This document shows, piece by piece, positions 1 to 64,000 of a DNA stretch of 64,000 nt; the first letter of the stretch is position 1, and every line of letters begins with the position of its first letter. The notes below the pieces were generated by a model. That model saw nothing but the letters and a program-made list of their open reading frames with translations. It was not told the DNA's origin and ran no database searches. This stretch comes from Candidatus Woesearchaeota archaeon. GTDB taxonomy: Archaea; Nanobdellota; Nanobdellia; Woesearchaeales; UBA11576. The DNA is taken from assembly GCA_016929255.1 (NCBI GenBank), contig JAFGJH010000041.1, positions 4,313 through 68,312 of the forward strand, read 5' to 3'. The position numbers were made by a program, and so were the translations under genes.

Positions 1-110
1 TTGATATCCATGAAGCGGAAGGAAAGAGAACGCCTTTAAAAAGATTGTTGTCAGCAGGGCTTAAGCCAGGTCGCGTTTAAAAACAAAAGAATAAGAGAAA
101 AATAATGAAA

Positions 111-932
111 TCACTTGCCTTTAACCATTTCCTTCGCAGGCTTCATGCTTTTCCAGGCGATATCGAAAAGGTTGTCCAATGCACTTGAGAAAAAAGGCGT
201 GTTGACCCAGACACCGACATCATAAGTGGGATGCACTTCAGCGTCATCCATGACCATGAAGATGACTTCTGACTTGTCAACTATGGTGAATCTCGCCTTT
301 GTATTGACATGCCTTATCTCTGCAATCTCACCAAGGTCCTTTATCGCACCAGCGCACTCCTTTGTCAAAGGAGCAGCAATCCTTATCTTGACACCGCGTT
401 TCTTGATCTTCTCAAATGTCGGCTTGAGGCCCTCAATCTTCCTAAGAAGACCCTGGGTCGTAGTCATTATCGAGACAGAATTCTCAGCGTTCCTTATCGT
501 CAGCTCAAGATGATTGTAAAGGTTGTGCCTTCCCTTGAGGCTGCCTGACAGGTCAGACGGCTCAATAAGATCGATACCCTGAGTGTGCAATGCAGATAGC
601 TCATCAATCACCTCTGTGCCCTTCAGTTCCTCGAGGCGCTTCACCTTATCATTCGCTTCATCTGCCATGTTCTTCTTGACCCTCTCAAGGACCTCCTCAG
701 GAGGTACAGCGATGTACTTGATGGGCTTGCCAAGCTTTGTCACTGCAAAGCCCTTCTTCTCAAGGCTTTCAAGAACATCATAGCTTCTCGACCTCGGGAC
801 ATTCGCAATGTCAGAAAGCTCACCAGCAGTGGAGACACCCCTTGAAAGAAGAGCAGTCCAGATTTTCACTTCGTAAAGATTCAGAGAGAAATAACGTCGC
901 AACTTGCTCAGGAATTCTTCTTTTACAATCAT
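111..932 (-). CDS. TrmB-family transcriptional regulator
   Basis: 273-aa ORF. The N-terminal winged-helix segment (YEVKIWTALLSRGVSTAGELSDIANVPRSRSYDVLESLEKKGF) is typical of archaeal TrmB regulators, followed by a longer C-terminal effector-type domain. The N-terminus is paralogous to ORF 44382-45101. Confidence 0.75.
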   Translation of the reverse strand: MIVKEEFLSKLRRYFSLNLYEVKIWTALLSRGVSTAGELSDIANVPRSRSYDVLESLEKKGFAVTKLGKPIKYIAVPPEEVLERVKKNMADEANDKVKRLEELKGTEVIDELSALHTQGIDLIEPSDLSGSLKGRHNLYNHLELTIRNAENSVSIMTTTQGLLRKIEGLKPTFEKIKKRGVKIRIAAPLTKECAGAIKDLGEIAEIRHVNTKARFTIVDKSEVIFMVMDDAEVHPTYDVGVWVNTPFFSSALDNLFDIAWKSMKPAKEMVKGK

Positions 933-1142
933 GTTTAAACCCTCCCCCTTTTTTCTTTTTTTAACAGATTTTTGTTACTGAGATGAATTAACTAACTACT
1001 ACTACTTAATATATGTTACGATTTTTCACTCCCCCATTATAAGCACAAAATCAGCTTAAAAAGATGATTAACCACGCGCCAGTGAAATGTTTAAGGTATA
1101 TTTAATAAATAGTGTATGACGCGAGGGTGACACCAGAAATAA

Positions 1143-3152
1143 TCACGCCGCGGCTTTCTCTTTTCGCTCGAACTTCTTGGCCTTTGCAAGCTGGGCCTGC
1201 GCTGCTTCTGACGCACTCTTCAGCTGGGTGAACTGCTTTCTCCTTATCTTGGTCAACTCTGTCATCGCAGTGTTGAGAGCATCAATAGTCTCTTTCTCTG
1301 CGGCTTCTGTTGATGACAGCTCTTTTTCCAGAAACGAGATCTGGGTCCGCACCGACTTGACAGCTTCGCCCAAATCCCAGTACGACTTCTTCACCTCCGC
1401 CTTGATCTTGTTGGTCTTCCTGTCAGCATACCTTGATATCTGTTCCTGCATCTCGTCAATCTCTATCAGTTTCTTCGCCTGCTTAACCTCCTTCTGGTTA
1501 CCTATCGCAGCAGCCATCTTCGCAAGCTGTTCCAGAGCGCCTGCGACAAACCTCGAAACCTTATTGCCGAAGTCAGCAGCCTTCTCAATGTGCCAGGTCC
1601 TCTGAACAAGCTCGCCATTCTTTATGATGAAAGGGAGTATCTCGTTCTTGTTGAAATCAATGGTGCTGGTGATGAATGTCTTGTCCTGCTCAAAGATGTT
1701 GGCAGCATGCTTGGTCGCCTCAACAACAACCTGTTCAGGCAGATCAGTCTCAAGCTTTTCCATCGCTTTCCTGAACTCTTCGCATGCGAGATGTATCTTT
1801 TCGACATTCTCCCCGAGGTGCCCCTCAAGCTTCTCCATGTTCTCGGCAAAACCCGCGACTTCCTTCTCAGCTGCAATCATCTTTTTCGCTTCTCCCCGCA
1901 TCGCCTTCAGCACACGGCGGCCTTTAGCAAGGACCGTGTTTATCTTGTTCCTAATGTCCTCAACCTCAGAAACAGACTTCTTCAGCATGTCCCTCTGCTC
2001 CTCTATCTGACCCAACTGCTTATCGAGCTGCTTTCTTGCTTCGCCTCTTGCAGAGTTCCTCTGAGCAAAAAGCGCATCGATATTCTTCTCTTTGTCCGCA
2101 ACTTTCTTACGGAGGCAATCTATCTCTTTATTAGCCCTGGAGCGAACAGCTTTCTCGACGCGTATCTCAGAATTTATTATCACACCGGCGTGTTTCGCAG
2201 CCTCGGTCATGACTTCTGTTGTGTGCTCGATCGCCTTGAATGAATGCTCCTTGGCCTTGTGCACGAACTCAGCGTCAGTAGCTATGTTCATGAGGATATC
2301 AACGAGCTTCTTGGCATAAGCAGTCAGCTCGGCGGCCTTCTGCGAGTCCTCAACGTCATCCATCGCGTGCTGCTTGATGTGCCTGTCAACCGCAGATGCC
2401 ATTTCAAGCACCTTCATGTCTCTCTGTTCTGCGCTTATCTCTGCATTGTCAAGCTCGGTCATTGTCCTGCTTATCTTCTCAACCCCTGCAGCAAGCGCAG
2501 CAGCGTGCCCTTCAAGCTCAACATTGCGCTCCTCAACCTCTGCCTCAGCTTCAGTGACCTCGCCGAGCATACCTTCCTTGTCGGCAAGACGCTCTGCCTT
2601 AAGCTCGCGCCTGCGGATCTTCCTTTCGATGGAAGGGTCAAAACCCGCTTCTTTCTCGAGGCGCTTCTCTTCGCCGCTGCCAAGCTCTGTCTTCTTAATC
2701 GCTGCTTTTATACCCCATAATGCCAAGGCACCAATACCGCCGAAAATAGGCAGCGCAAGGATGTTCCCGAACAGCAGGAAAGAGATACCTGCAATGAGAG
2801 CAATCATGCCCAAGTAGCCGCCCTGCGAAAGGCTCTTACCACGCCAGAATATGAATACACAAAGTATCACAACAGAAAAGTAAGTGAGGAACATTGAAAA
2901 CGGAGAATTGAAGATAAAATTGAGCGTGAACAGTATGAGTCCTACAGGAAGGCCGACACCCTTGAAGCCCTCTTCCCTGACATCCCTGACCAGCAGGTAG
3001 ACGCCAAAAATGAATCCGAGCCAGATTATCTGGTTGAGGGGAGAGTACTCTTTCAGGAAGGTCATAATCCTGCCGTCACCACCAAGGTAATTACCGTAAT
3101 TGCTGAAGAAATCCGCGGCGATAACCCTTCCTGAAATGTCCAATAGCGCCAT
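1143..3152 (-). CDS. membrane-anchored long coiled-coil protein, function unknown
   Basis: ORF 1143-3170. The N-terminal ~160 aa are strongly hydrophobic (several TM helices). The remaining ~500 aa are heptad-like and K/E/A-rich. The ATG at 3152 lies ~29 nt from TTTAAATATA (3177-3186), so I prefer it over the TTG at 3170. Confidence 0.7.
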   Translation of the reverse strand: MALLDISGRVIAADFFSNYGNYLGGDGRIMTFLKEYSPLNQIIWLGFIFGVYLLVRDVREEGFKGVGLPVGLILFTLNFIFNSPFSMFLTYFSVVILCVFIFWRGKSLSQGGYLGMIALIAGISFLLFGNILALPIFGGIGALALWGIKAAIKKTELGSGEEKRLEKEAGFDPSIERKIRRRELKAERLADKEGMLGEVTEAEAEVEERNVELEGHAAALAAGVEKISRTMTELDNAEISAEQRDMKVLEMASAVDRHIKQHAMDDVEDSQKAAELTAYAKKLVDILMNIATDAEFVHKAKEHSFKAIEHTTEVMTEAAKHAGVIINSEIRVEKAVRSRANKEIDCLRKKVADKEKNIDALFAQRNSARGEARKQLDKQLGQIEEQRDMLKKSVSEVEDIRNKINTVLAKGRRVLKAMRGEAKKMIAAEKEVAGFAENMEKLEGHLGENVEKIHLACEEFRKAMEKLETDLPEQVVVEATKHAANIFEQDKTFITSTIDFNKNEILPFIIKNGELVQRTWHIEKAADFGNKVSRFVAGALEQLAKMAAAIGNQKEVKQAKKLIEIDEMQEQISRYADRKTNKIKAEVKKSYWDLGEAVKSVRTQISFLEKELSSTEAAEKETIDALNTAMTELTKIRRKQFTQLKSASEAAQAQLAKAKKFERKEKAAA

Positions 3153-3176
3153 GGCCACATCTAAAAACAACAGGAT

Positions 3177-3186
3177 TTAAATATAT
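3177..3186. promoter_or_regulatory. TATA-like box in divergent intergenic region
   Basis: TTTAAATATA is centred ~29 nt upstream of ATG 3152 (minus strand) and ~47 nt upstream of pta ATG 3228. The pta start is preceded by a GAAGGTGA Shine-Dalgarno-like element. Confidence 0.4.
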
Positions 3187-3227
3187 TACGTCTTTTATTC
3201 CGCATATCCTGAAAAGAAGGTGAACTG

Positions 3228-4247
3228 ATGAAAGACTTTATCGCCAAGATAAAAAAACAGGCAAGGAAAGACCCCAAGCGCATCGTCTTCCCAGAATCGA
3301 CAGAGGAAAGGACACTCAAGGCGATACAGCAGATAATCAAAGAAAAGACAGCCATACCATTACTTCTAGGAAACGAAAAAGATATCCGCAAGAGGATGAC
3401 CCAGCTCAAGCTCAGCCTAAAGAAAGTCACCATAATAGACCATCTTTCAGACAAGAACAAGAATAAGTTCGAGAGGTTCTCACAGAAACTGTTCGAGCTT
3501 CGCAAGGAAAAAGGCATGACCGTCGAGCAGGCCAGAGAAAAGATGAAAGAAGAGATATACTACGGTATAATGATGGTCCATCTCGGAGAGGCAGACGGGC
3601 TCATATCAGGCGCGGTACACTCAACAGGCCACACGGTCCTCCCTGCCTTGCAGATAATAAAGTCGCGGGAGAAATTCCACAAGGTATCGGGAGTGTTTTT
3701 CCTGAATTTCAAAGACGAAGTGATGGTATTCGCAGATGCTGCAGTAACTATAGAGCCGGATGCCAAAGACCTCGCAGGCATAGCGATCGACTCAGCAAGG
3801 ACAGCGATAAGGTTCGGCATAGAACCGCGAGTCGCGCTGCTGTCATTCTCGACAAAGGGCAGCGCAGACCACCCGCTCGTCAAGAAGATGCAGGAAGCGA
3901 CAGCCATCGCAAAGGAAAAGGCCAAGAAGATGCTTCCAGAAGCAATCATAGACGGAGAGATGCAGCTAGATGCAGCAGTAGAGCCGTGGGTGGCAAAGAT
4001 AAAATGCCCTGATGCAACAATAAAAGGAGACGCGAACGTGCTCATATTCCCTGATCTGCAGGCAGCGAACATCGGCTACAAGCTTGCGACATTCTTCGGC
4101 CATGCAGAGGCCATCGGACCCATACTCCAGGGACTCAGGAAGCCAGTAAACGACCTCTCAAGAGGGTGCACTGTCCAGGACATAGTGGACATAACAGCGA
4201 TGACTGTCATAGAGGCCCACCACATAGAGAAAGGGGCAAAGGAATAA
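3228..4247 (+). CDS. pta: phosphate acetyltransferase (short Pta type)
   Basis: 339-aa ORF with RIVFPESTEERTLKA near the N-terminus and the Pta signature DGLISGAVHSTGHTVLPALQIIK. The length fits stand-alone PTA_PTB enzymes. Confidence 0.9.
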   Translation: MKDFIAKIKKQARKDPKRIVFPESTEERTLKAIQQIIKEKTAIPLLLGNEKDIRKRMTQLKLSLKKVTIIDHLSDKNKNKFERFSQKLFELRKEKGMTVEQAREKMKEEIYYGIMMVHLGEADGLISGAVHSTGHTVLPALQIIKSREKFHKVSGVFFLNFKDEVMVFADAAVTIEPDAKDLAGIAIDSARTAIRFGIEPRVALLSFSTKGSADHPLVKKMQEATAIAKEKAKKMLPEAIIDGEMQLDAAVEPWVAKIKCPDATIKGDANVLIFPDLQAANIGYKLATFFGHAEAIGPILQGLRKPVNDLSRGCTVQDIVDITAMTVIEAHHIEKGAKE

Positions 4248-4277
4248 TATCAAAGAAAAGAATTTTTTTTCAAACCT

Positions 4278-6017
4278 TCAATCTTCCATCGTTGACAAGT
4301 CTCCTATAGGCAGACCAAGTTCCTGCGCCTTGAGCACGCGCCTCATGATCTTGCCAGAGCGGGTCTTGGGAAGCGTGTCACGGAACTCAATCTCTTTCGG
4401 GTATGCGTGGCCTGCAAGCTTTGTCTTGATAAAATTCTTGATATCTGCCTTCAGATCATCAGACGGCTTATGCCCTTTCTTCAATGAGATGAACGCCTTG
4501 ATTATCTCGCCATACATATCGTCAGGCTTGCCGATGACACCCGCCTCTGCCACAGCAGGATGCTCTACCAAGGCAGACTCAACCTCGAAAGGGCCGACCC
4601 TGTGGCCTGCAGTCTTTATCACGTCATCAGCCCTGCCGACAAACCAGAAATAACCGTCCTCATCCATCCAGGCACGGTCACCGCTGATGTACCAGCCGCC
4701 CTTGAAATAGGAATCATACTTCTCCTTGTTGTTCCAGATCTCCACCATCATGCTCGGCCAGCCGGGTCTTATAGCAAGATTACCTTCTGTCTTGACGGGA
4801 ACTTCATTTCCTCTGTCATCAACGATGCCCGCGGTGATGCCCGGGAAAGGCTTGCCCATGCTGCCAACCTTCACATCCATGCAGGGATAGTTCGCGATAA
4901 GTATGCCTCCTGTCTCTGTCTGCCACCAGTTGTCATGGAACGCAAGACCGATATGCTCAAGTCCCCACCAGATGGCCTCGGGGTTCAGAGGCTCGCCGAC
5001 AGAGGCAAGATGGCGCAGGCTCGAAAGGTCATATTTCCTAGCGATGTCTGCACCCTCCTTCATCATCATGCGGATAGCAGTCGGAGCAGTGTACCACACA
5101 GTCACCTTGTAGTCATTGATGACCTTGTACCATTTCTCAGCGCTGAACCTCCTGGCATCGACAATGCTCGTGATTCCGTTCGAGAAAGGCCCGAGTATGC
5201 CATAAGCGATGCCGGTCACCCAGCCCGGGTCAGCAGTGCACCAGTAAATATCGTCAGGCTGCAGGTCAAGGATCCACTTGGTCGTAAGATGCTGATGGAT
5301 TATGTCATAATGCGTATGGACAACACCTTTAGGCCTGCCCGTGGTGCCTGAGGTGTAGAGCATGTAGGCGCGGTCCTCAGGTTCCATGTGAACAATTTCA
5401 AAATCCTTGGATGCTGACCACATCTCCTGGTTGTAGCTCAGCTCACCTTCTTCAGGCACGTAATCCCCTGTGACGATGACTTTCTGAAGCTCAGGAAGCC
5501 TGCCGCGTACCTTGTCGACACGCTCCTTCAGAGTAAGATCAGTCACGACAATCTTCGCCCCGCTGTCATTCAGCCGGTCGAACAGGGCATCAGGACCAAA
5601 AGCGGCAAACAGCGTAGAGGCGATGGCACCTGTCTTCAGGATGCCGAGGAAACTCACGTAAAGCTCCTCGATCCTCGGAAGGAAAATGAACACGCGATCG
5701 CCTTTCTTGACACCTTGTTTTGCCAGTACGTTGGCAAACCTGTTCGAAAGCATCGCGATATCCTCAAATGTGGGGTGCTTTGTGCTGCCCTCATCGATGA
5801 TGTGCAGAGCCACCCTTTTCTTCAGCGGAGTCTTGAGGTGGCGGTCGACAGCGACATAAGCAGCATTCATCTTTCCATCAACAAAGAACTCAATCTCATC
5901 CTTGTGAACATCATAAGAGAATTCCTTCCGCGCGAACTTGTAATCCTTAAGGTTAGGCATCTTCTTGAGCCTGCCAACCTCTTTCTTTATGACCTTAGGA
6001 TGCTGTTCCGCCATCAT
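4278..6017 (-). CDS. acs: AMP-forming acetyl-CoA synthetase (bacterial AcsA-like, ~570-aa class)
   Basis: 579-aa ORF with the AMP-binding motif YTSGTTGRPKGVVHTH, plus WWQTETGG and the C-terminal LPKTRSGKIMRRVLKA...GDLSTMED. From memory, the overall pattern closely resembles Bacillus-type AcsA. Confidence 0.88.
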   Translation of the reverse strand: MMAEQHPKVIKKEVGRLKKMPNLKDYKFARKEFSYDVHKDEIEFFVDGKMNAAYVAVDRHLKTPLKKRVALHIIDEGSTKHPTFEDIAMLSNRFANVLAKQGVKKGDRVFIFLPRIEELYVSFLGILKTGAIASTLFAAFGPDALFDRLNDSGAKIVVTDLTLKERVDKVRGRLPELQKVIVTGDYVPEEGELSYNQEMWSASKDFEIVHMEPEDRAYMLYTSGTTGRPKGVVHTHYDIIHQHLTTKWILDLQPDDIYWCTADPGWVTGIAYGILGPFSNGITSIVDARRFSAEKWYKVINDYKVTVWYTAPTAIRMMMKEGADIARKYDLSSLRHLASVGEPLNPEAIWWGLEHIGLAFHDNWWQTETGGILIANYPCMDVKVGSMGKPFPGITAGIVDDRGNEVPVKTEGNLAIRPGWPSMMVEIWNNKEKYDSYFKGGWYISGDRAWMDEDGYFWFVGRADDVIKTAGHRVGPFEVESALVEHPAVAEAGVIGKPDDMYGEIIKAFISLKKGHKPSDDLKADIKNFIKTKLAGHAYPKEIEFRDTLPKTRSGKIMRRVLKAQELGLPIGDLSTMED

Positions 6018-6099
6018 AACACCTCTTTAAGCCCCAAAAGGGGGAAATTATTTAAATAGTTTTCCTGTATCACCCATCCTATCAAAAAAGAGGCTGATA

Positions 6100-7191
6100 A
6101 TGGAGCACATACTGATACTGAACATCGGATCTTCTTCAATAAAGTATAACCTGTTCAAAGGAGAGCAGACAGCGCTCAAAGGATACCTCGAAAGGGTCAC
6201 TGATTACGGAAAAGGAATAAAGCAGATCATTGCCGAGATAAACAAGAAAGGGCTCAGCGTGGATGCAATAGGCCACAGGGTAGTGCACGGAGGGACACAC
6301 CAGGAATCTGCGCCGCTTGACACAAAAAAGGTCAAGGAGCTGGAGAACATATCAGAGCTCGCTCCGCTGCACAACATACCAGAGGTAAAAGGGATAAAAA
6401 TCTGCATGAAGCTGTTCAAAGTCCCCCAGGTGGCCGTGTTCGACACAGCTTTCCACCAGACAATGCCTGAGAAGGCATACACTTACGCAATACCTGCAGC
6501 ACTCGCCGCTAAGTACAAGATAAAACGTTATGGCTTCCATGGCACGAGCCACAACTATGTGGCGCATGAGGCCGCAAGGCTTACGGGCAAGCCGCTGGAA
6601 AAAGCGAAGATAATAACCTGTCACCTAGGAAACGGCTGCAGCATAACGGCAATAAATCACGGCCATTCAATAGACACCTCGATGGGATTCACGCCGCTTG
6701 AAGGGCTCGTTATGGGCACGCGAAGCGGCGACATAGACCCCGCAATCATACCGTTCATCCAGCAGAAAGAAAAGCTCAGCCACAAACAGGCAGAGGAAAT
6801 GCTCAACAAGAAGTCAGGGTTGCTCGGGCTGTGCGGAAAGAAAGACATGCGGGACATACATGCCGCGAGAGCGACAGATAGCAAGGCAAAACTCGCGCAC
6901 GACGTGTTCTGTTACAGGCTCACTAAGTACATAGGAGCATACATCGCAGCGATGAACGGAGTCGACGCGATAGTGTTCACAGGAGGCATCGGAGAGAACG
7001 CCTGGTGGGTCCGCGAGGACGTGCTCGAGAACTTCAGCCACATCGGGCTGAGGCTCAACAAGAAAGCGAACAGGAACAACGAGACAAAAATATCCTCATT
7101 TGCGTCAAGGGTGCGGCTCTTCGTGATACCTACGAACGAGGAGCTGATGATGGCGAGGGAAGTGAGGAAGACTCTCAGAGACAGGGTATGA
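6100..7191 (+). CDS. ackA: acetate kinase
   Basis: 363-aa ORF with ILILNIGSSSIKYNLF, HRVVHGG, YGFHGTSHNYV, CHLGNGCSI, GTRSGDIDP and FTGGIGENA, which are the acetate/propionate kinase signatures. Confidence 0.9.
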   Translation: MEHILILNIGSSSIKYNLFKGEQTALKGYLERVTDYGKGIKQIIAEINKKGLSVDAIGHRVVHGGTHQESAPLDTKKVKELENISELAPLHNIPEVKGIKICMKLFKVPQVAVFDTAFHQTMPEKAYTYAIPAALAAKYKIKRYGFHGTSHNYVAHEAARLTGKPLEKAKIITCHLGNGCSITAINHGHSIDTSMGFTPLEGLVMGTRSGDIDPAIIPFIQQKEKLSHKQAEEMLNKKSGLLGLCGKKDMRDIHAARATDSKAKLAHDVFCYRLTKYIGAYIAAMNGVDAIVFTGGIGENAWWVREDVLENFSHIGLRLNKKANRNNETKISSFASRVRLFVIPTNEELMMAREVRKTLRDRV

Positions 7192-7198
7192 ACCGCAA

Positions 7199-7513
7199 TC
7201 AGGTGACTCTCTCATATACCCTTGCGACAGGTTCTGTCCCTCTGGTATATATCGCATCAGCCTTGCTTTTAGGGGCGTTGTGAAAGAATATCTTCTTGCC
7301 TCTCGAATTCCTGATTTCACCCTCAGAAGGGCATTTCTGTTCAATCAGCCCGACTTCGGGCTTGTCCCCCACATTCGTTATCAAACCAATAGGCCTCCCA
7401 GCCTCATCAGAAATTTCAGCGACATTCTTTCCGAAAAAATGGTGCTTCTTGAAATCTACAAAGTAAATCTTTCCGCCGACATCCTGCAACATCAACTTCT
7501 TTTCAACACCCAT
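7199..7513 (-). CDS. hypothetical protein, tightly linked downstream of pelota
   Basis: ORF 7199-7522 (GTG); the first ATG is at 7513. It begins 1-10 nt after the pelota stop (7524). I recognise no motif. Confidence 0.5.
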   Translation of the reverse strand: MGVEKKLMLQDVGGKIYFVDFKKHHFFGKNVAEISDEAGRPIGLITNVGDKPEVGLIEQKCPSEGEIRNSRGKKIFFHNAPKSKADAIYTRGTEPVARVYERVT

Positions 7514-7523
7514 AATTACCACC

Positions 7524-8582
7524 TCAAAATACCATCTTGTACCTCAATACGGCAGCGATTCCGCCTAGTCCATCAAGCTTTCTGCCTCCATCGTGCTCAG
7601 AAGAGACTATGCAGATATCAGCGCCGCTGCGGTCAGCAGACCTCATGATATCATTTATCCTATTAAACTTTTCCTCCTGACGCATCTTCTGGATGATTCC
7701 ATCCGTGATCAGAAGAGTCCTGACTGCACCGGCATTCGCCGCATTCTCAGTCTCATCGACACCGTAAGCAGCAGCACCCCGCTTCGATATCTCTGAAAGC
7801 AGCTCTTCGACCAGGTTTATCTCAGATGCTATGCGATCCTGCTGGAGGACAGACTGCACCTCAGGCCTCTTCAGAACCTCATTGATAGCCCCCTTGTCGC
7901 AGGACGAGCAAGTGGCGAGCACAACCATCCTTTTCAGCTCCTGGTTCTTGAGGCTCTTCAGCAGATCCTCTTTCCAGAAAGCAGGGCTTGCAATAATCAC
8001 GTGCTTTATGCCGTGACGCTTCACATACTCCTGCAAAGAGCTGATTATCTCATCATAGAAATTTCCTGCAGACTGCCTGACATCCGCCTTTTTCGCCACC
8101 TCACCCTTGAGCTCAGCGACAACCTCAAAACCATATTTCTTCATCAAGGCTATGTATGCCTCCTCTCGGTCAAAGACGCAGATCATTGTGTCGGGCCGCC
8201 TTTCCTTCGCAGCCTCTTCCAGGCGCTGGCGCTGGTACTTCAGCCACTCTGGCTTGGTTATCGTGAGGGCCGTTCCCTCCTCGACATTGAAGGTGTGGTA
8301 GGAGCCCTTTGGGATGTCTTCCTTGCCCTCTGCGACCTTTCCGGATATGCGCAGTACATCAGAGTAACGGTGGAATTCCACCTTCTCAACATCAAGCTTC
8401 AGGAAAACGGGCTTCTTAATGATCTTCTGCGAGCGCTCATCCTCCCCGCCCATCTTGATCTTGCGGAAAGTCCTGCCCTCAACAGCATCACCTACATCAA
8501 TCATGTTGGACAGGTACCAGAGGTCGTCCAGGTTCTCAACGAGCAGTTTTGCCTCGTTCTTATGAAAGTGCAAAATTTTCAT
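7524..8582 (-). CDS. pelA: mRNA surveillance protein Pelota
   Basis: ORF 7524-8651. The conserved N-terminus MKILHFHKNEAKLLVENLDDLWYLSNMI starts at ATG 8582. It has the eRF1-like three-domain length (352 aa). Confidence 0.9.
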   Translation of the reverse strand: MKILHFHKNEAKLLVENLDDLWYLSNMIDVGDAVEGRTFRKIKMGGEDERSQKIIKKPVFLKLDVEKVEFHRYSDVLRISGKVAEGKEDIPKGSYHTFNVEEGTALTITKPEWLKYQRQRLEEAAKERRPDTMICVFDREEAYIALMKKYGFEVVAELKGEVAKKADVRQSAGNFYDEIISSLQEYVKRHGIKHVIIASPAFWKEDLLKSLKNQELKRMVVLATCSSCDKGAINEVLKRPEVQSVLQQDRIASEINLVEELLSEISKRGAAAYGVDETENAANAGAVRTLLITDGIIQKMRQEEKFNRINDIMRSADRSGADICIVSSEHDGGRKLDGLGGIAAVLRYKMVF

Positions 8583-8697
8583 CTTGTAAGCCCTAAAACC
8601 GGCTTTTTCGCCTGCGCAAATAGAAAAACATAAATATATAAAGATATTCATTTTGGGTTATAACCACCATAAGCGCTTATAAAAAGGTGAATACCTG

Positions 8698-9909
8698 ATG
8701 TATGGCCAAAACCCCCCCAAAAGAATAGTCATTTCTAGGAAGGCGCAGGATGCCGGTAACGCGGCAACCCTGATAGCTGTCATCGCATTGCTCATCATCT
8801 TCTACCTGCTATTCATCCCGCCAAGCTTTAGGGACCAGATACTGGAAGGCAACGAATCCACAACATCAACAACAGGCACAACAGGGACGGTCAACGAGAC
8901 GATCCTCAAGGCAAGTCCGGGAACGCTCTCACGCATATCATCAGAAGAGATAGAGCACAGCATACCATCCATAGTCCTCTATTCAAAGAAGGAGTCAAAA
9001 GTCATCAGCTCGGTAGCTTCATTATCAGTCAAATCATCAGTTTTCAGCTCAAAGACAGCGGCAATGCAGTTCACGATAGAAGACCTCGAGAACACAGACA
9101 ACCTGCTCCTGACCTTCATCGACAAAAAGTACAAGGGAGCGCTTATAGTGACGGTCAACGGCAACGAGGTATTCAACGGCGAGGTCACGCAGGAGAATCC
9201 GGCTCCGGTCACGCTGAACAAGCAGTTTCTGGTCAGAGGGAGCAACAAGATAGACTTCACAGCAGAGAGCGCCGGATGGAGATTCTGGAAAGTAAACAGG
9301 CATGACCTGCAGAACATCCAGGTGACAGGCGAGATAAAGGACATCTCGCGGCAGATGAGCAGGAACATATTCATAGTCTCAGCGACAGAGAAGTCCAATG
9401 TCAAGCGGGACATACTCAGGTTCACTCCGGACTGCATGACAGGCAAGACAGGCAAGCTAAATGTCATGATAAACCAGCACTCAGTATACTACTCAGTGCC
9501 CGACTGCGGCGGAAGGATAGCGATTGAGTTCACGCCAGACGTGCTCAGGGAAGGGGAGAACACAATAGTGTTCGACAGCGAGGAAGGAAGCTACCTAATA
9601 GACCTGATAAGGATAACGTCAGAGCTCAAGGAAGTGCTGCAGCCCGCGTACTACTTCGAGATCACGAAAGAGACAATGGAAGACGTGAGGGACGGAGACT
9701 ACGATGTCACGCTGAAGATAACATTCACAGAGGACAACGACCAGAAGGCAGGAGTCCTCAACATAAACGGAAGGGAGACAAGCATATTCCAGCGTGAGAG
9801 GACATACACCAAGAACATCAACGACTACATCATCGAAGGCAACAATGCAATCAAGATAGTGCCTGAGACCATGCTTGAGATAGTTTCCCTAGAAGTCATC
9901 AAAGAATAA
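8698..9909 (+). CDS. secreted/membrane-anchored protein with three internal beta-rich repeats, function unknown
   Basis: 403-aa ORF. Basic N-terminus then one hydrophobic helix (ATLIAVIALLIIFYLLF), a Thr-rich linker, and three similar segments (..VTVNGNEVFNG..GSNKIDF.. / ..VMINQHSVYY..GENTIVF.. / ..LNINGRETSI..GNNAIKI..). AAGGTGA Shine-Dalgarno-like element 7 nt upstream. Confidence 0.75.
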   Translation: MYGQNPPKRIVISRKAQDAGNAATLIAVIALLIIFYLLFIPPSFRDQILEGNESTTSTTGTTGTVNETILKASPGTLSRISSEEIEHSIPSIVLYSKKESKVISSVASLSVKSSVFSSKTAAMQFTIEDLENTDNLLLTFIDKKYKGALIVTVNGNEVFNGEVTQENPAPVTLNKQFLVRGSNKIDFTAESAGWRFWKVNRHDLQNIQVTGEIKDISRQMSRNIFIVSATEKSNVKRDILRFTPDCMTGKTGKLNVMINQHSVYYSVPDCGGRIAIEFTPDVLREGENTIVFDSEEGSYLIDLIRITSELKEVLQPAYYFEITKETMEDVRDGDYDVTLKITFTEDNDQKAGVLNINGRETSIFQRERTYTKNINDYIIEGNNAIKIVPETMLEIVSLEVIKE

Positions 9910-9961
9910 TCTTGAGAATTAATCATTTCATCGTTTTTATACGCGCGCATGAAAAAAAGAG

Positions 9962-12394
9962 GTGACAGTAGTTCTTATGCCTTTGACAAACACAGTACGA
10001 ATTCTGCAAGAGATGATTAAAGGCAAGAGAGCGATGTCGCCGATGCCTATGCCGAAACCAATGCCGAAACCTGCAGGTGGTGGTGGCGTTGGCGCAGGAA
10101 ATCCTGCAGGCGGCGGCGGAGGTGGCGCTGGCGGAGGTGCTGGTGGCAGCGGCAACCCTCTAGAGTCGCTCATGGGCGGCGGAGGCATGCCAGGGATGCC
10201 GGGCGGAAATCCTCTAGACCAGATTAAGGGCATGGCAAGCACAGGGTCAGGCGGGCTCATCAAACAGCATGAGGAAAAGATATCACAGCTGAAGCAGGAG
10301 ATAGCACAGCAGAAGGAGAATCTGAAGCAGGTCGATGCACAGATAGGCGGACCAGGGGGAGTCAAATCAAAGATTGACGCAGATAATACCTCGATAAGCG
10401 ATGCAAAAAAACAAGGTGCGGGAGTAGCACAGATACAGCAGATTGAGGCACATAAGGCACAGCTCGAGCAGCAGCTTCAGAAGCTGAATGAGCAGAAGGC
10501 AGCGATACAGGAAGTCATAAGGAAAAAAGAGGCAGAGATAGCTGTCGAGGAAGAAGCAATATCCAAGCTGAAAGGTGACCGCTGGACAGAACTTAAACTC
10601 AAAGCAGTCGGCTTCATCCCGGGCTACGGAACCGCGGCGGAGATAGCTGGCGAACAGGCCATGCAAATGAAGCATGGGGTCACAGAAGGAATGGCTGCGA
10701 AAAAAGAAGGAAAGATAGAAAGCGGCGCAGGCGAAGCTGAGAAAAAAGCAGCAGCTGCAGGCGAAGCCGCAAAAAGCGCAGGCGCATCAGCAGGACCAGC
10801 ACCAACCCCCACCCCCGCACCGTCAGGAGGAACCTCAGGCGGTGGCGGCGGAGGCGGACACATAGGAGGAGGCCTCCCTAATCTCGGAGCTCTCGGAGGA
10901 GGTGGCGGCGGAAGCGGCGGAATTGGCGGCGGAGAAAAGCCGCCAATAGTAACAGGACTGCTTGTAGGACTCAGCGTGCTCGGAGGAGGCATGGTGGTGA
11001 AATCATCAGGAAGCTTGGACATAGCGACGCTCCTTCCAGTGGTGATCCCAATAGCACTATTTATCACAGCACTGATATGCATCAGGCTCAGGTCAAAACA
11101 CTGGCTATTCCTTGTAGTTGGAATAATACTCCTAACAGGTTCGCTATACGGCGTAGCAACAAGGACAGCACCGCACGCTATTGCAGCATACCAGGCAGGA
11201 GCGATAGGTGAGTCAGGAGAACAGACACAAATCGCAGCGAAGAAAGGAGTTTCAGGAGTGATAGAGGATTTTTCAGTATCCTGGCAGAGACAGATGGCCA
11301 TCGCCAAAGGAGAGAATATAGACGGAGATGTAGACCAGCAAGTGAAAGAGGATGTAGGGCTCGAGATACTGCCGCCATACCTGCCGAACCCGACAAAGCT
11401 TAATCTCGATGAGGCAGGCACGCTCGAGATAGGGGCAAGGGTGAAAGGCTTCGATCCCAAGACACCAATAACCGCCACGACAGTGTGCCACATGCAGACA
11501 AGGGACGAGGCTGTCAGCTGGACAGGAAGCACAAGGACAGTCAAGCTCAACCCAGGCATCCAACAGAAGATCAGGCCGGTAACAGTCCAAGGCCACGCAT
11601 TCGACAGCGACATCATATGCTATCCAAGCATAACAAGATGCGGGCACTACGTGGTCACGATATCATCACAGGCAGACAACATAAGGACAGATGCGCAGAT
11701 GCAGAACTACATAATCGACAAGGAGATACTCAAGCAGAGGCTCAGGAGCTACGCAGAATCCAAAGACACGGAGTTGAGGTCAGAAAGCCAGGTCAACTCG
11801 GCGATAAACGAGATATACAAGGGGCAGGTCGGCAACTTCAAGTCAGTCTCGCAGAAAGGTGCGATAAAGGTGGTGATGGCAACGCAGCCTCTGGCACTGA
11901 TAGGCGTGGACCAGGAAACAGAACTCACGTTCAGGATGGGCATAGAGAACATGATGAACGGGTGGATAAGGACGCTCAACAGGGTGGAGGTAACCATACC
12001 CGGCTACTTCAGGCCATTGCCCGAGTACTGCACTAGCTGGCAGCTCGAAGGCAACAAGCTCATACTAAAACAGGAATACCTCAGGACAGTCAACCTTTAC
12101 GAAACAATAAGAGGAACACAGAAGATATTCCCCTCATGCCACCTCGTGCCGTCAGGAGATTACGCTCTGACAGAGCCCACAGAAGCCACGTTCCTTGCGC
12201 TCGTAGACTACAACTACATCGTCCAGTCAGAGTACAATGTAGAGATAAGGACAGCAGACGGCCAGATATGCAGAGAAGAAGCGAGCTCTGGCGGAAGCGG
12301 CGGAGGCGGTGCTGCCACCGGAGGATTACCGCATAACACAACAACAAATACCAGCAATAATCTAACAACATCTTTGAGCACGAACTCATCATAA
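9962..12394 (+). CDS. large membrane protein: Gly-rich/coiled-coil N-terminal part, TM segments, Cys-containing C-terminal ectodomain
   Basis: 810-aa ORF (GTG 9962; alternative ATGs at 9977 and 10013). It has poly-Gly tracts, a Q/K/E heptad region, hydrophobic helices (IVTGLLVGLSVLGGGMVV, LLPVVIPIALFITALICI, WLFLVVGIILLTGSLYGV) and a ~380-aa C-terminal domain ending in a G/N/T/S-rich tail. A TATA-like TTTTATAC lies ~25 nt upstream. Confidence 0.75.
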   Translation: MTVVLMPLTNTVRILQEMIKGKRAMSPMPMPKPMPKPAGGGGVGAGNPAGGGGGGAGGGAGGSGNPLESLMGGGGMPGMPGGNPLDQIKGMASTGSGGLIKQHEEKISQLKQEIAQQKENLKQVDAQIGGPGGVKSKIDADNTSISDAKKQGAGVAQIQQIEAHKAQLEQQLQKLNEQKAAIQEVIRKKEAEIAVEEEAISKLKGDRWTELKLKAVGFIPGYGTAAEIAGEQAMQMKHGVTEGMAAKKEGKIESGAGEAEKKAAAAGEAAKSAGASAGPAPTPTPAPSGGTSGGGGGGGHIGGGLPNLGALGGGGGGSGGIGGGEKPPIVTGLLVGLSVLGGGMVVKSSGSLDIATLLPVVIPIALFITALICIRLRSKHWLFLVVGIILLTGSLYGVATRTAPHAIAAYQAGAIGESGEQTQIAAKKGVSGVIEDFSVSWQRQMAIAKGENIDGDVDQQVKEDVGLEILPPYLPNPTKLNLDEAGTLEIGARVKGFDPKTPITATTVCHMQTRDEAVSWTGSTRTVKLNPGIQQKIRPVTVQGHAFDSDIICYPSITRCGHYVVTISSQADNIRTDAQMQNYIIDKEILKQRLRSYAESKDTELRSESQVNSAINEIYKGQVGNFKSVSQKGAIKVVMATQPLALIGVDQETELTFRMGIENMMNGWIRTLNRVEVTIPGYFRPLPEYCTSWQLEGNKLILKQEYLRTVNLYETIRGTQKIFPSCHLVPSGDYALTEPTEATFLALVDYNYIVQSEYNVEIRTADGQICREEASSGGSGGGGAATGGLPHNTTTNTSNNLTTSLSTNSS

Positions 12395-12411
12395 TCCGAA
12401 AAGGTGCAAAC

Positions 12412-13428
12412 ATGAACCGAAAACACACACCAACAACACAGTTTCTATCACGAATGCTGATTCTCTTAATCCTCCTAATGCTGTCCGGCTGCAGCGGTGC
12501 AGGCGGGTTCTTCAAGGGCAACACCAAAACAATAGAGACATACAACTTCAGGCAGGGAACTGACGCCCTCTCGATGCAGTTCATCGAGGGCATGCCCCCT
12601 AGCCAGGTATTCATCGGGACAGACTTCAGCACAGGGCTCAAAATCAAGAATATGGGAGCCTATGACATAGACGGCAACGCAGAGCTTTCCATAAGCGTCC
12701 CTGACGCTTCCGCATTCAGCTTCAAGCAGGGAAACAAGGAACAGTTCATCATGAAAGGCAAATCATTGTACATCAAAGAAGGAGAAGAGAACGTCATAAT
12801 ATTCCCGATGAAAGCGCTGTGCTTCCCGGGATATGCCGAACAGATAGTCAGGAACTACACAAGGAAGATAAAGGCCACAGCATGCTACTACTACGAGACC
12901 ACCGCCAATGCTGACCTCTGCATAGACACCAGGAAGTTCCTCAGGGCAGAGAAGGAGAAACCAGAATGCCAGATGCGAGACATGACTCTCTCAGGAGGAC
13001 AGGGAGGGCCTGTAGGAGTCTCGAGGATATCACCGACAGTGATACCCCAATCGACAGAAGAGGTCACAGTGCAGCTGGCAATATCAATAGACAAGCTAAA
13101 AGGAGCAGACCACAACATATTCCACCCGGACTCAGGATGCACTGACCCACAGCAGCTGAACAGGGTGCAGGTAAGCGTGGAGATGGGCGGAGAGCCGCTC
13201 CAGTGCAGGCCGTCAGAGATACAGCTCAAGGAAAGGCAGTCAGTAAGCATGATATGCGAGAAGAAAGTCAACCCTTCCCTCGGAGCGTTCCTGTCACCGG
13301 TCACAGTCAACATGAGATACTATGTCCAGCAGACACAGCTGAAGGACATAACAGTAGAGCCGCCTCCGCTGGAGTACGGCAATACAGTAAACTGCGCAGC
13401 CCTGAGCGGCGCTCAACCTGCCTCTTAG
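12412..13428 (+). CDS. predicted lipoprotein, paralog 1 of a three-member family
   Basis: 338-aa ORF with a signal peptide and lipobox (LLILLMLSGC). Shares GT[ED]xLxMxF, hxhxhxNxG beta-sandwich motifs, ACYYYETTANADLCID, GGPVGV and six aligned Cys with ORFs 13655 and 14638. Confidence 0.8.
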   Translation: MNRKHTPTTQFLSRMLILLILLMLSGCSGAGGFFKGNTKTIETYNFRQGTDALSMQFIEGMPPSQVFIGTDFSTGLKIKNMGAYDIDGNAELSISVPDASAFSFKQGNKEQFIMKGKSLYIKEGEENVIIFPMKALCFPGYAEQIVRNYTRKIKATACYYYETTANADLCIDTRKFLRAEKEKPECQMRDMTLSGGQGGPVGVSRISPTVIPQSTEEVTVQLAISIDKLKGADHNIFHPDSGCTDPQQLNRVQVSVEMGGEPLQCRPSEIQLKERQSVSMICEKKVNPSLGAFLSPVTVNMRYYVQQTQLKDITVEPPPLEYGNTVNCAALSGAQPAS

Positions 13429-13580
13429 AATCACCTGGAAGCAGCGGCATCAAGCAAACAAGGCTGAACAGCACCAGCTTAAAGACAGAACAGCAGAAGC
13501 AGGGTATACGTTAAATAATCAGGTATAAAGCCCGTATCACCGAAAAATATAAATACTCAAAAACCGCGATTTAGCACACA

Positions 13581-13600
13581 CAAAGCCCCTCTGGGCTTTG
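13581..13600 (+). other. perfect 8-bp stem / 4-nt loop hairpin between lipoprotein paralogs 1 and 2
   Basis: CAAAGCCC-CTCT-GGGCTTTG. It lies ~27 nt downstream of the TATA-like ATATAAAT (13547-13554) and 55 nt upstream of ATG 13655. Confidence 0.5.
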
Positions 13601-13654
13601 GTGTCCTAAAATTATTGGTTTTCAATAATTTTATGACAAAAGAGGCCTAAAAAG

Positions 13655-14596
13655 ATGGTAAACAAAAAAACAAGCATTACTTTCGGGTTGATTTTCGCAC
13701 TGCTGCTGATAACAGGCTGCAGCAGCTTCGGAGGAAGTAGGGACGGTCCGCCTGTGTCAGCAGAGTTCGTCGCCTCAGGCACAGAAGGCATAGTCATGAG
13801 CTTCATAGCAGACCAGCCTCCGCCCAAAGTATACACGCAGTCACCGCTGACATTCCTTGTAGAGATAAGGAACAGAGGGACATACACAGTCCCCAGCGCA
13901 GCATTCTACCTCACAGGGTTCGACCCAAACATCATAATTGGACTGCCGCCATCCTACATAATCACGCAGCCTCTGGAAGGCAAGAACCAGTTCAACCCTG
14001 ACGGAGGATACACGACAGCAGAGTTCTCAACATCAACAGTCACGCTGCCGACAAGCATGCCAAACTACAGGCCCACATTCATGCTCACGGCATGCTACCC
14101 ATACCACACAATCGCCACGCCTCTCATCTGCGTAGACCCCAACCCGCTCGACACGACATCAGACAAGGCCTGCAGGGTGCAGAAGGTCTATTCTACAGGA
14201 AGCCAGGGAGCCCCCGTATCTGTGCAGAGCATAGAGACAGAGGCAAGGCCGACAGGCATGTTCTTCAGGATACACATCGCAAACCTGGCAGGAGGCACAG
14301 AACAGGCAAGCGGAACAGTATTCGACCAGACAGCCATGCAGACCTGCCCGGGAGGGCTGCAGTACAAGGACCTTAACCAGATTGACTACATGGTATCAAT
14401 CGCAGGACAGCCGCTCGACTGCGAGCCCAAAGCAAAGATAAGGCTCGTCAACAACGTGGCGACAATATTCTGCAAGTACCTTAACCTGCCGCAGATACCC
14501 GCATACCAGACCCCCATAGAGGTGGAGCTCAGCTACGGATACAAAAGCTCGATATCCAAGATTGTAGAGATAGAGAACCTTAACTTCGCAAGATAA
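13655..14596 (+). CDS. predicted lipoprotein, paralog 2
   Basis: 313-aa ORF with lipobox LLLITGC. Family motifs: SGTEGIVMSF, LVEIRNRGTYTV, ACYPYHTIATPLICVD, GAPVSV. Confidence 0.8.
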   Translation: MVNKKTSITFGLIFALLLITGCSSFGGSRDGPPVSAEFVASGTEGIVMSFIADQPPPKVYTQSPLTFLVEIRNRGTYTVPSAAFYLTGFDPNIIIGLPPSYIITQPLEGKNQFNPDGGYTTAEFSTSTVTLPTSMPNYRPTFMLTACYPYHTIATPLICVDPNPLDTTSDKACRVQKVYSTGSQGAPVSVQSIETEARPTGMFFRIHIANLAGGTEQASGTVFDQTAMQTCPGGLQYKDLNQIDYMVSIAGQPLDCEPKAKIRLVNNVATIFCKYLNLPQIPAYQTPIEVELSYGYKSSISKIVEIENLNFAR

Positions 14597-14637
14597 ATCT
14601 TCATGAAACAACAGAGGTCAGACTAGGAGGTCAAAAA

Positions 14638-15606
14638 ATGAGGAAAGCAATCCTGATAACATTCGTCGCGTTCCTGCTGTTATTCGCAGCAGGATGCAAC
14701 AAGGAAGAGCAGCAGGGCCCAGTGGGCTCAAAGTTCGTAGGAGGCACAGAAGGCCTGTCCATAAGCTTTGCGCCGGGATCCATACCTGACAAGATACTCG
14801 ACAAAGACCAGCCGTTCGGCATAAGCGTGGTACTCACGAACAAAGGAGACCACACCATAGAGAACGGAGCAGATGCGACAGTCAAGATAACAGGGATAGA
14901 CCCGGCAGACTTCGGCGTTGGCGCAGGAGACCTGGTCCAGGACAGCCCAGGAACAATCAGGGGGGCACAGAAAGACGTCCAGGGAGCGGTCATACAGGGA
15001 GAGACAGTAAGCCTTGACTTCCCTGCAAGCGGAGCAAGCTTTGTCCACCAGAAAGAGATAGCAGGAGCAGTGACATACAATGTCAGGGCAGACGTGTGCT
15101 ACAAATACGGCACGGTAGCCAACACAAAGCTCTGCGTCCTTGAAGACATACTCGGCACCCACGGAGCATCAGGCAAGCTCTGCCAGATAAACGAGGACAA
15201 GGTCGTCGACAACTCAGGAGCCCCTGTCCAGATAGTATCATTCAGGGAATCGGTATCCTCGGCGAACAAAGTGGCATTTGTCTTCAAGATAAAGCATGTA
15301 GGCACAGGGACCGTCCATGAGATGGACAGCGAGTGCGCAAAGGAGTTCCAGCAGAAGGACAAAGTGCATGTAATGGTTGACACTGGCATATCAGACGGCC
15401 TGACGTGCTCAGGACTCCAGGACGGAGCAGCTTCAGGATCAGTTTATGAGGGCAATGCGCAGCTCCTCAACGGAGAGAGGGAGATAAGGTGCACACAGAA
15501 CATAAACAGCCCAACAGACCTCGAGAAACTGACCATAATAGAGCTCACATACGACTATGACCAGAACATAGAGAAAAGGCTCGAAGTCCAGCACGTGGGA
15601 GGATAA
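14638..15606 (+). CDS. predicted lipoprotein, paralog 3
   Basis: 322-aa ORF with lipobox LLFAAGC and a strong TAGGAGGT Shine-Dalgarno. Family motifs: GGTEGLSISF, VVLTNKGDHTI, VCYKYGTVANTKLCVLED, GAPVQI. Confidence 0.8.
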   Translation: MRKAILITFVAFLLLFAAGCNKEEQQGPVGSKFVGGTEGLSISFAPGSIPDKILDKDQPFGISVVLTNKGDHTIENGADATVKITGIDPADFGVGAGDLVQDSPGTIRGAQKDVQGAVIQGETVSLDFPASGASFVHQKEIAGAVTYNVRADVCYKYGTVANTKLCVLEDILGTHGASGKLCQINEDKVVDNSGAPVQIVSFRESVSSANKVAFVFKIKHVGTGTVHEMDSECAKEFQQKDKVHVMVDTGISDGLTCSGLQDGAASGSVYEGNAQLLNGEREIRCTQNINSPTDLEKLTIIELTYDYDQNIEKRLEVQHVGG

Positions 15607-15663
15607 GACTTAATATTTTATCATTAATTTTTTTCATATTTCTTTTTCTGCCCAACTACACAT

Positions 15664-15955
15664 TTAAAGCGGTGGCTGCAGCCACGCTGCTACCCTGCTG
15701 TCGGTTGCCATGTGAATTCTGTTTTGCTGGTTGCTGCGCAAACCCTGAAGAACAGACAAAAGCGCAACCATTCTGATTCTTTGGTCTGAGGACACGCAAA
15801 GAGCGGTGGCTGCAGCCACGCTGCTATCGGTCATGTTGGTTGCTATCTTTCTATCCTTTAGCCTGTTGCTGCGCAAACCCTGAAGAACAGACAAAAGTGC
15901 AACCATTCTGATTCTTTGGTCTGAGGACACGCAAAGAGCGGTGGCTGCAGCCACG
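15664..15955. repeat. tandem 134-135 bp repeat array (2 units) bounded by three copies of a palindromic hairpin motif
   Basis: GCGGTGGCTGCAGCCACG occurs at 15669, 15803 and 15938. The segment 15731-15820 matches 15866-15955 at 89 of 90 positions. The array lies between convergent gene ends. Confidence 0.9.
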
Positions 15956-16001
15956 AATTAATATTCATGGCCACTGCCGCTTTTCTGAAAATAATAAACA
16001 A

Positions 16002-17243
16002 TCACTTCCCGACGATGTTGAGGCTGGAAAAAGCATTCTCCACATCAGCCTTCGAGTAACCAGAACTCAAGAGGGAATGCCTTATCTTGTCAATGTCATC
16101 GCCATGGTCCATCGCCAGCTCAATCATAGGCAGTATCTCATCTATCTTAGACGGAAGGCTGCTGCCTCCATCATCAGTGCCGGAATCCATTCCAGTTTCT
16201 CCAGAAGGGGCATCATCATCAGACACACCCATCCTGCCTGCGTAACCTGAACTCTCAGGTTCATCAAAAGACCTGAGATCGTCAGGGCTTATGCTGACCG
16301 TCTCAGACGGCTCGAACCGGGTCATCATCAGCTCCTTCATGCGCTCCCCGAACTCGCTCATCAAGGCGTTCTCCTTGCGCGCCTTCTCCTCAATCACCTT
16401 CTGCTGCTTATCAAGCTTCACCTTCATCGAAGCAAGAGCAGCATTGAAGAGCGAGACCTTCTTCGCATGGTTCTTCATTATTATGAGCCTCTTCTCCTCC
16501 TCTTCCTTCCTCAACTGCTCAAGAGCGTCGGCATACTCAGCCTCCCTGGAGCCTATTACGCGCCCCTTTTCCGCAAGAGCGGCGTCGTTAGACTTAAGGC
16601 GCTCCTTCATCCTCATCATCTCATAAAGAAGCTTCTGGTTCTGTTCATCAGTGGAGAAGACGCGTTTCTCGACAGCGCCGACCTTGTTGTTGAGGGCAAA
16701 GACCTGCTTCCTGTAAGCGTCGATCTGCTGCTCAAGGTCACTGTTCCTGCTGTCCATCCCCTTCAACAGCGATGTCTTCTCGGCTAGCTTGTCCTTCAGC
16801 ACCCGGACCATACCATCCTTCTCAGCCACTTGCTTCCTGAGCTCTGTGTTGAGCCTGTCCAAATCCTGCAGCTGCCTCCTGCTGTCTAGGATGTCCTTTG
16901 AAAGCGACTCTATCCTGGCAGACTGGTCATCAATCTTCTGCTTCATCGAGTTGACGACATCCTCGCGCCTGGAAAGGTCAAGCTCAACAGGCTTAATGTC
17001 ATCAATCATCTCAGAAATCAGCCGGCGCTTATCCTCAAGCTCTCCCTTGAGCCTCTTGAGCTCAGCGCGCACAGCAGGATCAGAACCTGAACCTCCCATC
17101 TCCTGCCTCAGGCTCTCGAACTCCTCCGCGAACCTGGAGATGACCTCCTGATTCTTCCTCAGACGGTCGGCCAGCTCCTCATTGGAACGCATGATCTCCT
17201 GGCTCTTCTTCCCAATATCCTCAAGGATGCTATTTTCCACCAT
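16002..17243 (-). CDS. cytoplasmic coiled-coil protein, function unknown
   Basis: 413-aa ORF, almost entirely heptad-like E/K/R/L-rich, with an acidic Ser/Asp linker and a small C-terminal helical domain (IDEILPMIELAMDHGDDIDKIRHSLLSSGYSKADVENAF). Confidence 0.7.
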   Translation of the reverse strand: MVENSILEDIGKKSQEIMRSNEELADRLRKNQEVISRFAEEFESLRQEMGGSGSDPAVRAELKRLKGELEDKRRLISEMIDDIKPVELDLSRREDVVNSMKQKIDDQSARIESLSKDILDSRRQLQDLDRLNTELRKQVAEKDGMVRVLKDKLAEKTSLLKGMDSRNSDLEQQIDAYRKQVFALNNKVGAVEKRVFSTDEQNQKLLYEMMRMKERLKSNDAALAEKGRVIGSREAEYADALEQLRKEEEEKRLIIMKNHAKKVSLFNAALASMKVKLDKQQKVIEEKARKENALMSEFGERMKELMMTRFEPSETVSISPDDLRSFDEPESSGYAGRMGVSDDDAPSGETGMDSGTDDGGSSLPSKIDEILPMIELAMDHGDDIDKIRHSLLSSGYSKADVENAFSSLNIVGK

Positions 17244-17314
17244 CTTTTTTTTTCAGCTCCCGCCATGGCAGGCAACCAACGACATGCGAATGACCATCGA
17301 AAGTGCACCAATAC

Positions 17315-18277
17315 TCATTTCTCAGAGCCGACCAACGCAACGTGCGCAAGGAAAGCCTCAAGCTGGACGAACTCGTCGCTGCCCTCAGTCATCCTGAACT
17401 CGGCCTCGCCGCATTTCTCGACCAGAGACATCTTCTTCCTGCCGTCGAGCTCAAGGTTGTATATCTCCTTCTGGACCTGCTTTATGACATCAAGGCCCGA
17501 AAGCCCGTAATTGAGCATGACATCGAGCAGCCTTTCCCGCGAATCGATGAACCCGCCCTTCAACGCAATCTCAAGGACATCCTTGACTTCCTTCGGCCTC
17601 GCGACCGACGCCAGAGAGTAGACTATATCATCTGTTATATTCTTGCTGATCGCGGCAGCGCTCTGGAGGATGTTCTCGACCCTCCTACAGTCCCCCTCTG
17701 ATATGTTGAACAGCGCCTCCTCAGCCTTGTCGTCCAGCCTCAGCCCCTCAATCTTGGCAATCTTCTTGACCAGCCTGAACACATCAACTTTCGGAAGCGG
17801 CTTGAAGCGGAATATCGCGCATCTCGACTGGATAGGATCTATTATCTTGCTGCTGTAATTGGCCGCCAGGATGAACCTTGTGGTCTGGGTGTAGTTCTCC
17901 ATGGTCCTTCTCAGGGCCTGCTGCGCCTCTCTCGTGAGAGCATCGCACTCGTCAAGATAGATTATCTTGAAAGGCACGTCCCCTATAGCCCGCGTCCTGG
18001 CAAAATCCTTGACCTTGTTCCTTATCACATCTATACCTCGCTCATCAGAAGCGTTAAGCTCAAGGAAGTTGCTGTGCCAAGACTCGCCGAAAAGCTGCCT
18101 TGCGACGACCAGCGCAAGAGAGGTCTTCCCGACTCCCGCGGGTCCTGAAAACAGAAGATGAGGCATGTTCTTCTCCTTCACAAAAGCCTCCACTCTCTTC
18201 ACAACAGCTTCCTGCCCAAGGACCTCGCTGAAGTCCTTAGGCCTGAATTTCTCTGTCCAGATGGCGTGCTCTGTCAT
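17315..18277 (-). CDS. rfcS: replication factor C small subunit
   Basis: WTEKFRPKDF, Walker A GPAGVGKTS, DECD, the SRC motif QSRCAIFRF. The conserved N-terminus starts at ATG 18277, inside ORF 17315-18346. Confidence 0.92.
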   Translation of the reverse strand: MTEHAIWTEKFRPKDFSEVLGQEAVVKRVEAFVKEKNMPHLLFSGPAGVGKTSLALVVARQLFGESWHSNFLELNASDERGIDVIRNKVKDFARTRAIGDVPFKIIYLDECDALTREAQQALRRTMENYTQTTRFILAANYSSKIIDPIQSRCAIFRFKPLPKVDVFRLVKKIAKIEGLRLDDKAEEALFNISEGDCRRVENILQSAAAISKNITDDIVYSLASVARPKEVKDVLEIALKGGFIDSRERLLDVMLNYGLSGLDVIKQVQKEIYNLELDGRKKMSLVEKCGEAEFRMTEGSDEFVQLEAFLAHVALVGSEK

Positions 18278-18387
18278 GCCTCTGAATAAAGTCCGAGAAA
18301 ATATAAATGTTTCCCTTTTAAAACCACGACAAAAAATCAAAAACAAAGAGAAAACAGCAAAAAATAAACAGAAAAATCAGAAGAGCA

Positions 18388-18651
18388 TCAGATGATGTCT
18401 TCCTCGGCAATGACCATGAAGTCACCGATAGCCATCAGCGCGCTGAAGGGTATAAGGATGTTATTTTCCTTGTCCTTCTCAAGCTCAAGCCTCTCGCTGT
18501 ACGGTGTAGGATTGATCAGGACCATGTGGATGAGTTCACCAGACTTGACCTCAAATATCATGTCACCGACTTCTCCGAACTTCTTGCCCGTCTTGGAGAC
18601 CACTGTCTTGCCAATCAGTTCCCTTGCAAATCGTTTTTCTTCCTCAGCCAT
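18388..18651 (-). CDS. PRC-barrel domain protein
   Basis: The ORF is trimmed to ATG 18651 (MAEEEKRFARELIGKTVVSKTGKKFGEVGDMIF...). The pattern is typical of small archaeal PRC-barrel proteins, and there is a paralog at 45226-45498. Confidence 0.6.
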   Translation of the reverse strand: MAEEEKRFARELIGKTVVSKTGKKFGEVGDMIFEVKSGELIHMVLINPTPYSERLELEKDKENNILIPFSALMAIGDFMVIAEEDII

Positions 18652-18856
18652 GTTAGCACCTCTCTTGGCATTCCTCAAGCATAACAATGAGTAATATAAC
18701 TTACTCTACAGTAAAAATAACATATTCATGGCATATATAAATCTTTTTGTTTTAAAACTCCCGTAATATCCTCCACATTCTTTAAAAACACACCTTACCA
18801 TGTCTTGCTGCCGGGTCCTGCCAGCAAAAAGCTTTAAATATGACGCTTCCAAAGGA

Positions 18857-19942
18857 ATGACCATCATGGATGTCGAAGAAAGACTCAACCTCATCCGCCA
18901 GGTCGGTGAGGAGATAATAGGCGAAGACGAGCTGCTGGAGATGCTCGCATCAGGCAGGAAGCTCATAGCCTATGACGGCTTCGAGCCATCAGGGAAGATA
19001 CACATAGCACAGGGCATACTCAGGGCAATAAATGTCAACAAGATGACCAAGGCAGGCGTGCATTTCAAGTTCTGGGTCGCAGACTGGTTCGCGCTGATGA
19101 ACAACAAGATGGGCGGGGACCTGGACAGGATAAAGACGGTCGGCAAGTACTTCATAGAGGTGTGGAAAGCCTCAGGCATGGACATGAAGGAAGTGGAGTT
19201 CCTCTGGGCAAGCGACGTCATGAACGACACCCAATACTGGCTCAAGGTCATCAACATCGGCCGCATCAACACCGTGACGCGCATAACAAGGTGCGCACAG
19301 ATAATGGGAAGGAGCGAGAAAGACACGCTGTCTGCAGCGCAGATATTCTACCCGTGCATGCAATGCGCAGACATATTCCATCTCGAGGCAGACATCACCC
19401 AGTTAGGCATGGACCAGCGCAAGGTCAACGTGCTCGCACGAGAGGTCGCGCCCAAACTCGGCTTCAAGAAGCCAGTAGTTGTCTCACACCACATGCTCAT
19501 GGGCCTCGGAGAGCCGCCAAAGACAGAGCTGACAGGAGCTGACGCGGCGATAGCAAAGAAGATGTCCAAGTCAAACCCTGACTCAGCCATATTCATGACA
19601 GACACGACAGATGAGATAAACAGGAAGATAAAGAAGGCATACTGCCCTGAGAAGATAACAGAGGACAATCCAATCATGGAATACTGCAGATACATCATAT
19701 TCGAGAGGTTCCCGATAATCGAGATAAAGAGGCCTGAGAAGTTCGGCGGAAACCTTGAGATACACGGCTACGACGAGCTGGTAAAGCTCTACACGTCAGG
19801 GAAACTGCACCCCCTTGACCTCAAGCAGGCGGTCGCGCACTACATCGACGAGATGCTGAATCCTGTGAGAGAACACTTCGCAAAGGACAAGAAGGCCAAA
19901 GAGCTATTCGAGAAGGTGCAGAGCTTCGAAGTGACAAGATAA
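18857..19942 (+). CDS. tyrS: tyrosyl-tRNA synthetase (archaeal/eukaryotic type)
   Basis: YDGFEPSGKIHIAQG (HIGH-like), KMSKS, and YPCMQCADIFHL... resembling M. jannaschii TyrRS. ATG at 18857 or 18866, inside ORF 18800-19942. Confidence 0.85.
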   Translation: MTIMDVEERLNLIRQVGEEIIGEDELLEMLASGRKLIAYDGFEPSGKIHIAQGILRAINVNKMTKAGVHFKFWVADWFALMNNKMGGDLDRIKTVGKYFIEVWKASGMDMKEVEFLWASDVMNDTQYWLKVINIGRINTVTRITRCAQIMGRSEKDTLSAAQIFYPCMQCADIFHLEADITQLGMDQRKVNVLAREVAPKLGFKKPVVVSHHMLMGLGEPPKTELTGADAAIAKKMSKSNPDSAIFMTDTTDEINRKIKKAYCPEKITEDNPIMEYCRYIIFERFPIIEIKRPEKFGGNLEIHGYDELVKLYTSGKLHPLDLKQAVAHYIDEMLNPVREHFAKDKKAKELFEKVQSFEVTR

Positions 19943-19956
19943 CAAGAGTCTATTCT

Positions 19957-21159
19957 TCACTTCCCTATAATCACCATAGTGTAGTTCCTGTGGAGGAACC
20001 TGTCCCTGACCCTCAGGATGTCATCCTTCGTCACTTCCCTTATGTTCTTGATGTACTGGTCAGCAAGCTTAGCATCCCTGATGAACTCCCAGAAAGCCAG
20101 TTCGTTAGCCCTCCTCTGAGAATCCTCATTGTCCACAAGAATCTTCCCGATGATATGCTCCCTTGCCTCGTTCAGCTCCTTCTTTTCTATGTTGTCGAGC
20201 TTCCTGATCTCGTCAAGGATCAGGCTCTTGCACAGCTCCACGTTCTTCTTGTCGCAGTTGAAGTAAGTCGCGAAGAAACCATATGTCTTCTTGCACTCAT
20301 GCGTCGTGCCAACGGAATAAGCCAGGCCGCGCTTAACCCTGACCTCCTCACTGACCCTGCCTGAAAGACCCTTTGAGAATATGGCCGATATGACATCCAG
20401 GACAAAACTGTCCTTGTGCGTTCGGGGGACCGTCTTGTATCCGATGACAGTATAATCCTGCTTGACCTTCCTCCTTTCCTTCCTGATCCTCTGCCGTGTC
20501 TCCTTGGGCTCATCCACCCTCTTGGAAAGAGGAATCTTCCCTGGCTCAAGATCACCGAAAACCGCCTCCACCTTCCTCGACAGCCAGTTCACGTTACCCA
20601 CGACAGACACTATCATGTTGTTAGGGATGTACCACTTCCTGTAATAGTCCACCATCTGCTTATGGGTGATGGACCTCACAGAATCTACACGGCCATACAC
20701 AGGATTCCTTGTCGGGTGCCTCCTAAAGATGCTCTTCTCGAAAAGTATCCACTGATAGAACATCGGCTGGTCATTAACCATCTTGATCTCCTCAAGGATG
20801 ACTTTCCTCTCCTTCTCCATGCTCTGATGGTCGAACTTGGGGTTCTTCATGATGTCCGCAAGTATCTTGAGGCCGAGATCAAACTTCCCACGCGGGACTT
20901 TCACATAGAAGTATGTCCTTTCATTGGATGTGGCTGCGTTTATCTCACCGCCCACATTCTCAATCGTCTCGCTGATCTCCTTGGCGGAACGGGTCTTCGT
21001 CCCCTCAAACACCATGTGCTCAAGAAAATGGGAAATGCCGGCGATGTTCCTCGGCTCATTGTTAGAGCCGGTCCCGACACACACCTCGATGGCGACAGAT
21101 TCGGACCTTCTCGGCTCCCACAGCACAGTCAACCCGTTTTTCAGCTTGAATTTCCGCAT
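19957..21159 (-). CDS. M16-family (pitrilysin/insulinase-like) zinc peptidase
   Basis: 400-aa ORF with the inverted zinc motif HFLEHMVFEGT (HxxEH) near the N-terminus. Confidence 0.85.
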   Translation of the reverse strand: MRKFKLKNGLTVLWEPRRSESVAIEVCVGTGSNNEPRNIAGISHFLEHMVFEGTKTRSAKEISETIENVGGEINAATSNERTYFYVKVPRGKFDLGLKILADIMKNPKFDHQSMEKERKVILEEIKMVNDQPMFYQWILFEKSIFRRHPTRNPVYGRVDSVRSITHKQMVDYYRKWYIPNNMIVSVVGNVNWLSRKVEAVFGDLEPGKIPLSKRVDEPKETRQRIRKERRKVKQDYTVIGYKTVPRTHKDSFVLDVISAIFSKGLSGRVSEEVRVKRGLAYSVGTTHECKKTYGFFATYFNCDKKNVELCKSLILDEIRKLDNIEKKELNEAREHIIGKILVDNEDSQRRANELAFWEFIRDAKLADQYIKNIREVTKDDILRVRDRFLHRNYTMVIIGK

Positions 21160-21171
21160 GGTGAGGGAAAT

Positions 21172-21183
21172 AATTATAAATAG
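21172..21183 (+). promoter_or_regulatory. TATA-like box for the M24 peptidase gene
   Basis: AATTATAAATAG lies ~25-30 nt upstream of the in-frame GTG at 21206, which suggests a leaderless transcript. Confidence 0.45.
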
Positions 21184-21205
21184 TATTAAAACTTATCTAA
21201 AACCA

Positions 21206-22279
21206 GTGAGACTCAAAGAATTCCAAAGACTGCTGGCCAAGAACAAGATAGGCCTTGCGCTGTTCTTCAGCCTCGACGGAGACAACGCAGACCCAAACCT
21301 TGTCTATTTCACCCAGTACACTGGCTTCGGAGCTCTTGCAATCACTCCGAAGAATGCCTTCCTTCTGGTCCCTGCCCTCGAAGCGGCCCGGGCAAGGAAG
21401 TCCCGCATGGTCCGCGTAGTGGTCGCCAAAGGCAGGCTGATAAAATCACTCAAAAAAGAGCTAAAGTCCAGGCCGAAAAAGACAGGCATAGACAAGAACA
21501 GGCTGAGCATCAACTTCTACAAGGCGCTCCACAAAGAGATAAAGTCCAGCTATGTCGACATCTCAGGCATGTGCCTCAGGCTTAGGGCCACAAAGACGCC
21601 CAAAGAGATAAGCATAATCCGCAAAGCATGCCATACAGCAGACGAGATAATGCACAAGACCTTCTGGAAATTCAAGAGCTTCAGGACAGAGACAGACATC
21701 TCAGCATTCATGATCAACGAGGTCAACAAGAGAGGCATCAGGCTCGCGTTCAACCCTATCGTGGCATCGGGCAGGAACGCCTGCGAAGCACACCACGAAC
21801 CCCTGAACAAGAAACTCAACAAGGGATTCTGCGTCATAGACTTCGGGGTCAGGAACCAAGGATACTGCTCAGACATGACGAGGACAGTCTACATCGGGAC
21901 GCCGACAAAGAAAGAGGTCGAGCTGTACTATAAAGTTCTCGATGTCCAGACAAGGCTCATAGACGAGTGCGCGCCAGGCAAAAGCTTCATCGCGATAGAC
22001 AGGAAGGCGCACAAGCTGTTCGGGAAGCACGAAAAGAACTTCACGCACCTAATAGGCCATGGCGTCGGTCTCGAGATACATGAGAACCCGAACCCAAAGG
22101 CCACCAAAAGAAGGCCTGTAACAAAGCTCACAGAGAACAGCGTGATAACCATAGAACCAGGGCTCTACTACCGCAATAAGCTGGGAATAAGGATAGAGGA
22201 TGACATACTCGTGACATCAAAAGGGCCTGAAATCCTGACAAAGACAGGAAAAAACCTTCTGATAATAAGGAAAAAATAA
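21206..22279 (+). CDS. M24-family Xaa-Pro peptidase
   Basis: ORF 20924-22279 overlaps the M16 gene upstream, so it is trimmed to GTG 21206. Motifs DFGVRNQGYCSDMTRT, HGVGLEIHE, EPGLY, IRIEDDILV. Confidence 0.85.
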   Translation: MRLKEFQRLLAKNKIGLALFFSLDGDNADPNLVYFTQYTGFGALAITPKNAFLLVPALEAARARKSRMVRVVVAKGRLIKSLKKELKSRPKKTGIDKNRLSINFYKALHKEIKSSYVDISGMCLRLRATKTPKEISIIRKACHTADEIMHKTFWKFKSFRTETDISAFMINEVNKRGIRLAFNPIVASGRNACEAHHEPLNKKLNKGFCVIDFGVRNQGYCSDMTRTVYIGTPTKKEVELYYKVLDVQTRLIDECAPGKSFIAIDRKAHKLFGKHEKNFTHLIGHGVGLEIHENPNPKATKRRPVTKLTENSVITIEPGLYYRNKLGIRIEDDILVTSKGPEILTKTGKNLLIIRKK

Positions 22280-22304
22280 GGCAGAAATCTATTTGTCCAG
22301 CCCA

Positions 22305-22545
22305 ATCAGGGCAGCACAGCCAGGCTGCCAGTGGCGGCTGCTACGCTGCTATAGGCCATGTTGGTCGCTATCTTAGCAGCTTTCCTTCTGTTGCTGCGCA
22401 GACACCAAATAATAATAAAAAGTGCAAACCATTCCGATTCTTTGGTCTGATGACACGCAAAGAGCGGTAGTTCAGGCTTTGCATGAACATTGCAACCGTA
22501 GGTTGCTTTGGCAGCCACCATACAAGAAGAGGCGGCAGTGCTGCC
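22305..22545. repeat. single diverged copy of the 15664-15955 repeat unit plus extra hairpin motifs
   Basis: 22337-22468 aligns with unit 2 of the array (..ACGCTGCTAT.GG.CATGTTGGT.GCTATCTT.. and ..AAAAGTGCAA.CCATT.CGATTCTTTGGTCTGA.GACACGCAAAGAGCGGT). Inverted repeats GGCAGC..GCTGCC (22310-22329) and GGCAGTGCTGCC (22534-22545). It lies between convergent gene ends. Confidence 0.8.
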
Positions 22546-22580
22546 AATAACGGCCCAACAAGCACGAAAAAATCAAGAAA

Positions 22581-23669
22581 TCATATCAAGAACTTGCCAT
22601 CCTTCTGGATGACCTTGCCGTCCACGATTATCTTCCCGCCGCCTGCCTTCGGCCTGAGGTCCTTGACTATATCCCAATGCAAAGCAGACTTATTGCCCTG
22701 AGAAGGGTTCTTCCTGTAGCATTCAGGGTAGGCCATGCCAAGAGCAAGGTGGATGGTTCCACCTATCTTCTCATCGAAAAGCAGGTTCTTTGTGTACTTT
22801 GTTATGTTATAGTTGACGCCTATTCCAAGCTCCCCCAGGTATGATGCTCCAGGGTCAGTCTTCAGCATTGTCTTCAGGAACTTCTCATTCTTCGTGGCGG
22901 TGGCCTTAACGACCTTTCCCTTCCTGAACTCAAGCCTGATCCCGTCAACCTCATTGCTCCCCCTTATCGCAGGGTAAGAGAACTCGATATGACCGTTGAC
23001 ATTGTATTTTTCAGGAGCTGTGAAGACCTCGCCATCAGGGATATTCTTATCCCCCTGCCGGTCGATAGCGTTCATACCCCTGACACTCAATGTGATGTCC
23101 GTGTTCCTGCCTACAATCCGCACCTCACTGGCCCTGTCTATTATATCCTTTATCTTCGCATACTTCCTCTGAAGCGCATTGTAGTCTATGTTGCAGGCAT
23201 TGAAGAACCAGTCAGTATACTCCTCCAAAGACATCTCAGCCTCCATCGCCAAGGCATTCGTCGGGTAGTCACAGCCGACCCACCTCTTCTTCATCCTGAC
23301 CTTTGAGATGGGATCGACAGTCTTGCTGCGGATGGACATCCTCTTTGGGTCTATGCCGCTCAGCTCCCTTGTGTTGGTCGTCCCCCAGATACCGATGAAG
23401 ACATCAGCGTTCTTCGACTCGAACATCGCGACATCAGGGAACTTCTTCAGCTGCTCAAGAGACGCATTCTTGTAATAGATGTGAGTCAGCCCCGGAAGGC
23501 TCGCGTGAACAGCAGGATATGCTCCCTTCTTCAGGCAAAGCCGGTATACCTCTATGATGAGGGGCTCGGCAACAACATCGCCGCTGATGACGACCTTATC
23601 ACCCTTCTTCACCCTTGTGGAATGCTCCACCAGAATCTTCGCCAGCTTATTTATCCTTTCGTCAACCAT
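22581..23669 (-). CDS. M29-family (PepS/AmpS-like) aminopeptidase
   Basis: The ORF is trimmed to ATG 23669 (MVDERINKLAKILVEHSTRVKKGDKVVI...). The length (~362 aa) and C-terminal GGTIHLALGMAY pattern fit thermophilic metalloprotease M29. Confidence 0.7.
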   Translation of the reverse strand: MVDERINKLAKILVEHSTRVKKGDKVVISGDVVAEPLIIEVYRLCLKKGAYPAVHASLPGLTHIYYKNASLEQLKKFPDVAMFESKNADVFIGIWGTTNTRELSGIDPKRMSIRSKTVDPISKVRMKKRWVGCDYPTNALAMEAEMSLEEYTDWFFNACNIDYNALQRKYAKIKDIIDRASEVRIVGRNTDITLSVRGMNAIDRQGDKNIPDGEVFTAPEKYNVNGHIEFSYPAIRGSNEVDGIRLEFRKGKVVKATATKNEKFLKTMLKTDPGASYLGELGIGVNYNITKYTKNLLFDEKIGGTIHLALGMAYPECYRKNPSQGNKSALHWDIVKDLRPKAGGGKIIVDGKVIQKDGKFLI

Positions 23670-23786
23670 GGCGAAAAAACCATTGAGTCGGAAATATATA
23701 AATGTTGCCATCCGCCAGGCACCGGTGAAGAGCCAATCAGGGAAAGAATCAGAGACAAGACTCCAGCGACAATAAAAAGCAAAATG

Positions 23787-23794
23787 TTTAAATA
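23787..23794 (+). promoter_or_regulatory. TATA-like box for pan
   Basis: TTTAAATA lies 26-33 nt upstream of ATG 23820. Confidence 0.45.
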
Positions 23795-23819
23795 CACCAG
23801 AGGATTTTTTGGAGTCACT

Positions 23820-24998
23820 ATGGCGCCCAAATCCACACCAGGATCAACACAGGTAGAGCAGAGGGAAAAGGAGATACTCAGCAGCATAGTGGCAGGATAC
23901 GCGACAGACATACAGACACTTGAAGACGAGAACAGGCTCCTTAAAGAGACAGTCAACCACCTCAAGAGGGAGATGGAGAAATTCCAGCAGCCGCCGCTAC
24001 TGGTGGCTGAGATCAAGGACCTCATCGATGGGATGGTCCTGCTGAGGCTCAACAACGGAAACGAGTTCTATGTCGGAGTGTCGGATAAAATCAATGATAT
24101 CGCTCCCGGAGACTCGGTCCTTGTGGAGCAGAAGAACCTCACAGTGCTTAGGAAGATACCCCTATCCAAATCCTTCAATGTCGAGAAGTTTGTCATAGTG
24201 GAGAAGCCGCAGATATCCTGGGAACAGGTCGGAGGGCTTGCCAAGCAGGCAGAAGAGATAAAAGAAGTCATAGAGCTGCCTCTCAAGAAGCCGGAGCTAT
24301 TCAAGAGGGTGGGCATACAGCCGCCGAAAGGAATACTCCTGTACGGGCCTCCCGGAACAGGCAAGACACTCCTTGCAAAAGCAGTTGCCTCCGCCACAGA
24401 CAGCTGCTTCATAGAAGTGGTGGGCTCAGAGCTCGTCCAGAAATTCATAGGAGAGGGCGCAAAGCTCATCAAGGAGATATTCCAGCTGGCAAGGGAGAAG
24501 GCGCCGACAATCATATTCATAGACGAGCTTGACGCTCTAGCAGCAAAGAGGATAGACATAGGCACTTCAGGCGAAAGAGAGGTCCAGAGGACATTCATGC
24601 AGCTCCTCGCAGAGATAGACGGGTTCAAGCCCCTCGGCAACGTGAAGATAGTGGGCTGCACAAACAGGAAAGACATACTAGACCCTGCAGTTCTGAGGCC
24701 CGGAAGGCTGGACAGGCTGATAAACATACCGACGCCAGACACCGACGGCATAAAGGAGATATTCAGTATACACACCAAGAGCATGCAGCTGGAAAAGAAG
24801 ACCAACATCGACAGGATATGCAAGGCAATGAACGGGTTCTCAGGAGCGGAGATAAAGGCAGTCTGCACAGAAGCAGGATACTTCGCGATAAGAAAGAACC
24901 GCTACAAGGTCAACGAGAAAGACTTCATGCAGGCTGTCCTGAAGGTCAAGCAGGAAGAGAAGTCAGAGGGAGAAGACTTCATGCGAATGTTCGGCTGA
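23820..24998 (+). CDS. pan: proteasome-activating nucleotidase (AAA+ ATPase)
   Basis: N-terminal coiled coil (LEDENRLLKETVNHLKREMEKF), Walker A GPPGTGKTLLAKAVA, Walker B IIFIDELDA. ATG 23820 lies inside ORF 23481-24998, whose 5' part is antisense to the M29 gene. Confidence 0.9.
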   Translation: MAPKSTPGSTQVEQREKEILSSIVAGYATDIQTLEDENRLLKETVNHLKREMEKFQQPPLLVAEIKDLIDGMVLLRLNNGNEFYVGVSDKINDIAPGDSVLVEQKNLTVLRKIPLSKSFNVEKFVIVEKPQISWEQVGGLAKQAEEIKEVIELPLKKPELFKRVGIQPPKGILLYGPPGTGKTLLAKAVASATDSCFIEVVGSELVQKFIGEGAKLIKEIFQLAREKAPTIIFIDELDALAAKRIDIGTSGEREVQRTFMQLLAEIDGFKPLGNVKIVGCTNRKDILDPAVLRPGRLDRLINIPTPDTDGIKEIFSIHTKSMQLEKKTNIDRICKAMNGFSGAEIKAVCTEAGYFAIRKNRYKVNEKDFMQAVLKVKQEEKSEGEDFMRMFG

Positions 24999-25013
24999 TT
25001 CTGCCGATAATCA

Positions 25014-25190
25014 TCATTCTTTTTTCTGCAGTTCCTTGTTCTTCTTGACAAACTCCTTCATGTGGTTCTCGATGCTCTTCGAGCGTATTATGCCAAGATC
25101 ATCGCATAGCTGGGAGAACTCAGAGTAGACAGACTCTTCTATAAGGAAATTATACCTGCCCTTCTTTCTCTTCTTCCTGCTGTTGTTCAT
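25014..25190 (-). CDS. 58-aa ribbon-helix-helix (CopG/Arc-like) DNA-binding protein, absent from the supplied ORF track
   Basis: My own translation: MNNSRKKRKKGRYNFLIEESVYSEFSQLCDDLGIIRSKSIENHMKEFVKKNKELQKKE. It reads as a basic arm, a beta-strand (YNFLIEESVY) and two helices. Its ATG (25188-25190) overlaps the TGA (25187-25189) of the upstream 625-aa gene in an ATGA arrangement. Confidence 0.7.
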   Translation of the reverse strand: MNNSRKKRKKGRYNFLIEESVYSEFSQLCDDLGIIRSKSIENHMKEFVKKNKELQKKE

Positions 25191-27049
25191 CTCTTAATTC
25201 CCTTGATTTTCTTAACTTTCCTGACTCTTTTGGCTCTCTCGACTTTCCTTACTTTTTTGACATTCCCTGTTTTCTTGACTCTCTTAACTTTCTTCATGCT
25301 CTTGACAGGCACTTCGTGCTCTGCGGGCTTTTCTGGCAACGTCTCCACTGTCCGCAGTTCCTCCGGGTGATATCTGCGATATCTGGATGCAAGCATGGCT
25401 ATTGACGCGAGCACGGCAAGCAAGACCAGGACAACCACCAAGACCTTCAGCCAGCCAGGCTGAGCAGGCCTTTCCGCAACCGGACCGAGCGCCTTCTCCA
25501 TTTCCTCTGCACTGGCATCGGTCTTCCTGCGCAGCTGCTCTTCCATGTCCGCAGCAGTCTCATCACCAACAATGACAGTCACCTTCCTGAAATGCGTGAT
25601 GTCCGGTTTCCGCGTAGGGACCGGCTCTGTGACATTCTCGGGCTCTATCGGAGACCTGACCCTGACAGCGAAGACAGAGAAGCCCGGCGACTCTGCCTCA
25701 TAGAAGAAACTCTCCCTATCCTCACCGGCCAGCTTCGTGTCCAGGTCAGACCAGACACCATCATGGTATCTTGTCACCACAATATCACCTGGAGACGCAT
25801 TCTTGAGATCCATCCATTCCTTGCTGACAGCAACCTCAATGACTGCACGGTCCACAGACAAATCATACAGGTTTGATGTGCTCACCTCAAAATACCAGTA
25901 TACATCGGGCAGATCCTTTCTTATGCTGACAGGCCTCTCTGAAAGAGGCGTAATGCGCACTTCCGCCCCATCAACAAAAGAGTTCAGCATGAGCCTAATT
26001 CCCTTGACGATGCTTTCTGCCATTGTCGGGCGCAGAACATATTCCTTGTGCGGCTCGAAGCTGCTTATAATGAAAGTCACCACGTTGTCGATAGTCCTGG
26101 CGAAGTAAGGCAGACCGCCCCCGCCCCCACCACCCGGAGGGCTGGGAGGGACGACCTTCACCAATCCAGGAAGCATCACGATGATCCTGGCCACTGACCC
26201 CTGACTCGGATTGTAGTCACTGTCAACACCAGCAATCTCGGTGACAGTGATCTTCTCCACAGTATTGTTGTAAGTGTAATCAGGAGGGATGACAAAATCA
26301 AGATAAATCTCTTTCATCTTCGTGCTGCTGCCGAGCTCAATGACATTCCTGAGCCAGCCATTGGTCGACCATCCCGTCGTGCTGGACTGGACATCATCAA
26401 AGAATCCTATCTCAGGAATAGATATGTCATCGACAAGCCATCCGTGCTCGGCATAATAATCATCACTGACATACCAGAACCTAAGCAGGATGACATCACC
26501 TGCGTAATGAGTGAGGTCCATGGTCTCAGGTGTCCAGTCAGAGACAGAGCCAGTGTAAGCAGGCGCGCCGGGCACACCGATGTATGCTCCAGGATCCCTG
26601 TAAGCGGTGGTGGTCGTGCCTGCCAGCTGAGACCAGGTGCTGCCATTGTCCGTCGAGACCTCCACGTACCCGAAATCCCAGCCGTACTCCACACTGTACT
26701 TGGTGTTGAATTTAAGCGTCGCAGAGGAGACACCGGTCAGGTTGAACTCCCGCTGAAGATAGACATCGCTCTTGTCCAACCTTGTCGAGTACCAGTAATT
26801 GTCAAGCCTGAACGCTGCGTAAGGCGCGAGCGTACCGTCGACAGCGAGCGCAACAGAAAGGTCCTCATTCGCCCCGTTGACCAGGAAATACTTGATGCTG
26901 GAAAGCTGACCAGGAGTGTACCTAACCTCCTTCTCAAAAGTGCCCAGGCCAATGGCCGCGACGCAGCTCGCGCCGGCAAAAAGGAGCAACAGCGCTAATG
27001 CGATGCCTCCGAACAGCCTATGGTCCATCTGCTTAATAGTATGTCTCAT
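25187..27049 (-). CDS. surface protein: signal peptide, InhA-like MAM/jelly-roll domain, PGF-pre-PGF-like domain, C-terminal TM anchor and Lys/Arg-rich tail
   Basis: ORF 25187-27064 (TTG); ATGs at 27049 and 27028. ATLKFNTKYSVEYGWDFGYVEVSTDNGSTWSQL...VILLRFWYVSDDYYAEHGWLVDDISI resembles the accessory domain of M6/InhA peptidases. aa ~320-468 resemble archaeal PGF-pre-PGF domains. TM segment WLKVLVVVLVLLAVLASIAMLA. The tail is KKVKRVKKTGNVKKVRKVERAKRVRKVKKIKGIKR. Confidence 0.8.
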   Translation of the reverse strand: MRHTIKQMDHRLFGGIALALLLLFAGASCVAAIGLGTFEKEVRYTPGQLSSIKYFLVNGANEDLSVALAVDGTLAPYAAFRLDNYWYSTRLDKSDVYLQREFNLTGVSSATLKFNTKYSVEYGWDFGYVEVSTDNGSTWSQLAGTTTTAYRDPGAYIGVPGAPAYTGSVSDWTPETMDLTHYAGDVILLRFWYVSDDYYAEHGWLVDDISIPEIGFFDDVQSSTTGWSTNGWLRNVIELGSSTKMKEIYLDFVIPPDYTYNNTVEKITVTEIAGVDSDYNPSQGSVARIIVMLPGLVKVVPPSPPGGGGGGGLPYFARTIDNVVTFIISSFEPHKEYVLRPTMAESIVKGIRLMLNSFVDGAEVRITPLSERPVSIRKDLPDVYWYFEVSTSNLYDLSVDRAVIEVAVSKEWMDLKNASPGDIVVTRYHDGVWSDLDTKLAGEDRESFFYEAESPGFSVFAVRVRSPIEPENVTEPVPTRKPDITHFRKVTVIVGDETAADMEEQLRRKTDASAEEMEKALGPVAERPAQPGWLKVLVVVLVLLAVLASIAMLASRYRRYHPEELRTVETLPEKPAEHEVPVKSMKKVKRVKKTGNVKKVRKVERAKRVRKVKKIKGIKR

Positions 27050-30000
27050 TCTGCTCACACTCAATATATGTTGTAGAGTATTTTATGCCTGGAGTCTCAT
27101 CAGTCGGAGACTCCAGCAGGACATGCAGGTTCGCTGCGTCAGAATCGTTCTGCCACTTGAAGCCATAGAAAGCCTCGAGCGCAGACGGGCTTGTTTTTGT
27201 CATGTAAATCCACGAGGAATCAAGCGCCCAGTCATAAGCCCCCGACTCGTTCACGCCCATCATGTACTGGTAGTACTTGTGCGGCATGGACAGGATGGAT
27301 GAGCTCTCCCAGAGATTTGTCGAGTAGACCCTCCCCTTTGCCTTCAGGTTGCCGTCATTCTCGAACGAGTAGGGCGGCGGATGGTTGTCAAGGGTGTCGT
27401 TTATGTGAGAGCCCCAGCCCTTCTGGTCGCAGATGGTCTGGTTGGGGTTGACGCACATGTTGCCGAAGTCCATCTCATCGCTTGGCTGGGTGCACGACGT
27501 TGTCGGCAGTATGCTAAAATTATAGACAACGCTCCACTCGCTGAGATTATAAGTGTCATCGGCCCTGACACGCCAATAATAAGTCGTGCTGAACTGCAGC
27601 CATGACAAGTCCCAGTAGTAAGTGAACGTGCTGCCTTCAGGGATGTCCATCTCCGCAACCTCAGGAGAGCCGAAATCAGAGTTGTCATCAACCTGAATCT
27701 CGTAAGTCACGCTGTCAGACAAGGTATGCTCAGGATTAAGCCAGCCATACACAGGGTTCCTCGAATCAGTGATTATGTCCTCCGCAGGTGGCTGCAAGAG
27801 TGTCGGCGGCTGTATCCTGTAATCTGTCCTGCTCGTTATCGGGCCCCAGTCAATGACATTTGCGCTGACATCACCTCCATTGACCGCGTTGTACGGGTAC
27901 TGCAGGCCGGCATCGCCGAAGCCGTTGTCCTGGGTGTCGTATATCTTGAGCAACTCAACACCGCCCCAGTAGTTACCGTGGGCGACGCTGCCCGATGTCG
28001 TGTTGAACTGGTTTCCCGCGGTGTCAGCGAAGGCATGGTAATCCGAGCTGTTCCTGAAACTGTTGTAATAAATCACATTGCCTGAAGATCCGCCTGTCAG
28101 ATAGGCACCATAAGTGCTGTTGAAGACCGAGTTGTTCCTTACTGTGGAGCCAGCAGTGCCGTCCAGATAAATGCCGTAAGTGTAATTAGAGGCATTGCAT
28201 GACTTCAATGTTATGTTTGTGAGGCTCCCTGCAGAGAAAGCCCTGCCTGTATCATTTCCAACCAGCAGGGTCCTGTCGCAGGTAAGCGTTATGTCGTTCG
28301 CCTTGAAGTTCACCAGGCCGTTGCCTGCAGCATCATCGACATAGTAAATGCCGCTGCAGAGCCAGGTGTCAGAGGTTAAGTTAAGGTCATCCCTCGGCGG
28401 GAATATGCTCGCGTTTGTGTCATCGCAGTCGTGATACAGATTATAGGTACAGCTGGTGATGTCGCTACCCTCAGCGCCATAGCCGTCGCCGTCCTCATCA
28501 GCGCAGTTCTTTATCGTGATCGGGCCCCAATCTGTCACGTTCACGCTGACCTTTCCGCTGAAAGTGGAGTTGTAGGGATACTCAGAGCCGAAATCACCAT
28601 AGCCGTCAAGATTCGTGTCATATATCTTCAGGCCAGAAACGTCATCCCAGAAGTTGCCCTGCGCAGCATCTCCGACAGTGGTGTTGAAATGGTTCTCGCT
28701 CCTGTCAGAGCAGGCATGATATACTCCGCTGCCCGTGAAGTTGTTATGGTGCAGGACATTGCCTGTCGAGTTGAGCAAGTAAACACCATATGTGCTGTTG
28801 AACAGCGAGTTGTTCAGGAATGTCGAGTCTGAAGTGCTGTTGAGGAAGATTCCTCTTGTGTAATTCTTGACCACGCAGCCTTCGACAGTAATGTTGTCCT
28901 TGCCGTTTGAGTAGAAGCCAAATCCCGAGATGTTCCCTATTATGGTAGTGTCATTGCACGTGGCAGTCACGCTGCCAGCGCCGAACTTTATCAGGCCGTC
29001 ACCAGCAGAGTCATTGAGGTAATATGTCCCGCTGCAGAATGTCACGTCCTGCGTGACCGTATAATCATCGTAAGGCGTCACGCAAGCGCTCTCAACCTCT
29101 GTATCGCAGCAGATCTTGGTCGCGTATGATCCCGCGCCAGTGCAGTTCCCGACCATGAGGTTGGTGTTGAGCCCTGTATCTGCCGACGATATCGAGGCAA
29201 CACATGTATCATAGGCCGAGCAGTCGGTGTTGTATGCGCATGTGATGTTGTAATTTTCAGTGCCGCTGAGGCAGATATCGTGAGGGTATGCGGCTTCGGA
29301 CACCTTCTCGACATGAGAGTTGGTCTCCGACTCCAGACGGAGTATGGGCTCTGCATCGGGGGCCGCGCAGTCCGTGCCGACTTTCTCTCCGTAGACCTCC
29401 CTGCAGCAAGCGATGTAGGGGTAGTTTGACTGCGTGTTCAACTCGGCATGAGCATTGAAAATGCTCGAGAGGCGGAACACTTCAGTGTATGAGCAATCAG
29501 GGGTGATTTCACAGTAGAGCTGGCTCACATAGTTCTCAGCCATAGCGTGCTGGTCGCCGAAAATGAAGAGAAGGTGGTGATGCCCTCCAGAGAGCTCAGT
29601 ATTGGTGAGGAACCCTGTCCCGTCACAGCTGTAGTCCTCGATGAACAGCGAGCTTATCACAATCGAGTCGTTCCCCGCGAGGTCAGAGTAGGTGTATGAA
29701 GCGCCATCATCCCCGATAAGCTTCATGCGGTAATGCGTGTACTCGCTGCCGCACCTGATCTCGATGAACAGCAGGTCATCCTCGGTGCTGTTGTCGTCTC
29801 TGAGGAATTCAGAGAACGTGGTGTTCATGACAGGGGTTATAGTCAGGTTAGCGGTCCCTTTGGTGGTGAAAAGCACAGTCCAATTGGCGCCCAAAGAAGG
29901 ATAGCTGTGCGTGTTTAAGATGCTTATAGCCTCACCGCCGCCAGTGCCTGTTATGCCTTCCACCCTGTACATCCTCACTCCTGCGATATCCACCTCTTCC

Positions 30001-32714
30001 ATCGTCACTGTCAGGGTCTCGGTCACCGTGGAATTACCTTCATCAGCCCTCGTCACATTGACCCTATTGACGCCAGGATATACATAGAACATCCCCCTGC
30101 AGCTTTCATTGACATCCATGATGGACTTTGCGTAAGGGCAGATGTAGGCGAGGCCTTCACCTGTCGACGGGATGTAAAGGGTCTTGGACGCGCTGACGAG
30201 CTCGCTCTGCTCCCTGACATCAACAGCTGATTTCCTCTCTGATGAAGATGACTCGACATTGATGCCGCTCAGGTCAATGTCAGACTCCGCATTGCCGAAA
30301 TATACCTCAAAAGAAGAGACATGGTTGCCTGACGCATCTTTCAGAAGGACAGCTTCAGTGCCGAACTGCCGCACCTCTGTCAGGTCGACAGCCTCATCAC
30401 CCTCAATTACTGCGGATGCATTGGCTTGGAGGGTGCGAACCCGCTTAGGGATGATGAGCATCTTGTCATACGCTGTAGCATAATCATACATCACGACACC
30501 ATCAGACCCGACTACAAAAGCTCCGGCAGAGGAATCTAAGCCCGCAATGGTGAGGTTATACCAGGACCACTCCCCTTCCTTAAGGGTGAGCGTGCTCAGG
30601 ATCCTGCCGGTGTTCTCCTCCATAAGGCGGATGGGCGCTGAATGCTCTGACCATGCATAAACGGATACGGTATCATTGTCTGACAGGCCAGAGCCGAATG
30701 CAAGCCTTAGCCTGTCGCCGCTTATCGTCGTTAAGTTCCCATCCTTTCCGGTCAGCATGGCGGTGACATCCTCCCCTGAAGAGAAGTTCTCTCCCAACAG
30801 CACTGCTGAAGCGAGGTCCACCTGAGGGATATCATAACTCAGGTCAAGCTCGTACTCCCGGCTCGAGAGGTGAGGCACAAGCCACTCTACGCGGTCAACC
30901 AAATAATCATTGTTCGAGTCGATGAACGTCAGGTTATCCACAGCCTCAACAGACGAGTCATTGTGCCTCCACTTCAGCTTCACAAGCCACTCCGGGACCC
31001 AGGCGACATCTGTATATGCGGTGACATTTGAGTAACCTATATCGCCGTAAATCACGACACTCTTGAGGTACTGGCTGTGCTCTGTCTCAGACTTCCAGGG
31101 ACCTGGCGTCTGGTATGATATTTCATATACCCTTGGAGCCGTCATGTTCTCTGTCAGGTTCATCTCGATATAGCTGCCTGAAATTTCAGGCAATGAATAG
31201 AGCACATCCTCTGAGATCAGGTCTAATGTCTCATTCACCACCCCTGTCGCGTTCCGGACAAGCTCCTCGATGGTCTCCGCACTGAAGAAGCTCCACTGCT
31301 GAGAGTACATGATTTCGTGGTTTAGCTCGCAGACAACATTCCAGGTGTGGGTACCGGGATCAAGACCAGTCACCTGGAAGAAGTTCAAGCCTTCAAGAAC
31401 GAGAATGTCGGTCTGGTTGACATTGCCGTCCAGGTGAAGGAGGCACTGGTCAAACTCCCTGTCAGTCTCGTAAAGCAGGTTGAAATTCCTTCCTCCTGTC
31501 TCATTGTCAGAGGGACTCAGAAGCCTGACAGGATGAGAATCAAGGGTGGCAGAGCCACTGACGCCGAAAAGCGAAGACAGCCAGCCAAAGAACTGCTGCA
31601 TAAGCCCTTTGTCTGTCTTGGCAGGGAATGCCGAGTACACACTCATAGGTGTGGGGCTCTCTATCCTTTGGACAGTCACCCTGGAACCCTCGAGGGTGAG
31701 GAAAACCGCTCTGCCGAATGCAATCCTGTCTTCACAGACCTTTTCACGGGAGGGAACCGCCGCCGCAGCCATTGCCTGCCCTTCCTGCCCCCCGCTGACA
31801 AGAGGAGTCTTGTAGACCTCGATGTATGAGGCCTGGTACGGGACAAAAGCCCTGATGACAACCTCTCCTGTCCTGTTAATGAATATCCGCCTTGTCCAAT
31901 TGACAGGGTTTCCCACCCTTGCGGAGCCCTGGACAAGCTCGCTCTGCAGCTCAGTGAAATCGGAAAAGTTGACGCTTATGTTGGTCAAGTTGAGCTCCAC
32001 GCTCATGTTGGCTGTAAAGTTGGAGATGTTGGCGACCGCAGTGAAGCTCTGCACATCGCTGGACCAATCGCCGAAAGCGCCGGAACAGTGTATCTTCCAG
32101 AGATACTCGCCGGGCTGGAGGTCCAGTGCCTCGAAATGGTTGAACCCTATCGGCGGGGTGTGCTTCTCAGCGGCAAGCCAGAACTCCTCCTGCAGGTACC
32201 TGTACAGGAAATAGAGGCCGCAAGTGTCTATTGAGGCGTTGCCACCGAGCTCGTATGAAAGGTTCACGCGCTCAGGGACGACCGATGAATCTTCAGGAGA
32301 GAGAATGGTTATGGTCAGCTCCTGAGAGATTTCCTGCAGCACCTCCGTAGTCATGTTGGTAATGTTGGTCTCGTTGGTTATGTCCGTAATCTCTGTCATG
32401 TTGGTGATGTTCGAAGTCAGGTTCAACGTAAGGTTGAGTGTCTCGTTGACAGCAGCATTCGTGAGATTTGTTTCATTGGTAATGGCTGTGTCGGTAATGT
32501 TGGTCAAGTTTTCAGTCTCATTAATCACTGAAAAACCGGTCATGCCCGCATTGCCTAAGAAATGCAGGAGTGAGAAAACGACCATTATGCTGAACAGAAT
32601 GATCAATATGTCTTTGGATGCCGAGTAACCAGGGGAATCGCCGAGCACATCATCCGCAGAGTTTTCCCTATGACCAGCAATCCCTTCTGATACCGCTTCA
32701 CCAGAGTTTTTCAT
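27033..32714 (-). CDS. giant (1893 aa) N-glycosylation-rich surface protein with two parallel beta-helix (PbH1/NosD-like) modules and Ig/FN3-like domains
   Basis: N-terminal TM/signal anchor (ILIILFSIMVVFSLLHFL). There are 13 N-x-T sequons in 57 aa. Duplicated modules CSGTYYLNDSAGDGLIKF...NNSLFNSTYGVYL...DWGPIT and CSGIYYVDDAAGNGLVNF...NNSVFNSTYGAYL...DWGPIT. The 3' end overlaps or abuts the next gene. Confidence 0.85.
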   Translation of the reverse strand: MKNSGEAVSEGIAGHRENSADDVLGDSPGYSASKDILIILFSIMVVFSLLHFLGNAGMTGFSVINETENLTNITDTAITNETNLTNAAVNETLNLTLNLTSNITNMTEITDITNETNITNMTTEVLQEISQELTITILSPEDSSVVPERVNLSYELGGNASIDTCGLYFLYRYLQEEFWLAAEKHTPPIGFNHFEALDLQPGEYLWKIHCSGAFGDWSSDVQSFTAVANISNFTANMSVELNLTNISVNFSDFTELQSELVQGSARVGNPVNWTRRIFINRTGEVVIRAFVPYQASYIEVYKTPLVSGGQEGQAMAAAAVPSREKVCEDRIAFGRAVFLTLEGSRVTVQRIESPTPMSVYSAFPAKTDKGLMQQFFGWLSSLFGVSGSATLDSHPVRLLSPSDNETGGRNFNLLYETDREFDQCLLHLDGNVNQTDILVLEGLNFFQVTGLDPGTHTWNVVCELNHEIMYSQQWSFFSAETIEELVRNATGVVNETLDLISEDVLYSLPEISGSYIEMNLTENMTAPRVYEISYQTPGPWKSETEHSQYLKSVVIYGDIGYSNVTAYTDVAWVPEWLVKLKWRHNDSSVEAVDNLTFIDSNNDYLVDRVEWLVPHLSSREYELDLSYDIPQVDLASAVLLGENFSSGEDVTAMLTGKDGNLTTISGDRLRLAFGSGLSDNDTVSVYAWSEHSAPIRLMEENTGRILSTLTLKEGEWSWYNLTIAGLDSSAGAFVVGSDGVVMYDYATAYDKMLIIPKRVRTLQANASAVIEGDEAVDLTEVRQFGTEAVLLKDASGNHVSSFEVYFGNAESDIDLSGINVESSSSERKSAVDVREQSELVSASKTLYIPSTGEGLAYICPYAKSIMDVNESCRGMFYVYPGVNRVNVTRADEGNSTVTETLTVTMEEVDIAGVRMYRVEGITGTGGGEAISILNTHSYPSLGANWTVLFTTKGTANLTITPVMNTTFSEFLRDDNSTEDDLLFIEIRCGSEYTHYRMKLIGDDGASYTYSDLAGNDSIVISSLFIEDYSCDGTGFLTNTELSGGHHHLLFIFGDQHAMAENYVSQLYCEITPDCSYTEVFRLSSIFNAHAELNTQSNYPYIACCREVYGEKVGTDCAAPDAEPILRLESETNSHVEKVSEAAYPHDICLSGTENYNITCAYNTDCSAYDTCVASISSADTGLNTNLMVGNCTGAGSYATKICCDTEVESACVTPYDDYTVTQDVTFCSGTYYLNDSAGDGLIKFGAGSVTATCNDTTIIGNISGFGFYSNGKDNITVEGCVVKNYTRGIFLNSTSDSTFLNNSLFNSTYGVYLLNSTGNVLHHNNFTGSGVYHACSDRSENHFNTTVGDAAQGNFWDDVSGLKIYDTNLDGYGDFGSEYPYNSTFSGKVSVNVTDWGPITIKNCADEDGDGYGAEGSDITSCTYNLYHDCDDTNASIFPPRDDLNLTSDTWLCSGIYYVDDAAGNGLVNFKANDITLTCDRTLLVGNDTGRAFSAGSLTNITLKSCNASNYTYGIYLDGTAGSTVRNNSVFNSTYGAYLTGGSSGNVIYYNSFRNSSDYHAFADTAGNQFNTTSGSVAHGNYWGGVELLKIYDTQDNGFGDAGLQYPYNAVNGGDVSANVIDWGPITSRTDYRIQPPTLLQPPAEDIITDSRNPVYGWLNPEHTLSDSVTYEIQVDDNSDFGSPEVAEMDIPEGSTFTYYWDLSWLQFSTTYYWRVRADDTYNLSEWSVVYNFSILPTTSCTQPSDEMDFGNMCVNPNQTICDQKGWGSHINDTLDNHPPPYSFENDGNLKAKGRVYSTNLWESSSILSMPHKYYQYMMGVNESGAYDWALDSSWIYMTKTSPSALEAFYGFKWQNDSDAANLHVLLESPTDETPGIKYSTTYIECEQNETYY

Positions 32715-32717
32715 TTT

Positions 32718-32756
32718 GTGTGTATTAATACATATTTAATATACATTTATACACAC
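32718..32756. promoter_or_regulatory. inverted repeat overlapping the predicted TATA box of the giant surface-protein gene
   Basis: GTGTGTAT (32718-32725) and ATACACAC (32749-32756) are perfect 8-bp inverted arms 23 nt apart. The minus-strand TATAAATG (32744-32751) lies ~33 nt upstream of ATG 32714. Confidence 0.45.
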
Positions 32757-32907
32757 AAGTATTTAAATGCTTTTATGCGCTTAAAACAGCCAGGAAGGCA
32801 GATCAGACCTGCTGCAAAATCCTTTAAAAGCAGGCAGAGCAGGCTCTACCATAACAAATAAATACAAGTAGCAGTTCAATAATAGCATAAAAACAGGGGG
32901 TATAGCA

Positions 32908-33651
32908 ATGAAACTTACTCTAGCAGAACCGAACTACCTAAAAGACAGCGTCTCAATCATCTCAGAGCTCGTAAATGAGGCCTCTTTCAAGATCAAAACC
33001 AATTCCATGGAACTTGTGGCCATGGACCCTGCGAACGTGGCGATGGTCATATTCAAACTCCTGTCCAGCGCATTCACTGAATATAAGGTAGAGAAGGAGA
33101 CAGACCTTGCGATAAACCTCACCAACCTCAAGCAGATACTCAAGAGGGCCAAATCCTCAGATTCACTCACCATGGAGATAGAGGAGGACAAGCTCAAGAT
33201 AACCCTCCAGGGCAACTCAACAAGGACATTCTACCTGCCGATAATAGACATAGAGGAAAAGGAGCAGAGGATACCAGACCTCCACTTCCCTGTCACGATA
33301 AAGACAAAGACAGATGTCCTGAACGACGCGATAGATGACGTGGACGTGGTCGCAGAGTCAGTAAGCTTCATCATAGAGCCAAAGAAGATGACAATACTGG
33401 CCGAAGGGGACCTCAGCAAGGCAAAGATAGAGATACCATCCAAAGGCGATACCATAATAGTCTCAGACACGCCCGACAAGATAAGGGCAAAGTACTCGAT
33501 AGAATACCTCAAGAAGATGATAACAGCATCAAAGCTGGCGAACGAGGTCACGATACAGTTCAACAAGGACTATCCTCTCAAGCTCGAGTACAAGTCAGTT
33601 GACAAGCTCTTCATGAGCTTCATACTCGCGCCGAGAGTGGAGAACGACTGA
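32908..33651 (+). CDS. pcn: DNA polymerase sliding clamp (PCNA)
   Basis: 247-aa ORF with an archaeal PCNA-like N-terminus (LKDSVSIISELVNEASFKIKTNSMELVAMDPANVAMV) and the expected length. Confidence 0.88.
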   Translation: MKLTLAEPNYLKDSVSIISELVNEASFKIKTNSMELVAMDPANVAMVIFKLLSSAFTEYKVEKETDLAINLTNLKQILKRAKSSDSLTMEIEEDKLKITLQGNSTRTFYLPIIDIEEKEQRIPDLHFPVTIKTKTDVLNDAIDDVDVVAESVSFIIEPKKMTILAEGDLSKAKIEIPSKGDTIIVSDTPDKIRAKYSIEYLKKMITASKLANEVTIQFNKDYPLKLEYKSVDKLFMSFILAPRVEND

Positions 33652-33687
33652 AGAGGCGGTCGCCGACTTCAACGGAGTTGTCGTGTG

Positions 33688-34170
33688 ATGAGGCCTGTCA
33701 CGCTCGTATATTGTCTGCGCGAAGATTCTGTTCTATTAGGCCTGAAAAAGCGCGGTTTCGGCGCAGCAAAGCTGAACGGCTACGGCGGAAAGGTCCATGA
33801 GGGAGAGACTGTCGAACAGGCAGCAGTCAGAGAACTGAAAGAGGAAGCAAAAATAGATGCATACCCTTCTGACCTGGAAAAAGTCGCTGAGATAGACTTC
33901 TTTTTTGCCGATGTCCCGAAGGAAAAAGGCTGGGACCAGACAGTGCACGTGTATTTCCTCAGCAGATGGATAGGCGAACCTAAAGAGACAGAGGAGATGA
34001 AACCCGTATGGCATTCCCAGAAAGCACTTCCCACAGACAGGATGTGGGCGGATGACCCTTACTGGCTGCCGGAGGTGTTTGGCGGACGAAAACTACGCGC
34101 CTCTTTCACATTCAGCAAGCAAGGGGAATCTGTCAAGGATTATTCTATCGATTTTGTATATTCCCTGTGA
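33688..34170 (+). CDS. NUDIX hydrolase (MTH1/MutT-like)
   Basis: Nudix box GGKVHEGETVEQAAVRELKEEAKI. The context NGYGGKV resembles 8-oxo-dGTPase-type enzymes. Confidence 0.8.
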   Translation: MRPVTLVYCLREDSVLLGLKKRGFGAAKLNGYGGKVHEGETVEQAAVRELKEEAKIDAYPSDLEKVAEIDFFFADVPKEKGWDQTVHVYFLSRWIGEPKETEEMKPVWHSQKALPTDRMWADDPYWLPEVFGGRKLRASFTFSKQGESVKDYSIDFVYSL

Positions 34171-34176
34171 ATTTTC

Positions 34177-35346
34177 CTATGAACGCAGATTCAGCTCAGC
34201 CACCGCCTCAACATGATTCGTCTGCGGGAACAGGTCGAAGAGCGCGAGGGATTTCAGTTCGTATTCTATGGCAAGGACCTTCAGCTCTTTGGCCATCTGC
34301 TGGGGATTGCATGAGACATAAACGATGACCTCGGGCCTGAGCTGCAGAAGCCTCTTGAGCGTCTTTGGGTGCATGCCGCTCCTCGGAGGATCAGTCACCA
34401 CGAACAGCCGCCTCCCCTTATACCTGTCCGCCAATGACTTCTTGCTTATGCCTGAAGCATCAAGACAGACCGCTTCCGTGTTCTTCAGCCTGTTTCTCTC
34501 GATGTTCATCTTCGCGCACACGATGCTCTCAGGAACAGACTCCCCAATCAGACAGTCCCTGAACATGCCTGCAAGAGAGACTCCGAAAGTGCCCACGCCG
34601 CCATAAAGGTCAAGGAGAGAGGCATCATTGGTGCAGTGCTTCTCCAGAAGAGACCGCAAATACTCCACCATCCTCTGCGCCATCGCAGAGTTGTTCTGGA
34701 AAAAACCCTGGCTATGGAAACAAAGGACTGTGCCTGAAAACTCCTCCTCGAGGAACACATCACCCTTGACTGCAAAGAAATCATCAGAGACGCTGACATC
34801 AGTCCTGCTGTGCACCCTTGCTATGACAACATTCTCTGCAGAAGTGCTCTCTGCAAAGGACTTAATCAGATCGATATGCGCAGACTGCCTCTGCGAGTCA
34901 GAATTCAGCACGAATGAGACTGCCGAGGAGGACGCAAACTCAGAAGCCCTGATGAGCGCATAGCGCAAAGTGCCCTTCTTTGTCCGGATATCAAACGGGT
35001 CAATCGCTTCCCTGTTCCTCCCAAACCAGTCCCAGACCTCGGCAAGAAGAGAATTAAGTTTATTGTTGGATATCTCGCAACGCTTCACGGCGACGATGCG
35101 GTCGAACTGGCCCTTTTTCCTGAAACCAACACCGTCCTGGAAGAAGATGAAATCCATCCTGTTCCTGTAATGATAAGGCTCACCGTGGAATACTTCAGTT
35201 TCGCCGGGCAAAGCTATGCCGCTCTTCCTGAGTGCAGAGAGGACAAGCTCTTTCTTGTTCTTCAGCTGTAGCTCATAAGGCACGTGCTGAGAGACGCAGC
35301 CGCCGCACTCCCCGAAGTAAGGGCATGGAGGTTTTATGGGTTCCAT
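34177..35346 (-). CDS. RumA/TrmA-family RNA (uracil-5-)-methyltransferase
   Basis: N-terminal Cys cluster CPYFGECGGC, SAM-binding region, DPPRSG, and the catalytic VSCNP motif. There is no N-terminal TRAM domain. Confidence 0.8.
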   Translation of the reverse strand: MEPIKPPCPYFGECGGCVSQHVPYELQLKNKKELVLSALRKSGIALPGETEVFHGEPYHYRNRMDFIFFQDGVGFRKKGQFDRIVAVKRCEISNNKLNSLLAEVWDWFGRNREAIDPFDIRTKKGTLRYALIRASEFASSSAVSFVLNSDSQRQSAHIDLIKSFAESTSAENVVIARVHSRTDVSVSDDFFAVKGDVFLEEEFSGTVLCFHSQGFFQNNSAMAQRMVEYLRSLLEKHCTNDASLLDLYGGVGTFGVSLAGMFRDCLIGESVPESIVCAKMNIERNRLKNTEAVCLDASGISKKSLADRYKGRRLFVVTDPPRSGMHPKTLKRLLQLRPEVIVYVSCNPQQMAKELKVLAIEYELKSLALFDLFPQTNHVEAVAELNLRS

Positions 35347-35382
35347 AAACCCAGGATATCTGGAGTGCTTTTTATTGTTTTC

Positions 35383-35832
35383 CTAAACCTTGTCCTTCAC
35401 AGTCTCCCATGTCCGCTGCATCACTCCGATCCAGCCCCTCAAAAAAGAATTCCTGTGGAACGGATGCCTGAACCTCTTCTCAAGAGAACAGCGTTCTATG
35501 TGATCCTCAATCTCCTCAGGAAGGACAAACCTTTTCCTCTCAGAAAACACCATCGAGCCCCAATACCTCAACTGGTCGTAGCTGGACCTTGAAAGAAAAT
35601 CCTGCGCAAGCCTTACACCCAGATTGAAGCTCTCCATGCGCTGGCCCTGGACATCCGACCTAAGGCGCTCGATGAGCTTCCTGGTCTGCTCGACCATCGG
35701 CGGGACATCCGCGATCAGCTCAACCTCCTTCAGCAGTGCGTTCGAGCATACCTTAGATATGTTCAGCCGGTCCTTGTGCTCCCTGACCTTAGCCAGGACC
35801 TCATCAGGGATGTGGATGGAGATCTTTGCCAT
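35383..35832 (-). CDS. protein with N-terminal ribbon-helix-helix-like segment and uncharacterised C-terminal domain
   Basis: 149-aa ORF. AKISIHIPDEVLAKVREHKDRLNISKVCSNALLKEV looks RHH/CopG-like. A GAGGAG Shine-Dalgarno lies ~8 nt upstream, so the mRNA leader must run through repeat 35860-36055. Confidence 0.6.
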   Translation of the reverse strand: MAKISIHIPDEVLAKVREHKDRLNISKVCSNALLKEVELIADVPPMVEQTRKLIERLRSDVQGQRMESFNLGVRLAQDFLSRSSYDQLRYWGSMVFSERKRFVLPEEIEDHIERCSLEKRFRHPFHRNSFLRGWIGVMQRTWETVKDKV

Positions 35833-35859
35833 GTTTAGCTCCTCTATGAAAAACCAATC

Positions 35860-36055
35860 TGCCGCGAGCAGTGCTGCAGCACAGCGACGCTTGTTTTACC
35901 TGCGCCGCCACCAGAGCGCCCGCTCTGCATGATCTGCTGAGTGTATTTCCGAGAGTTTGGTCTGTCGCATATTGTTCCACCAGCTCGCAAGGCGCTGGTG
36001 GCGGCGTTAGTTTAATCTCTCGCAGGCTGGCGTTGCCTGCCTTGCCTGTGGCGAT
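35860..36055. repeat. GC-rich hairpin-bounded intergenic element (subfamily shared with 46350-46467 and 53919-54026)
   Basis: GCAGTGCTGCAGCACAGCGACGCT (35868-) matches 46355- at 23 of 24 positions. CCAGCTCGCAAGG is shared with 53999-. There is an extra inverted repeat GCAGGC..GCCTGC at 36022-36040. Confidence 0.75.
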
Positions 36056-36388
36056 GTTCTTAAAGGTATTACCAGTATATACAAGTAATAATATAAAACC
36101 ACGCCAAATGATTTTTTATCAGAAAGAGAAATGCCATGGGTGTTACCGGTGTGCAGAGCAAAAAAATACTGTGAGGTAATACTTTCCATACAAGTAATAC
36201 TTTGCCGCAAAGACAATCTTCCGCCGAAACATTCATACGGAATTTCAGGAAAGATTTATATCCTCAAAAATCTATATAGCAGAATATAATTACAAAAATT
36301 TCATAAAAGGAGAGATGACGTAAAAAATTCGGTTCCGACGACAGGGGATGGGAGACGACACAGACACCATCGACTTTCACTCCTGATC

Positions 36389-39382
36389 ATGAGGTCCTTA
36401 AAGGGATTTACAAATCAAAGGGAATTCAAAGGGCCTTCACCCCGCCCAAAGGCACCCCCTGAAGATGTTTCTCATATCTTAAGCGCCGGATACTTTCCAT
36501 TCCTCAAGAGATACAGCACAAAAGAGAGCTTCGGTGAGAAGAACCGCTACCAGAAGATAAAGATAACCTCGGTGGACCGCTTCGAGGAGTGCATAACAGG
36601 CATACGCGAAAGAATCACGGCTTCGCGCACCGGAACAGGAAGCAGCACAAAAGGCCTGCTCTTCTGCGGCCCTGTCGACGGAGTGGACGAGGTCCTAAGC
36701 GCATATGCCAGCATATGCTCAAATGAAGACACTGCATACGCCATATTCTTTGACATAAACCCATATAAGATAGACTACTTCACCTTCAGGCTCTTCCTGA
36801 CACGCATATCAGAGACAAGGGAAGAGTACTTCAGGAACCTATTTTTCTACCTGCAGGGGGACAAGGCAATGCCTGCCATGCAAATACTCGAAAAAGCCGC
36901 AAGAAACACGGTGACAAAGGAGCTGCACGCGGACTACCTCATACACCTGACAAAACAAAGGCTACAGGACAGGGCGCAGCTTCTTAGGCCATACATAAAG
37001 AAGGGCATAGAGCTCCTGAACATCGTCAGAGAAGGGAGAACGCACTACAAAAGCCTCGCAAAGAGGCTTGCCCAGAACATCAATCTCAATCCTTCCACGC
37101 ACTGGCTCTCCGACGAGAGACACTACCAGGCAGTGCGCGAGGCAAGCGTGAGCGAGAGGATAAAGGCAGTACAGGCAGATCTTAACAGGGGAGGCAAGAA
37201 AGAGATACTCAGGATAATAAAAGAGACGGGTCTCAGGCCAGCGCTGCTGTACATACCCAAGGGCAAGAAGAAGTTCTCAGGAAGCGGGGAGCTCGTCGAG
37301 ACATTCGAGACATGCGTAGACACTTTACCCCCGCAGAGCAAGAAAGAGAAGCACAGGGTATGGAACATCATGGAGCCAGAACGCTTCTTCTCGACTCCTC
37401 AGTTCCAGCACCAGGGCGAGCTCTCAGGCAAGCAGCTCATGCTCCTCACAGAGGACTACAAGCAGAGGACCAGCATAACAAGGAAATTTGACGAGAGATG
37501 CAGCATAATGCTCCTCGGAGACGTGCCTTTCGGAAGGCTCTACCTTGATGACAGGTCAAGGAAGTTCATCGACAAGATACAGGAATACGCCAACAGGTAC
37601 GATGTGAAGCACATAGCGCTCTGCGGCGACATCATCGACGGCGAGCACACCCGGGAGAAGAGGAAGCTCGCACTGCTCCAGTACCTGTCAGACGAGCCCC
37701 AGCCCTCAATAGAGCAGCAGTGCAGGCTCGCGGCAGATTTCATATCAGGGTTCAAAGGCAATGTCTACTCAGTCACTTCCGACGGCGACTGGGACATAAT
37801 AGAGGAGAAGCAGAGAGAGCTCATAAACCAGAAGGAATTCCAGTACAAGATAGAGAAGAACACAGGCCACATACCTGACGACGTCAGGAAAAGCCTCAGG
37901 GTCGAGGCGATATTCGAGGCGGCAAAGGAATACTATGACTATGTCGAGCGTCAGATAAAGCTGTCCGAGAAGATAGGAGACTCGCTGCACCTGAACTTTG
38001 ACACGGCCAGCGTCAGGCTTTCGCACATGAGCATAGGCCAGTATTTCAGGAGGAGCCTCTCAAAGTCCGTCGGGGTGAAGGAGCAGCAGATAATAAACCA
38101 GCTTCTGGCCCTGCACGACAGCGAAGAGCAGAAAGACATTGAGGTCAAGGTCAGCTCGCACGACAACGTGCTCCAGGCCAGCATGGAGACTGAAAACACG
38201 CTAAACATCAGGGTGCCGTCGCTCGAGTCACCGACACAGTACGATTCCATACCTGTACAGATAAGGAGCGCGGTCCAGGACACTATGCACAAAGCACTTT
38301 CTGTCAGGGGAAAGATGCCCTTCCTATCATCGTGCAAAGTAGAGGTCACGGACGACGCACGAATACTCATAACAGTCATAAACGAGAAGCTGCTCAACAT
38401 GCTGGAGCAGCACAAGAGCCTGCCTGCAGAGGAATATATCATATTCAGCCTCACAGACACGCACGTAGGGTCAATAGCGAACAGGCATGACTACCTCATA
38501 AAATACATGGACTATGCCAAGAGCCTGGCGCAGAAGCTCCAGGAGAAGCAAGGCATAAGGAAGGTTGGCAGGATAGCCATTCTCAACGGCGACCTCGTCG
38601 AAGGAATAAACTACCCTACAGCGATGATGAGGAACGCTCCCACAAGGCTGGTCATACCGCAGACCCAGGTAAGCTGCGCACTGGAGCTCATGAAGCCGTT
38701 CTTCTTCACAGAAAAAGAAGGCCAGCTCAAGATAGACAAAGACATAGAACACATCTTGCTGACGCACGGAAACCACGAGTACAACTCAGGGTTCATACAC
38801 AGCGGCATGATGGCAACCCAGACAGTACTCCAGTACTTCAAGGCGCACATGGAACGCGAGTATGGCCCTGAAGAGGTCAAAAGAAGGCTGATGTACAGCC
38901 TCTACGTCAGCGTAGACCGCAACAAAACACTTTTCACTTCGATAGGCGCGTTCTCAAAGCTCGGCCTGAACGTCCACATGATGCACTCATACGGCGGAAG
39001 GCCGAACATGGCAAACGCCACGCCGCCCCAGGAAAGGTGGGTAACGAAGATGGGAAGCCTCGCAAAGCCATGGGACATACTCATCCAGGGCCACTACCAC
39101 CAGTTCTCGCTCGGCGAAGTGGCAGGAAAGGTCCTTCTTACATTCCCATCTTTCACAGAGGTCTCGGACTTCGAGTATGAACGGGGGCTGGACTCGCCGA
39201 TGTGCGGGGTCCTGCTCCACCTGTCATCGAAATACGGCCTTGTCATAGAGATACTGACAAGGAGATTCCTGGACAGCTACAAGTGCCAGCACCCGATGTT
39301 CAGAAACATAAGCGTCAAGAGATTCTACGAGCAATGCGTCGAGAAGGCGCTCGAGCCGGCGGACCTGACAGGGTTCAGGTAG
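36389..39382 (+). CDS. 997-aa orphan protein: unknown N-terminal region + degenerate metallophosphoesterase-like module + intact calcineurin/Mre11-type metallophosphoesterase module
   Basis: Intact motifs: DTH (aa 690-692), GDLVEG (733-738), GNHE (794-797), HMMH (863-866), GHYH (901-904). The upstream module keeps GDIIDGEH (413-420) but has DVP and DGDWD where DxH and GNHD/E are expected. Confidence 0.75.
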   Translation: MRSLKGFTNQREFKGPSPRPKAPPEDVSHILSAGYFPFLKRYSTKESFGEKNRYQKIKITSVDRFEECITGIRERITASRTGTGSSTKGLLFCGPVDGVDEVLSAYASICSNEDTAYAIFFDINPYKIDYFTFRLFLTRISETREEYFRNLFFYLQGDKAMPAMQILEKAARNTVTKELHADYLIHLTKQRLQDRAQLLRPYIKKGIELLNIVREGRTHYKSLAKRLAQNINLNPSTHWLSDERHYQAVREASVSERIKAVQADLNRGGKKEILRIIKETGLRPALLYIPKGKKKFSGSGELVETFETCVDTLPPQSKKEKHRVWNIMEPERFFSTPQFQHQGELSGKQLMLLTEDYKQRTSITRKFDERCSIMLLGDVPFGRLYLDDRSRKFIDKIQEYANRYDVKHIALCGDIIDGEHTREKRKLALLQYLSDEPQPSIEQQCRLAADFISGFKGNVYSVTSDGDWDIIEEKQRELINQKEFQYKIEKNTGHIPDDVRKSLRVEAIFEAAKEYYDYVERQIKLSEKIGDSLHLNFDTASVRLSHMSIGQYFRRSLSKSVGVKEQQIINQLLALHDSEEQKDIEVKVSSHDNVLQASMETENTLNIRVPSLESPTQYDSIPVQIRSAVQDTMHKALSVRGKMPFLSSCKVEVTDDARILITVINEKLLNMLEQHKSLPAEEYIIFSLTDTHVGSIANRHDYLIKYMDYAKSLAQKLQEKQGIRKVGRIAILNGDLVEGINYPTAMMRNAPTRLVIPQTQVSCALELMKPFFFTEKEGQLKIDKDIEHILLTHGNHEYNSGFIHSGMMATQTVLQYFKAHMEREYGPEEVKRRLMYSLYVSVDRNKTLFTSIGAFSKLGLNVHMMHSYGGRPNMANATPPQERWVTKMGSLAKPWDILIQGHYHQFSLGEVAGKVLLTFPSFTEVSDFEYERGLDSPMCGVLLHLSSKYGLVIEILTRRFLDSYKCQHPMFRNISVKRFYEQCVEKALEPADLTGFR

Positions 39383-39408
39383 GGAACTGTCCGGAATAAA
39401 ATACAAAA

Positions 39409-40269
39409 TCATTCATTGTAGACCGTTATGAAAGTCTCGGCAACAGGAGACTCGCCGACAAAATCATAGGTGTCTGGAGGCACATACCTTGCAGTGACCT
39501 TGTGTGCATAGGACCCTTTCGGCAGGTTGCCCGGAAGATTCATTGTAATAGGTATTATCTTCTCAGGCACGTCTGGAGTCATGTGGACGAGAGAGCCCTG
39601 CCAGCTGAAACTGCTGCTCAGAGGCCCATCCAGGTAGAGAAGGACAGTATAGTCAGCATGCTGCCTGTTGGTCAGCTTCAGCTCGATGACCCTCGCAGGC
39701 TCAGAACTGTAGTCTATAGGCACGACGAGCGGCTCGAGTTCAAAGTCAATGATCCTGCCGTACACGTACTTGATGCCGCTTATGTTGATCCAAGTGTTGT
39801 CAAGCTCAAAGATGAGGGTGTTATCGCCGCCAAGGCCCCCGACATGGCAGGTATCATAGCACATGTCACTGAAAGCAATGCCTTCTGATGCATCACCCTC
39901 AAAATAATATGCAAGATACTTCCTGTCTTTACCTTTGAGGAAGACAGCAGCCTTGCCATCGCCATAGACTGTTCCTGAAAGCATCAACGAATTTATGCTG
40001 TCAAGGTCTGTCTTTATCCTGACCTCTCCGGGCTCAAAGACCGCGAAGCTGCCTGGCTCTGCGCTGACTACAGACTCGCTGAACGTCACAAAACCGGTGG
40101 CGTCCGGCCCAAGATAGAAAAGCGCAGCAACACAAGCCACTGCCATGGCAAAAACAAGGAAATAGCCTGCGAAAGTAGAAACTCCACTGCCGCCCGCAGA
40201 GCCCGAAATAGAATCAATCTTCCTGTTTATCCTCTTCAACTCTTCCAAAGCGGCTTTCTCTTGCTTCAT
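39409..40269 (-). CDS. type-II membrane protein with beta-rich ectodomain, function unknown
   Basis: 286-aa ORF with a short N-terminal helix, one TM segment (FAGYFLVFAMAVACVAALFYL), then a ~220-aa non-hydrophobic domain. Confidence 0.65.
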   Translation of the reverse strand: MKQEKAALEELKRINRKIDSISGSAGGSGVSTFAGYFLVFAMAVACVAALFYLGPDATGFVTFSESVVSAEPGSFAVFEPGEVRIKTDLDSINSLMLSGTVYGDGKAAVFLKGKDRKYLAYYFEGDASEGIAFSDMCYDTCHVGGLGGDNTLIFELDNTWINISGIKYVYGRIIDFELEPLVVPIDYSSEPARVIELKLTNRQHADYTVLLYLDGPLSSSFSWQGSLVHMTPDVPEKIIPITMNLPGNLPKGSYAHKVTARYVPPDTYDFVGESPVAETFITVYNE

Positions 40270-40333
40270 ATTCCCTCTTTTAAGGAGTGGCTATGGTCTC
40301 AAAAGTATATAAAGTTTGTTGTTGGTTGTGTCA

Positions 40334-40482
40334 GCAAAAAGTGTCGCCTGCGGTGGGTGCCGCCAGTTCGCTCTTAATGATATTTGGTGAAACCCTGCCT
40401 CCCCCTGCAAGGGACATCCCCCTTGCCTGTGCGCATCATCACCTAAATGAGCCCGCAGATTGGCGGCACCACCGCTTTTTGC
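40334..40482. repeat. 149-bp element with long terminal inverted repeats (rod-like hairpin)
   Basis: All 22 nt of the right arm TGGCGGCACCACCGCTTTTTGC (40461-40482) pair with the left arm 40334-40365 if bulges of 9 nt and 1 nt are allowed. Inner stem ATTTGGTGA / TCACCTAAAT. TATATAAA (40306-40313) lies ~26 nt upstream of the element start. Confidence 0.8.
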
Positions 40483-40551
40483 CAAGCCTGTTTGTGCAAT
40501 AGACAAAAATTTAAATATGCAGTAAGCAACATGAGTGTAAAGAGGTGCAAC

Positions 40552-41013
40552 ATGGGCCTTCCGAAAACAACAGCATATCTTGTCGAGTGGTTCGTAAGAT
40601 ACACCAAGAACCGCGACCTGCTGTTCAGGAAGATATCAGAGATCAAGGAAGAGGACGACAAGGTCCTTGTCAAGCAGAAGGACGGCAAGACACTTCTTTA
40701 CTATATCCAACCATTCCCCTGCGAGTTCGCAAAGCTGGCAGAGTCAATCCAGCAAGACCAGAAAGGCCTGGTGGTCTACAACTCAAGGGAAAACTTCGAA
40801 AACATGATGAAGGAATGGAAAAGCCTGACAGAAATAAGAGGCCTGACAATATACTTCGTGAACCCGTTCTCAAAGCTCGAAAAGAGATGGATAATAAGCC
40901 CCAACATACACAGCAAGATATCAGACGCACAGTCCCTGAAGGAGGGGCTGAATTCCATGTACCTGATGGTCGACCCGATATCAAAGGAAGAGGTCGAAGA
41001 ACTCACCAAATGA
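40552..41013 (+). CDS. hypothetical cytoplasmic protein
   Basis: ORF 40447-41013 starts inside repeat D. TTTAAATA at 40510-40517 predicts a transcription start near 40540, so the first usable ATG is 40552 (MGLPKTTAYLVEWF...); the alternative is 40531. I recognise no motif. Confidence 0.55.
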   Translation: MGLPKTTAYLVEWFVRYTKNRDLLFRKISEIKEEDDKVLVKQKDGKTLLYYIQPFPCEFAKLAESIQQDQKGLVVYNSRENFENMMKEWKSLTEIRGLTIYFVNPFSKLEKRWIISPNIHSKISDAQSLKEGLNSMYLMVDPISKEEVEELTK

Positions 41014-41026
41014 ATTCTTGATAAGA

Positions 41027-41262
41027 GCGCCCCGCACCAGGTTTAGAGAGGCAGCTGCCACGTTGCTAGTGATGCTTTGCCGGCAAGCAGAAGACTTGCG
41101 CACCACTAGAGGCTACGCCTTTCGCATACTGCTGGACAAGTACCTGTCTCCGCCCAGTCATCCAACCGACGTGTCAGAAACCCAAATGTTTCTGAGCATG
41201 CTCAGAAATGCTGAGCATTTCTGACACAAAGAGCGGCGGCAGCCGCCACGCACGCGCGGCGG
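41027..41262. repeat. GC-rich mosaic element sharing a ~120-bp module with 48543-48663, plus a cluster of alternating TCAGAAA/TTTCTGA inverted repeats
   Basis: Shared strings with element G: GCCACG.TGCTA, TTTGCCGGCAAG, AGAGGCT, GCATAC, ATCCAACCG. Perfect 20-bp palindrome TTTCTGAGCATGCTCAGAAA (41189-41208). Terminal motif AAAGAGCGGCGGCAGCCGCCACGC (41228-41251). Confidence 0.8.
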
Positions 41263-41268
41263 AGCTAA

Positions 41269-41820
41269 TCACCACTTCGACTTGTTAATGCCCAGATAGA
41301 ATCCTATATGGTTGGTCAGGATGTGCAGTATCGGCACGACAACCAGCAGGAAAAGCATGACTTTCCAGGAAGGGATGTACACTAACGCCAGGAACAACAG
41401 CGCACCCACAACAAAATCAAGCTGGTCAAAAGGTATCCAAGGCTTTCCAGGCTTCACACCGACCCTGCGCTTGAAGAAACTCTTGACCAGGTCACCGAAC
41501 AGGGCGCCGAAGCCCAAAAGCATGCCAAGAATCACGAAATTGTGCGCAGAATAGTCGATAAGGCTCGCCTGCCTAAGCCACCCAGATGAAGAGAAAAGCA
41601 CGGACTGCACGTATGCGATGATGATTGCGGCAGTTATTCCGAAGAAAAGTCCCCTGTAAGTCTTGTGAGAACCAAACAGCGGCTTCCCTTTCCACCTGGC
41701 ACCCAAGTCCACAGGATAGCCGAGAAAATTGACCTTCCTGAAGAGCGGCGGGACAAGGTTAGCCAGAAGCGCGGGCAAAAGCATGTACAAAGACTGAAAA
41801 GCTAAAAAAAGGAAGCCCAC
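41269..41820 (-). CDS. carS: CDP-archaeol synthase
   Basis: 183-aa polytopic membrane ORF (GTG 41820; ATG 41784) with LLPALLANL, KTYRG, and GDLVKSFFKRRVGVKPGKPWIPFDQLDF, which fits the CarS (DUF46) signature. Confidence 0.8.
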   Translation of the reverse strand: MGFLFLAFQSLYMLLPALLANLVPPLFRKVNFLGYPVDLGARWKGKPLFGSHKTYRGLFFGITAAIIIAYVQSVLFSSSGWLRQASLIDYSAHNFVILGMLLGFGALFGDLVKSFFKRRVGVKPGKPWIPFDQLDFVVGALLFLALVYIPSWKVMLFLLVVVPILHILTNHIGFYLGINKSKW

Positions 41821-41828
41821 TTTGCCAC

Positions 41829-42356
41829 CTATATGAACTTCTTTATGCGGAACGCGCTTATCATGAGTATGGCTGCGACAAGGAATATGAACGGGTACCA
41901 GCTGGTCAGGCCGAAAAAGTAGAACAGCGGAACAACCACACCATTCAGGGTTATGGGCATGCCCTCAAAATAATGCAGCTCCTTGACATTGAACCTCGCA
42001 AGCCTCAGCGCGCCAGCAGCGAGGAACACCATGTAGATAATGGCCGCGAATATCCAGCCCTCACCGATGTCCTTGGTGGTCTGGAAGGCGAACACCACAG
42101 GCGCGACGCCGAAAGACACGATGTCGCACAACGAGTCCAGCTCCTTTCCGATGACCGTGACCTTATCCATATAGCGGGCAATCCTGCCGTCTATGAAATC
42201 AAAGAAAACAGCCGCCAGCATAAACACCGCGGCAAGCTTCAGTTCGCCGGATATCGCGAACAGCACGCTGATCATGCCACAAAGAATATTCATCAATGTC
42301 AATACATGAGGAAACTCAATCAGACGGAACATGCTAAAATTCTCTTTGATGTTCAT
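41829..42356 (-). CDS. pssA: CDP-alcohol phosphatidyltransferase, archaetidylserine synthase-like
   Basis: Exact CDP-OH_P_transf motif DFIDGRIARYMDKVTVIGKELDSLCDIVSFGVAP. ATG 42356 (TTG 42362 in the ORF track) lies within 3 nt of the psd stop. Confidence 0.8.
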   Translation of the reverse strand: MNIKENFSMFRLIEFPHVLTLMNILCGMISVLFAISGELKLAAVFMLAAVFFDFIDGRIARYMDKVTVIGKELDSLCDIVSFGVAPVVFAFQTTKDIGEGWIFAAIIYMVFLAAGALRLARFNVKELHYFEGMPITLNGVVVPLFYFFGLTSWYPFIFLVAAILMISAFRIKKFI

Positions 42357-42358
42357 AT

Positions 42359-43006
42359 TCAAAACCTCGCAACCGCAGTTTCACCATCAACCACCTTCTG
42401 GCCCTCACTGACCAGCACCTTGACGTCCGGAATCACAAGTATCACCTGAGACCCAAGGCATATGAGACCAAGCTCGCCCCCTTTATGTATTTTTTGCTTG
42501 GGCCTGACAAAACACCTTATCCTGCGGGCCATGAAGCCGGCCACCTGCACCACCTTGAGCTTGCCAACCCTCCTGTGGCGAAGCAATATCTCATTACGCT
42601 CGTTAACCAAAGCCCTCAAAGATGCTGCATCCTTGACCGCGTTCAGGAACCTGCCCCTTGTATAAGAGACCTTTTCAACGACACAGTCGGCAGGAGCTCG
42701 CTGGAAATGGACATCGAAAGGAGTCATCATGATGACAATCACATAACCTCTCTTGATGGTATCCCTGACAAGCAGATCAATCTTCCCCAACAGACCTTTG
42801 CTAATCCCCGCTGATGCTACACCATCACCAATACTTATTATCCTGACCACCTTTCCGGAGGCAGGGGATACAAGCACATCACCTGCAGGGACATCGCGTC
42901 GAGGCTTACGCAGGAAATAGAACCTGTAGAAGACAGAAAGCAGGGCTATCGCTGCCAACACCACGACAAGAGCAATCAAAACCACAACTGATATTTCCGA
43001 AGCCAT
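42359..43006 (-). CDS. psd: phosphatidyl-/archaetidylserine decarboxylase proenzyme-like
   Basis: 215-aa ORF with an N-terminal TM anchor and a C-terminal CLGSQV resembling the LGST self-cleavage site of short Psd/Asd proteins. Confidence 0.7.
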   Translation of the reverse strand: MASEISVVVLIALVVVLAAIALLSVFYRFYFLRKPRRDVPAGDVLVSPASGKVVRIISIGDGVASAGISKGLLGKIDLLVRDTIKRGYVIVIMMTPFDVHFQRAPADCVVEKVSYTRGRFLNAVKDAASLRALVNERNEILLRHRRVGKLKVVQVAGFMARRIRCFVRPKQKIHKGGELGLICLGSQVILVIPDVKVLVSEGQKVVDGETAVARF

Positions 43007-43007
43007 T

Positions 43008-43451
43008 TTAAGGATAGTAAAAAGCGAAGTGCAAAATCACCGTAACGGCGATCCCCACAATGACACCGACAACAGCCTGCACAGGAGTATGTCCTGTTAT
43101 CTTGAGCAGTTCAGCGACCCCCAGCCTCTTTGAGCGGATTATCTCATTCACGCTGCGCGCCAAGGTGTCAACAGCATGCCTGACACCAAACGCATCCCTG
43201 ACGACCACCACAGCAAAACCTGCCGCAAGGAAGAATATGGTCGACAGGAAACCCTCAACAAGACCGACGCTGACCGCAAGGGAGCACACGAAAGTCGAGT
43301 GCGAAGAAGGCATGCCGCCTGTAGCGACCAGCGCATACCAGTCCAGCTTCATCTTCCTGAACGACTTGTCGATGAACTTCCATATCTGGCAGATGACGCT
43401 CGCCACTATCACAGACACAACAATCTGGTTGGTCACAATATCCATAAACAT
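43008..43451 (-). CDS. divergent PAP2-family membrane protein (DUF212-type acid phosphatase-related)
   Basis: 147-aa ORF with GGMPSSHS and the four-TM layout typical of the divergent PAP2 family. Confidence 0.7.
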   Translation of the reverse strand: MFMDIVTNQIVVSVIVASVICQIWKFIDKSFRKMKLDWYALVATGGMPSSHSTFVCSLAVSVGLVEGFLSTIFFLAAGFAVVVVRDAFGVRHAVDTLARSVNEIIRSKRLGVAELLKITGHTPVQAVVGVIVGIAVTVILHFAFYYP

Positions 43452-43497
43452 ACCATCACCTCAAATGCAAACCAATAACATCTAAGCCCTGTGCGCC

Positions 43498-44370
43498 TCA
43501 GCATATTATCCTTATCGCCTTAGGGAAAACATTCACTGTCAAGGGAGTCCTGCCGATAGGCTCGGCATCAGTGTGCGCCAGCACGGGTTTCTTTGACTTT
43601 ATCCTTATACGTTTCACCTTGAAATACTCGATGTTCGCGAACTCAGTTAGGGGGATAAATCCCTTTGAGGCGGCACTCACAAAATACTGAAACATGTTTA
43701 TGAGGTCTGTCCGCTTGAATATGCAAACGTCGAGGTAGCCATCGTCAGGCTCTGCGAACTGAGCTATCTGCAGGTTGTTGCCGTAATACTTGACATTGCC
43801 GATGACAACGAAATAGCCCCAGCGCGGAAGCACCTGGTCATCAAGCCAGACCTCCATCTTGCTGGGAACATGAGTAAGCAGTGTCTGCAGAGCGGTCAGA
43901 GGGTACACTCCCCTGCCGAGAAGCTTCTTCAGCACAGGCTTGATGCTCGCAACAGCCTTGGCGTCCATCCCCACGCCTGCAGTCAGTATGAAAAACCTCT
44001 TCTTGGCCTTGCCAAGGTCGAGTGTCCTGCACTTGCCGCGCACTATCACTCTCGCGGCAGCCAGGTAATCCAGAGGAATGCCGAGGCCCTGCGCAAGGCA
44101 GTTCTCAGTGCCTAACGGTATGATGCCCAGCCTTGTCTTGGATCCCGCAAGGCCATTGATGGTCTCGTTGATGGTACCGTCACCGCCGGCGGCAATCACT
44201 GCCGAGTACTTCCTGACAGCAGCCCTTGCCAGGCGCTTAGCGTCAAGAGGCCTTTGCGTCTTCTTAACATCGAGCCTTATGCCCTGCCCCTCAAAGAATC
44301 CTTTGAGTTCATCCTCTATCCTCCTGGCACGCCCCGCGCGCGGGTTCATGATCAAAAGATATCTCCTCAT
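43498..44370 (-). CDS. diacylglycerol-kinase-family lipid kinase (YegS/BmrU-like)
   Basis: RYLLIMNPRAGRAR at the N-terminus (ATG 44370 inside ORF 43498-44403) and the AAGGDGTINETINGL catalytic motif. Confidence 0.8.
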   Translation of the reverse strand: MRRYLLIMNPRAGRARRIEDELKGFFEGQGIRLDVKKTQRPLDAKRLARAAVRKYSAVIAAGGDGTINETINGLAGSKTRLGIIPLGTENCLAQGLGIPLDYLAAARVIVRGKCRTLDLGKAKKRFFILTAGVGMDAKAVASIKPVLKKLLGRGVYPLTALQTLLTHVPSKMEVWLDDQVLPRWGYFVVIGNVKYYGNNLQIAQFAEPDDGYLDVCIFKRTDLINMFQYFVSAASKGFIPLTEFANIEYFKVKRIRIKSKKPVLAHTDAEPIGRTPLTVNVFPKAIRIIC

Positions 44371-44381
44371 CTCCAGCACAC

Positions 44382-45101
44382 CTACTTCTTGGCGAAGCGC
44401 CACATGAACTCAAAATAGTTCCTGAAACCGTCGGCGATGTTGTCCTCCCTTATGAGTATGCCGACAGGGTCAGGCCTCCAGGCGACGATGCATATGTTCC
44501 GGTCGTAGATGTTGACCGCGGTATTTGAGGTTATACTGTCAGGGACGAACCTCACCTCTGCCAGAGGTATCTTGGAGATGTAAGGGTGGATCCTCTCAGA
44601 CTCGTTGAAGATTATCCTGACCTTAATCCTCTTCTTGACACGCTGCCTATCGAAGTGGGGGAAGTAGAAATCAAGAATCTCAACAGCCTTTGTAGTCGCG
44701 CCCCAGATGCACACCTCCCTGGCCTTGTCGAGCTGGTCATCGAAAGCGCTCTTCAACGCGGCCTTACCCCTGAAGAACAGGGTCTCGTTCTTGCCCTCTG
44801 TCATCTGCTGCAGAGCCTTCAGCTCAGGCAGTATTGCTTTTACATCCTCTTCCCTCTTGCGCAGAATCTCTATGAGCCTCTCAGGGCTGACTGCCTCGAA
44901 ATACTTCCGGTTGTTTGACTTTATGTAAGAAACAAGGCCCTTCTGTATGAGCCTCTCGATGGAATCATAGACAGAACGGCGGTGGATGCCTGTGTTGCGT
45001 GAGATGCTGCCCGCAAGGCTTGCTCCCTGCTCAAGAAGGACAAGATAAATCTTCGCCTCTGATGAGGTCAGGCCCATCTCCTCAAGCACTTCCTGTTTCA
45101 T
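44382..45101 (-). CDS. TrmB-family transcriptional regulator
   Basis: N-terminal LGLTSSEAKIYLVLLEQGASLAGSISRNTGIHRRSVYDSIERLIQKGLV winged helix. Immediately upstream of, and co-directional with, the lipid operon. Confidence 0.75.
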   Translation of the reverse strand: MKQEVLEEMGLTSSEAKIYLVLLEQGASLAGSISRNTGIHRRSVYDSIERLIQKGLVSYIKSNNRKYFEAVSPERLIEILRKREEDVKAILPELKALQQMTEGKNETLFFRGKAALKSAFDDQLDKAREVCIWGATTKAVEILDFYFPHFDRQRVKKRIKVRIIFNESERIHPYISKIPLAEVRFVPDSITSNTAVNIYDRNICIVAWRPDPVGILIREDNIADGFRNYFEFMWRFAKK

Positions 45102-45225
45102 GACAGAACAGACAGCAGAGCAGTATATAAAATTTGTGGGAAACTAACCACCACAATCAGCAGCAGGTAAAATCAGAAGAGACCAAATGCAAAAGAAAAG
45201 GGGAAAAATTCGAAGGATCACGCAA

Positions 45226-45498
45226 TCAAGCGCTCTCTTCTTCCTGAGAGGCGGTCGGGACAGCGGCCTTGCTGATTATCATCACGTCGCCGATGGATTT
45301 GACCAGCTGATGAGGGACTATCACACCCCTCGCAGAGCCGAGGACCTTTGAAAGATAAGAATTCTTGGTGGCCTTCACGCGCCATCCATGGATCTTTGTC
45401 TTTGTGATGATTGCCTCTTCGACATCACCGAAGTACTCACCGTTGTCAGTGAAGACCTTCATATCGTATGTTTCTGAAACGCGCTCAAGTTTCAACAT
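45226..45498 (-). CDS. PRC-barrel domain protein
   Basis: 90-aa ORF (VFTDNGEYFGDVEEAIITKTKIHGWRV...) with a GGAGG Shine-Dalgarno upstream. Paralog-like to 18388-18651. Confidence 0.55.
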   Translation of the reverse strand: MLKLERVSETYDMKVFTDNGEYFGDVEEAIITKTKIHGWRVKATKNSYLSKVLGSARGVIVPHQLVKSIGDVMIISKAAVPTASQEEESA

Positions 45499-45631
45499 GC
45501 TAATCCCTCCTTTATGACAGTAAAGTCTAACCTTGCCATTCCCTATTCCCTCTTGATTTATAAACTTTACTATTGAATAATGGTCTTTTAAATGCTAAAA
45601 TATTTATACGCAGCGCCTCTTGTGCAAATCC

Positions 45632-46345
45632 ATGCAGTACAAGAAACTGACCATAATAGGGACATCCCACATAGCCAAGCAGAGCCTCAAGGAGATAGAG
45701 GAAGCGTTCGGGAGGCACAAGCCAGAGATAGTCGCGGTAGAGCTGGACCGAAGAAGGCTGCACTCGCTCCTGACAGATGAAAAAGCGCACGCAGGCATAG
45801 GTCAGATACCTAAAGTGGGTCTCAAAGGATACCTCTTCGCGCTGATAGGAGGATGGCTGCAGAGAAAGCTGGGCACAGCAGTGGGAGTCATGCCAGGATC
45901 AGAAATGAAGCTTGCTGTGGAGTTCGCACGGAAGACCAAGGCAAAGATAGCGCTCATAGACCAGGACATAGAAGTGACACTCAGGAAGTTCTCTCAGAGG
46001 CTCACCTGGAAAGAGAAATTCAGGTTCGTGGGAGACCTCCTCAAGTCGGTCTTCTTCAAGAAAAGATCGCTGCGCGAGATAGGGATAGACCCTAATAGCT
46101 TTGACCTCTCCAAAGTTCCTGAGAAAGAGCTGGTCAGGAAACTGATACTCCAGCTCAAGGACCGCTACCCAAATGTCTATGACGTGCTGGTCAGGGAAAG
46201 GAATGTGATAATGGCAAACAACCTCGCAAAGCTCATGCACAAATACCCTGACGAGACAGTGCTTGCAGTGGTGGGAGCGGGACACGAAGAAGAGATGATA
46301 GAGATGGTCAGGAAAAGGCTGGAAGGAAAGGCGGATGTGGTGTGA
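45632..46345 (+). CDS. TraB/PrgY-family protein
   Basis: LTIIGTSHIAKQS, IVAVELD and VVGAGHEEEM motifs. ATG 45632 lies ~25-30 nt downstream of the TATA-like ATTTATAC (45602-45609). Confidence 0.7.
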   Translation: MQYKKLTIIGTSHIAKQSLKEIEEAFGRHKPEIVAVELDRRRLHSLLTDEKAHAGIGQIPKVGLKGYLFALIGGWLQRKLGTAVGVMPGSEMKLAVEFARKTKAKIALIDQDIEVTLRKFSQRLTWKEKFRFVGDLLKSVFFKKRSLREIGIDPNSFDLSKVPEKELVRKLILQLKDRYPNVYDVLVRERNVIMANNLAKLMHKYPDETVLAVVGAGHEEEMIEMVRKRLEGKADVV

Positions 46346-46349
46346 GCAC

Positions 46350-46467
46350 TAGCGGCACTGCTGCAGCACAGCGACGCTCGCAGCACTTATTGTAACTATG
46401 ATTCTTCCGCGAGTTGGCCAACAAATTATTGGCCGCCTGGCTCGCAGGTCGTCAGTGCTGCAGCAGC
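46350..46467. repeat. GC-rich hairpin-bounded intergenic element (subfamily with 35860 and 53919)
   Basis: Terminal near-palindromes GCACTGCTGCAGCAC (46355-46369) and CAGTGCTGCAGCAGC (46453-46467). Internal TTCCGCGAGTTGG...CTGGCTCGCAGG. Confidence 0.75.
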
Positions 46468-46521
46468 TTTATGCAAATTCTGAGAAATGTTTATAAACGC
46501 AAAATGCTTCAGTCTTCTATA

Positions 46522-47523
46522 ATGGACCCTTCAAGCAAACATCACATGGGCATAGGCATATGGACAGTTCTCTGTATTGTCCTAATAGTTGGTGTGGTTC
46601 TGTCGGGAAGCATAAACATCAAGATTCTCTTTGCAATACCTGTTGTAGTAGTCATCGCCCTTTTCTTCTCATTCGCGCGCAAGTGGGGCAAAGGAAAATA
46701 CAAAGCAGACGTCAATAAAGCGCAAGGCAGCCTCATGCACCTCCTGCATAAAGATGAAAAGCTGTTCAGGAGACTGGCGATAGAATCCAGAAAAAAATCA
46801 CTGAACGAAAAGACTTTCCACGAATACATGCAGAAAGAACTTGCAGAGCTTGACAGCGCAATAAGCCAGAAATTCGATACTCTTGCCCACAAGAAACTAG
46901 CCATATGCTCAACACTCATACAGATATTCGAGAACATCGATGAGAACTGGCAGACACACTCGCTCAAGGACCACCATATGGGCTGGAGCAAAGCAAAACC
47001 AGACAAAGAACCAGACAACAAGCACGGTGCAACAAGAAGAGAGCAAGTAGAGCAGGCGTTCGGCGCGCTGGAATACCTGAGCTCACTCGAGATACTGAAA
47101 AAATACCTGAAAGTCCTTGATGTCCAGGTAGGATCCATAGCCGAACTGATAAGAGACGAATCAACAAAAGAATCTCTGAAGATCGTAGGAAGCGACCTGC
47201 AGAAATCACCTGATGAGATAAGAGCAGATTTCCACAAAGCACAGCAACTCACAGAGAGCGAAAAAAAGATGGTCGAAGGGCTGGTAAAGCTCCACAAGGA
47301 GCAGGCAGACCTTCTCGCAGAAGCAAACCACAGCTATGTGCGGTTCCATAAGACCAACCATATACTCACATCACCACTCCATGACGCACACGTGTTGGGA
47401 GTGAGAAATACACTCAAAGGATTCTATGCAAAAGCAGTGGACGAGCTGAAGATAACACACGAGCTCTTCTTGAATGAAGACATCAAGAGAAAACTTCTTG
47501 CCAACGCAAAGAAAGTACAGTGA
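46522..47523 (+). CDS. membrane protein with two N-terminal TM helices and a helical cytoplasmic domain, function unknown
   Basis: ORF 46414-47523 begins inside repeat F. TTTATAAA at 46490-46497 predicts a transcription start near 46520, so ATG 46522 (MDPSSKHHMGIGIWTVLCIV...) is preferred. Confidence 0.6.
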   Translation: MDPSSKHHMGIGIWTVLCIVLIVGVVLSGSINIKILFAIPVVVVIALFFSFARKWGKGKYKADVNKAQGSLMHLLHKDEKLFRRLAIESRKKSLNEKTFHEYMQKELAELDSAISQKFDTLAHKKLAICSTLIQIFENIDENWQTHSLKDHHMGWSKAKPDKEPDNKHGATRREQVEQAFGALEYLSSLEILKKYLKVLDVQVGSIAELIRDESTKESLKIVGSDLQKSPDEIRADFHKAQQLTESEKKMVEGLVKLHKEQADLLAEANHSYVRFHKTNHILTSPLHDAHVLGVRNTLKGFYAKAVDELKITHELFLNEDIKRKLLANAKKVQ

Positions 47524-47595
47524 ATGCAGGAATATGTCTCTAGTAACGCAATCCCTAAGAAACCTTTATAAACTAAAATCCTATATAAATGGAAT

Positions 47596-48336
47596 ATGCA
47601 CAGCTGGAGCAACTTTACCGACAAGGTCAGGCGGTACTACCCGCTCGAAAGCTTCGAAAAAAGAGGGCTTGTGATAGCGCTGTTAGTGCTGAGCTTCATA
47701 TTCTCATTCAGGGACTGGGGAGTTGAGAGGTTCGATGTAACGTTGGGCATCAGGAACCTCCTGATAACACTCATCATTGTCGCGATAGCGATGGCAGTGA
47801 GAGAGCTTGCCCACAGGACAATAGCGATCTGGCTCGGATACAAATCACAGTACAAGCTTTGGCTGCTGGGACTCGTCATCGGACTCGTGGTCGCTTTTGT
47901 GTCTAACGGCTATCTTCTCTTCATCGCTCCAGGAGTCATGATAATAACGCACCTAGAGGTGCACAGGCTCGGCAAGGCATACTACGAGCTCAGTTACAAG
48001 CACCTCGGCTGGATAGCGATGGCAGGACCGATAGCAAACATGCTCCTTGCAGTCGTGTTCAAGACACTCTCGGTCGCGACAGCGATGCCTGTCTTCGAGA
48101 AGGCGATGATAATCAGCATCTGGATAGCGCTGTTCGACATGGTGCCCATACCGCCGTTCAACGGCAGCAGGACATTCTTCGGCTCAAGGTACGTGTATGT
48201 TTTCGTCCTCGGCGCGCTCATCGGCTGCGCAGCAATGCTCTTCTACATGGGAGGGATACTCCCGATAATAGGCGCACTGGTATTAGGGGCGCTCGTGCTG
48301 CTCGTGTTCTTCGCATTCGTGGACAAGAAGTGGTGA
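47596..48336 (+). CDS. polytopic membrane protein, degenerate site-2-protease (M50)-like
   Basis: 246-aa ORF with AVRELAHRT where M50 enzymes have HExxH, and a later PIPPFNGSR resembling the M50 PxxPLDGG motif. TTTATAAA (47565-47572) is centred 27 nt upstream of the ATG. Confidence 0.45.
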   Translation: MHSWSNFTDKVRRYYPLESFEKRGLVIALLVLSFIFSFRDWGVERFDVTLGIRNLLITLIIVAIAMAVRELAHRTIAIWLGYKSQYKLWLLGLVIGLVVAFVSNGYLLFIAPGVMIITHLEVHRLGKAYYELSYKHLGWIAMAGPIANMLLAVVFKTLSVATAMPVFEKAMIISIWIALFDMVPIPPFNGSRTFFGSRYVYVFVLGALIGCAAMLFYMGGILPIIGALVLGALVLLVFFAFVDKKW

Positions 48337-48355
48337 ATCTCTTTGATGTGCCTGA

Positions 48356-48678
48356 GGCGCACAAGCGGTGGCACCGTGAATGCGCGAGGCTTAGCAAGTG
48401 AACGGTCGCGGCCGTTGTGGGGGACGCCTCCGAGCGGAAGCGATCGAGGCACCAAAGCGCCTGCCGCTTTGAGCACCCCCTACGGGGAAACAGGCCCTGC
48501 AGAGGATCAATCACTGGCCGAGTTTCACGTGCCACTGCATCAGCAGTGCCACGCTGCTAACGCGTTTTGCCGGCAAGAACCTGCTGGTTTCAGCACAAGA
48601 GGCTGGCGCCTTCCGCATACCGCCGGTGCTTAAGCCGGTTTCTAACAATCTATCCAACCGGCGCACAAGCGGTGGCAC
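48356..48678. repeat. 323-bp GC-rich structured element flanked by perfect 19-bp direct repeats
   Basis: GGCGCACAAGCGGTGGCAC occurs at 48356-48374 and 48660-48678. There is an internal hairpin CACTGC-ATCA-GCAGTG followed by CCACGCTGCTA (the same head as the 15664 array). It contains many local stems and lies between convergent gene ends. Confidence 0.85.
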
Positions 48679-48701
48679 TGCCGAAGATACCGCTCTGCTG
48701 A

Positions 48702-48971
48702 TCAAGCAAGAGAGAAGACAGCCTTCTGGAAAAGGTATACAGCAACCACCCAGCTGACTATCGTCGTGAATCCGAAGAGCATCACGAACATGTAGATGCC
48801 GCAGAGGATGTCCATTATGCTGGTTATGTCCTCCCTGAATAGCCAGCCCTTTATGATAAGATAAACGACAAATATGAGTCCGATGCGCCAGCCTATCAGA
48901 GCATCATAGTGCATCAGGACCACAGCCACAGAAGCAAGAAGATCCCCGACTCCCAACAGTTTCACGACCAT
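48702..48971 (-). CDS. small three-TM membrane protein, function unknown
   Basis: ORF 48702-49007 (GTG). ATG 48971 lies 21-28 nt from the shared TATA element at 48992-48999. Confidence 0.55.
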   Translation of the reverse strand: MVVKLLGVGDLLASVAVVLMHYDALIGWRIGLIFVVYLIIKGWLFREDITSIMDILCGIYMFVMLFGFTTIVSWVVAVYLFQKAVFSLA

Positions 48972-48991
48972 GACAACAGACAGAAAGGAAT

Positions 48992-48999
48992 AATATTTA
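48992..48999. promoter_or_regulatory. single shared TATA-like element for two divergent, apparently leaderless genes
   Basis: TTTAAATA lies between ATG 48971 (minus strand) and ATG 49024 (plus strand), which are only 53 nt apart. It is ~25 nt from each. Confidence 0.45.
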
Positions 49000-49023
49000 A
49001 AGTTCACGTATTTTCAGCATTCC

Positions 49024-49608
49024 ATGGAAAAAGTGTTCGGCAAGGTAGGGGAAAGCATCTGGAAGTTCACAGGACCGTCAGACAAGAGCAATGTCTACTT
49101 CATCGACGGCAAGAGCAAGATAATAATCGACACAGGCAACAGGACTGACCGTGCGCACCTGACAAACTTCATGGGAAAAGCAGCGGATTTTGACAAAGTG
49201 GATGCGGTAATATTCACACACCTGCACCTCGACCACTGCGGAAACTTCGACATGTTCCCCAACGCAAAGTTCTACGCATCATCAGATGAGATACAGGCTT
49301 TCCGAGAGAACCCTGAAGGGACCGTGCTGGATTCAGTGGTCGCTGAAAAGCTTTCACACATACAGATACTGCCCCTGCCAGCAGAGCTTTTCGGGCTCAA
49401 AGTGATAGAGACACCAGGCCATACAATAGGCAGCATATGCCTATGGTACGAGAAAGAGAAAGCGCTATTCACAGGAGACACATTATTCAGGAGCAAGATG
49501 CAGGGAAGGGCAGACCTGCCGACATCAGCGCCGCACCAGATGAAGAGCAGCATAATGAAACTCATAGACGTGCCTTACAAGATACTGTGCCCTGGGCATG
49601 ATTACTGA
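49024..49608 (+). CDS. MBL-fold metallo-hydrolase
   Basis: 194-aa ORF with THLHLDHCGN (HxHxDH) and later TPGHT and PGHD motifs. Confidence 0.8.
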   Translation: MEKVFGKVGESIWKFTGPSDKSNVYFIDGKSKIIIDTGNRTDRAHLTNFMGKAADFDKVDAVIFTHLHLDHCGNFDMFPNAKFYASSDEIQAFRENPEGTVLDSVVAEKLSHIQILPLPAELFGLKVIETPGHTIGSICLWYEKEKALFTGDTLFRSKMQGRADLPTSAPHQMKSSIMKLIDVPYKILCPGHDY

Positions 49609-49732
49609 GGCCCGTCCTGACTCGCTTTTACACCGCCACAAACCGCGCTCGCATCGCTTCTTATAACCATTATTCTTGCCCATTTCAAACCTTTGGTTTG
49701 TAATGTCCCAAGCAGGGCTTGTGCCAACTGCG

Positions 49733-49741
49733 ATTTTTTTT
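49733..49741 (+). terminator. oligo-T tract, candidate archaeal terminator
   Basis: A run of nine T (49733-49741) lies ~125 nt downstream of the MBL hydrolase stop. Confidence 0.35.
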
Positions 49742-49858
49742 GCGTATTCTTCCACTACTCGTTAGGCGGTTGTGGCTGTGTTAACTCTACTTGGGACAGG
49801 GCAACCACCAAGCAAAGCTTTATAAACAGATGATTTCTCAAGCAGGTATTCACTTTTA

Positions 49859-49987
49859 ATGGTGGACAACTTGAAAAAAAGAGAGTACATAACAAAACTG
49901 ATGCTGTTTGCCATCTTCGGACTGGTATTCGGCAATTTCGTGACAAACGCCATACTCATTCTGAACACACTGAACTATAATGTTTAA
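49859..49987 (+). CDS. possible 42-aa hydrophobic micro-protein (below ORF-track cutoff)
   Basis: My own translation: MVDNLKKREYITKLMLFAIFGLVFGNFVTNAILILNTLNYNV. TTTATAAA at 49819-49826 places a transcription start ~10 nt upstream of the ATG. Confidence 0.3.
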   Translation: MVDNLKKREYITKLMLFAIFGLVFGNFVTNAILILNTLNYNV

Positions 49988-50009
49988 GCTCTCTTGCAGA
50001 GCACTTGTT

Positions 50010-50094
50010 CACTCCCCACTGGACATGCTTTCCCCGTAGGCGCTGGCCCGGTGTGTCGTTCGGCGCTTTGCTCCTCACTTCCCACTGGACACGC
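50010..50094. repeat. 19-bp direct repeat pair flanking a GC-rich segment related (inverted) to part of element 48356-48678
   Basis: CACTCCCCACTGGACATGC (50010-50028) and CACTTCCCACTGGACACGC (50076-50094) match at 17 of 19 positions. The reverse complement of the spacer contains CAAAGCGCC and CCTACGGGGAAA, also present at 48454-48490. Confidence 0.65.
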
Positions 50095-50172
50095 CCGGAT
50101 GAGCTATTTAAAGGCAGAACTGCTTATTCTTAGCATTGGCAATAAAAATTAATAATAAAGAGAGGATACGTA

Positions 50173-52488
50173 ATGATAGAATCAACAACAAGGACACTCA
50201 GTGACTGGAGCAATGCAGAAACAAGGCAAAAACCGCGTTCCGAGGTGCCAAGATACAAGATGATGCTCAAGAACATCACGCCAAGGCTGTACCAGGAGAC
50301 AATACTGGGCATGTGCGTAGACAAGAACTGCCTGGTCGTCCTGCCGACAGGCATGGGAAAGACAGTCATAGCGCTCATGCTCGCCTCACAGAGGCTGAAG
50401 TGCTTCCCGAACAGCAAAGTGCTCTTCCTCGCCCCGACAAGGCCTCTTGTAGAGCAGCACCTCCAGACATTCTCAAACCACTTCGACCTTGAGGAAAGCG
50501 AGCTCGCAGTCTTCACAGGATTCGTCAAGCCAGAGAAGAGGGCGCTGCTGTGGAAACAGGCCAAGGTCATCTTCAGCACTCCGCAAGGCCTCGAGAACGA
50601 CATCATAACCAACAAGATAGACCTCTCAGAGGTCAGCCTGATAATATTCGACGAGGCGCACCGCGCCACAGGAGACTACGCATACACATTCGTAGCGAAA
50701 CAGTACAACAAGAAAGCACGCTACCCGAGGATACTGGCGCTGACCGCCTCCCCTGGAAGCGAGGTCGAGAAGATAAACGACGTCTGCAAGAACCTGTACA
50801 TCGAAGGCGTGGAGCTGAGGACAGACGAAGACCCTGACGTAAGACCATACATACAGGAGACAAAAGTCGAATGGGTGCAGGTAGAGCTGCCAAAAGAGTT
50901 CGACAAGATAAAGCAATACCTGAAGGCCTGCTACAACAGCAAGCTGGACGAGATCAAGAGGCACGGCTATGCAGACACATCAAGGATGCTCACCAAGGTG
51001 GACCTCCTGAAGCTGCAGGGGCACCTGCACTCAGAGATAGCCAAGGGCGACAAGTCATTCGAGATAATGAGATCAGTCTCGCTCATAGCAGAGGCCATGA
51101 AGACAGAGCACGCGATAGAGCTGATAGAGACGCAGGGCGTCGCTCCGCTCCACCACTATTTCGAGAGGATATACGAAGAGTCGCGGTCATCGAAGGTGAA
51201 GGCTGTGCAGAACCTCGCCAGCGACCTCAACTTCAAATCAGCGGCCATACTGGCAAGGAACCTGATGCAGGAGGGCGTCGAGCACCCCAAGCTTGCGACA
51301 CTCAAGTCACTCGTCGAGAAAGAGGCAGAGGCCAACAGCAAGGTCAAGATAATCATATTCAACCAGTACAGGGAGAGCGCAAAGAAGATAGAGGAGACTC
51401 TCAACACCATACCAGGAGCAGAGTCGAGGGTGTTCGTAGGCCAGGCAAAGAAGAACGGCACAGGACTCTCGCAGAAGGAGCAGAAGCAGATGCTCGAGGA
51501 CTTCAAGAACGGGAAGTTCAACTGCCTTGTCGCGACATCAGTCGCAGAGGAAGGGATAGACATACCCTGCGTGGACCTTGTCATATTCTACGAGCCCATA
51601 CCGTCAGGCATAAGGACAATCCAGCGGAGGGGAAGGACCGGAAGGCAGGACAGCGGAAGGGTAACGGTGCTGATGACGCGCGGGACGAGGGATGAAGGGT
51701 ACAAATGGAGCGCACACCACAAGGAGAAACGCATGTACCGCGAGCTGGACAGCCTCAAGACAAAGTTCAAAGGCCTTGACCGCAGGGCAGAAGAGAAGCT
51801 CGAGAAGTACATAGCTCCGGAGATCGAGCTCAAAGTGTTCGCAGACTTCAGGGAGAAGGCATCCGGCGTCATAAAAGAACTCATAGACATAGGAATATCC
51901 GTCAACATGCAGACGCTGAATGTCGGGGACTACCTGCTTTCCCAGAGGGTTGGCGTAGAGTACAAGAAAGTCCCTGACTTCGTGGACTCAATCATCGACG
52001 GAAGGCTGCTCGACCAGATAAAGAGCCTCAAGCAGAACTTCGAAAGGCCCATGATAATCATCGAGGGGCAGGAAGACATCTACGCGATGAGGAAGATAGC
52101 TGCAAACGCCATACGCGGCATGCTCGCGACCATAATGGTCAGCTACGGAATACCTGTCATACAGACAAAGACGGTGAAAGAGACAGCATCGCTCATGGCA
52201 GTCATAGCCAAAAGGGAGCAGGACCCTGATTTCAGGGAGTTCAACCCGCACGGAAGCAGGAAACCGATGACCACAAAAGAACTGCAGGAATACATAGTCT
52301 CAGCGCTGCCCGGAATAGGACCTACACTCGCAAAGCCATTGCTTGAGAGGTTCGGTACGGTAAGGGCTGTAGTGAACGCCTCGGAGGCGGAGCTGCAGGA
52401 GATAGAAAAGATAGGCGAGAAAAGGGCGAAAGAGATACAGAGGCTACTGACAGAGAGATACGAGAATGAAAACAACAACAGACATTAA
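50173..52488 (+). CDS. hef: Hef-type helicase-nuclease (SF2 helicase + ERCC4/XPF nuclease + tandem HhH)
   Basis: LYQETI...LPTGMGKT, IFDEAHRATG, helicase C motifs (VATSVAEEGIDIP, QRRGRTGR), ERCC4-like VFADFRE...LNVGDYLL...VEYK, and C-terminal LPGIGPTLAKPLLERFG. An alternative start is at 50260. Confidence 0.88.
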   Translation: MIESTTRTLSDWSNAETRQKPRSEVPRYKMMLKNITPRLYQETILGMCVDKNCLVVLPTGMGKTVIALMLASQRLKCFPNSKVLFLAPTRPLVEQHLQTFSNHFDLEESELAVFTGFVKPEKRALLWKQAKVIFSTPQGLENDIITNKIDLSEVSLIIFDEAHRATGDYAYTFVAKQYNKKARYPRILALTASPGSEVEKINDVCKNLYIEGVELRTDEDPDVRPYIQETKVEWVQVELPKEFDKIKQYLKACYNSKLDEIKRHGYADTSRMLTKVDLLKLQGHLHSEIAKGDKSFEIMRSVSLIAEAMKTEHAIELIETQGVAPLHHYFERIYEESRSSKVKAVQNLASDLNFKSAAILARNLMQEGVEHPKLATLKSLVEKEAEANSKVKIIIFNQYRESAKKIEETLNTIPGAESRVFVGQAKKNGTGLSQKEQKQMLEDFKNGKFNCLVATSVAEEGIDIPCVDLVIFYEPIPSGIRTIQRRGRTGRQDSGRVTVLMTRGTRDEGYKWSAHHKEKRMYRELDSLKTKFKGLDRRAEEKLEKYIAPEIELKVFADFREKASGVIKELIDIGISVNMQTLNVGDYLLSQRVGVEYKKVPDFVDSIIDGRLLDQIKSLKQNFERPMIIIEGQEDIYAMRKIAANAIRGMLATIMVSYGIPVIQTKTVKETASLMAVIAKREQDPDFREFNPHGSRKPMTTKELQEYIVSALPGIGPTLAKPLLERFGTVRAVVNASEAELQEIEKIGEKRAKEIQRLLTERYENENNNRH

Positions 52489-52490
52489 GA

Positions 52491-53351
52491 CTAAGCCCTC
52501 ATCTTCCTGAGCCGCTTGATCCTCTCATCCATGGGTGGGTGAGTGCTGAAAAGGGAAGTCAGACCCTTTGCAGAGAACGGGTTGGTTATGAACAGCGACG
52601 ATGTGGTCGGGTTCCCGAACCTCAACGGGTTGCTGCGCACGCCCCTCTCCAACTTCTCAAGCGCACTGGCCAATGCAAGCGGGTCATGTGTGGTCTTGGC
52701 ACCGGTCTCATCAGCAAGATATTCCCTTGAGCGGGAGATAGCAAGCTGGATTATGAGCGCGATTATCGGAGCGAGTATTGCAAGCACGAGCCAGCCTAGT
52801 ATTCCTCCGCTGTCACTGTCCCTGTTTCCGCCGAAACCGCCGAAGATGGCAGCCCAGCGTGCCATCATAGCGACGTAAGAGATGACACCAGCGATTGTTG
52901 CGGCAATGGTCTGTATGAGGATGTCACGGTTCTTGATGTGCGCCACCTCGTGAGCTATTACGCCCTTCAGCTCATCCTTGTCAAGCAGGCGCATGATCCC
53001 CTCTGTGCAGGCGACAACAGCATTCTTGGGATTCCGCCCTGTAGCAAAAGCGTTCGGGCTGTCGCTGGGGATGATGTAAACCTTAGGCACGGGAATGTTG
53101 GCGAGCTTCGCCACCTCCCGCACGGTCCTGAAAAGATCAGGGTGCTGGGACTCCTTGGCTTCCTTGGCCCGGTACATGAAAAGCACCAGCTTATGAGAGA
53201 AGAAATAGCTCAAGCCATTCATGAGGAGCACTATGATGAAAGCGATGGTAAGCCCCTGCATTCCGCCGACAAGCTGGCCGACCAGCAGCAGCACGACTGT
53301 CAAAGCAAGCAAAAGCACCAAGGTCTTGAACTGGTTTGCAGCAGCAGACAT
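52491..53351 (-). CDS. htpX: HtpX-like M48 membrane zinc protease
   Basis: 286-aa ORF with TM helices and AHEVAHIKNRD (HExxH). A GGAGG Shine-Dalgarno lies ~6 nt upstream. Confidence 0.88.
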   Translation of the reverse strand: MSAAANQFKTLVLLLALTVVLLLVGQLVGGMQGLTIAFIIVLLMNGLSYFFSHKLVLFMYRAKEAKESQHPDLFRTVREVAKLANIPVPKVYIIPSDSPNAFATGRNPKNAVVACTEGIMRLLDKDELKGVIAHEVAHIKNRDILIQTIAATIAGVISYVAMMARWAAIFGGFGGNRDSDSGGILGWLVLAILAPIIALIIQLAISRSREYLADETGAKTTHDPLALASALEKLERGVRSNPLRFGNPTTSSLFITNPFSAKGLTSLFSTHPPMDERIKRLRKMRA

Positions 53352-53393
53352 GATATCCTCCCCAAAATATGTTTCTTATGTTGTACCAGTTTC

Positions 53394-53439
53394 TTTATAA
53401 GCTTTATGAAACACTTTTTATAAGCTTTGTTAAACACTT
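53394..53439. repeat. tandem 23-bp direct repeat, each copy carrying a TATA-like TTTATAAG
   Basis: TTTATAAGCTTTATGAAACACTT (53394-53416) and TTTATAAGCTTTGTTAAACACTT (53417-53439) match at 21 of 23 positions. They lie 43-88 nt upstream of htpX ATG 53351. Confidence 0.8.
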
Positions 53440-53546
53440 ACACCCTTATCGATAAATAAAGAACGCCTGCGGCGAAATAAACGATACGCAAGGGTTGTCA
53501 GCGGCCTGGTTTGCGTCATTAGAGCCTGACATCGTGGTGTTGCTGT

Positions 53547-53906
53547 CTACAGGTGGCTGAAATATGTCGCAATGCCCTCGATATGGCTGAGGTCAGAGTT
53601 CCTGAAAAGAAATTCGCGGAAGAAACTGTCAACCTTGACGCCGTTCCGTGTGAGATTGGTCTTCAGGCTCGCGTATAACTTCTTGCCCTCCTTGTCAAGG
53701 TCAGTAAGGATGATGGTTTCCCTGACACCTTCCTTCGCAAGATCCTCAGCGACAGCAAAAGCAGCCTTATTCAGGCGGCGTATGCGGCTGCGAGGGAGAC
53801 CAAGCCTGACCAACGCATCGATGTCCTTGATGCCTTCTACTATGATGATCTTATCAGAATCCTTCAGCTTCTGAAGCCAGTCGAGCATTTCCTGTCGGTT
53901 GTCCAT
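53547..53906 (-). CDS. small stand-alone TOPRIM-domain protein
   Basis: KIIIVEGIKDIDAL (conserved Glu) and IILTDLDKEGKKL (DxD). ATG 53906 is preferred because the GTG 53933 extension runs into repeat I. Confidence 0.75.
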   Translation of the reverse strand: MDNRQEMLDWLQKLKDSDKIIIVEGIKDIDALVRLGLPRSRIRRLNKAAFAVAEDLAKEGVRETIILTDLDKEGKKLYASLKTNLTRNGVKVDSFFREFLFRNSDLSHIEGIATYFSHL

Positions 53907-53918
53907 TTTTTGAAACTT

Positions 53919-54026
53919 CCGCACCACTGCCACAGCGCTCGCTCCAATCCATCATCCTCTCCGCCATTCCGCGAGTTGGTCAAGCGCGTATATTTCCGCC
54001 AGCTCGCAAGGCGGTGGCAGCGGCGC
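53919..54026. repeat. GC-rich hairpin-bounded intergenic element (subfamily with 35860 and 46350)
   Basis: The left arm ..CCACTGCCAC.. is complementary to the right arm ..GTGGCAG... Internal 9-bp stem GCGAGTTGG (53971-53979) / CCAGCTCGC (53999-54007). TTCCGCGAGTTGG is shared with 46405-. Confidence 0.75.
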
Positions 54027-54081
54027 TTGAGCAAGTGTATTTTAAAGCAGGCTAAATCTTTTAAACACCAAAGCGATATGT

Positions 54082-54089
54082 TTTAAATA
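54082..54089 (+). promoter_or_regulatory. TATA-like box for the primase gene
   Basis: TTTAAATA lies 24-31 nt upstream of ATG 54113. Confidence 0.45.
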
Positions 54090-54112
54090 GGTTTCTCAAT
54101 TATCCCACAGGC

Positions 54113-55789
54113 ATGGCAGAAAGGATGGATCCAATAACGCTGAGCAGGGTGCTCAGGCACTACAAGCGCATAGAAGTGCAGAACGAGATAGTCAAGGCTG
54201 CGCAGAACAAAGAGGCAGTCGGAAGCTTCGGCGGCAAAGGATACGCCAAAAGGCCTGACGTCCTCATCTATCCGAACGATGTGATGGAACAGGTCAAGAA
54301 CGGCGTCACATCATTCCATGTCTCAGAAGAGCTCTGGTCCAACCCGCAGAGGATAAGCACAGAGATGAAGAAACAGGAGTACGAGGACCTCAGGACAGGA
54401 TGGGACCTTGTCCTGGACATCGACTGCCCGCAATGGGAATTTGCGCGAATAGTCAGCTGGCTGTTCATCAAGGCGCTCAGGGAGCATGACATCGACGCGA
54501 TAACAGCAAAGTTCTCAGGAAACAAGGGTTTCCACATAGCAGTGCCATTCGAGGCATTCCCTGAAAGAGTCCATGACGCGCAGACAAAAGACCTGTTTCC
54601 CGACGGGCCGCGGAAGATAGCAGCATACCTCCTCGACTACATAGGCAAGAAACACGTCAAGGTCAAGGAAGACACGGTTGTCTTCGGCGACAGGTTCAGC
54701 TACACACTCAAGGACCTTAAGGATAAGACGGGCAAGACAACAGAGGAGCTGGTGCAGACGTACTGCACGAACTGCGGAAAGAAGAAAAGCGCAGCAGGAG
54801 GCCGACAGGTGCAGTTCATCTGCCCTCAATGCAACATGACAATCGCAGGCAGAGAGGACGAGCAGTACAAGACCTGCCCAAAGTGCAGGATAATAATGGA
54901 GAAGGAAGTGATAGACACATCAAAGAAATGCTGCCTAAAGCCGAGGATGACGAAAGTCTTCAACCCGTTGTCCATCGTCGAGGTGGACACAGTGCTCATA
55001 GCACCAAGACACCTCTACAGGGCGCCTTATTCTTACCACGAGAAGTCAGGACTAGTATCAGTGCCGATACACCCTGACAGGATACTCGGGTTCGAGAAGA
55101 AAGAGGCAGAGCCGGACAGCATAAAGACCGGAAGACACGCTTTCCTCGAAAGGGAAGGCATCGTCGCCGGCCAGGCAAAGAAACTGCTTGTAGAGGCGTT
55201 CGACCTTGCAGCGCGCAAAGAGCAGAAGATGCGGGAGATAGAGGAAGGGACAAAGATAGAGAGGCACTTGCTCAACAAGGAATTCGAGGAAGTGCAGACA
55301 GCGATACCTGAAAAGTTCTTCCCACCATGCATACAGCAGATATCAAAAGGGCTGACAGACGGAAAGAAACGCGCAGTATTCATACTGACCAACTTCCTGA
55401 CAAGCTGCGGCTGGGACTATGGTGCTGCTGAAGAATGGATGAAGGAGTGGAACCAGCGCAACTCAGAGCCATTGCGGGACCAGTACTACCTCGGCCAGAT
55501 AAGGTACGCAAAGCAGCAGAAGAAAAAGGTCCTTCCTCCGAACTGCGACAATTCAGCATACTACAAGAGCTTCGGCGTGTGCAAGCCAGACAACTTCTGC
55601 AAATACATCAAGAACCCAGCAAACTACGCCATCAAGAGGGCAAGGTATGCCCAGAGAGAGGAAGGGAAGGGGAAGAGGAAGGGAAATAAAGTGGAAGAGA
55701 GATCCGGAAAGCAGGCAAAAGAGCAGGTCATCCAACCTGTTCCTGAACCACCCAAATCTGTCCCCAACAAGCAAAGCCAAAGTTTATAA
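54113..55789 (+). CDS. single-chain archaeo-eukaryotic primase: PriS-like catalytic domain with Zn-ribbon insert fused to a PriL C-terminal (Fe-S) -like domain
   Basis: AEP motifs WDLVLDIDC, SGNKGFHIAVP, RAPYSYHEKSG. Cys pairs C218/C221 and C237/C240, plus C255/C258. C-terminal FFPPCIQQI...C478...C490...C496, resembling the PriL-CTD Cys pattern. Lys-rich tail. Confidence 0.8.
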   Translation: MAERMDPITLSRVLRHYKRIEVQNEIVKAAQNKEAVGSFGGKGYAKRPDVLIYPNDVMEQVKNGVTSFHVSEELWSNPQRISTEMKKQEYEDLRTGWDLVLDIDCPQWEFARIVSWLFIKALREHDIDAITAKFSGNKGFHIAVPFEAFPERVHDAQTKDLFPDGPRKIAAYLLDYIGKKHVKVKEDTVVFGDRFSYTLKDLKDKTGKTTEELVQTYCTNCGKKKSAAGGRQVQFICPQCNMTIAGREDEQYKTCPKCRIIMEKEVIDTSKKCCLKPRMTKVFNPLSIVEVDTVLIAPRHLYRAPYSYHEKSGLVSVPIHPDRILGFEKKEAEPDSIKTGRHAFLEREGIVAGQAKKLLVEAFDLAARKEQKMREIEEGTKIERHLLNKEFEEVQTAIPEKFFPPCIQQISKGLTDGKKRAVFILTNFLTSCGWDYGAAEEWMKEWNQRNSEPLRDQYYLGQIRYAKQQKKKVLPPNCDNSAYYKSFGVCKPDNFCKYIKNPANYAIKRARYAQREEGKGKRKGNKVEERSGKQAKEQVIQPVPEPPKSVPNKQSQSL

Positions 55790-56035
55790 GCAAGCGAAAT
55801 TTCGGTGTGATAGTTCGGAATAAGCGTTTAAACGACTTATTTGATGTTTAAATGCGATATAGGAATAAATGAGCCTGAAAAGATGCTTTTTCAGTACGAG
55901 TTTATTACAATTAAGCTCTAATTCTTGAAAAAGCTTCAAAAATAGGCTTTTACTGCCAAAAAAGCCCTGAAAAGGTCTGGATAGGCCTATTCAACTCAAT
56001 CAGGCTAGTCTATCCTATGCTGTTCAAGGTAAAAA

Positions 56036-57022
56036 ATGCCAAAAGCACACAAATCAAGACACGGAAGCATGCAGGTATGGCCTAGAGTGCGGGCTAAACG
56101 CATCTATCCAAGGATAAAGCACTTCCCGGAAGCGAAAGATGCCAAGCTGCAGGGCTTTGCAGGATACAAGGCAGGCATGACACACATTATAATAACAGAC
56201 GGCAGGAAGAACTCCATGACAAAGGGAGAAGACGTAACAATCCCTGTCACGGTCGTCGAATGCCCTCCGATCAGGATTGCGGGAGTCAGGCTGTACAAAA
56301 GAGGGTACAAGACAATGCAGCCGACACTTGACATCCTCGCAAAGGCGGACAAGGAGATAGCGAGGAAGATAACCGCACCCAAAAAAGAGAGCAAGAAGCT
56401 AGATTCTATCAGACCAGAGGATTACGATGAGCTGAGGATCCTCATCCAGACACAGCCGAAGATGACAGGCATAGGCAACAAGAAGCCAGAGCTCTTCGAG
56501 GTCAACCTCGGCGGCAAGAAAGAGGACAAGATCGCATTCGCAAGAGATAACCTCGGGAAAGAGCTGAGCGTCAAGGACGTGTTCAAGGACGGCCAGTTCA
56601 TCGACATACACGCGATAACAAAAGGAAAAGGATTCCAGGGACCTGTCAAGAGGTTCGGAATAAAAGTAAGGCACCACAAGTCAGAGAAGACCAAGAGAGG
56701 GCCGGGCTCGCTCGGCGGATGGTCAAAGCAGGGCCACGTCATGTACAGGGTCGCTCATGCAGGACAGATGGGATTCCATTCAAGGGTGGACTACAACAAG
56801 CAGATAATGATGATAGGCGACGACCCTGAGCAGGTAAACGTCTCAGGAGGATTCGTCAGGTACGGACAGGTCAAGAGCACATACCTGCTCGTCAAGGGAA
56901 GCATACCCGGACCGTCCAAGAGGGTGCTCAGGCTCCAGAACCCAATAAGGCCGAACAAGAAGGTGGAGCAGGTACCGCAGACAATACAATATGTCAGCAC
57001 AAGGTCCAAACAGGGGAAATAA
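56036..57022 (+). CDS. rpl3: 50S ribosomal protein uL3
   Basis: MPKAHKSRHGSMQVWPRVRAKR..., the FAGYKAGMTH motif, and first position in the conserved archaeal operon. Confidence 0.95.
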   Translation: MPKAHKSRHGSMQVWPRVRAKRIYPRIKHFPEAKDAKLQGFAGYKAGMTHIIITDGRKNSMTKGEDVTIPVTVVECPPIRIAGVRLYKRGYKTMQPTLDILAKADKEIARKITAPKKESKKLDSIRPEDYDELRILIQTQPKMTGIGNKKPELFEVNLGGKKEDKIAFARDNLGKELSVKDVFKDGQFIDIHAITKGKGFQGPVKRFGIKVRHHKSEKTKRGPGSLGGWSKQGHVMYRVAHAGQMGFHSRVDYNKQIMMIGDDPEQVNVSGGFVRYGQVKSTYLLVKGSIPGPSKRVLRLQNPIRPNKKVEQVPQTIQYVSTRSKQGK

Positions 57023-57064
57023 AACACAGCACAACAGACCGCACAATAGACCATACTCATAAAA

Positions 57065-58006
57065 ATGAAACTGAAAATACTCGACGCAAACAACACCGAG
57101 AAAGGAAGCAGGGAGCTTCCGCAGGTCTTCAGCGAACCTGTAAGACCAGATGTCATAAAGAGGGCAGTGGAATCGCTGCAGTCACGCGCAAGGCAGAGAT
57201 ACGGATCAGACCTGATGGCGGGAAAAAAGTCCAGCGCAAAGGTCTCAAGAAGGAGAAGGGACTACAGGGGAAGCTACGGCCACGGAATATCGAGAGTGCC
57301 GAGGAAAGTCATGTCCAGGAATGGAGTCAGGTTCAACTGGGTGGGAGCGTTCGCTCCAGGCACAGTCGGCGGAAGAAGGGCACACCACCCGAAAGCAAGC
57401 AAGATATGGGAGAGGAAGATAAACATAAAGGAAAGGAGAAAGGCAATACGGAGCGCAATAGCCGCGACAGCAGCCAAAGAGCTCGTCACAGGAAGAGGCC
57501 ACATCCCGCCGGACAGATACCCCTTCATAATCAACAGCGAGTTCGAATCACTGTCAAAGACAAAGCAGGTCCTTGAGGCCCTGAAAAAGCTCGGCTTCGG
57601 CAAAGAGCTCGAGAGGGCATCAGAAAGGACATACAAGGCAGGCAAGGCAAGGCTCAGGGGAAGGAAATACAGGAAGAGGAAAGGGCCCCTCTTTGTCGTA
57701 GCAAAGGACTGCCCGCTGCTCAAGGCAGCATCGAACATCAGCGGCGTCGACGCAGTGAGCGTGGAATCGCTCAACGCAGAGCTGCTCGCACCAGGAGCAG
57801 TCCCCGGAAGGCTCACGCTATTCACAGAATCAGCGATAGAAAGGCTGGAGAAAGAGAAGCTCTTCTACGACGTGCCGGCGACAGCGGCACCAAAGAAGGC
57901 AGAGAAGAAAGAAGCGACGAAAGAGGCAAAGAAGGAAGACAAGAAGGAAAGCAACAAGGAAATACCAGCCAGAGCGCCTAAGGCAGCAAAGGCGGCCAAT
58001 AACTGA
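57065..58006 (+). CDS. rpl4: 50S ribosomal protein uL4 with Lys/Glu/Ala-rich C-terminal extension
   Basis: Operon position; [18 protein letters not shown] and GGRRAHHPK motifs. Tail [25 protein letters not shown]... Confidence 0.9.
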
Positions 58007-58008
58007 AA

Positions 58009-58269
58009 ATGGAAATAGAGAAAGTCATCAAATACCCGCTGTCGACGGAGAAGTCGATCAGGCTGATGGAGGCCGAGAACAAGCTAGTGTTCGTCGTAGA
58101 CCTCCAGGCAAGGAAGCCTGAGATAAAGAAGGCGATAGAAAAGACATTCAAGGTCAAGGTCCTCAAGGTCACCACGCACATAATGCCATCAGGTCAGAAA
58201 AGGGCGTATGTCAGGCTCTCACCGGAGACGCCGGCCCTTGACGTGGCAACAGACCTCGGACTGATGTAA
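58009..58269 (+). CDS. rpl23: 50S ribosomal protein uL23
   Basis: 86-aa ORF ([25 protein letters not shown]...) at the expected operon position. Confidence 0.9.
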
Positions 58270-58282
58270 CAGGATAACCAAA

Positions 58283-58999
58283 ATGGGAAAGAATCTCATA
58301 CAGCAGGCAAGGGGAAAAGGCGGCCCGACATACAGGGCGCCGAGCTTTAGGTACAAGGGATCAGCCAAGCACAACAGGCTCACTGCGGAAGCGGTCCAGG
58401 GAGAGGTGCTTGACCTCATCCACTGCCAAGGCCACTCAGCGCCCCTCGCACAGGTACGCTACACCAACGGCGAGACCTGTCTGGTACTCGCGCCGGAAGG
58501 CATGAAGGTAGGCCAGGCAGTCCGGAGCGGACCGGAGACAGAGATCACCCCTGGAAACACCGCCGAGCTGGTCAACATACCTGAAGGGACGGTCGTGTTC
58601 AACATAGAAGCGATACCCGGAGACGGCGGAAAGTTCGTCAGGGCATCAGGCACATTCGCAAAGGTCATAGGGAGGTTCAAGGACAGCGTCATAGTCCAGC
58701 TTCCGTCAAAGAAAAGGAAATCATTCAACCCGAGATGCAGGGCATCCATAGGCGTCGTCGCAGGCGGCGGAAGGACAGAGAAACCTTTCCTTAGGGCAGG
58801 CACCAAGCACTTCAAGATGAAGGCAAAGAACAAGCTCTGGCCAAAAATAAGCGGATCAGCGCAGAACGCAGTCGACCACCCGTTCGGAAACAAGAGGACG
58901 CTGAGGAAGTCAAAGGCCAGGCCGATAGCAAGGAACGCACCTCCTGGAAGGAAGGTAGGAATGATCGCAGCCAGAAGGACCGGCAGAAGGAAGAGGTAA
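58283..58999 (+). CDS. rpl2: 50S ribosomal protein uL2
   Basis: MGKNLIQQARGKGGPTYRAPS...NAVDHPFGN... and operon position. Confidence 0.95.
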   Translation: MGKNLIQQARGKGGPTYRAPSFRYKGSAKHNRLTAEAVQGEVLDLIHCQGHSAPLAQVRYTNGETCLVLAPEGMKVGQAVRSGPETEITPGNTAELVNIPEGTVVFNIEAIPGDGGKFVRASGTFAKVIGRFKDSVIVQLPSKKRKSFNPRCRASIGVVAGGGRTEKPFLRAGTKHFKMKAKNKLWPKISGSAQNAVDHPFGNKRTLRKSKARPIARNAPPGRKVGMIAARRTGRRKR

Positions 59000-59030
59000 A
59001 AGACAGGCAAAAACAGGATAAGGAGAAAAA

Positions 59031-59414
59031 ATGGCCAAGAAGGAATTCATCTACATGGGAAAAACTCTTGAAGAGCTCCAGACGATGGGCATCAAAGAGC
59101 TGGCCCAGCTACTGCCCTCAAGGATCAGAAGGAAGCTCAACAGAGGGCTGACAGACGCAGAAAAGACATTCCTGAAGAACCTCAAGACAAGCAAGAAGCC
59201 CGTCAAGACCCACTGCAGGTCCATGATAATACTTCCTGAAATGGTAAACAAGACAATAAAGGTCCACTCAGGCAAATCATTCGACGATGTGCTCATACAG
59301 CCAGAGATGATCGGGCACTACCTCGGCGAATTCGCGCTCACAAGGAAGAAGGTCTCCCACTCAGCACCGGGAGTCGGAGCGACCAAGTCATCATCAAACG
59401 TATCAGTCAAATAA
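59031..59414 (+). CDS. rps19: 30S ribosomal protein uS19
   Basis: VHSGKSFDDVLIQPEMIGHYLGEFALTRK motif and operon position. Confidence 0.92.
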   Translation: MAKKEFIYMGKTLEELQTMGIKELAQLLPSRIRRKLNRGLTDAEKTFLKNLKTSKKPVKTHCRSMIILPEMVNKTIKVHSGKSFDDVLIQPEMIGHYLGEFALTRKKVSHSAPGVGATKSSSNVSVK

Positions 59415-59453
59415 AAAACAACTGAATGAATGCAATAAATATGAAAGGATAAA

Positions 59454-60011
59454 ATGGCAGGCTACAACTACGCATTCCAGAACTTCAACAAGGAACTCAT
59501 GGCAAGAGCTGTAGGCAGAGACCTGGGCATAAGCACAAAACAGTCCATAGAGATATGCAACTACCTGCGCCACAGGAAGCTCGACCAGGCCAAGAGGCTG
59601 CTCGAGGAAGTGATAGTCAAGAAGCGCGCAATACCTTTCAAGAGGTTCACGAACGGGCTTGGCCACAGGTCAGGAAAGATTGCCTCAGGAAGATACCCGA
59701 TAAAATCATGCGCCGCAATCCTTAAGCTGCTAGAGTCCGCAGAGGCAAACGCGCAGACAAAAGGGCTCAACACAGGAGAGCTAGAGATAGTCCACATATG
59801 CTCGCACAGGGCGAGCCAACCCGTGCATTACGGAAGGAACTACGGAAGGGAGTTCAAAAAGACCCACGTAGAGGTCGTCGTGCAGGAGACAGTCGCCAAG
59901 AAGAAAGGCGAGAAGCAAGGCAAAGAAGCAGCGCCGCAGAAGGAGCACGCGCCGAAGGAGAAGCCTGCACAAAAAGCCCAAATCAATGAAGGCAAAGAGG
60001 ACAAAAAATGA
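59454..60011 (+). CDS. rpl22: 50S ribosomal protein uL22 with Lys-rich C-terminal extension
   Basis: Operon position; ISTKQSIEICNYLRHRKLDQAKRLLEEV. Its stop overlaps the uS3 start (ATGA at 60008-60011). Confidence 0.9.
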   Translation: MAGYNYAFQNFNKELMARAVGRDLGISTKQSIEICNYLRHRKLDQAKRLLEEVIVKKRAIPFKRFTNGLGHRSGKIASGRYPIKSCAAILKLLESAEANAQTKGLNTGELEIVHICSHRASQPVHYGRNYGREFKKTHVEVVVQETVAKKKGEKQGKEAAPQKEHAPKEKPAQKAQINEGKEDKK

Positions 60012-60976
60012 TCGAAAGACAGATTGTCGCAGCAAACGTCAAGGAGCTTGAGATACAGGAATACGTGACAACAGTCCTCAAGAACCTCGGCCAGAGCCAC
60101 ATAAAGCTGCAGAAGACCCCTCTCGGGGAGAAGATAATAATCCATGCATCAAGGCCAGGACTTATAGTGGGGAGGAAAGGCCAGAACATCAAGAGGCTCA
60201 CCGAAGACCTGAAGGAGAAATTCAAGCTCGAGAACCCGCAGATAGAGATAAACGAAGTGGAATCACCAGACCTTGACGCGCAGATAGTTGCCGAGAGGGT
60301 GGCCAGCTCACTCGAGAAGTTTGGCACGCAGAGGTTCAAGGGCATAGGCCACAAGATAATGGCAGATGTCATGAACGCAGGCGCGATGGGAGTCGAGATA
60401 CTGATATCAGGGAAGATCCCCAGCTCCAGGGCAAAGAGATGGAGGTTCTACCAGGGATACCTCAAGAAGTGCGGCGACATCGCCATAATAGGCGTAAGGA
60501 AAGCATACTCAGCGGCACAGCTCAAGACAGGGACTGTCGGCATACAGGTCAGGATAATGCCGCCCGACCTCAAACTGCCGGACGATGTAGTGCTGTACCA
60601 AGAAGAGCAGCAAGTGACCAAAGAGATGAAGAGCGAGATCAGGAAGAAGGCAGGCAAGGACGATAAGAAAGAGGCAAGCAAAGGGAAGGATGAAGGGAAG
60701 CCTGAGGCAGAGAGGGCAGCAGGCGCCGAAGGAGAAAAGAAGAAACGCACAAGGAAGACCGCCAAGAAGCAAGAGCCCAAGGCCAAGCCCGCTGAAGAGA
60801 AGAAAAGCGCAGAGAACGAGAAAGCTGCGCCCGCCGCATCCCCCGCAGCAGTACCTGCTGAATCACCTGCCGTATCACCTGCCCTGCAGGCCGCGAAAGA
60901 AGAGCCTGAAGAACCGCAGTCCAGCGAGCCGGAAACCGAAGCGCCAAATGGTGAGGGTGCAGGGAGCACGGAGTGA
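60008..60976 (+). CDS. rps3: 30S ribosomal protein uS3 with ~105-aa low-complexity K/E/A/P C-terminal extension
   Basis: KH-domain GRKGQNIKRLTEDL and operon position. The tail starts near aa 215 (KKAGKDDKKEASKGKDEGKPEAE...). Confidence 0.9.
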   Translation: MIERQIVAANVKELEIQEYVTTVLKNLGQSHIKLQKTPLGEKIIIHASRPGLIVGRKGQNIKRLTEDLKEKFKLENPQIEINEVESPDLDAQIVAERVASSLEKFGTQRFKGIGHKIMADVMNAGAMGVEILISGKIPSSRAKRWRFYQGYLKKCGDIAIIGVRKAYSAAQLKTGTVGIQVRIMPPDLKLPDDVVLYQEEQQVTKEMKSEIRKKAGKDDKKEASKGKDEGKPEAERAAGAEGEKKKRTRKTAKKQEPKAKPAEEKKSAENEKAAPAASPAAVPAESPAVSPALQAAKEEPEEPQSSEPETEAPNGEGAGSTE

Positions 60977-60978
60977 AG

Positions 60979-61167
60979 ATGAAGGACCTAGACCCCACCA
61001 AGATGAGCAAAGAGGAGCTCCGGGCCAAGATACTCGAGCTCAGGAAAGAGCTAATCAAGCTTAACGCTCAAACAGCCACGGGTACAGCACCGAAGAACCC
61101 GCGGCAGATCAGAACAACAAAGAAAAACATAGCCAGGCTGATGACAGCCTTGAAAGCAAAGGAGTAA
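60979..61167 (+). CDS. rpl29: 50S ribosomal protein uL29
   Basis: MKDLDPTKMSKEELRAKILELRKELIKLNAQ. ATG 60979 (GTG 60973 in the ORF track overlaps the uS3 stop). Confidence 0.88.
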   Translation: MKDLDPTKMSKEELRAKILELRKELIKLNAQTATGTAPKNPRQIRTTKKNIARLMTALKAKE

Positions 61168-61172
61168 AACAA

Positions 61173-61481
61173 ATGAGTGAGATTTGCTCCACGTGCGGAC
61201 TACCAAAAGAGCTTTGCGTTTGCGAGACAATCGCAAAGGAGAACCAGCTGATCGAAGTGTATGTCGAAAAAAGGAAGTTCGGCAAGCAATACACCGTCGT
61301 GACAGGCATTGACACCAAGGAGATAGACATCGAAAAGCTCGTCAAGAAGCTGAAGAACAAGCTCGCATGCGGCGGGACGGCCAAGGACGGGAAGATCGAG
61401 CTCCAGGGCAGCCACAAGCAGAAGGTCAGGGAAGCTCTCTTGGAAGTGGGGTTCGCACCTGAAACCATAATCGTAAAATAA
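61173..61481 (+). CDS. translation initiation factor aSUI1 (eIF1 homolog)
   Basis: N-terminal CxxC...CxC knuckle (CSTCGLPKELCVC) and SUI1 core (KRKFGKQYTVVTGI...LKNKLACGGT...IELQGSH). Confidence 0.88.
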   Translation: MSEICSTCGLPKELCVCETIAKENQLIEVYVEKRKFGKQYTVVTGIDTKEIDIEKLVKKLKNKLACGGTAKDGKIELQGSHKQKVREALLEVGFAPETIIVK

Positions 61482-61482
61482 C

Positions 61483-61731
61483 ATGCCAAAACAAAGGAAG
61501 CCCGCGAGAATCGCGCTCATAGGCACGACGCTCGAAGTCGTGAGCGCCAGAAACGCGACGCTCACAGGGCTCAGAGGCAGGGTAACAGACGAGACAAAGA
61601 GCACAATCAAGATACAGACGCAGAACGGAACCAAGACAATAGTCAAGGAACAGGTGACGGTCAAGGTCGGAGACAAGACAATCGACGGCAAAGACCTCCA
61701 AGGGAGAATTGAGGCGAGGATAAAGCAATAA
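61483..61731 (+). CDS. rnp1: RNase P protein component 1 (Rpp29/Pop4-like), short form
   Basis: LIGTTLEVVSARNATLTGLRGRVTDETKSTIKIQT Sm-like barrel pattern, plus the canonical position between uL29/SUI1 and uS17. Confidence 0.7.
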   Translation: MPKQRKPARIALIGTTLEVVSARNATLTGLRGRVTDETKSTIKIQTQNGTKTIVKEQVTVKVGDKTIDGKDLQGRIEARIKQ

Positions 61732-61804
61732 CAGGGAAAACGAACAACAAAATATCATAACAGGATTTCGACAGGATTTCAACAACACAATAATGGTGAA
61801 CTAA

Positions 61805-62227
61805 ATGGCCAGAACAAGGAAAGCGGGTTTTGACATCGAACCGCCAAAGGAGAGCTGCAAAGACAAGAACTGCCCTTTCCACGGGACGCTCAAGGTGAGG
61901 GGCAAGCAGTTCACAGGAAAGGTCGTGTCGGACAGGATGCAGCATTCCGTCATAGTCGAATGGCTGGGCTGGAGATACATCCCGAAATACGAGAGGTACA
62001 GGAAGACCAGGACCCGCATCATAGCGCACAGCCCGCCATGCATAAACCCTGCAGAAGGAGACATAGTCAAGATAGGGGAGTGCAGGCCTCTCAGCAAGAC
62101 AAAGAACTTCGTCGTGCTCAAGATAATCGGAAAGGTAGAGAAGTACAAGCTCGAGAAGGAAGCGCTCGAGGAAGGCAAGCGCAAGGAGAAGCCGAAGGAA
62201 ACATCCAGGGATGGGGTAGATAAGTAA
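61805..62227 (+). CDS. rps17: 30S ribosomal protein uS17
   Basis: CPFHGTLKVRGKQFTGKVVSDRMQHSVIVEW pattern and operon position. Confidence 0.9.
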   Translation: MARTRKAGFDIEPPKESCKDKNCPFHGTLKVRGKQFTGKVVSDRMQHSVIVEWLGWRYIPKYERYRKTRTRIIAHSPPCINPAEGDIVKIGECRPLSKTKNFVVLKIIGKVEKYKLEKEALEEGKRKEKPKETSRDGVDK

Positions 62228-62228
62228 A

Positions 62229-62630
62229 ATGCAGGCAAGAAAAGCAAGAGTGACAAGAGGACTGCTGGCAGGATCAGAGATACAGACCTGCGACAACTCA
62301 GGAGCCACCCTCATCAAGATAGTCTCGATCAAGAACATGAAGACAGCGAAGAAACGGGGCCCGGCATGCGGAGTGGGCGACCTCGTGCTCGCGGCAGTCA
62401 AGAAAGGCAAGCCCGAGATGAGGAAACAGGTGGTCTTCGCGGTCATAGTCAGGCAGAAGAGGGAATACAGGAGGCCTGACGGAATGAGGATATGCTTCGA
62501 GGACAACGCCGCAGTCGTGCTGAAGGACGACAAGGGGAACCCGAAAGGTACTATATTCAAGGGGCCCATAGCAAAGGAAGCGGCAGGCAGGTGGCCTGGC
62601 GTGGCGAAGGTAGCGAGCATAATAATATAA
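62229..62630 (+). CDS. rpl14: 50S ribosomal protein uL14
   Basis: IQTCDNSGA... and KGTIFKGPIAKE patterns, with operon position. Confidence 0.95.
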   Translation: MQARKARVTRGLLAGSEIQTCDNSGATLIKIVSIKNMKTAKKRGPACGVGDLVLAAVKKGKPEMRKQVVFAVIVRQKREYRRPDGMRICFEDNAAVVLKDDKGNPKGTIFKGPIAKEAAGRWPGVAKVASIII

Positions 62631-62676
62631 TCACGACCAATGACAGACCTGGAAAAAAGACCATAAAGGACGCAAA

Positions 62677-63102
62677 ATGAAAAACACGTTTTCAACAAGC
62701 TGGAAATCAAGCAAGAGGCCTGCAAAGCAGCGGAAGTACAGGCACAACGCTCCGCTGCACATCAAGCAGAAGTTACTCTCAGCCCACCTGTCAAAGGATC
62801 TGAGGAAGAGATACGGCAGGAGAAGCCTCCCGGTCGTGAAGGGCGACAAGGTGAAGGTGGCCCGAGGCCAGTTCAAGGGCAGGGAGAACAAGGTGGAGAG
62901 GACGGACCACAAGAAACTCCGCGTCTACATAACAGGCATAGAGAGGGCCAAGAAGGAAGGCTCAAAGTCAATGCAGCCCATAAACCCTTCAAATCTCATA
63001 ATCACCGAGCTCAACCTCGACGACAAGAAGAGGAAGGCATCATTGGAGAAGAGCAAGCCCTCGGCAAAGCCGAAGGCGCAGAAGCCCGAAGAGGGAAAAT
63101 AA
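62677..63102 (+). CDS. rpl24: 50S ribosomal protein uL24
   Basis: KOW motif VVKGDKVKVARGQFKGRENKV and operon position. Confidence 0.88.
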   Translation: MKNTFSTSWKSSKRPAKQRKYRHNAPLHIKQKLLSAHLSKDLRKRYGRRSLPVVKGDKVKVARGQFKGRENKVERTDHKKLRVYITGIERAKKEGSKSMQPINPSNLIITELNLDDKKRKASLEKSKPSAKPKAQKPEEGK

Positions 63103-63103
63103 A

Positions 63104-63817
63104 ATGGTCAAGAACCACATGAAAAGGATAGCAGCACCGCGCACATGGCGCATCAACAGGAAGGAGTCCAAGTACATAACCCGACCAAAGCCAGGCCCGC
63201 ACAAGCTGCAGCACGGCATGCCGCTCTCAGTGGTCATAAGGGAGCTCATCAAGTTCGCAAAGACAGCCAAGGACGCCAAACAGATACTGAACAGGAAGGA
63301 CGTCTTCGTCGACAAGAGGAAAAGGAGCGACGAGAGGTACCCTGTCGGCCTTATGGACATCATAGAGTTCCCGCAGCTCGAGGATTACTACAGGATCCTG
63401 CTAGACAGGAAAGGGAAGATAACTGCGGTCAAGGCCACCGCCAAGGAAGCAGCAACCAAGCTGTCAAGGATAGAGTCAAAGACCAAGGTCAGGGGCGGCA
63501 AGATGCAGCTAAACCTGTTCGACGGAAGGAACATAACCGTAGACAAGGACGACTACAAGGTCGGAGACACTGTCCAGCTGTCGCTGCCGGAACAGAAGAT
63601 ACAGGACCATCTCAAGTTTGAGAAAGGTGCCATGCTCCTGCTCATAGGAGGGAAGCACTCAGGAACCATGGCCAAGATGGAAGACATCAGCAAGGACAGG
63701 ATCACCATCAGGTCATCGAAGAACCAGAAGTTAGAGACGATGAAGAGGCACGCATTCGTCATAGGGAAAGACAAGCCAGCGCTTGACAGCATAAAACAGC
63801 TGACCGCAACAAAATGA
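63104..63817 (+). CDS. rps4e: 30S ribosomal protein eS4
   Basis: MKRIAAPRTWRINRKESKYITRPKPGPH N-terminus and operon position. Confidence 0.92.
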   Translation: MVKNHMKRIAAPRTWRINRKESKYITRPKPGPHKLQHGMPLSVVIRELIKFAKTAKDAKQILNRKDVFVDKRKRSDERYPVGLMDIIEFPQLEDYYRILLDRKGKITAVKATAKEAATKLSRIESKTKVRGGKMQLNLFDGRNITVDKDDYKVGDTVQLSLPEQKIQDHLKFEKGAMLLLIGGKHSGTMAKMEDISKDRITIRSSKNQKLETMKRHAFVIGKDKPALDSIKQLTATK

Positions 63818-63862
63818 TGAAATGATGGAACTATAAAAGGATGAAACAGGACAAATGCTAAT

Positions 63863-64000
63863 ATGAACAGTTCAACAGAGGTAAGGATTGCGAAGGTCAC
63901 CCTGAACATAGGCGCGGGGAAGAACACGGACAGGCTAGACAAAGGAGTGAAGCTGCTCGAGATGCTCACAGGCAAGAAGCCGGTCAAGACGATCACGAAC
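63863..64000 (+). CDS. rpl5: 50S ribosomal protein uL5 (5' partial, runs off window)
   Basis: My own translation from ATG 63863: MNSSTEVRIAKVTLNIGAGKNTDRLDKGVKLLEMLTGKKPVKTIT, with the expected operon position. Confidence 0.8.
   Translation, partial: MNSSTEVRIAKVTLNIGAGKNTDRLDKGVKLLEMLTGKKPVKTITN

Follow-up and report, generated by a model that had tools for sequence, protein, structure and literature searches.

Stem-closed, non-coding repeats of a REP-, BIME- and MITE-like kind in the genome of a Woesearchaeota archaeon

Described repeat families and the tandem array

REP, BIME and REPIN sequences are bacterial extragenic repeats that are short, GC-rich and stem-forming. They are present in tens to hundreds of copies, are enriched between convergent genes and are specific to a species or a genus. 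They stand singly or in mosaic clusters, and compensatory changes keep their structure. Their mobilisation depends on RAYT, a Y1 transposase of the IS200/IS605 type. MITEs, such as Correia/NEMIS in Neisseria and SM1 to SM4 in Sulfolobus, are non-coding, multi-copy, intergenic sequences of 100-200 bp with terminal inverted repeats. Several body types with common ends are found among them, and their insertions are polymorphic between relatives. BOX in S. pneumoniae and ERIC/IRU in enterobacteria are intergenic, stem-forming, modular combinations with no associated transposase known. The attC sites of integrons, which range from 57 to 141 bp, show imperfect inverted repeats, conserved ends, a variable centre, an extrahelical base and a tandem arrangement. 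The repeats described here, called family A, resemble each of these groups in the traits listed, apart from RAYT and the bacterial host. No description of such repeats was found in the literature for Woesearchaeota or DPANN, and the REPIN/RAYT papers concern bacteria.

Family A also differs from every one of them. Its host is a DPANN archaeon, whereas REP, BIME and REPIN are bacterial. The family A unit is ~149 bp long, with a long, mostly unpaired interior and six conserved blocks, in contrast to the 20-40-bp hairpin or the full-length doublet hairpin of REP and REPIN. In arrays, direct units overlap by a self-complementary core, while BIME units alternate in orientation. The consensus tips (GGCWGCWGCC...) do not contain the GTAG/CGTC tag of REP, and Y1_Tnp is absent from the genome. 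As for MITEs, no target-site duplication could be defined and the 93%-complete assembly yielded no parent IS with matching ends; in arrays, the tips of neighbouring units overlap, and internal blocks and a helix are conserved. No sequence relationship with BOX or ERIC/IRU is known, and the host domain and the module organisation are different. Compared with attC, the consensus ends do not have the R''/R' core motifs (RYYYAAC, GTTRRRY), there are no cassette ORFs and no integron integrase context, the copies are scattered in the core genome, and the tyrosine recombinase gene lies on another contig. In contrast to IS200/IS605 elements (TnpB omega-RNA or PATE-like), there is no associated tnpA (no PF01797) and no credible tnpB.

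The window analysed is a stretch of 64,000 nucleotides, corresponding to positions 4313-68312 of contig C10, from a 93%-complete MAG of 1.21 Mb in 60 contigs. The RFC small subunit of this genome shares 93% identity with that of a "Nanoarchaeota/Woesearchaeota" MAG, and every close relative belongs to Woesearchaeota, which makes the host a DPANN archaeon. Coordinates without a contig name are those of the window (Table 1). Tandem Repeats Finder reported an array at 15668-15955 with a period of 135, 2.1 copies, 88% matches and a score of 446, in agreement with the two units and the period of 134/135 bp described in the earlier note. The 18-mer GCGGTGGCTGCAGCCACG was found, as had been claimed, three times, at 15669, 15803 and 15938. 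It is present at no other site in the window even when two mismatches are allowed, and its expected number by chance is 0 (100 dinucleotide shuffles). The stretches at 15731-15820 and 15866-15955 are indeed identical at 89 of 90 positions, with the lone mismatch at 15763, and only 31 positions match between the units in the 44-45 bp preceding them. The unit of ~80% similarity noticed 6.5 kb away was recovered too. The array occupies the gap between two convergent genes. The upstream one, whose function is unknown, is kept in 12 of 12 genomes of the genus.

Most probably, the array is a head-to-tail pair of the ~149-bp family A element, which is non-coding and non-autonomous and would be mobilised in trans. 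Family A itself is best read as a repeat family of a DPANN archaeon that bears structure, is non-autonomous and is similar to REP, BIME and MITE elements.

Table 1. Positions of the array, its parts and its neighbours in the window.
Feature	Position	Strand	Description
Unit 1, family A	15674-15817	+	Bounded by the first and the second core (GGCTGCAGCC)
Unit 2, family A	15808-15952	+	nhmmer match C10:20117-20265, E 3e-40
Terminal palindrome 1	15669-15686	.	GC-G-GTGGC TGCA GCCAC-GC, that is, right-end motif, core and left-end motif
Junction palindrome, common to units 1 and 2	15803-15820	.	Right and left inverted repeats, of units 1 and 2 respectively, overlap here
Terminal palindrome 3, right end of unit 2	15938-15955	.	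Third occurrence of the 18-mer GCGGTGGCTGCAGCCACG
3' segment of unit 1	15730-15820	+	Near-identical to 15865-15955; starts at conserved block B4 (GTTGCTGCGCAA); recombination or gene-conversion tract
P2 5' arm GGTTGC, unit 1	15703-15708	+	Pairs with GCAACC at 15764-15769
P2 arms, unit 2	15838-15843 and 15899-15904
Putative right-end module remnant, inverted	15969-15984	-	Adjoins the array; minus strand AAAAGCGGCAGTGGCC
96-aa ORF, spurious	15664-15954	-	Translates the repeat; no Pfam match; frame not kept among copies
Upstream flanking gene	14638-15606	+	Last gene of a surface-protein cluster; converges on the array
Downstream flanking gene	16002-17243	-	Coiled-coil protein; converges on the array
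Solitary family A copy (locus B)	22331-22476	+	80% identical to unit 2 over 137 bp

Unit 1 corresponds to the nhmmer match C10:19983-20129 (E 1e-38), and its overlap with unit 2 is the 10-bp core. The 5' third of unit 1 belongs to a different lineage from unit 2, with its nearest 5' relative at C38_18377 (79%), whereas identity to unit 2 is 98% in the 3' part. Beside the array, the short minus-strand segment at 15969-15984 is probably an inverted remnant of a right-end module, judging from its comparison with the right-end consensus ...AAAGCGGYGGCAG.

The solitary copy at locus B also lies between convergent genes, which encode an M24 peptidase and an M29 peptidase. Its right inverted repeat is split by a 45-nt module (AGTTCAGGCTTTGCATGAAC...GGTTGCTTT) in the region 22477-22545, and the same end-splitting module is seen in contigs C20, C50 and C55. 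Beyond the module, there are another GGCAGTGCTGCC palindrome and hairpin modules up to ~22545. The split end resembles a nested end module or a variant of one.

Ends and interior of the unit

From 5' to 3', the family A unit reads [GGCWGCW]GCCRCGCTGCTA - variable - GTCGGYTGCTA - variable - GT(T)GCTGCGCAA - variable - AAGTGCARCCCATTCC - variable - CTGAGGACACGCAARAGCGGYGGC[WGCWGCC]. It is bounded by terminal inverted repeats of 14 bp, GGCWGCWGCCRCGC at the 5' end and GCGGYGGCWGCWGCC at the 3' end. They contain a single conserved bulged G, and their outer 10 bp (GGCWGCWGCC) are self-complementary.

The two ends can pair with each other in a stem, P1. Among 24 copies, 93.6% of the cells of this stem are paired, changes on both sides are seen in 5 of 14 pairs, and none of 500 shuffles matches the observed pairing. 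Hairpins formed locally at the two ends, which were considered as the conserved feature and rejected, reach no more than 69% and 83% of paired cells. A subfamily with non-palindromic tips (GGCAGCACCGCC / GGCAGTGCTGCC) retains inverted ends. As end-to-end pairing is stronger than the local hairpins and is kept in this subfamily, the conserved feature is the pair of terminal inverted repeats. The earlier note took a 14-bp palindrome for the punctuation of the array. It is instead the overlapping, self-complementary tip of the terminal inverted repeats. Adjoining units have the 10-bp core in common, and this accounts both for the apparent palindrome and for the period of 134/135 bp in an array of ~149-bp units.

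A second helix, P2 (GGYTGC/GCARCC, 6 bp), is paired in 95%. At the middle pair, 16 copies have U:A and 8 have C:G, and none is discordant. This covariation persists despite the position of the recombination-prone block B4 between the two arms.

Six internal blocks are near-invariant in 24-29 copies, while the segments between them are ~50% diverged. The blocks are conserved far beyond what a classical MITE needs, which leaves room for a host function. Together with the covariation in P1 and P2, this conservation would also fit a different reading, in which the copies are structured non-coding RNAs or cis-acting 3'-UTR elements (mRNA stabilisers, or a terminator or insulator) kept by the host, and the blocks are RNA- or protein-binding motifs. 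The folds point the same way. When unit 2 is folded as single-stranded DNA, P1 and P2 are retained in the centroid structure, with z = -2.6, and the single-strand folds of all copies are more stable than shuffles, with a mean z of ~-3. The finer tests of structure speak against it. When the variable segments V2, V3 and V4 were swapped between copies, cognate and chimeric folds were equal in energy, and these segments show no intramolecular covariation. A candidate 3' hairpin was no better than shuffles. The exceptions to pairing are 10 G:U and 10 A:C, so that neither strand is favoured. On the results of the swaps and of the 3' hairpin, a conserved RNA fold of the whole element was rejected, and only P1 and P2 survive.

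No Rfam match at the gathering score was found in the window, with only chance-level matches at E <= 1 around the array, and no tRNA or tmRNA was found in the window; a known RNA or tRNA was rejected on these grounds. A C/D-box sRNA was rejected as well, as the CTGATGA...CTGA pair is present in few copies only and its spacing is wrong. The unit has no conserved promoter or oligo-T tract. Two other structured arrangements were considered and rejected. In a template/variable repeat pair of a DGR, the differences would be adenine-specific; those between the units are not, and the family has ~50 copies. A CRISPR-like array is not consistent with dispersed copies and the lack of a repeat-spacer structure.

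Copies in the genome and in congeneric species

The earlier note described a local two-unit array with one outlier. This proved too narrow, as the units belong to a genome-wide family. With the unit as a BLAST query, 63 matches were found in the genome, and an nhmmer profile built from 15 copies found 58 family A matches, 29 of them full length. BLAST of the genome against itself revealed 137 repeated regions with a total of 17.6 kb, or ~1.5% of the genome. By single-linkage clustering, 92 of them fall into one cluster, a superfamily of at least 92 loci, which takes in other body types whose ends are common to family A. DPANN genomes are streamlined, ~1 Mb in size, and thought to be repeat-poor. 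Here, at least 1.3-1.5% consists of diversified stem-closed repeats that turn over between sister species.

At least 15 family A matches are located at contig ends, so the assembly is broken by the family. The number of copies and the length of arrays are therefore uncertain, as they come from a 93%-complete MAG that is broken at these very repeats. The repeats appear to be a general, indeed the main, cause of contig ends in the MAGs of the genus. At locus L031, the assembly of the closest relative (G002, the JAHJSS01 MAG) (contigs C81 and C21) breaks at the orthologous intergenic site, which is occupied by another repeat family.

Other stem-closed repeats are present in the window and beyond. 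Copies of a second stem-closed family, which has ~15-20 copies genome-wide, are seen at 35860-36055, 46350-46467 and 53919-54026 of the window. Its layout is X-GCGCTCGC ... CAGCTCGCWAGG-X', where the arms X and X' differ by copy and remain complementary, and the central block is found in either orientation depending on the subfamily. The "GCTCGC" family has ~15-20 copies, and its terminal stems vary in sequence and stay complementary.

The position of family A copies relative to genes is biased. Based on a crude gene call, 11 of the 23 intergenic copies are in convergent gaps, 8 in tandem gaps and 4 in divergent gaps; the genome-wide shares of such gaps are 19%, 61% and 20%, respectively. Like REP elements, family A copies avoid promoters and gather at 3' gene ends. 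Their neighbours include housekeeping genes for RFC, Tyr/Trp-tRNA synthetase and peptidases. The enrichment downstream of genes is in line with RNAs or 3'-UTR elements kept by the host. The orientation of the copies relative to tandem genes, on the other hand, is only weakly biased (8 versus 3-4).

Family A copies come and go between congeneric species. The gap that holds the array is empty in five genomes (G004, G005, G006, G009 and G010), and in six others (G001, G002, G003, G007, G008 and G011) the stem-closed elements that it carries are different ones, in either orientation. A further eight family A sites were compared with the closest relative. Four of them (C3, C34, C51_18747 and locus B of the window) are empty there, two (C8_20166 and C57) hold a different family, and one (C54) has a diverged related element; for C51_23222, just one flank was located. 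We infer movement solely from this presence or absence between species. That sister species have empty sites, or unrelated families, at orthologous positions disagrees with elements kept by the host. With this and the negative results on fold, strand and Rfam, it is unlikely that the copies are host-maintained RNAs or cis-acting elements, and a mobile, structure-bearing repeat is preferred.

There is no core-like sequence at the empty orthologous sites, which implies that the core belongs to the element. For the same reason, the core palindrome was rejected as a duplicated target site. No consistent direct repeat that could be a target-site duplication was found in the flanks of 24 copies. In the comparison of filled and empty sites with the closest relative, the spacer is too diverged to fix the boundaries of the element.

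The elements are confined to one genus. Of the 12 genomes of the genus, 7 have family A matches; the 29 other relatives have none. The pattern of the termini was seen in 0 of 150 genomes from 143 other genera of the order, where the reversed-pattern control is also absent. Among GTDB species representatives, real copies are present solely in Woesearchaeota MAGs of the same clade. Virus-borne copies were considered and rejected: the three pattern matches in IMG/VR are chance matches on GC-rich contigs.

Half-wise mosaicism is a general property of family A. The nearest relative agrees for both halves in only 8 of 28 copies, and the identities of the two halves are correlated with r = 0.48. Units 1 and 2 of the array are 75% identical in the 5' half and 98% in the 3' half. 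The copies on C50 and C55 show 74% and 99%, while those at C58 and C28_17954 show the opposite, 100% in the 5' half and 78% in the 3' half. In the array, the identity begins exactly at B4 and breaks one base further left. The near-identical 3' 90 bp and the divergent 5' 45 bp of the two units result from recombination or gene conversion at B4 between family members. The proposal of the earlier note, modular exchange rather than simple duplication, is thus borne out by the start of identity at B4 and by the recurrence of half-wise discordance in other pairs.

Proposed mobilisation and the joining of units

Known transposases were searched for in the genome that carries the array. Y1_Tnp/RAYT (PF01797) gave no match at E <= 0.01 in this genome, while control genomes were matched. 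No IS110-type gene (PF01548) was found in it, and for TnpB (PF07282) there was merely a sub-threshold zinc-ribbon match of 19 bits. None of these three candidates is usable. An autonomous element was sought in the same 93%-complete genome as a left end and a right end 200-5000 bp apart; the sole match was locus B, where the right end is interrupted. The genes closely flanked by copies were rejected as transposases, as they encode DUF58, membrane, Ig-like and trypsin-like proteins. Since no known transposase stands alongside the repeats, they are a practical starting point in the search for a possibly new mobilisation enzyme, or for a host function of archaeal extragenic repeats.

Units are joined in a uniform way. 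The junction of right end, core and left end has 17 precise occurrences in the genome. A second tandem array at C10:79152-79489, outside the window, has a period of 132, 2.6 copies and 90% matches. Its body is of a different, 132-bp type, and its terminal modules and junction palindrome are as in family A. An array of mixed families, A-E-A, is located at C15:11080-11500, and others are on C7, C17 and C30, always with the same junction. New copies thus seem to join at a terminal core already in place rather than to arise by simple duplication.

These observations are consistent with a mechanism in which an enzyme acting in trans would move the family A element. It would recognise the folded form, that is, the P1 stem with its bulged G and the 6-bp P2, in a way akin to the recognition of REP/REPIN by RAYT, of IS200/IS605 ends or of attC sites. 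New copies would preferentially insert at or next to a terminal core that is already there, and arrays would result. If there is an effect on the host, whether on the 3' ends of mRNAs or by serving as a protein-binding site, it would be secondary. A wider reading is tentative and has a rather low probability: the elements may be an archaeal counterpart of the REPIN-RAYT or the attC-integrase system, as lineage-restricted, vertically persisting structured DNA replicators. A single-copy, unrecognised enzyme would then read P1 with its bulge and P2, and the internal blocks could be useful to the host, for example by organising the 3' ends of convergent genes.

The arrays may also be seen as products of site-specific recombination. 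The mobile unit would be a ~135-bp circle of the body and one palindrome, which a tyrosine or other site-specific recombinase integrates at the core, as is the case for integron cassettes and for elements that exploit Xer. Body and one core add up to the period, the three cores of the array are identical, and the two ends of each copy carry one core variant, CTGCAG or CAGCTG. The precise junctions shared in mixed arrays, the full palindrome at both ends in about half of the solitary copies and the conserved bulged base, which recalls the extrahelical bases of attC, fit such a circle. The genome also encodes a tyrosine recombinase (PF00589, 90.7 bits), the only one detected, at C57:40573-41079. 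However, no core-like target is present at the empty orthologous sites. The subfamilies with non-palindromic tips have inverted rather than direct end repeats, which is the opposite of duplicated attachment sites. The attC motifs and cassette ORFs are missing, and the copies are scattered among housekeeping genes. Integration of a circle at the core is therefore quite improbable, and trans-mobilisation of a family with inverted, folded ends remains the preferred reading.

For annotation, the array is an ordinary repeat element, not a gene. The earlier note regarded the minus-strand ORFs over the array and the distant unit as mere translations of the repeat, and this was upheld. Both ORFs exist; with frames anchored on the conserved 3' block, the best one is open in at most 9-10 of 28 copies. 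The length differences among variable segments are not multiples of 3, and neither the 96-aa nor the 71-aa ORF matched Pfam. A coding gene was rejected because of the unconserved frame and the absence of a Pfam match. Of the repeated regions counted as genic by the crude gene call, most lie only in short ORFs of 80-136 aa that translate a repeat. Gene callers will annotate the spurious ORFs to which such repeats give rise. An assembly artefact in the array, by collapse or chimera of dispersed copies, or a real gene in the 96-aa ORF is scarcely credible: the assembly is indeed broken by the family at many contig ends, the units are nearly identical over their 3' 90 bp and the ORF is open across both units, but the distinct 5' thirds anchor each unit uniquely, similar arrays are present at other loci and in relatives, and the reading frame is unconserved with no family match.

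A separate, classical MITE is present in four copies in the genome, at C28:14995-15155, C14:~9105-9265, C17:~1595-1755 and C51:~10195-10355. It is 161 bp long, with terminal inverted repeats GGCTCTGTCCC/GGGACAGAGCC and target-site duplications of 8-9 bp, such as AGACAAGCA at C28 and GGTATGTG at C17. It implies a DDE-type transposase, active now or formerly in the lineage. It serves as an example of a DDE-type MITE in this genome, and family A is unlike it.

Follow-up and report, generated by a model that had tools for sequence, protein, structure and literature searches.

A CopG-like ribbon-helix-helix protein and a promoter palindrome as a candidate autoregulatory pair for large surface-protein genes in Woesearchaeota

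Three overlapping minus-strand genes on a Woesearchaeota (DPANN) chromosome, encoding a giant protein of 1893 aa, a middle protein of 620 aa and a small protein of 58 aa, are likely to form one transcription unit, in which the small protein, a ribbon-helix-helix (RHH) protein, would act as a CopG-like autorepressor and a palindrome at the giant-gene promoter as its operator. On the best reading of the sequences, protein and palindrome together represent a DPANN subfamily that is as yet undescribed and has a link to operons for extracellular proteins. Most DPANN archaea have not been cultivated, and it is widely assumed that they attach to hosts by means of their large surface proteins; no described regulator of large surface-protein genes in DPANN was found in the literature searches. 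The window, i.e. the whole stretch of DNA that was analysed, is 64 kb long, and the positions of the features discussed are given in Table 1.

Table 1. Genes and promoter elements of the locus, in window coordinates.
Feature	Position	Strand	Remark
Giant surface protein gene, 1893 aa	27033..32714	-	stop TAA at 27035-27033
Middle surface protein gene, 620 aa	25187..27049	-	favoured start overlaps giant gene by 17 nt
RHH gene, 58 aa, final gene of the predicted unit	25014..25190	-	ATGA overlap with middle gene
TATA box TTTAAATA	32760..32767	-	only TTTAWATA between 24300 and 32960
Left, promoter-proximal predicted operator arm GTGTGTAT	32749..32756	-	3 nt after TATA box
Right predicted operator arm ATACACAC	32718..32725	-	ends 3 nt before giant-gene ATG
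Whole 43-bp palindrome	32716..32758	.	outer arms plus A/T-rich inner part

Gene layout, surface proteins and synteny

The locus is flanked by a divergent PCNA gene on one side and a convergent PAN gene on the other, and this location is a conserved chromosomal neighbourhood. The three genes span 7701 nt (12.0% of the window), in line with the 7.7 kb and about 12% given in a preliminary description of this DNA, whose coordinates for the giant-gene stop, the two candidate starts of the middle gene and the ATGA junction all hold. The middle ORF, ending at 25187, has in-frame ATGs at 27049, which produces the 17-nt overlap with the giant gene, and at 27028; homology favours the former, since the orthologue in locus L002 begins with MRHIKL, to which MRH(T)IK aligns. 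The TGA of the middle gene overlaps the ATG of the 58-aa ORF by 4 nt (ATGA at 25190-25187), and the RHH gene and the convergent PAN gene stop 15 nt apart.

All three genes would be read from a single transcript. The sequence shows no clear sign of separate promoters or terminators between them, which the preliminary description had named as grounds for giving up the single unit: between 24300 and 32960, the sense strand carries the TTTAWATA consensus once, at the giant-gene promoter, and no T6 run. Two T5 runs inside the operon, at 32535 and 26982, and the lack of a T-rich terminator 3' of the RHH gene were counted against the best explanation. Neither tRNA genes nor Rfam families (at gathering thresholds) were detected in the window. 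A scan of the window for sigma-70 promoters and bacterial terminators was disregarded because it is uninformative for an archaeon.

The giant protein has a single membrane anchor near its N-terminus (aa 36-54) and carries 77 N-x-S/T sequons; its domains are two parallel beta-helix modules of the NosD type and one that is Ig/FN3-like. The middle protein contains two hydrophobic segments (aa 15-33 and aa 536-554), with a signal peptide, a C-terminal transmembrane helix formed by the second segment, and a Lys/Arg-rich cytoplasmic tail. It matched TIGR04213 (PGF-pre-PGF domain) with 64.6 bits against a cutoff of 28 and an InhA-like MAM domain with 73.5 bits against a cutoff of 26.9, while no PGF-CTERM sorting motif was seen in it. 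Judged by its domains, secretion signal and membrane anchor, the middle protein is an archaeal surface protein with a PGF-pre-PGF domain.

A survey of synteny, as proposed in the preliminary description, showed the order giant, middle, RHH with its stop/start overlaps to be kept in every related locus examined, including L006, L007, L010, L013 and L017 (gaps of -17 to +6 nt) and four of the four loci retrieved with the middle protein, rather than the RHH protein, as bait. The coupling of such a regulator to giant surface proteins had been presented as a non-standard arrangement; it is instead the hallmark of a family comprising at least 302 protein clusters, in which the RHH gene is usually in first position, with its stop codon overlapping the start codon of a gene for a protein with a signal peptide. 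Of 23 RHH partners, 21 had a signal peptide or membrane anchor, compared with 14 of 76 background ORFs. The partners range from 245 to >2989 aa and include beta-helix giants, FN3/Ig proteins and alpha/beta hydrolases, in the syntenic clade and in RHH-first loci, and the RHH gene is the only one common to all motif-bearing units.

The 58-aa protein and its place in the RHH superfamily

The earlier proposal that the 58-aa ORF is an RHH gene is borne out by coding constraint, a CopG profile match and structure matches headed by CopG. Compared with L002, the ORF has a dN/dS of 0.074 (dS 1.28) and, on these rates, is a real gene under purifying selection. Searches of the PDB with one or three sequences returned only spurious eS17 and homeodomain matches, and the RHH match emerged only with a 43-sequence profile, which aligned to CopG (1b01/2cpg) over its full length (E=2.5e-5), followed by DinJ, NikR, SvtR (2kel, E=0.008), ParG and ORF56 (2k9i, E=0.11), the SvtR and ORF56 matches being weak. 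Likewise, only 3 proteins came from a word-based homology search that used the 58-aa sequence alone, and an exhaustive profile search was needed.

The AF2 model (pLDDT 88.6) has an extended segment at residues 11-18 and helices at 19-32 and 36-57. Its top Foldseek matches were to CopG (probability 0.96), then to CopA-SO, ParG, ParD, Arc and AmrZ. The strand is GRYNFLIE, where R-Y-N-F-L-I has Y, F and I as hydrophobic and R and N as polar residues (divergent subfamilies have other strands, such as KYKFSIN in P0009 and RINFVID in P0010), and the inter-helix turn is L32-G33-I-I-R36-S37, with conservation of at least 90% for G33 among 15 relatives and for S37 among 43. With this beta-alpha-alpha arrangement and turn, the sequence and the model place the 58-aa protein in the RHH (MetJ/Arc/CopG) superfamily. 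R12 and N14 align with CopG R4 and T6, which contact bases in CopG-DNA structures; R12 and N14 are invariant in the close subfamily, and this fits the invariance of the half-site described below. Tandem RHH gene pairs occur in L007 and L010, and single-chain double-RHH fusions of 104-111 aa in L013, L029, P0004 and P0109-P0114. Such versions are what one would expect if the domain functions in dimeric form, and the 58-aa protein would presumably dimerise as well.

None of the curated Pfam and NCBIfam RHH thresholds was passed by the window protein, including that of Pfam RHH_1 (PF01402), and this was counted against the best explanation. Its only Pfam match was RepB-RCR_reg (16.7 bits, cutoff 21), its NCBIfam RepA match reached 16.2 bits (cutoff 87), and its relatives match weakly, scattered over RHH_3, RHH_1, RHH_9, RelB and ParG models. 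By these profile comparisons, the protein lies inside the RHH superfamily but outside every curated family.

The weak matches to RepB/RepA copy-control, RelB, CcdA and ParG models, DinJ as the third PDB match and the RelB/DinJ antitoxin label given by JGI to a few relatives would suit an RHH antitoxin or a plasmid-partition remnant that stands beside surface genes by chance. This is highly improbable given the gene context, on which toxin-antitoxin and partition readings, like a CdrS reading, were rejected: inspection of the neighbouring genes revealed no adjacent toxin or ParA gene, the partners are proteins of at least 245 aa, most of them with a signal peptide or membrane anchor (see above), and the PCNA-PAN neighbourhood is a conserved chromosomal one. 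Moreover, the protein terminates directly after helix 2, without a C-terminal toxin-binding extension. It also has no ligand domain, which was counted against the best explanation as to how repression would be relieved.

The promoter palindrome and its arms across the family

An inverted repeat had been described across the TATA box of the giant gene. The repeat is real, with arms of 21 nt each (32716-32736 and 32738-32758) that are 86% complementary and separated by 1 nt, but the TATA box lies 3 nt upstream, outside it, so that the repeat fills the space between TATA box and start codon. An A-rich BRE-like stretch (aaaagca) precedes the TATA box. Within the 21-nt arms lie perfect outer arms of 8 nt (GTGTGTAT and ATACACAC), 23 nt apart and 31 bp centre to centre, i.e. 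about three helical turns. The palindrome is unique within the window, and shuffled sequence gave 0-8 across 428 kb. As the inner part matches the arm consensus poorly, no four defined half-sites are claimed in the window. Archaeal transcription typically starts about 23 nt after the TATA box; on this usual spacing, the start is predicted near 32737, and the arms occupy roughly -19 to +22 around it.

Another exact arm, the third of the window, falls within the coding part of the PAN gene (24768-24775) and was not counted as an operator. It is the reverse complement of AAGATACACACA, in a K-I-H-T stretch; although L002 and L055 have it too, it seems to be a coincidence of coding.

Arms were present at the giant-gene promoter in all five lineages for which this promoter was available (the window, L002, L007, L055 and L053), as TATA, 3-4 nt, GTGTGTAT-N12/13/13/23/24-ATACACAC. 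In RHH-first loci, they sit between TATA box and RHH start, including in loci that share only the RHH gene, and two RHH paralogues that share a contig at a distance of 6 kb (L011 and L014) have the same arms. Overall, an exact arm was found in 27 of 33 RHH-unit promoter zones; the other six have variants such as ATACACAT or ATGTGTAT, or an RHH gene located behind another gene. The promoter zones (3,960 nt) contained 47 exact arms compared with 22 in 349 kb elsewhere, an approximately 190-fold enrichment (control count for permuted 8-mers: 0.44 on average), although these counts overstate the number of independent events because the loci are phylogenetically related.

Across 19 paired operators, arms were spaced only by 2, 12-13 or 22-24 nt, placing their centres 10, 20-21 or 30-32 bp apart, i.e. 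at whole helical turns. The right arm lies 1-4 nt before the first start codon in 8 of the 19, and a few nt before the start codon also in L032, L048 and L031. A TATA box was found in 14 of the paired operators; its distance to the left arm downstream is 2-7 nt in 13 of them and 11 nt in L029. The predicted operator therefore overlaps the core promoter of its own unit, and the RHH protein is its most plausible binder.

Control at the RNA level was also considered, the inverted repeat then being a 5'-leader hairpin that masks the start region and affects translation or stability rather than transcription. The 63-nt stretch does fold as RNA at -15.1 kcal/mol (z = -3.4), and the right arm ends 3 nt before the ATG (Table 1). 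A hairpin is nevertheless very unlikely, as the left arm should not be transcribed with a TATA box so close upstream, given the general TATA-to-start distance; it would also leave the restriction to whole-turn spacings unexplained, and isolated arms as well as direct-repeat arrays occur among related loci.

The phase-like expression suggested in the preliminary description found no footing, whether slipped-strand tracts or an invertible promoter are taken as the means of switching the surface coat on and off. The palindrome of L002 does lack 11 central bp compared with the window, while its arms are kept; spacings are nevertheless fixed between lineages, with helical phase preserved. Between 24900 and 33000, there is no homopolymer of at least 7 nt and no dinucleotide tract of at least 5 units, the sole tandem repeats are coding ones, and no recombinase is nearby. 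No invertible element was found at the operon, and we give phase variation almost no credence.

Another idea is that the palindrome serves a different regulator, such as a global regulator of surface-protein genes, while the RHH protein acts elsewhere or on other targets. In L028 and L037, neighbouring genes for secreted proteins have a single arm 7 nt ahead of the start codon, and therefore the motif marks more than RHH genes. This idea is unlikely, in that partner genes vary while RHH alone is common to all motif-bearing units, and both the phasing of the arms and the multi-arm arrays are typical of RHH operators.

That the RHH protein, bound to the arms, activates or merely bookmarks the promoter is likewise improbable, although the direction of regulation is unreadable from sequence, and L033, L048, L027 and L031 have additional arm arrays 130-310 nt ahead of the promoter, where activators would more typically bind. 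In every case, the core arms are located between TATA box and start codon, over the predicted transcription start. Archaeal regulators bound between TATA and start, such as MDR1, LrpA and Phr, act as repressors, and so do the small RHH proteins with which the family was compared (CopG, Arc, Mnt, omega and ParG).

Proposed autorepression and comparison with known systems

The single operon ending in an RHH gene, with the repeat as predicted operator and autoregulation as its outcome, was already put forward in the preliminary description and agrees with every comparative test run. In the autorepression reading, the unit would comprise the promoter, the giant surface protein, the MAM/PGF-pre-PGF membrane protein and the RHH protein, in that order. 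Bound to the GTGTGTAT/ATACACAC arms, two or more RHH dimers would share a single face of the DNA. The arms fill the whole interval between TATA box and start codon except for 3 nt at either end, and once occupied they would block recruitment or initiation of RNA polymerase. We infer repression rather than activation: once enough of the last product is made, the operon would throttle itself by negative autoregulation of the CopG/Arc/ParG type. RHH output should track completed surface-protein expression because of the stop/start overlap with the preceding cistron.

As an RHH autorepressor, the mechanism is textbook and adds no new principle; what is of value is that the family is new, taxonomically restricted and consistently tied to the secretome. 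The 58-aa protein, together with an 8-bp arm whose spacing follows defined rules, forms a concrete candidate pair of regulator and operator, testable in vitro without culturing the organism, for example with arm GTGTGTAT mutated to GTCTCTAT, and could predict co-regulated surface-protein genes in any Woesearchaeota genome.

A wider reading, less likely than not, is that the RHH proteins and their shared half-site constitute a genome-wide circuit metering the extracellular proteome of Woesearchaeales-type DPANN. Owing to stop/start coupling, each secreted or surface operon would then yield one RHH protein every time it is translated, all paralogues would recognise the GTGTGTAT arm, as suggested by L011/L014 and the extra arms of L028 and L037, and the pooled repressor would feed back on all surface operons simultaneously. 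If true, these episymbionts would have a dosage or switch system dedicated to the surface by which they contact their hosts.

Among known systems, CopG (RepA) of pMV158 was the best sequence-profile and structure match of the window protein and is of the same size class, likewise without a ligand domain. CopG is a 45-aa RHH repressor of the copG-repB operon, co-transcribed with its cargo, and several dimers bind on one DNA face to a pseudo-palindrome overlapping its own promoter. The present case differs in its archaeal host, and thus in a TATA/BRE-type promoter, in a cargo of extracellular proteins rather than a replication initiator, and in the regulator being the last gene in the window's clade, 7.5 kb from the predicted operator. 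The half-site GTGTGTAT is also unrelated to that of CopG.

An RHH gene in last position is shared with ParG (TP228, parFG), a weak profile and fold match, which represses the promoter upstream of the first gene of its operon. The omega repressor (pSM19035) binds arrays of 7-bp repeats, both direct and inverted, and arrays of direct and inverted arms were also seen in the present family. Unlike ParG and omega, the family has no ParA-type ATPase partner and no plasmid context, and its function is not partition. Arc and Mnt (phage P22) and MetJ, which are dimer-of-dimers RHH repressors with half-sites one helical turn apart, comparable to the 10 bp of the N2 form found here, are fold matches with no detectable sequence relationship beyond the fold. 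Their setting is phage or bacterial, and MetJ needs a co-repressor.

CdrS is, as is proposed for the 58-aa protein, a small archaeal RHH transcription factor whose gene shares a unit with others, in its case with the structural gene ftsZ2. It is defined by cdrS-ftsZ2 synteny and was reported in every major archaeal group except DPANN (PMC7439475). In contrast, no ftsZ gene adjoins any member of the present family, in the window neighbourhood or in the related loci. SvtR (SIRV1) and ORF56 (pRN1) are archaeal RHH repressors of similar size; both belong to mobile elements, whereas the present family is chromosomal and tied to secreted-protein genes.

Operon layout and encoded proteins

The window is chromosomal DNA of a DPANN archaeon, and the operon has housekeeping neighbours (PCNA, NUDIX, tRNA methyltransferase, PAN proteasome ATPase, M29/M24/M16 peptidases and Trp/Tyr-tRNA synthetase). 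Its three minus-strand ORFs exactly matched those of the preliminary description: a giant gene, a middle gene and a small ribbon-helix-helix (RHH) gene whose start overlaps the preceding stop as ATGA. The RHH product is identical to NCBI hypothetical protein JW898_03825 of Candidatus Woesearchaeota archaeon. PCNA is divergent on one side (32908-33651) and PAN convergent on the other, with 15 nt (24999-25013) between the RHH and PAN stops.

Coordinates of the operon, its promoter and related features (window or locus numbering)
Feature	Location	Strand	Details
Giant ORF	window 32714..27033	minus	1893 aa
Middle ORF	window 27049..25187	minus	620 aa from ATG at 27049
RHH ORF	window 25190..25014	minus	58 aa
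Palindrome (putative operator)	window 32716-32758		perfect outer arms GTGTGTAT and ATACACAC, operon-strand reading
TATA consensus TTTAAATA	window 32767-32760	minus	sole TATA consensus on operon strand (24300-32960)
Arms before RHH gene	L012		TTTATATAgtGTGTGTATtaATACACAC
Arms before RHH gene	L016		TTTATAAAtatttcaGTGTGTATttATACACACgattttaaATG
Second unit type	L009 7998-12877; L030 1087-5427; L032 301-5488; L033 1921-11083
Upstream repeat arrays	L033 1639-1782; L048 294-346; L027 539; L031 8691

For the middle gene, whose mechanical ORF start is a TTG at 27064, two starts had been proposed; 27049 is preferred over 27028, as the orthologue in the related locus L002 begins MRHIKL, matching MRHTIK at that position. 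With the ATG at 27049, the giant/middle junction is a 17-nt overlap. In L002 (8255-8290), ATGAGACATACTAG gcga ATGAGGCATATTAAG forms two similar copies, the giant stop lying in the first and the middle start in the second, while at window 27033-27049 one ATGAGACATACTATTAAG copy serves both purposes; the overlap apparently arose by deletion between copies.

The giant protein combines one hydrophobic segment (aa 36-54) with 36 cysteines, two NosD-type parallel beta-helix modules and an Ig/FN3-like domain. Its 77 N-x-S/T sequons correspond to 4.1% of residues; the median among long ORFs in the window is 0.25%. The middle protein carries a signal peptide, an InhA-like MAM domain, a PGF-pre-PGF domain and a C-terminal transmembrane helix, followed by a tail with 23 Lys/Arg among its last 60 residues. 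Given these anchors, the signal peptide, sequons and domains, the predicted surface location is well founded; the adhesin role initially suggested is an extrapolation.

Several minor features were observed nearby. The Lys/Arg-rich cytoplasmic tail of the middle protein is encoded (25190-25294) by 5.8 copies of a degenerate 18-nt tandem repeat with 62% matches; the tail is short in the L002 orthologue, and its expansion in the window is therefore recent. The operon strand lacks any T5 or longer run over 700 nt downstream, to 24300, and with the 15-nt stop gap, operon transcripts may read through antisense into PAN. A 997-aa ORF (36389-39382) has no Pfam match; neither does a 988-aa gene of locus L053 that lies past PCNA on that side.

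A conserved RHH gene coupled to secreted proteins

The 58-aa sequence alone gave only sub-cutoff matches to RepB-RCR_reg (E=0.007) and RepA (E=0.008). A profile search run exhaustively over 1.84 billion representatives retrieved 55 relatives, and a profile of 43 of them matched CopG end to end (E=2.5e-5), the further matches all being RHH proteins (DinJ, NikR, SvtR, ParG, ORF56). The AlphaFold model (pLDDT 88.6) comprises an N-terminal extended segment and two helices, with CopG as the best PDB match and other RHH proteins after it; in the turn, G33 and S37 are near-invariant among relatives. Compared with its L002 orthologue, the ORF is constrained on par with PAN and the peptidases (dN 0.096, dS 1.28, omega 0.074). 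Profile, model and constraint together indicate a genuine RHH gene, as first proposed. Gene context led to rejection of toxin-antitoxin, plasmid-partition and CdrS identities.

In six loci retrieved with the RHH protein (L006, L007, L008, L010, L013, L017), the order giant, middle, RHH, convergent PAN, M29/M24/M16 was kept, with middle proteins only 35-49% identical. As RHH-seeded sampling is biased, four diverse middle-protein homologues (P0068, P0073, P0075, P0076; 35-46% identical) were looked up separately, and all four had a 52-80-aa RHH ORF overlapping the middle stop and facing PAN. Junctions in related loci were tight throughout (-17 to +6 nt). The synteny of RHH genes downstream of giant surface-protein genes thus held in both samples.

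A profile search of 5.8 billion proteins yielded 302 RHH clusters (E<=1e-6), those named belonging without exception to Woesearchaeota, Nanoarchaeota, Nanoarchaeia or Nanobdellota archaea. Almost all were annotated as hypothetical, a few as RelB/DinJ antitoxin, and nearly all lacked a precomputed Pfam domain. Outside the giant-middle-RHH clade, the RHH gene usually comes first. In 19 of 23 such RHH-first loci, its stop was overlapped 4-14 nt by the next gene's start, and 21 of the 23 partners (245 to over 2989 aa) had an N-terminal hydrophobic segment, compared to 14 of 76 other ORFs of the same loci.

The family also occurs in several third-party-annotated MAGs titled "uncultured Methanosarcinales archaeon" (among L009-L014 and L018). 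In two of them (L010, L013) the RHH gene sits in a middle-RHH-PAN neighbourhood of Woesearchaeota type, and in L013 PAN and the peptidases can be seen; the Methanosarcinales label is probably mistaken. The RHH gene is tandem-duplicated in L007 (7836-8159) and L010 (8001-8246), and single-chain double-RHH fusions of 104-111 aa (L013 883-1197, L029 3814-4143, P0004, P0109-P0114) would form intramolecular pseudo-dimers. A second recurrent unit starts with the RHH gene, continues with a protein of 400-740 aa whose signal peptide is followed by another hydrophobic stretch, and ends with a very large one (668 to over 2342 aa) that lacks a signal peptide; the middle proteins of these units have N-termini that are similar between loci.

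Promoter arms and predicted autoregulation

The inverted repeat previously placed across the TATA box is real, but its left arm starts 3 nt past that box; the right arm ends 3 nt short of the giant ATG. It is the only palindrome of its type in the 64-kb window. In each of the five lineages with an available promoter, the giant gene was preceded by the TATA-arms-ATG layout, with variable arm spacing (window N23, L002 N12, L007 N13, L053 N24, L055 N13); compared with the window, L002 has an 11-bp central deletion that keeps the arms. The PCNA-giant intergenic region (32759-32907) is 91% identical to L002, against a flanking-gene synonymous divergence of 0.44-1.0. In addition to the two promoters, this region contains a G+C-rich hairpin with TTTT after it (32850-32833, minus); the conserved TTGTATTTATT near 32860 (operon-strand reading) probably represents the TATA box of PCNA, seen from the opposite strand. 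Another exact arm, the third of the window, is ATACACAC on the plus strand within PAN (24768-24775); although kept in L002 and L055, it was dismissed as coincidence, apparently reflecting a conserved K-I-H-T coding stretch.

In RHH-first loci, the same arms are placed after the TATA box and before the start codon of the RHH gene (for example in L012, L016, L014, L046, L038, L040, L029, L028, L045 and L047). In 27 of 33 non-redundant units, the 120 nt preceding the first gene contained at least one exact arm. The units are related by descent and hence not independent events; redundant loci were dropped by hand (L003, L004, L008, L023, equivalent to L002; L034, L035, to L033; L042, to L040), and the bait pattern K[GN]RYNFL[IL][DE] confines the survey to the close subfamily. 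Promoter zones contained 47 arms in 3,960 nt compared to 22 in the other 349 kb (~190-fold denser), while permuted 8-mers gave a mean of 0.44 hits. The 19 arm pairs showed spacings of 2 (n=5), 12-13 (n=4) and 22-24 (n=10) and no others, so that one, two or three helical turns (10, 20-21 or 30-32 bp) separate the arm centres. Cargo varies (beta-helix giants, FN3/Ig proteins, secreted alpha/beta hydrolases, unannotated proteins) and the RHH gene alone is constant, making its product the natural candidate to read the arms, although another factor may do so.

All functional statements here derive from comparative genomics. Archaeal transcription starts ~23 nt past the TATA box, so the predicted start would fall near 32737, the palindrome centre, with the arms covering roughly -19 to +22. 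MDR1, LrpA and Phr, bound over that position, block RNA polymerase recruitment, and small RHH proteins that lack a ligand domain, such as CopG, Arc, Mnt, omega and ParG, are autorepressors. On these analogies, the 58-aa protein most likely acts as a negative autoregulator, its dimers binding on one DNA face. With the RHH cistron last and ATGA-coupled, repressor supply would be tied to complete expression of both surface proteins. Activation is possible, though at odds with the arm position. The palindrome could possibly act as an RNA hairpin, which is thermodynamically feasible (-15.1 kcal/mol); this would need transcription to begin upstream of the left arm, itself just 3 nt from the TATA box, and would leave helical phasing and isolated arms unaccounted for. 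The phase-like expression of the surface coat suggested earlier found no sequence basis. The principle underlying autoregulation of this kind is already known; the subfamily, its DPANN restriction, its putative operator and the systematic coupling to extracellular genes appear undescribed in the searchable literature.

Some RHH genes are preceded, at a distance of 130-310 nt, by arrays of direct TGTGTAT/GTGTGTAT repeats additional to the core operator. Lone ATACACACg arms were found 7 nt before the start of neighbouring secreted-protein genes in L028 (2493-2500; 734 aa) and L037 (662-669; 942 aa), neither being the RHH's own partner, which hints at a wider regulon.

Follow-up and report, generated by a model that had tools for sequence, protein, structure and literature searches.

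The gene for a 997-amino-acid (aa) protein in the window, by which we mean the whole 64,000-nucleotide stretch of Candidatus Woesearchaeota DNA analyzed here, appears to encode a single-chain, pseudo-dimeric phosphodiesterase in which a dead copy and a live copy of the metallophosphoesterase (MPE) domain are joined in one polypeptide and which probably acts on nucleic acid in a housekeeping role. We give this reading a probability of roughly one in two. The gene is real and strongly conserved in this tiny-genome DPANN Woesearchaeota archaeon, and its product is a cytoplasmic enzyme of three parts, an N-terminal domain (N domain) followed by a dead (M) and a live (C) MPE module.

36389..39382, plus strand: gene for the 997-aa protein, with an ATG start and the stop codon counted in (open reading frame [ORF] list and translation).
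36250..36277, plus strand: conserved promoter-like AAAGATTTATAT and CTATATA boxes, ~110 to 140 nucleotides (nt) 5' of the ATG.
36476..37393, plus strand: N domain, residues ~30 to 335, modeled as a Rossmann-type, methyltransferase-like alpha/beta fold with a large helical insertion (AF2, Foldseek).
37466..38248, plus strand: M module, dead MPE duplicate, residues ~360 to 620 (hhalign, Foldseek, ligand loss).
37781..37954, plus strand: helical hairpin inserted in the M module, residues ~465 to 522, near-invariant in the Woesearchaeal clade.
38306..38413, plus strand: linker with a beta-hairpin before the live module, residues ~640 to 675 (strands 648 to 653 and 658 to 664).
38414..39268, plus strand: C module, predicted MPE domain with an intact metal center, residues ~676 to 960 (motifs, conservation, phrog_284).
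39269..39379, plus strand: C-terminal tail with a conserved ALEPxDL(T/S)xF motif at its end (alignment).

Orthologues of the gene are full-length, share 67 to 90% identity, and lie in eight distinct loci, with one gene copy at each locus, and these loci, like the close homologues, back the start codon with an invariant ATCATG and an MRS(L/F)(K/R) N terminus. The AAAGATTTATAT and CTATATA blocks are invariant across eight aligned upstream regions; we found no Rfam match and no conserved fold indicating a riboswitch or structured leader 5' of the gene. Whole-gene dN/dS was 0.089 in the comparison with L003. DPANN archaea have minimal genomes, and the presence in such a genome of a 3-kb gene under purifying selection this strong makes an important role likely.

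The preliminary description had taken the protein for an orphan, a view that did not survive the finding of 16 close Woesearchaeota/Nanoarchaeota homologues (52 to 90% identity) and of at least 130 representative clusters (50% identity) of ~1000-aa relatives, some of which lie in a bacterial context; further profile searches for homologues retrieved 17 proteins, all of them already found. All 95 full-length family members have the tandem M-C core, and it is this core that defines the family of ~1000-aa proteins. The protein meets none of the curated thresholds of Pfam or NCBIfam, and together with 29 relatives it gave only weak or partial matches in Pfam, NCBIfam, and PHROGs. When the PDB was searched by sequence and by profile, the complete protein and the profiles of the family and of the N domain gave only subthreshold matches to PolD DP1 or spurious ones (NDUFA6). 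Literature searches on 6ULO, on DUF7790, on tandem or inactive MPE domains, and on MPE in DPANN/CPR found nothing; the family is so far undescribed and represents a known superfamily in a new architecture.

The calcineurin-like MPE superfamily is marked by five motifs (D-x-H, G-D, G-N-H-(D/E), H, and G-H-x-H) that supply seven metal-binding or catalytic residues. The C module has the full set, and the motifs quoted in the preliminary description, like the ORF itself, were all found in the translation.

38456..38464, plus strand: DTH (D690-T-H692).
38588..38605, plus strand: GDLVEG (G734-D-L-V-E-G739).
38768..38779, plus strand: GNHE (G794-N-H-E797).
38984..38986, plus strand: H866.
39089..39100, plus strand: GHYH (G901-H-Y-H904).

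Among the 95 full-length relatives, D690, G734-D735, G794-N795-H796, and H866 are 100% conserved, and H902 and H904 are kept in 96% and 97%, respectively. Pfam Metallophos did not match the protein at an E value of ≤1 and was weakly matched by 7 of the 29 relatives (best E, 1.5e-4), short of its curated threshold, so that membership of the C module in the superfamily rests on the motifs, on the PHROG and hhalign matches, and on the fold. With its complete ligand set, the C module is a calcineurin/Mre11-type binuclear-metal phosphoesterase. The phrog_284 match begins at residue 654, within the linker, and the linker falls inside the P0017 alignment. Mean pLDDT was 66 and 68 in the two models, the latter being that of the M module, and residues 838 to 937 were below 50.

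At position 692 in motif I, 83% of the same 95 relatives have Gln and 17% have His; the 997-aa protein has His. This prevalence of Gln counts against the main reading.

The places of the MPE motifs are occupied in the M module by D-V-P, G-D, D-G-D-W-D, and S-H-D-N, the counterparts read from the translation being D378-V-P380, G413-D-I-I-D-G-E-H420, and D465-G-D-W-D469. The ligand positions vary among the 95 relatives (D414, for example, is Leu in 47/95). Because the motif residues are both replaced and variable across the family, the M module is noncatalytic. Alignment of the M and C modules with hhalign, based on 29 sequences, gave a probability of 82.6% and an E value of 9.6e-6 and brought motifs I, II, III, and V of the two modules into line across 218 columns; the same comparison with the close clade only was too shallow (probability, 15%) and became informative once the alignment was diverse. 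In a Foldseek search of the PDB with a model of residues 340 to 680, 17 of the top 18 matches were MPE proteins, the best being PAP (E, 4.7e-4) and others including lambda phosphatase, Mre11, Vps29, PP5, PP1, and the Pol zeta B subunit, at low TM-scores of about 0.25 to 0.5 and with a model pLDDT of 68.

Loss of the ligands has not relaxed selection on the M module: its dN/dS was 0.045, versus 0.052 for the live C module, and there are zero indels over 341 residues across the Woesearchaeal clade. The M module is an ancient duplicate of the C-module fold; it has lost the metal ligands, but purifying selection acts on it just as strongly. The tandem of an inactivated and an active module proposed in the preliminary description, with nucleotide ranges that correspond to residues ~371 to 600 and 683 to 960, is upheld by hhalign, Foldseek, and the ligand loss. 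The hairpin of the M module consists of helices 465 to 490 and 497 to 522 in both models and is rich in invariant charged residues in the alignment.

The N domain is found in 53/95 full-length relatives, and the others have a different N-terminal region. Its AF2 pLDDT is mostly 70 to 93, the confidently modeled part being residues 30 to 330. In Foldseek, the structures that best matched the full-length model were 6ulo, an uncharacterized Leptospira interrogans protein (E, 1.6e-6; 306 columns), and class I methyltransferase folds, namely, AviRa (E, 0.059), TYW4, and phage Dam-like DNA adenine methyltransferases (probability, 0.66 to 0.95), the matches apart from 6ulo being weak (E, 0.06 to 1). 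We infer that these matches fall on the N domain, since the output came without an aligned query range. The likeness is one of fold: the N-domain profile showed no similarity to 6ulo or methyltransferases among PDB sequences, Pfam and PDB profile searches yielded no methyltransferase family-model match or diagnostic motif, and SAM-binding or catalytic motifs were not recognized. Pfam DUF7790 was weakly matched (E, 1.3e-3). On the models, then, the N domain appears Rossmann-type and methyltransferase-like.

Part of the N domain had tentatively been described as an AAA+ Walker A/B pair with VDE in place of GK(S/T).

36650..36760, plus strand: supposed Walker A/B segment KGLLFCGPVDGVDEV...AIFFDINPY, consisting of a strand, a Gly/Asp loop, a helix, and an Asp-ending strand.

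The predicted secondary structure of the segment is strand 90 to 95, helix 99 to 110, and strand 116 to 122, and its family consensus is GNxGGxDxxLSLYAN ... VDRK, without GK[ST] or its lysine. A P-loop NTPase would carry Walker A (GxxxxGK[ST]) and Walker B (hhhhDE) on separate strands. We rejected a degenerate AAA+ P-loop here, as the loop has no Lys, Ser, or Thr and the spacing of ~25 residues is that of a Rossmann layout; neither Pfam nor Foldseek gave an AAA+ or P-loop NTPase match for the N region. The loop is Gly-rich and an acidic residue ends strand 2; the order of strand, loop, helix, strand, and Asp is, like the spacing, that of a Rossmann layout.

A model for how the two MPE modules might work together comes from Mre11 and SbcD, which have the same fold and the same ligand set as the C module and whose structures (Mre11) are among the top Foldseek matches of the M model. 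The working unit of Mre11/SbcD is a homodimer, which the fused dead-plus-live pair would mirror: the dead M copy would stand in for the second protomer of these homodimerizing nucleases, which would make the single chain a pseudo-heterodimer possessing one active site. The helical hairpin may serve as a substrate- or partner-binding arm, and the Rossmann-type N domain may bind nucleic acid or a ligand of the nucleotide type. Cleavage would most likely be of a phosphodiester bond in nucleic acid, by an exonuclease or end-processing reaction, and would serve the reduced genome as a housekeeping function, in the turnover of DNA/RNA or the processing of their ends. The family differs from Mre11/SbcD in its mostly DxQ motif I, and the protein gave no Pfam match to Mre11_DNA_bind or a capping domain. 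The usual operon partner, Rad50/SbcC, was absent from the annotated neighbors at every locus, and we found no such gene among the large ORFs of the window or in the 10 kb on either side of an orthologue, which bears out the preliminary description on this point.

Retention of an MPE domain without catalysis has precedents. Vps29 keeps the fold as a noncatalytic scaffold and matches the M model with a Foldseek probability of 0.98, but it is a stand-alone, 190-aa subunit of the eukaryotic retromer, whereas the M module is fused to its live paralogue and carries a 55-residue hairpin. Eukaryotic polymerase B subunits likewise keep the domain as an inactive scaffold, and one of them, that of Pol zeta, was matched by the dead module in Foldseek, as noted above. 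The protein offers a clear natural case in which a phosphoesterase domain has been tandemly duplicated and one copy turned structural, and it bears on whether fused pseudo-dimers can stand in for homodimeric Mre11/SbcD. A bolder version, which we regard as improbable, is that the family is a new class of single-chain pseudo-heterodimeric, Mre11/DP1-like nucleases, fused to a nucleotide-binding/methyltransferase-like or alternative N region and found in DPANN archaea and some AT-rich bacteria, that stands in for a canonical end-processing or proofreading nuclease dependent on a partner, or that feeds DNA/RNA salvage.

The annotated matches lean toward nucleic acid as the substrate. The statistically best of them for the 997-aa protein is PHROG 284 (E, 8.8e-12), an "exonuclease" family matched by 17 of the 29 members (best E, 1.5e-12). 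In hhalign, a probability of 95% and an E value of 2e-8 were obtained with orf63 of Lactobacillus phage LP65, an "exonuclease" whose annotation notes a similarity to phage K g98 and whose gene lies in a primase/polymerase/RusA module. DP1 accounts for every weak PDB sequence match and is the sole recurrent NCBIfam match. The phage replication-module "exonucleases" (PHROG 284/PHROG 7339) resemble the C module in the MPE fold, with motifs II to V alignable, and share with the protein an HYHxFSL motif V and the strand that follows it. They differ in length (~400 to 430 aa) and in having just one MPE domain, which is accompanied by neither a dead duplicate nor an N domain; BLAST finds no similarity or none that is significant, and their function is an annotation only.

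Against a nucleic acid substrate, MPE domains that share this ligand set hydrolyze many other substrates, and the live module could instead hydrolyze a nucleotide-derived small molecule (a cyclic or linear nucleotide, a dinucleoside polyphosphate, or an NDP-sugar) in salvage or signaling, which we consider possible, though doubtful. Source autoannotations of "predicted phosphodiesterase" and "LpxH," the match of one family member to YfcE, and the nucleotide-binding type of the N-domain fold speak for this, as do some neighbors: in the bacterial relatives L017 and L021 a 4-nt overlap at the stop codon joins the gene to one for 5'(3')-deoxyribonucleotidase (NT5C), L024 and L020 have a PNP/UDP nucleoside phosphorylase gene adjoining or close to theirs, and the window includes a NUDIX gene not far away. 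These neighbors vary by lineage, however, and none is kept family-wide; NT5C is equally compatible with dNMP salvage fed by a nuclease, and the strongest annotated matches are the exonuclease and DP1 families. The protein may point to an unrecognized activity, that of a nuclease or one in nucleotide salvage, in organisms whose nucleotides come from hosts, and knowledge of its substrate would provide an annotation for about a hundred large "hypothetical proteins."

The recurrence of DP1 raises the question of whether the protein could be a PolD small subunit that has diverged strongly, or a B-subunit-like accessory or proofreading subunit of a polymerase. Both proteins are archaeal, the motif I-II region has a DP1-like signature (DxHVGS ... 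GDxV(D/E)GIxYP), NCBIfam PRK04036 was matched with an E value of 9e-7 and by 6 of the 29 members, 6/6 weak PDB sequence matches were to DP1, a "DNA polymerase II small subunit" was matched in BFVD (probability, 0.94), and the PCNA gene lies two genes away. The PRK04036 match, however, scores 28.2 bits against an equivalog cutoff of 445 bits and covers ~70 residues (670 to 741), and clear orthology to DP1 or Mre11, which the preliminary description had raised, was not found. An N domain plus a dead and a live MPE module in ~1000 aa, twice the size of DP1, is unlike the OB+PDE arrangement of DP1, and Pfam and the models revealed no OB domain. No locus has an adjacent DP2, there being no DP2-sized gene in the window or the orthologous loci, and the bacterial context of some family members also argues against a PolD subunit. 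Only Baldrarchaeia and Aenigmatarchaeota are reported to lack DP2 while keeping DP1 (PMC12680538), which by inference leaves Nanoarchaeota with an ordinary PolD. We therefore consider a polymerase subunit very unlikely.

The phosphatases among the matches of the M model (lambda phosphatase, PP5, and PP1), together with viral Ser/Thr phosphatases in BFVD, could suggest an enzyme of the PPP/lambda-phosphatase type that acts on Ser/Thr/Tyr in proteins. Such matches reflect the shared fold, mainly of the dead module. Motif II of the live module is GDxx(E/Q/H)G rather than the GDxVDRG of PPP enzymes, GNHE in its motif III leads into (W/Y)N(S/T) and not into PPP signatures, and no PPP family was matched at the sequence level in Pfam by the protein or the 29 relatives, making a protein phosphatase highly improbable.

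The position of the gene fits the housekeeping role in the preferred reading of a nucleic acid phosphodiesterase. The order PCNA-RHH149-gene-p286-p188-CarS-CDP-OH transferase-PSD does not vary among the eight distinct orthologous loci examined, and the surroundings are housekeeping genes (PCNA, RFC, PAN, and lipid-synthesis genes). PDB searches found no relatives of p286 or of the conserved upstream gene of the subgroup B loci.

The Woesearchaeal clade and the distant subgroups have no conserved neighbors in common; the lack of a conserved functional partner outside closely related genomes counts against the main reading.

The preliminary description had placed the gene in an accessory or defense-type setting, bracketed by repeat copies and next to an RHH-domain gene, and a large, multidomain, nuclease-like protein could be an antivirus effector mobilized with flanking repeats and controlled by the small putative DNA-binding neighbor that always adjoins it. 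The core-gene synteny tells otherwise, as does PADLOC, which gave no match for the protein and none that was consistent in the family; the gene is not a defense-island gene. Its dN/dS of 0.09 and 67 to 90% identity follow those of core genes, a profile of a distant subgroup found no members in IMG/VR, and tblastn against GenBank phages gave no significant match. We regard a defense effector as extremely unlikely.

Of the GC-rich dispersed repeat, a single copy adjoins the gene, on its 5' side (~35868 to 36050), the next copy lying downstream at 46355, ~7 kb beyond the gene; the upstream copy is missing in 6/8 distinct orthologous loci, and we rejected the repeats as a mobile-element signature. 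The RHH-like N-terminal pattern of the 149-aa neighbor (RHH149) was recognized by eye only, and neither Pfam nor PDB profiles supported it. The two palindromic operator-like sites, GGTATTACC-N-ATACAAGTAATA, belong to the promoter of RHH149 and travel with that gene in L004.

The 997-codon open reading frame at 36389-39382 (+ strand) and all the motifs that the preliminary description had quoted for its product were borne out in translation. Its start codon is well defined by an invariant ...TCC..ATCATG in eight orthologous upstream regions, and the N-terminus of the orthologous proteins, MRS(L/F)(K/R), is consistent with this start. The parts of the protein are as follows.

Parts of the 997-aa protein
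residues about 30-335: N domain, the best-modeled part
residues about 360-620: M module (dead metallophosphoesterase [MPE]), with D378-V-P, G413-D-I-I-D-G-E-H, and D465-G-D-W-D at the motif positions
residues 465-522: helical hairpin within the M module, 55 residues, nearly invariant
residues about 676-960: C module (live MPE), with motifs D690-T-H, G734-D-L-V-E-G, G794-N-H-E, H866, and G901-H-Y-H

In the C module, D690, G734-D735, G794-N795-H796, and H866 are invariant among 95 full-length relatives and H902 and H904 are kept in 96% and 97%, respectively, a pattern that, judged from the alignment, looks like that of an active binuclear center. In 83% of family members, Gln stands in place of the motif I His, the seventh canonical ligand (family alignments A2, A4, and A5), and D-x-Q is therefore a family signature. 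The window's clade has His (D-x-H in the window protein; H692, 38462-38464), with D-x-Q also found inside this close clade (proteins P0009, P0013, P0014, and P0016). D-x-Q is an unusual replacement at a metal ligand of a live module.

In a shallow clade alignment, similarity between the M and C modules was confined to motif II. With a 29-sequence alignment, hhalign matched M to C over 218 columns (Prob 82.6%, E 9.6e-6), pairing LLGDVPFGR with SLTDTHVGS, LCGDIIDGEH with LNGDLVEGINY, SDGDWD with HGNHEYN, and SSHDNVLQA with QGHYHQFSL. The AlphaFold model of residues 340-680 (pLDDT 68) best matched purple acid phosphatase (E 4.7e-4), with other matches to lambda phosphatase, Mre11, Vps29, PP5/PP1, and the Pol zeta B subunit; because the TM-scores are low (0.25-0.49), these matches are supporting evidence for an MPE fold and not proof of it. 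The ligand-equivalent positions of the M module are not conserved in the family (D414 is Leu in 47/95), and yet the module is highly constrained, with a dN/dS of 0.045 (versus 0.052 for the live C module and 0.16 for the N domain) and zero indels across the clade. The observation of a tandem dead-plus-live architecture was right and is statistically supported, which does not hold for the accompanying readings of an orphan, a P-loop, and a defense locus.

The supposed decayed AAA+ Walker A/B pair in the N domain is a strand-loop-helix-strand-Asp segment spanning only about 25 residues, and its family consensus, GNxGGxDxxLSLYAN...VDRK, lacks the lysine. The best structural match, 6ulo (an uncharacterized Leptospira protein; E 1.6e-6), and weak ones to AviRa, TYW4, and phage DNA adenine methyltransferases were assigned to the N domain from size and model confidence, the output giving no aligned range. 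This spacing, the lysine-free consensus, and the methyltransferase-like matches together led us to reject the AAA+ idea. The N domain is predicted to be Rossmann-type and methyltransferase-like, a label for its fold and not its function.

Nor is the protein an orphan. A word-indexed search returned 16 full-length or partial homologues (52-90% identity), mostly from Woesearchaeota/Nanoarchaeota metagenome-assembled genomes, with one single-cell genome also among the sources of close homologues, and when 1.84 billion representatives were searched exhaustively with a profile, 130 clusters matched at E<=1e-3 and 90 of these reached E<=1e-10. When 95 full-length proteins (profile-search relatives, the close clade, and the window protein) were sorted with domain HMMs, the M and C modules were present in 95/95, the same N domain was present in 53/95, and a different N-terminal region was present in 42/95. 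In a species-representative genome collection, just 7 species carry members of the close clade, all of them Nanoarchaeota/Woesearchaeota (some assigned by near-identical synteny). Some distant members lie on a contig of 1.16 Mb, probably from another DPANN-type archaeon, since its Hef and that of the window share 54% identity; others lie on AT-rich contigs with unmistakably bacterial neighbors (RelA/SpoT, KsgA, VanY, PASTA). IMG/VR, searched with a distant-subgroup profile, yielded no family members, and tblastn against GenBank phages gave no significant match. The proteins represent an undescribed family, and a new architectural variant, in a very well-known superfamily.

By sequence, the live module is best matched among annotated proteins by phage MPE "exonucleases" (phrog_284, E 8.8e-12; matched by 17/29 family members). 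Phage LP65 orf63, whose gene neighbors encode primase, polymerase, and RusA, aligned to this module with Prob 95%. The only recurrent cellular match, the PolD small subunit DP1, was limited to motifs I-II and scored 28 bits against a 445-bit cutoff. Mre11/SbcD function as homodimers, and polymerase B subunits and Vps29 retain MPE folds as inactive scaffolds. By analogy with these proteins, we propose that the 997-aa protein may form a pseudo-heterodimer within a single chain, having one active site, in which the dead module and its hairpin would supply substrate or partner binding; the substrate would most likely be nucleic acid phosphodiesters. The main rival, a small-molecule phosphodiesterase in nucleotide salvage, seems to us less likely. 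Hints of it come from nucleoside phosphorylase genes near two loci and from two other loci, in bacterial context (L017, 13366-13911; L021, 2262-2807), where a 5'(3')-deoxyribonucleotidase (NT5C) gene overlaps the family member's stop codon by 4 nt, suggesting that the two are cotranslated and that the family member is connected with deoxynucleotide turnover.

The window comes from the chromosome of a DPANN archaeon, and the MPE gene sits in a core neighborhood.

Other features of the window
32908-33651: PCNA gene
33685-35346: NUDIX hydrolase and tRNA (uracil-5)-methyltransferase (tRNA-U54) genes
35383-35832 (-): gene for a conserved 149-aa protein, always adjoining the MPE gene
36062-36099 and 36174-36203: two conserved palindrome-like elements (GGTATTACC...GTATATACAAGTAATA), cores ATACAAGTAATA at 36079 and 36188
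15671-15965 (two tandem), 22331-22491, 35868-36050, 46355-46378, and about 53976-54040: copies of a GC-rich repeat
54113-55789 (+): apparent fused primase, 558 aa, with Pfam matches to both PriS (small subunit) and PriL (large subunit) families in one frame

The window also encodes CDP-archaeol synthase, Hef, and a proteasome-activating ATPase (PAN) besides this PriS-PriL primase. In eight distinct orthologous loci the genes run PCNA-149-aa gene-MPE gene-p286-p188-CarS-CDP-alcohol phosphatidyltransferase-PS decarboxylase, except that L004 lacks p286; L003, on a short contig, ends before PCNA and before the genes beyond p286. RFC, PAN, a class I (tRNA-synt_1b) aminoacyl-tRNA synthetase, and peptidases are also close by on an orthologous 261-kb contig. 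The NUDIX and tRNA methyltransferase genes form an insertion that separates PCNA from the 149-aa gene; at least the methyltransferase gene is visible at the contig edge of L003, the closest relative, and the insertion is absent from the other six loci. The core-gene order is fixed in these loci, PADLOC gave no match for the protein, and the setting is not a defense island. The close relatedness of the genomes (PCNA 84-93% identical) means that the synteny says little about function. No neighbors common to the close clade and the distant subgroups were found. No Rad50/SbcC- or DP2-like gene lies near the MPE gene, as had been remarked for Rad50/SbcC.

The neighbor described as a ribbon-helix-helix gene encodes the 149-aa protein, whose N-terminus (KISIHIPDEVL...NISKVCSxALLKEVE) does look ribbon-helix-helix-like by eye, but Pfam and PDB profile searches did not recognize it, and its C-terminal 100 residues are likewise without an assignment. 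The palindromic elements overlap a TATA-like box and are present in orthologous loci; the core has 2 exact matches in the window, against a chance expectation of 0.07. The 149-aa gene is inverted in L004, and there the elements have moved with it, stopping 5 nt short of its ATG; we therefore assign them to its promoter. They look like the promoter/operator of a leaderless autoregulated gene. The repeats said to bracket the MPE gene are copies of a dispersed intergenic family, perhaps MITE-like or REP-like; some copies share 75-96% identity, and the genome is otherwise compact. Just one copy adjoins the gene, and it is missing in 6/8 orthologous loci. It forms a 225-nt insert (35833-36060; L003 628-860), shared by the window and its closest relative alone, between the start codon of the 149-aa gene and that gene's conserved promoter/operator.

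Two large frames, at 9962-12394 (+) (810 aa, Gly-rich GGC repeats) and 1143-3170 (-) (675 aa), had no Pfam match. A 1893-aa protein (27033-32714, -) with NosD/right-handed beta-helix and Ig-like domains is probably a surface protein; its homologues in related loci are 37-53% identical, far below neighboring core genes, and 9-nt-periodic repeats lie near the 5' end of its gene (32345-32530).
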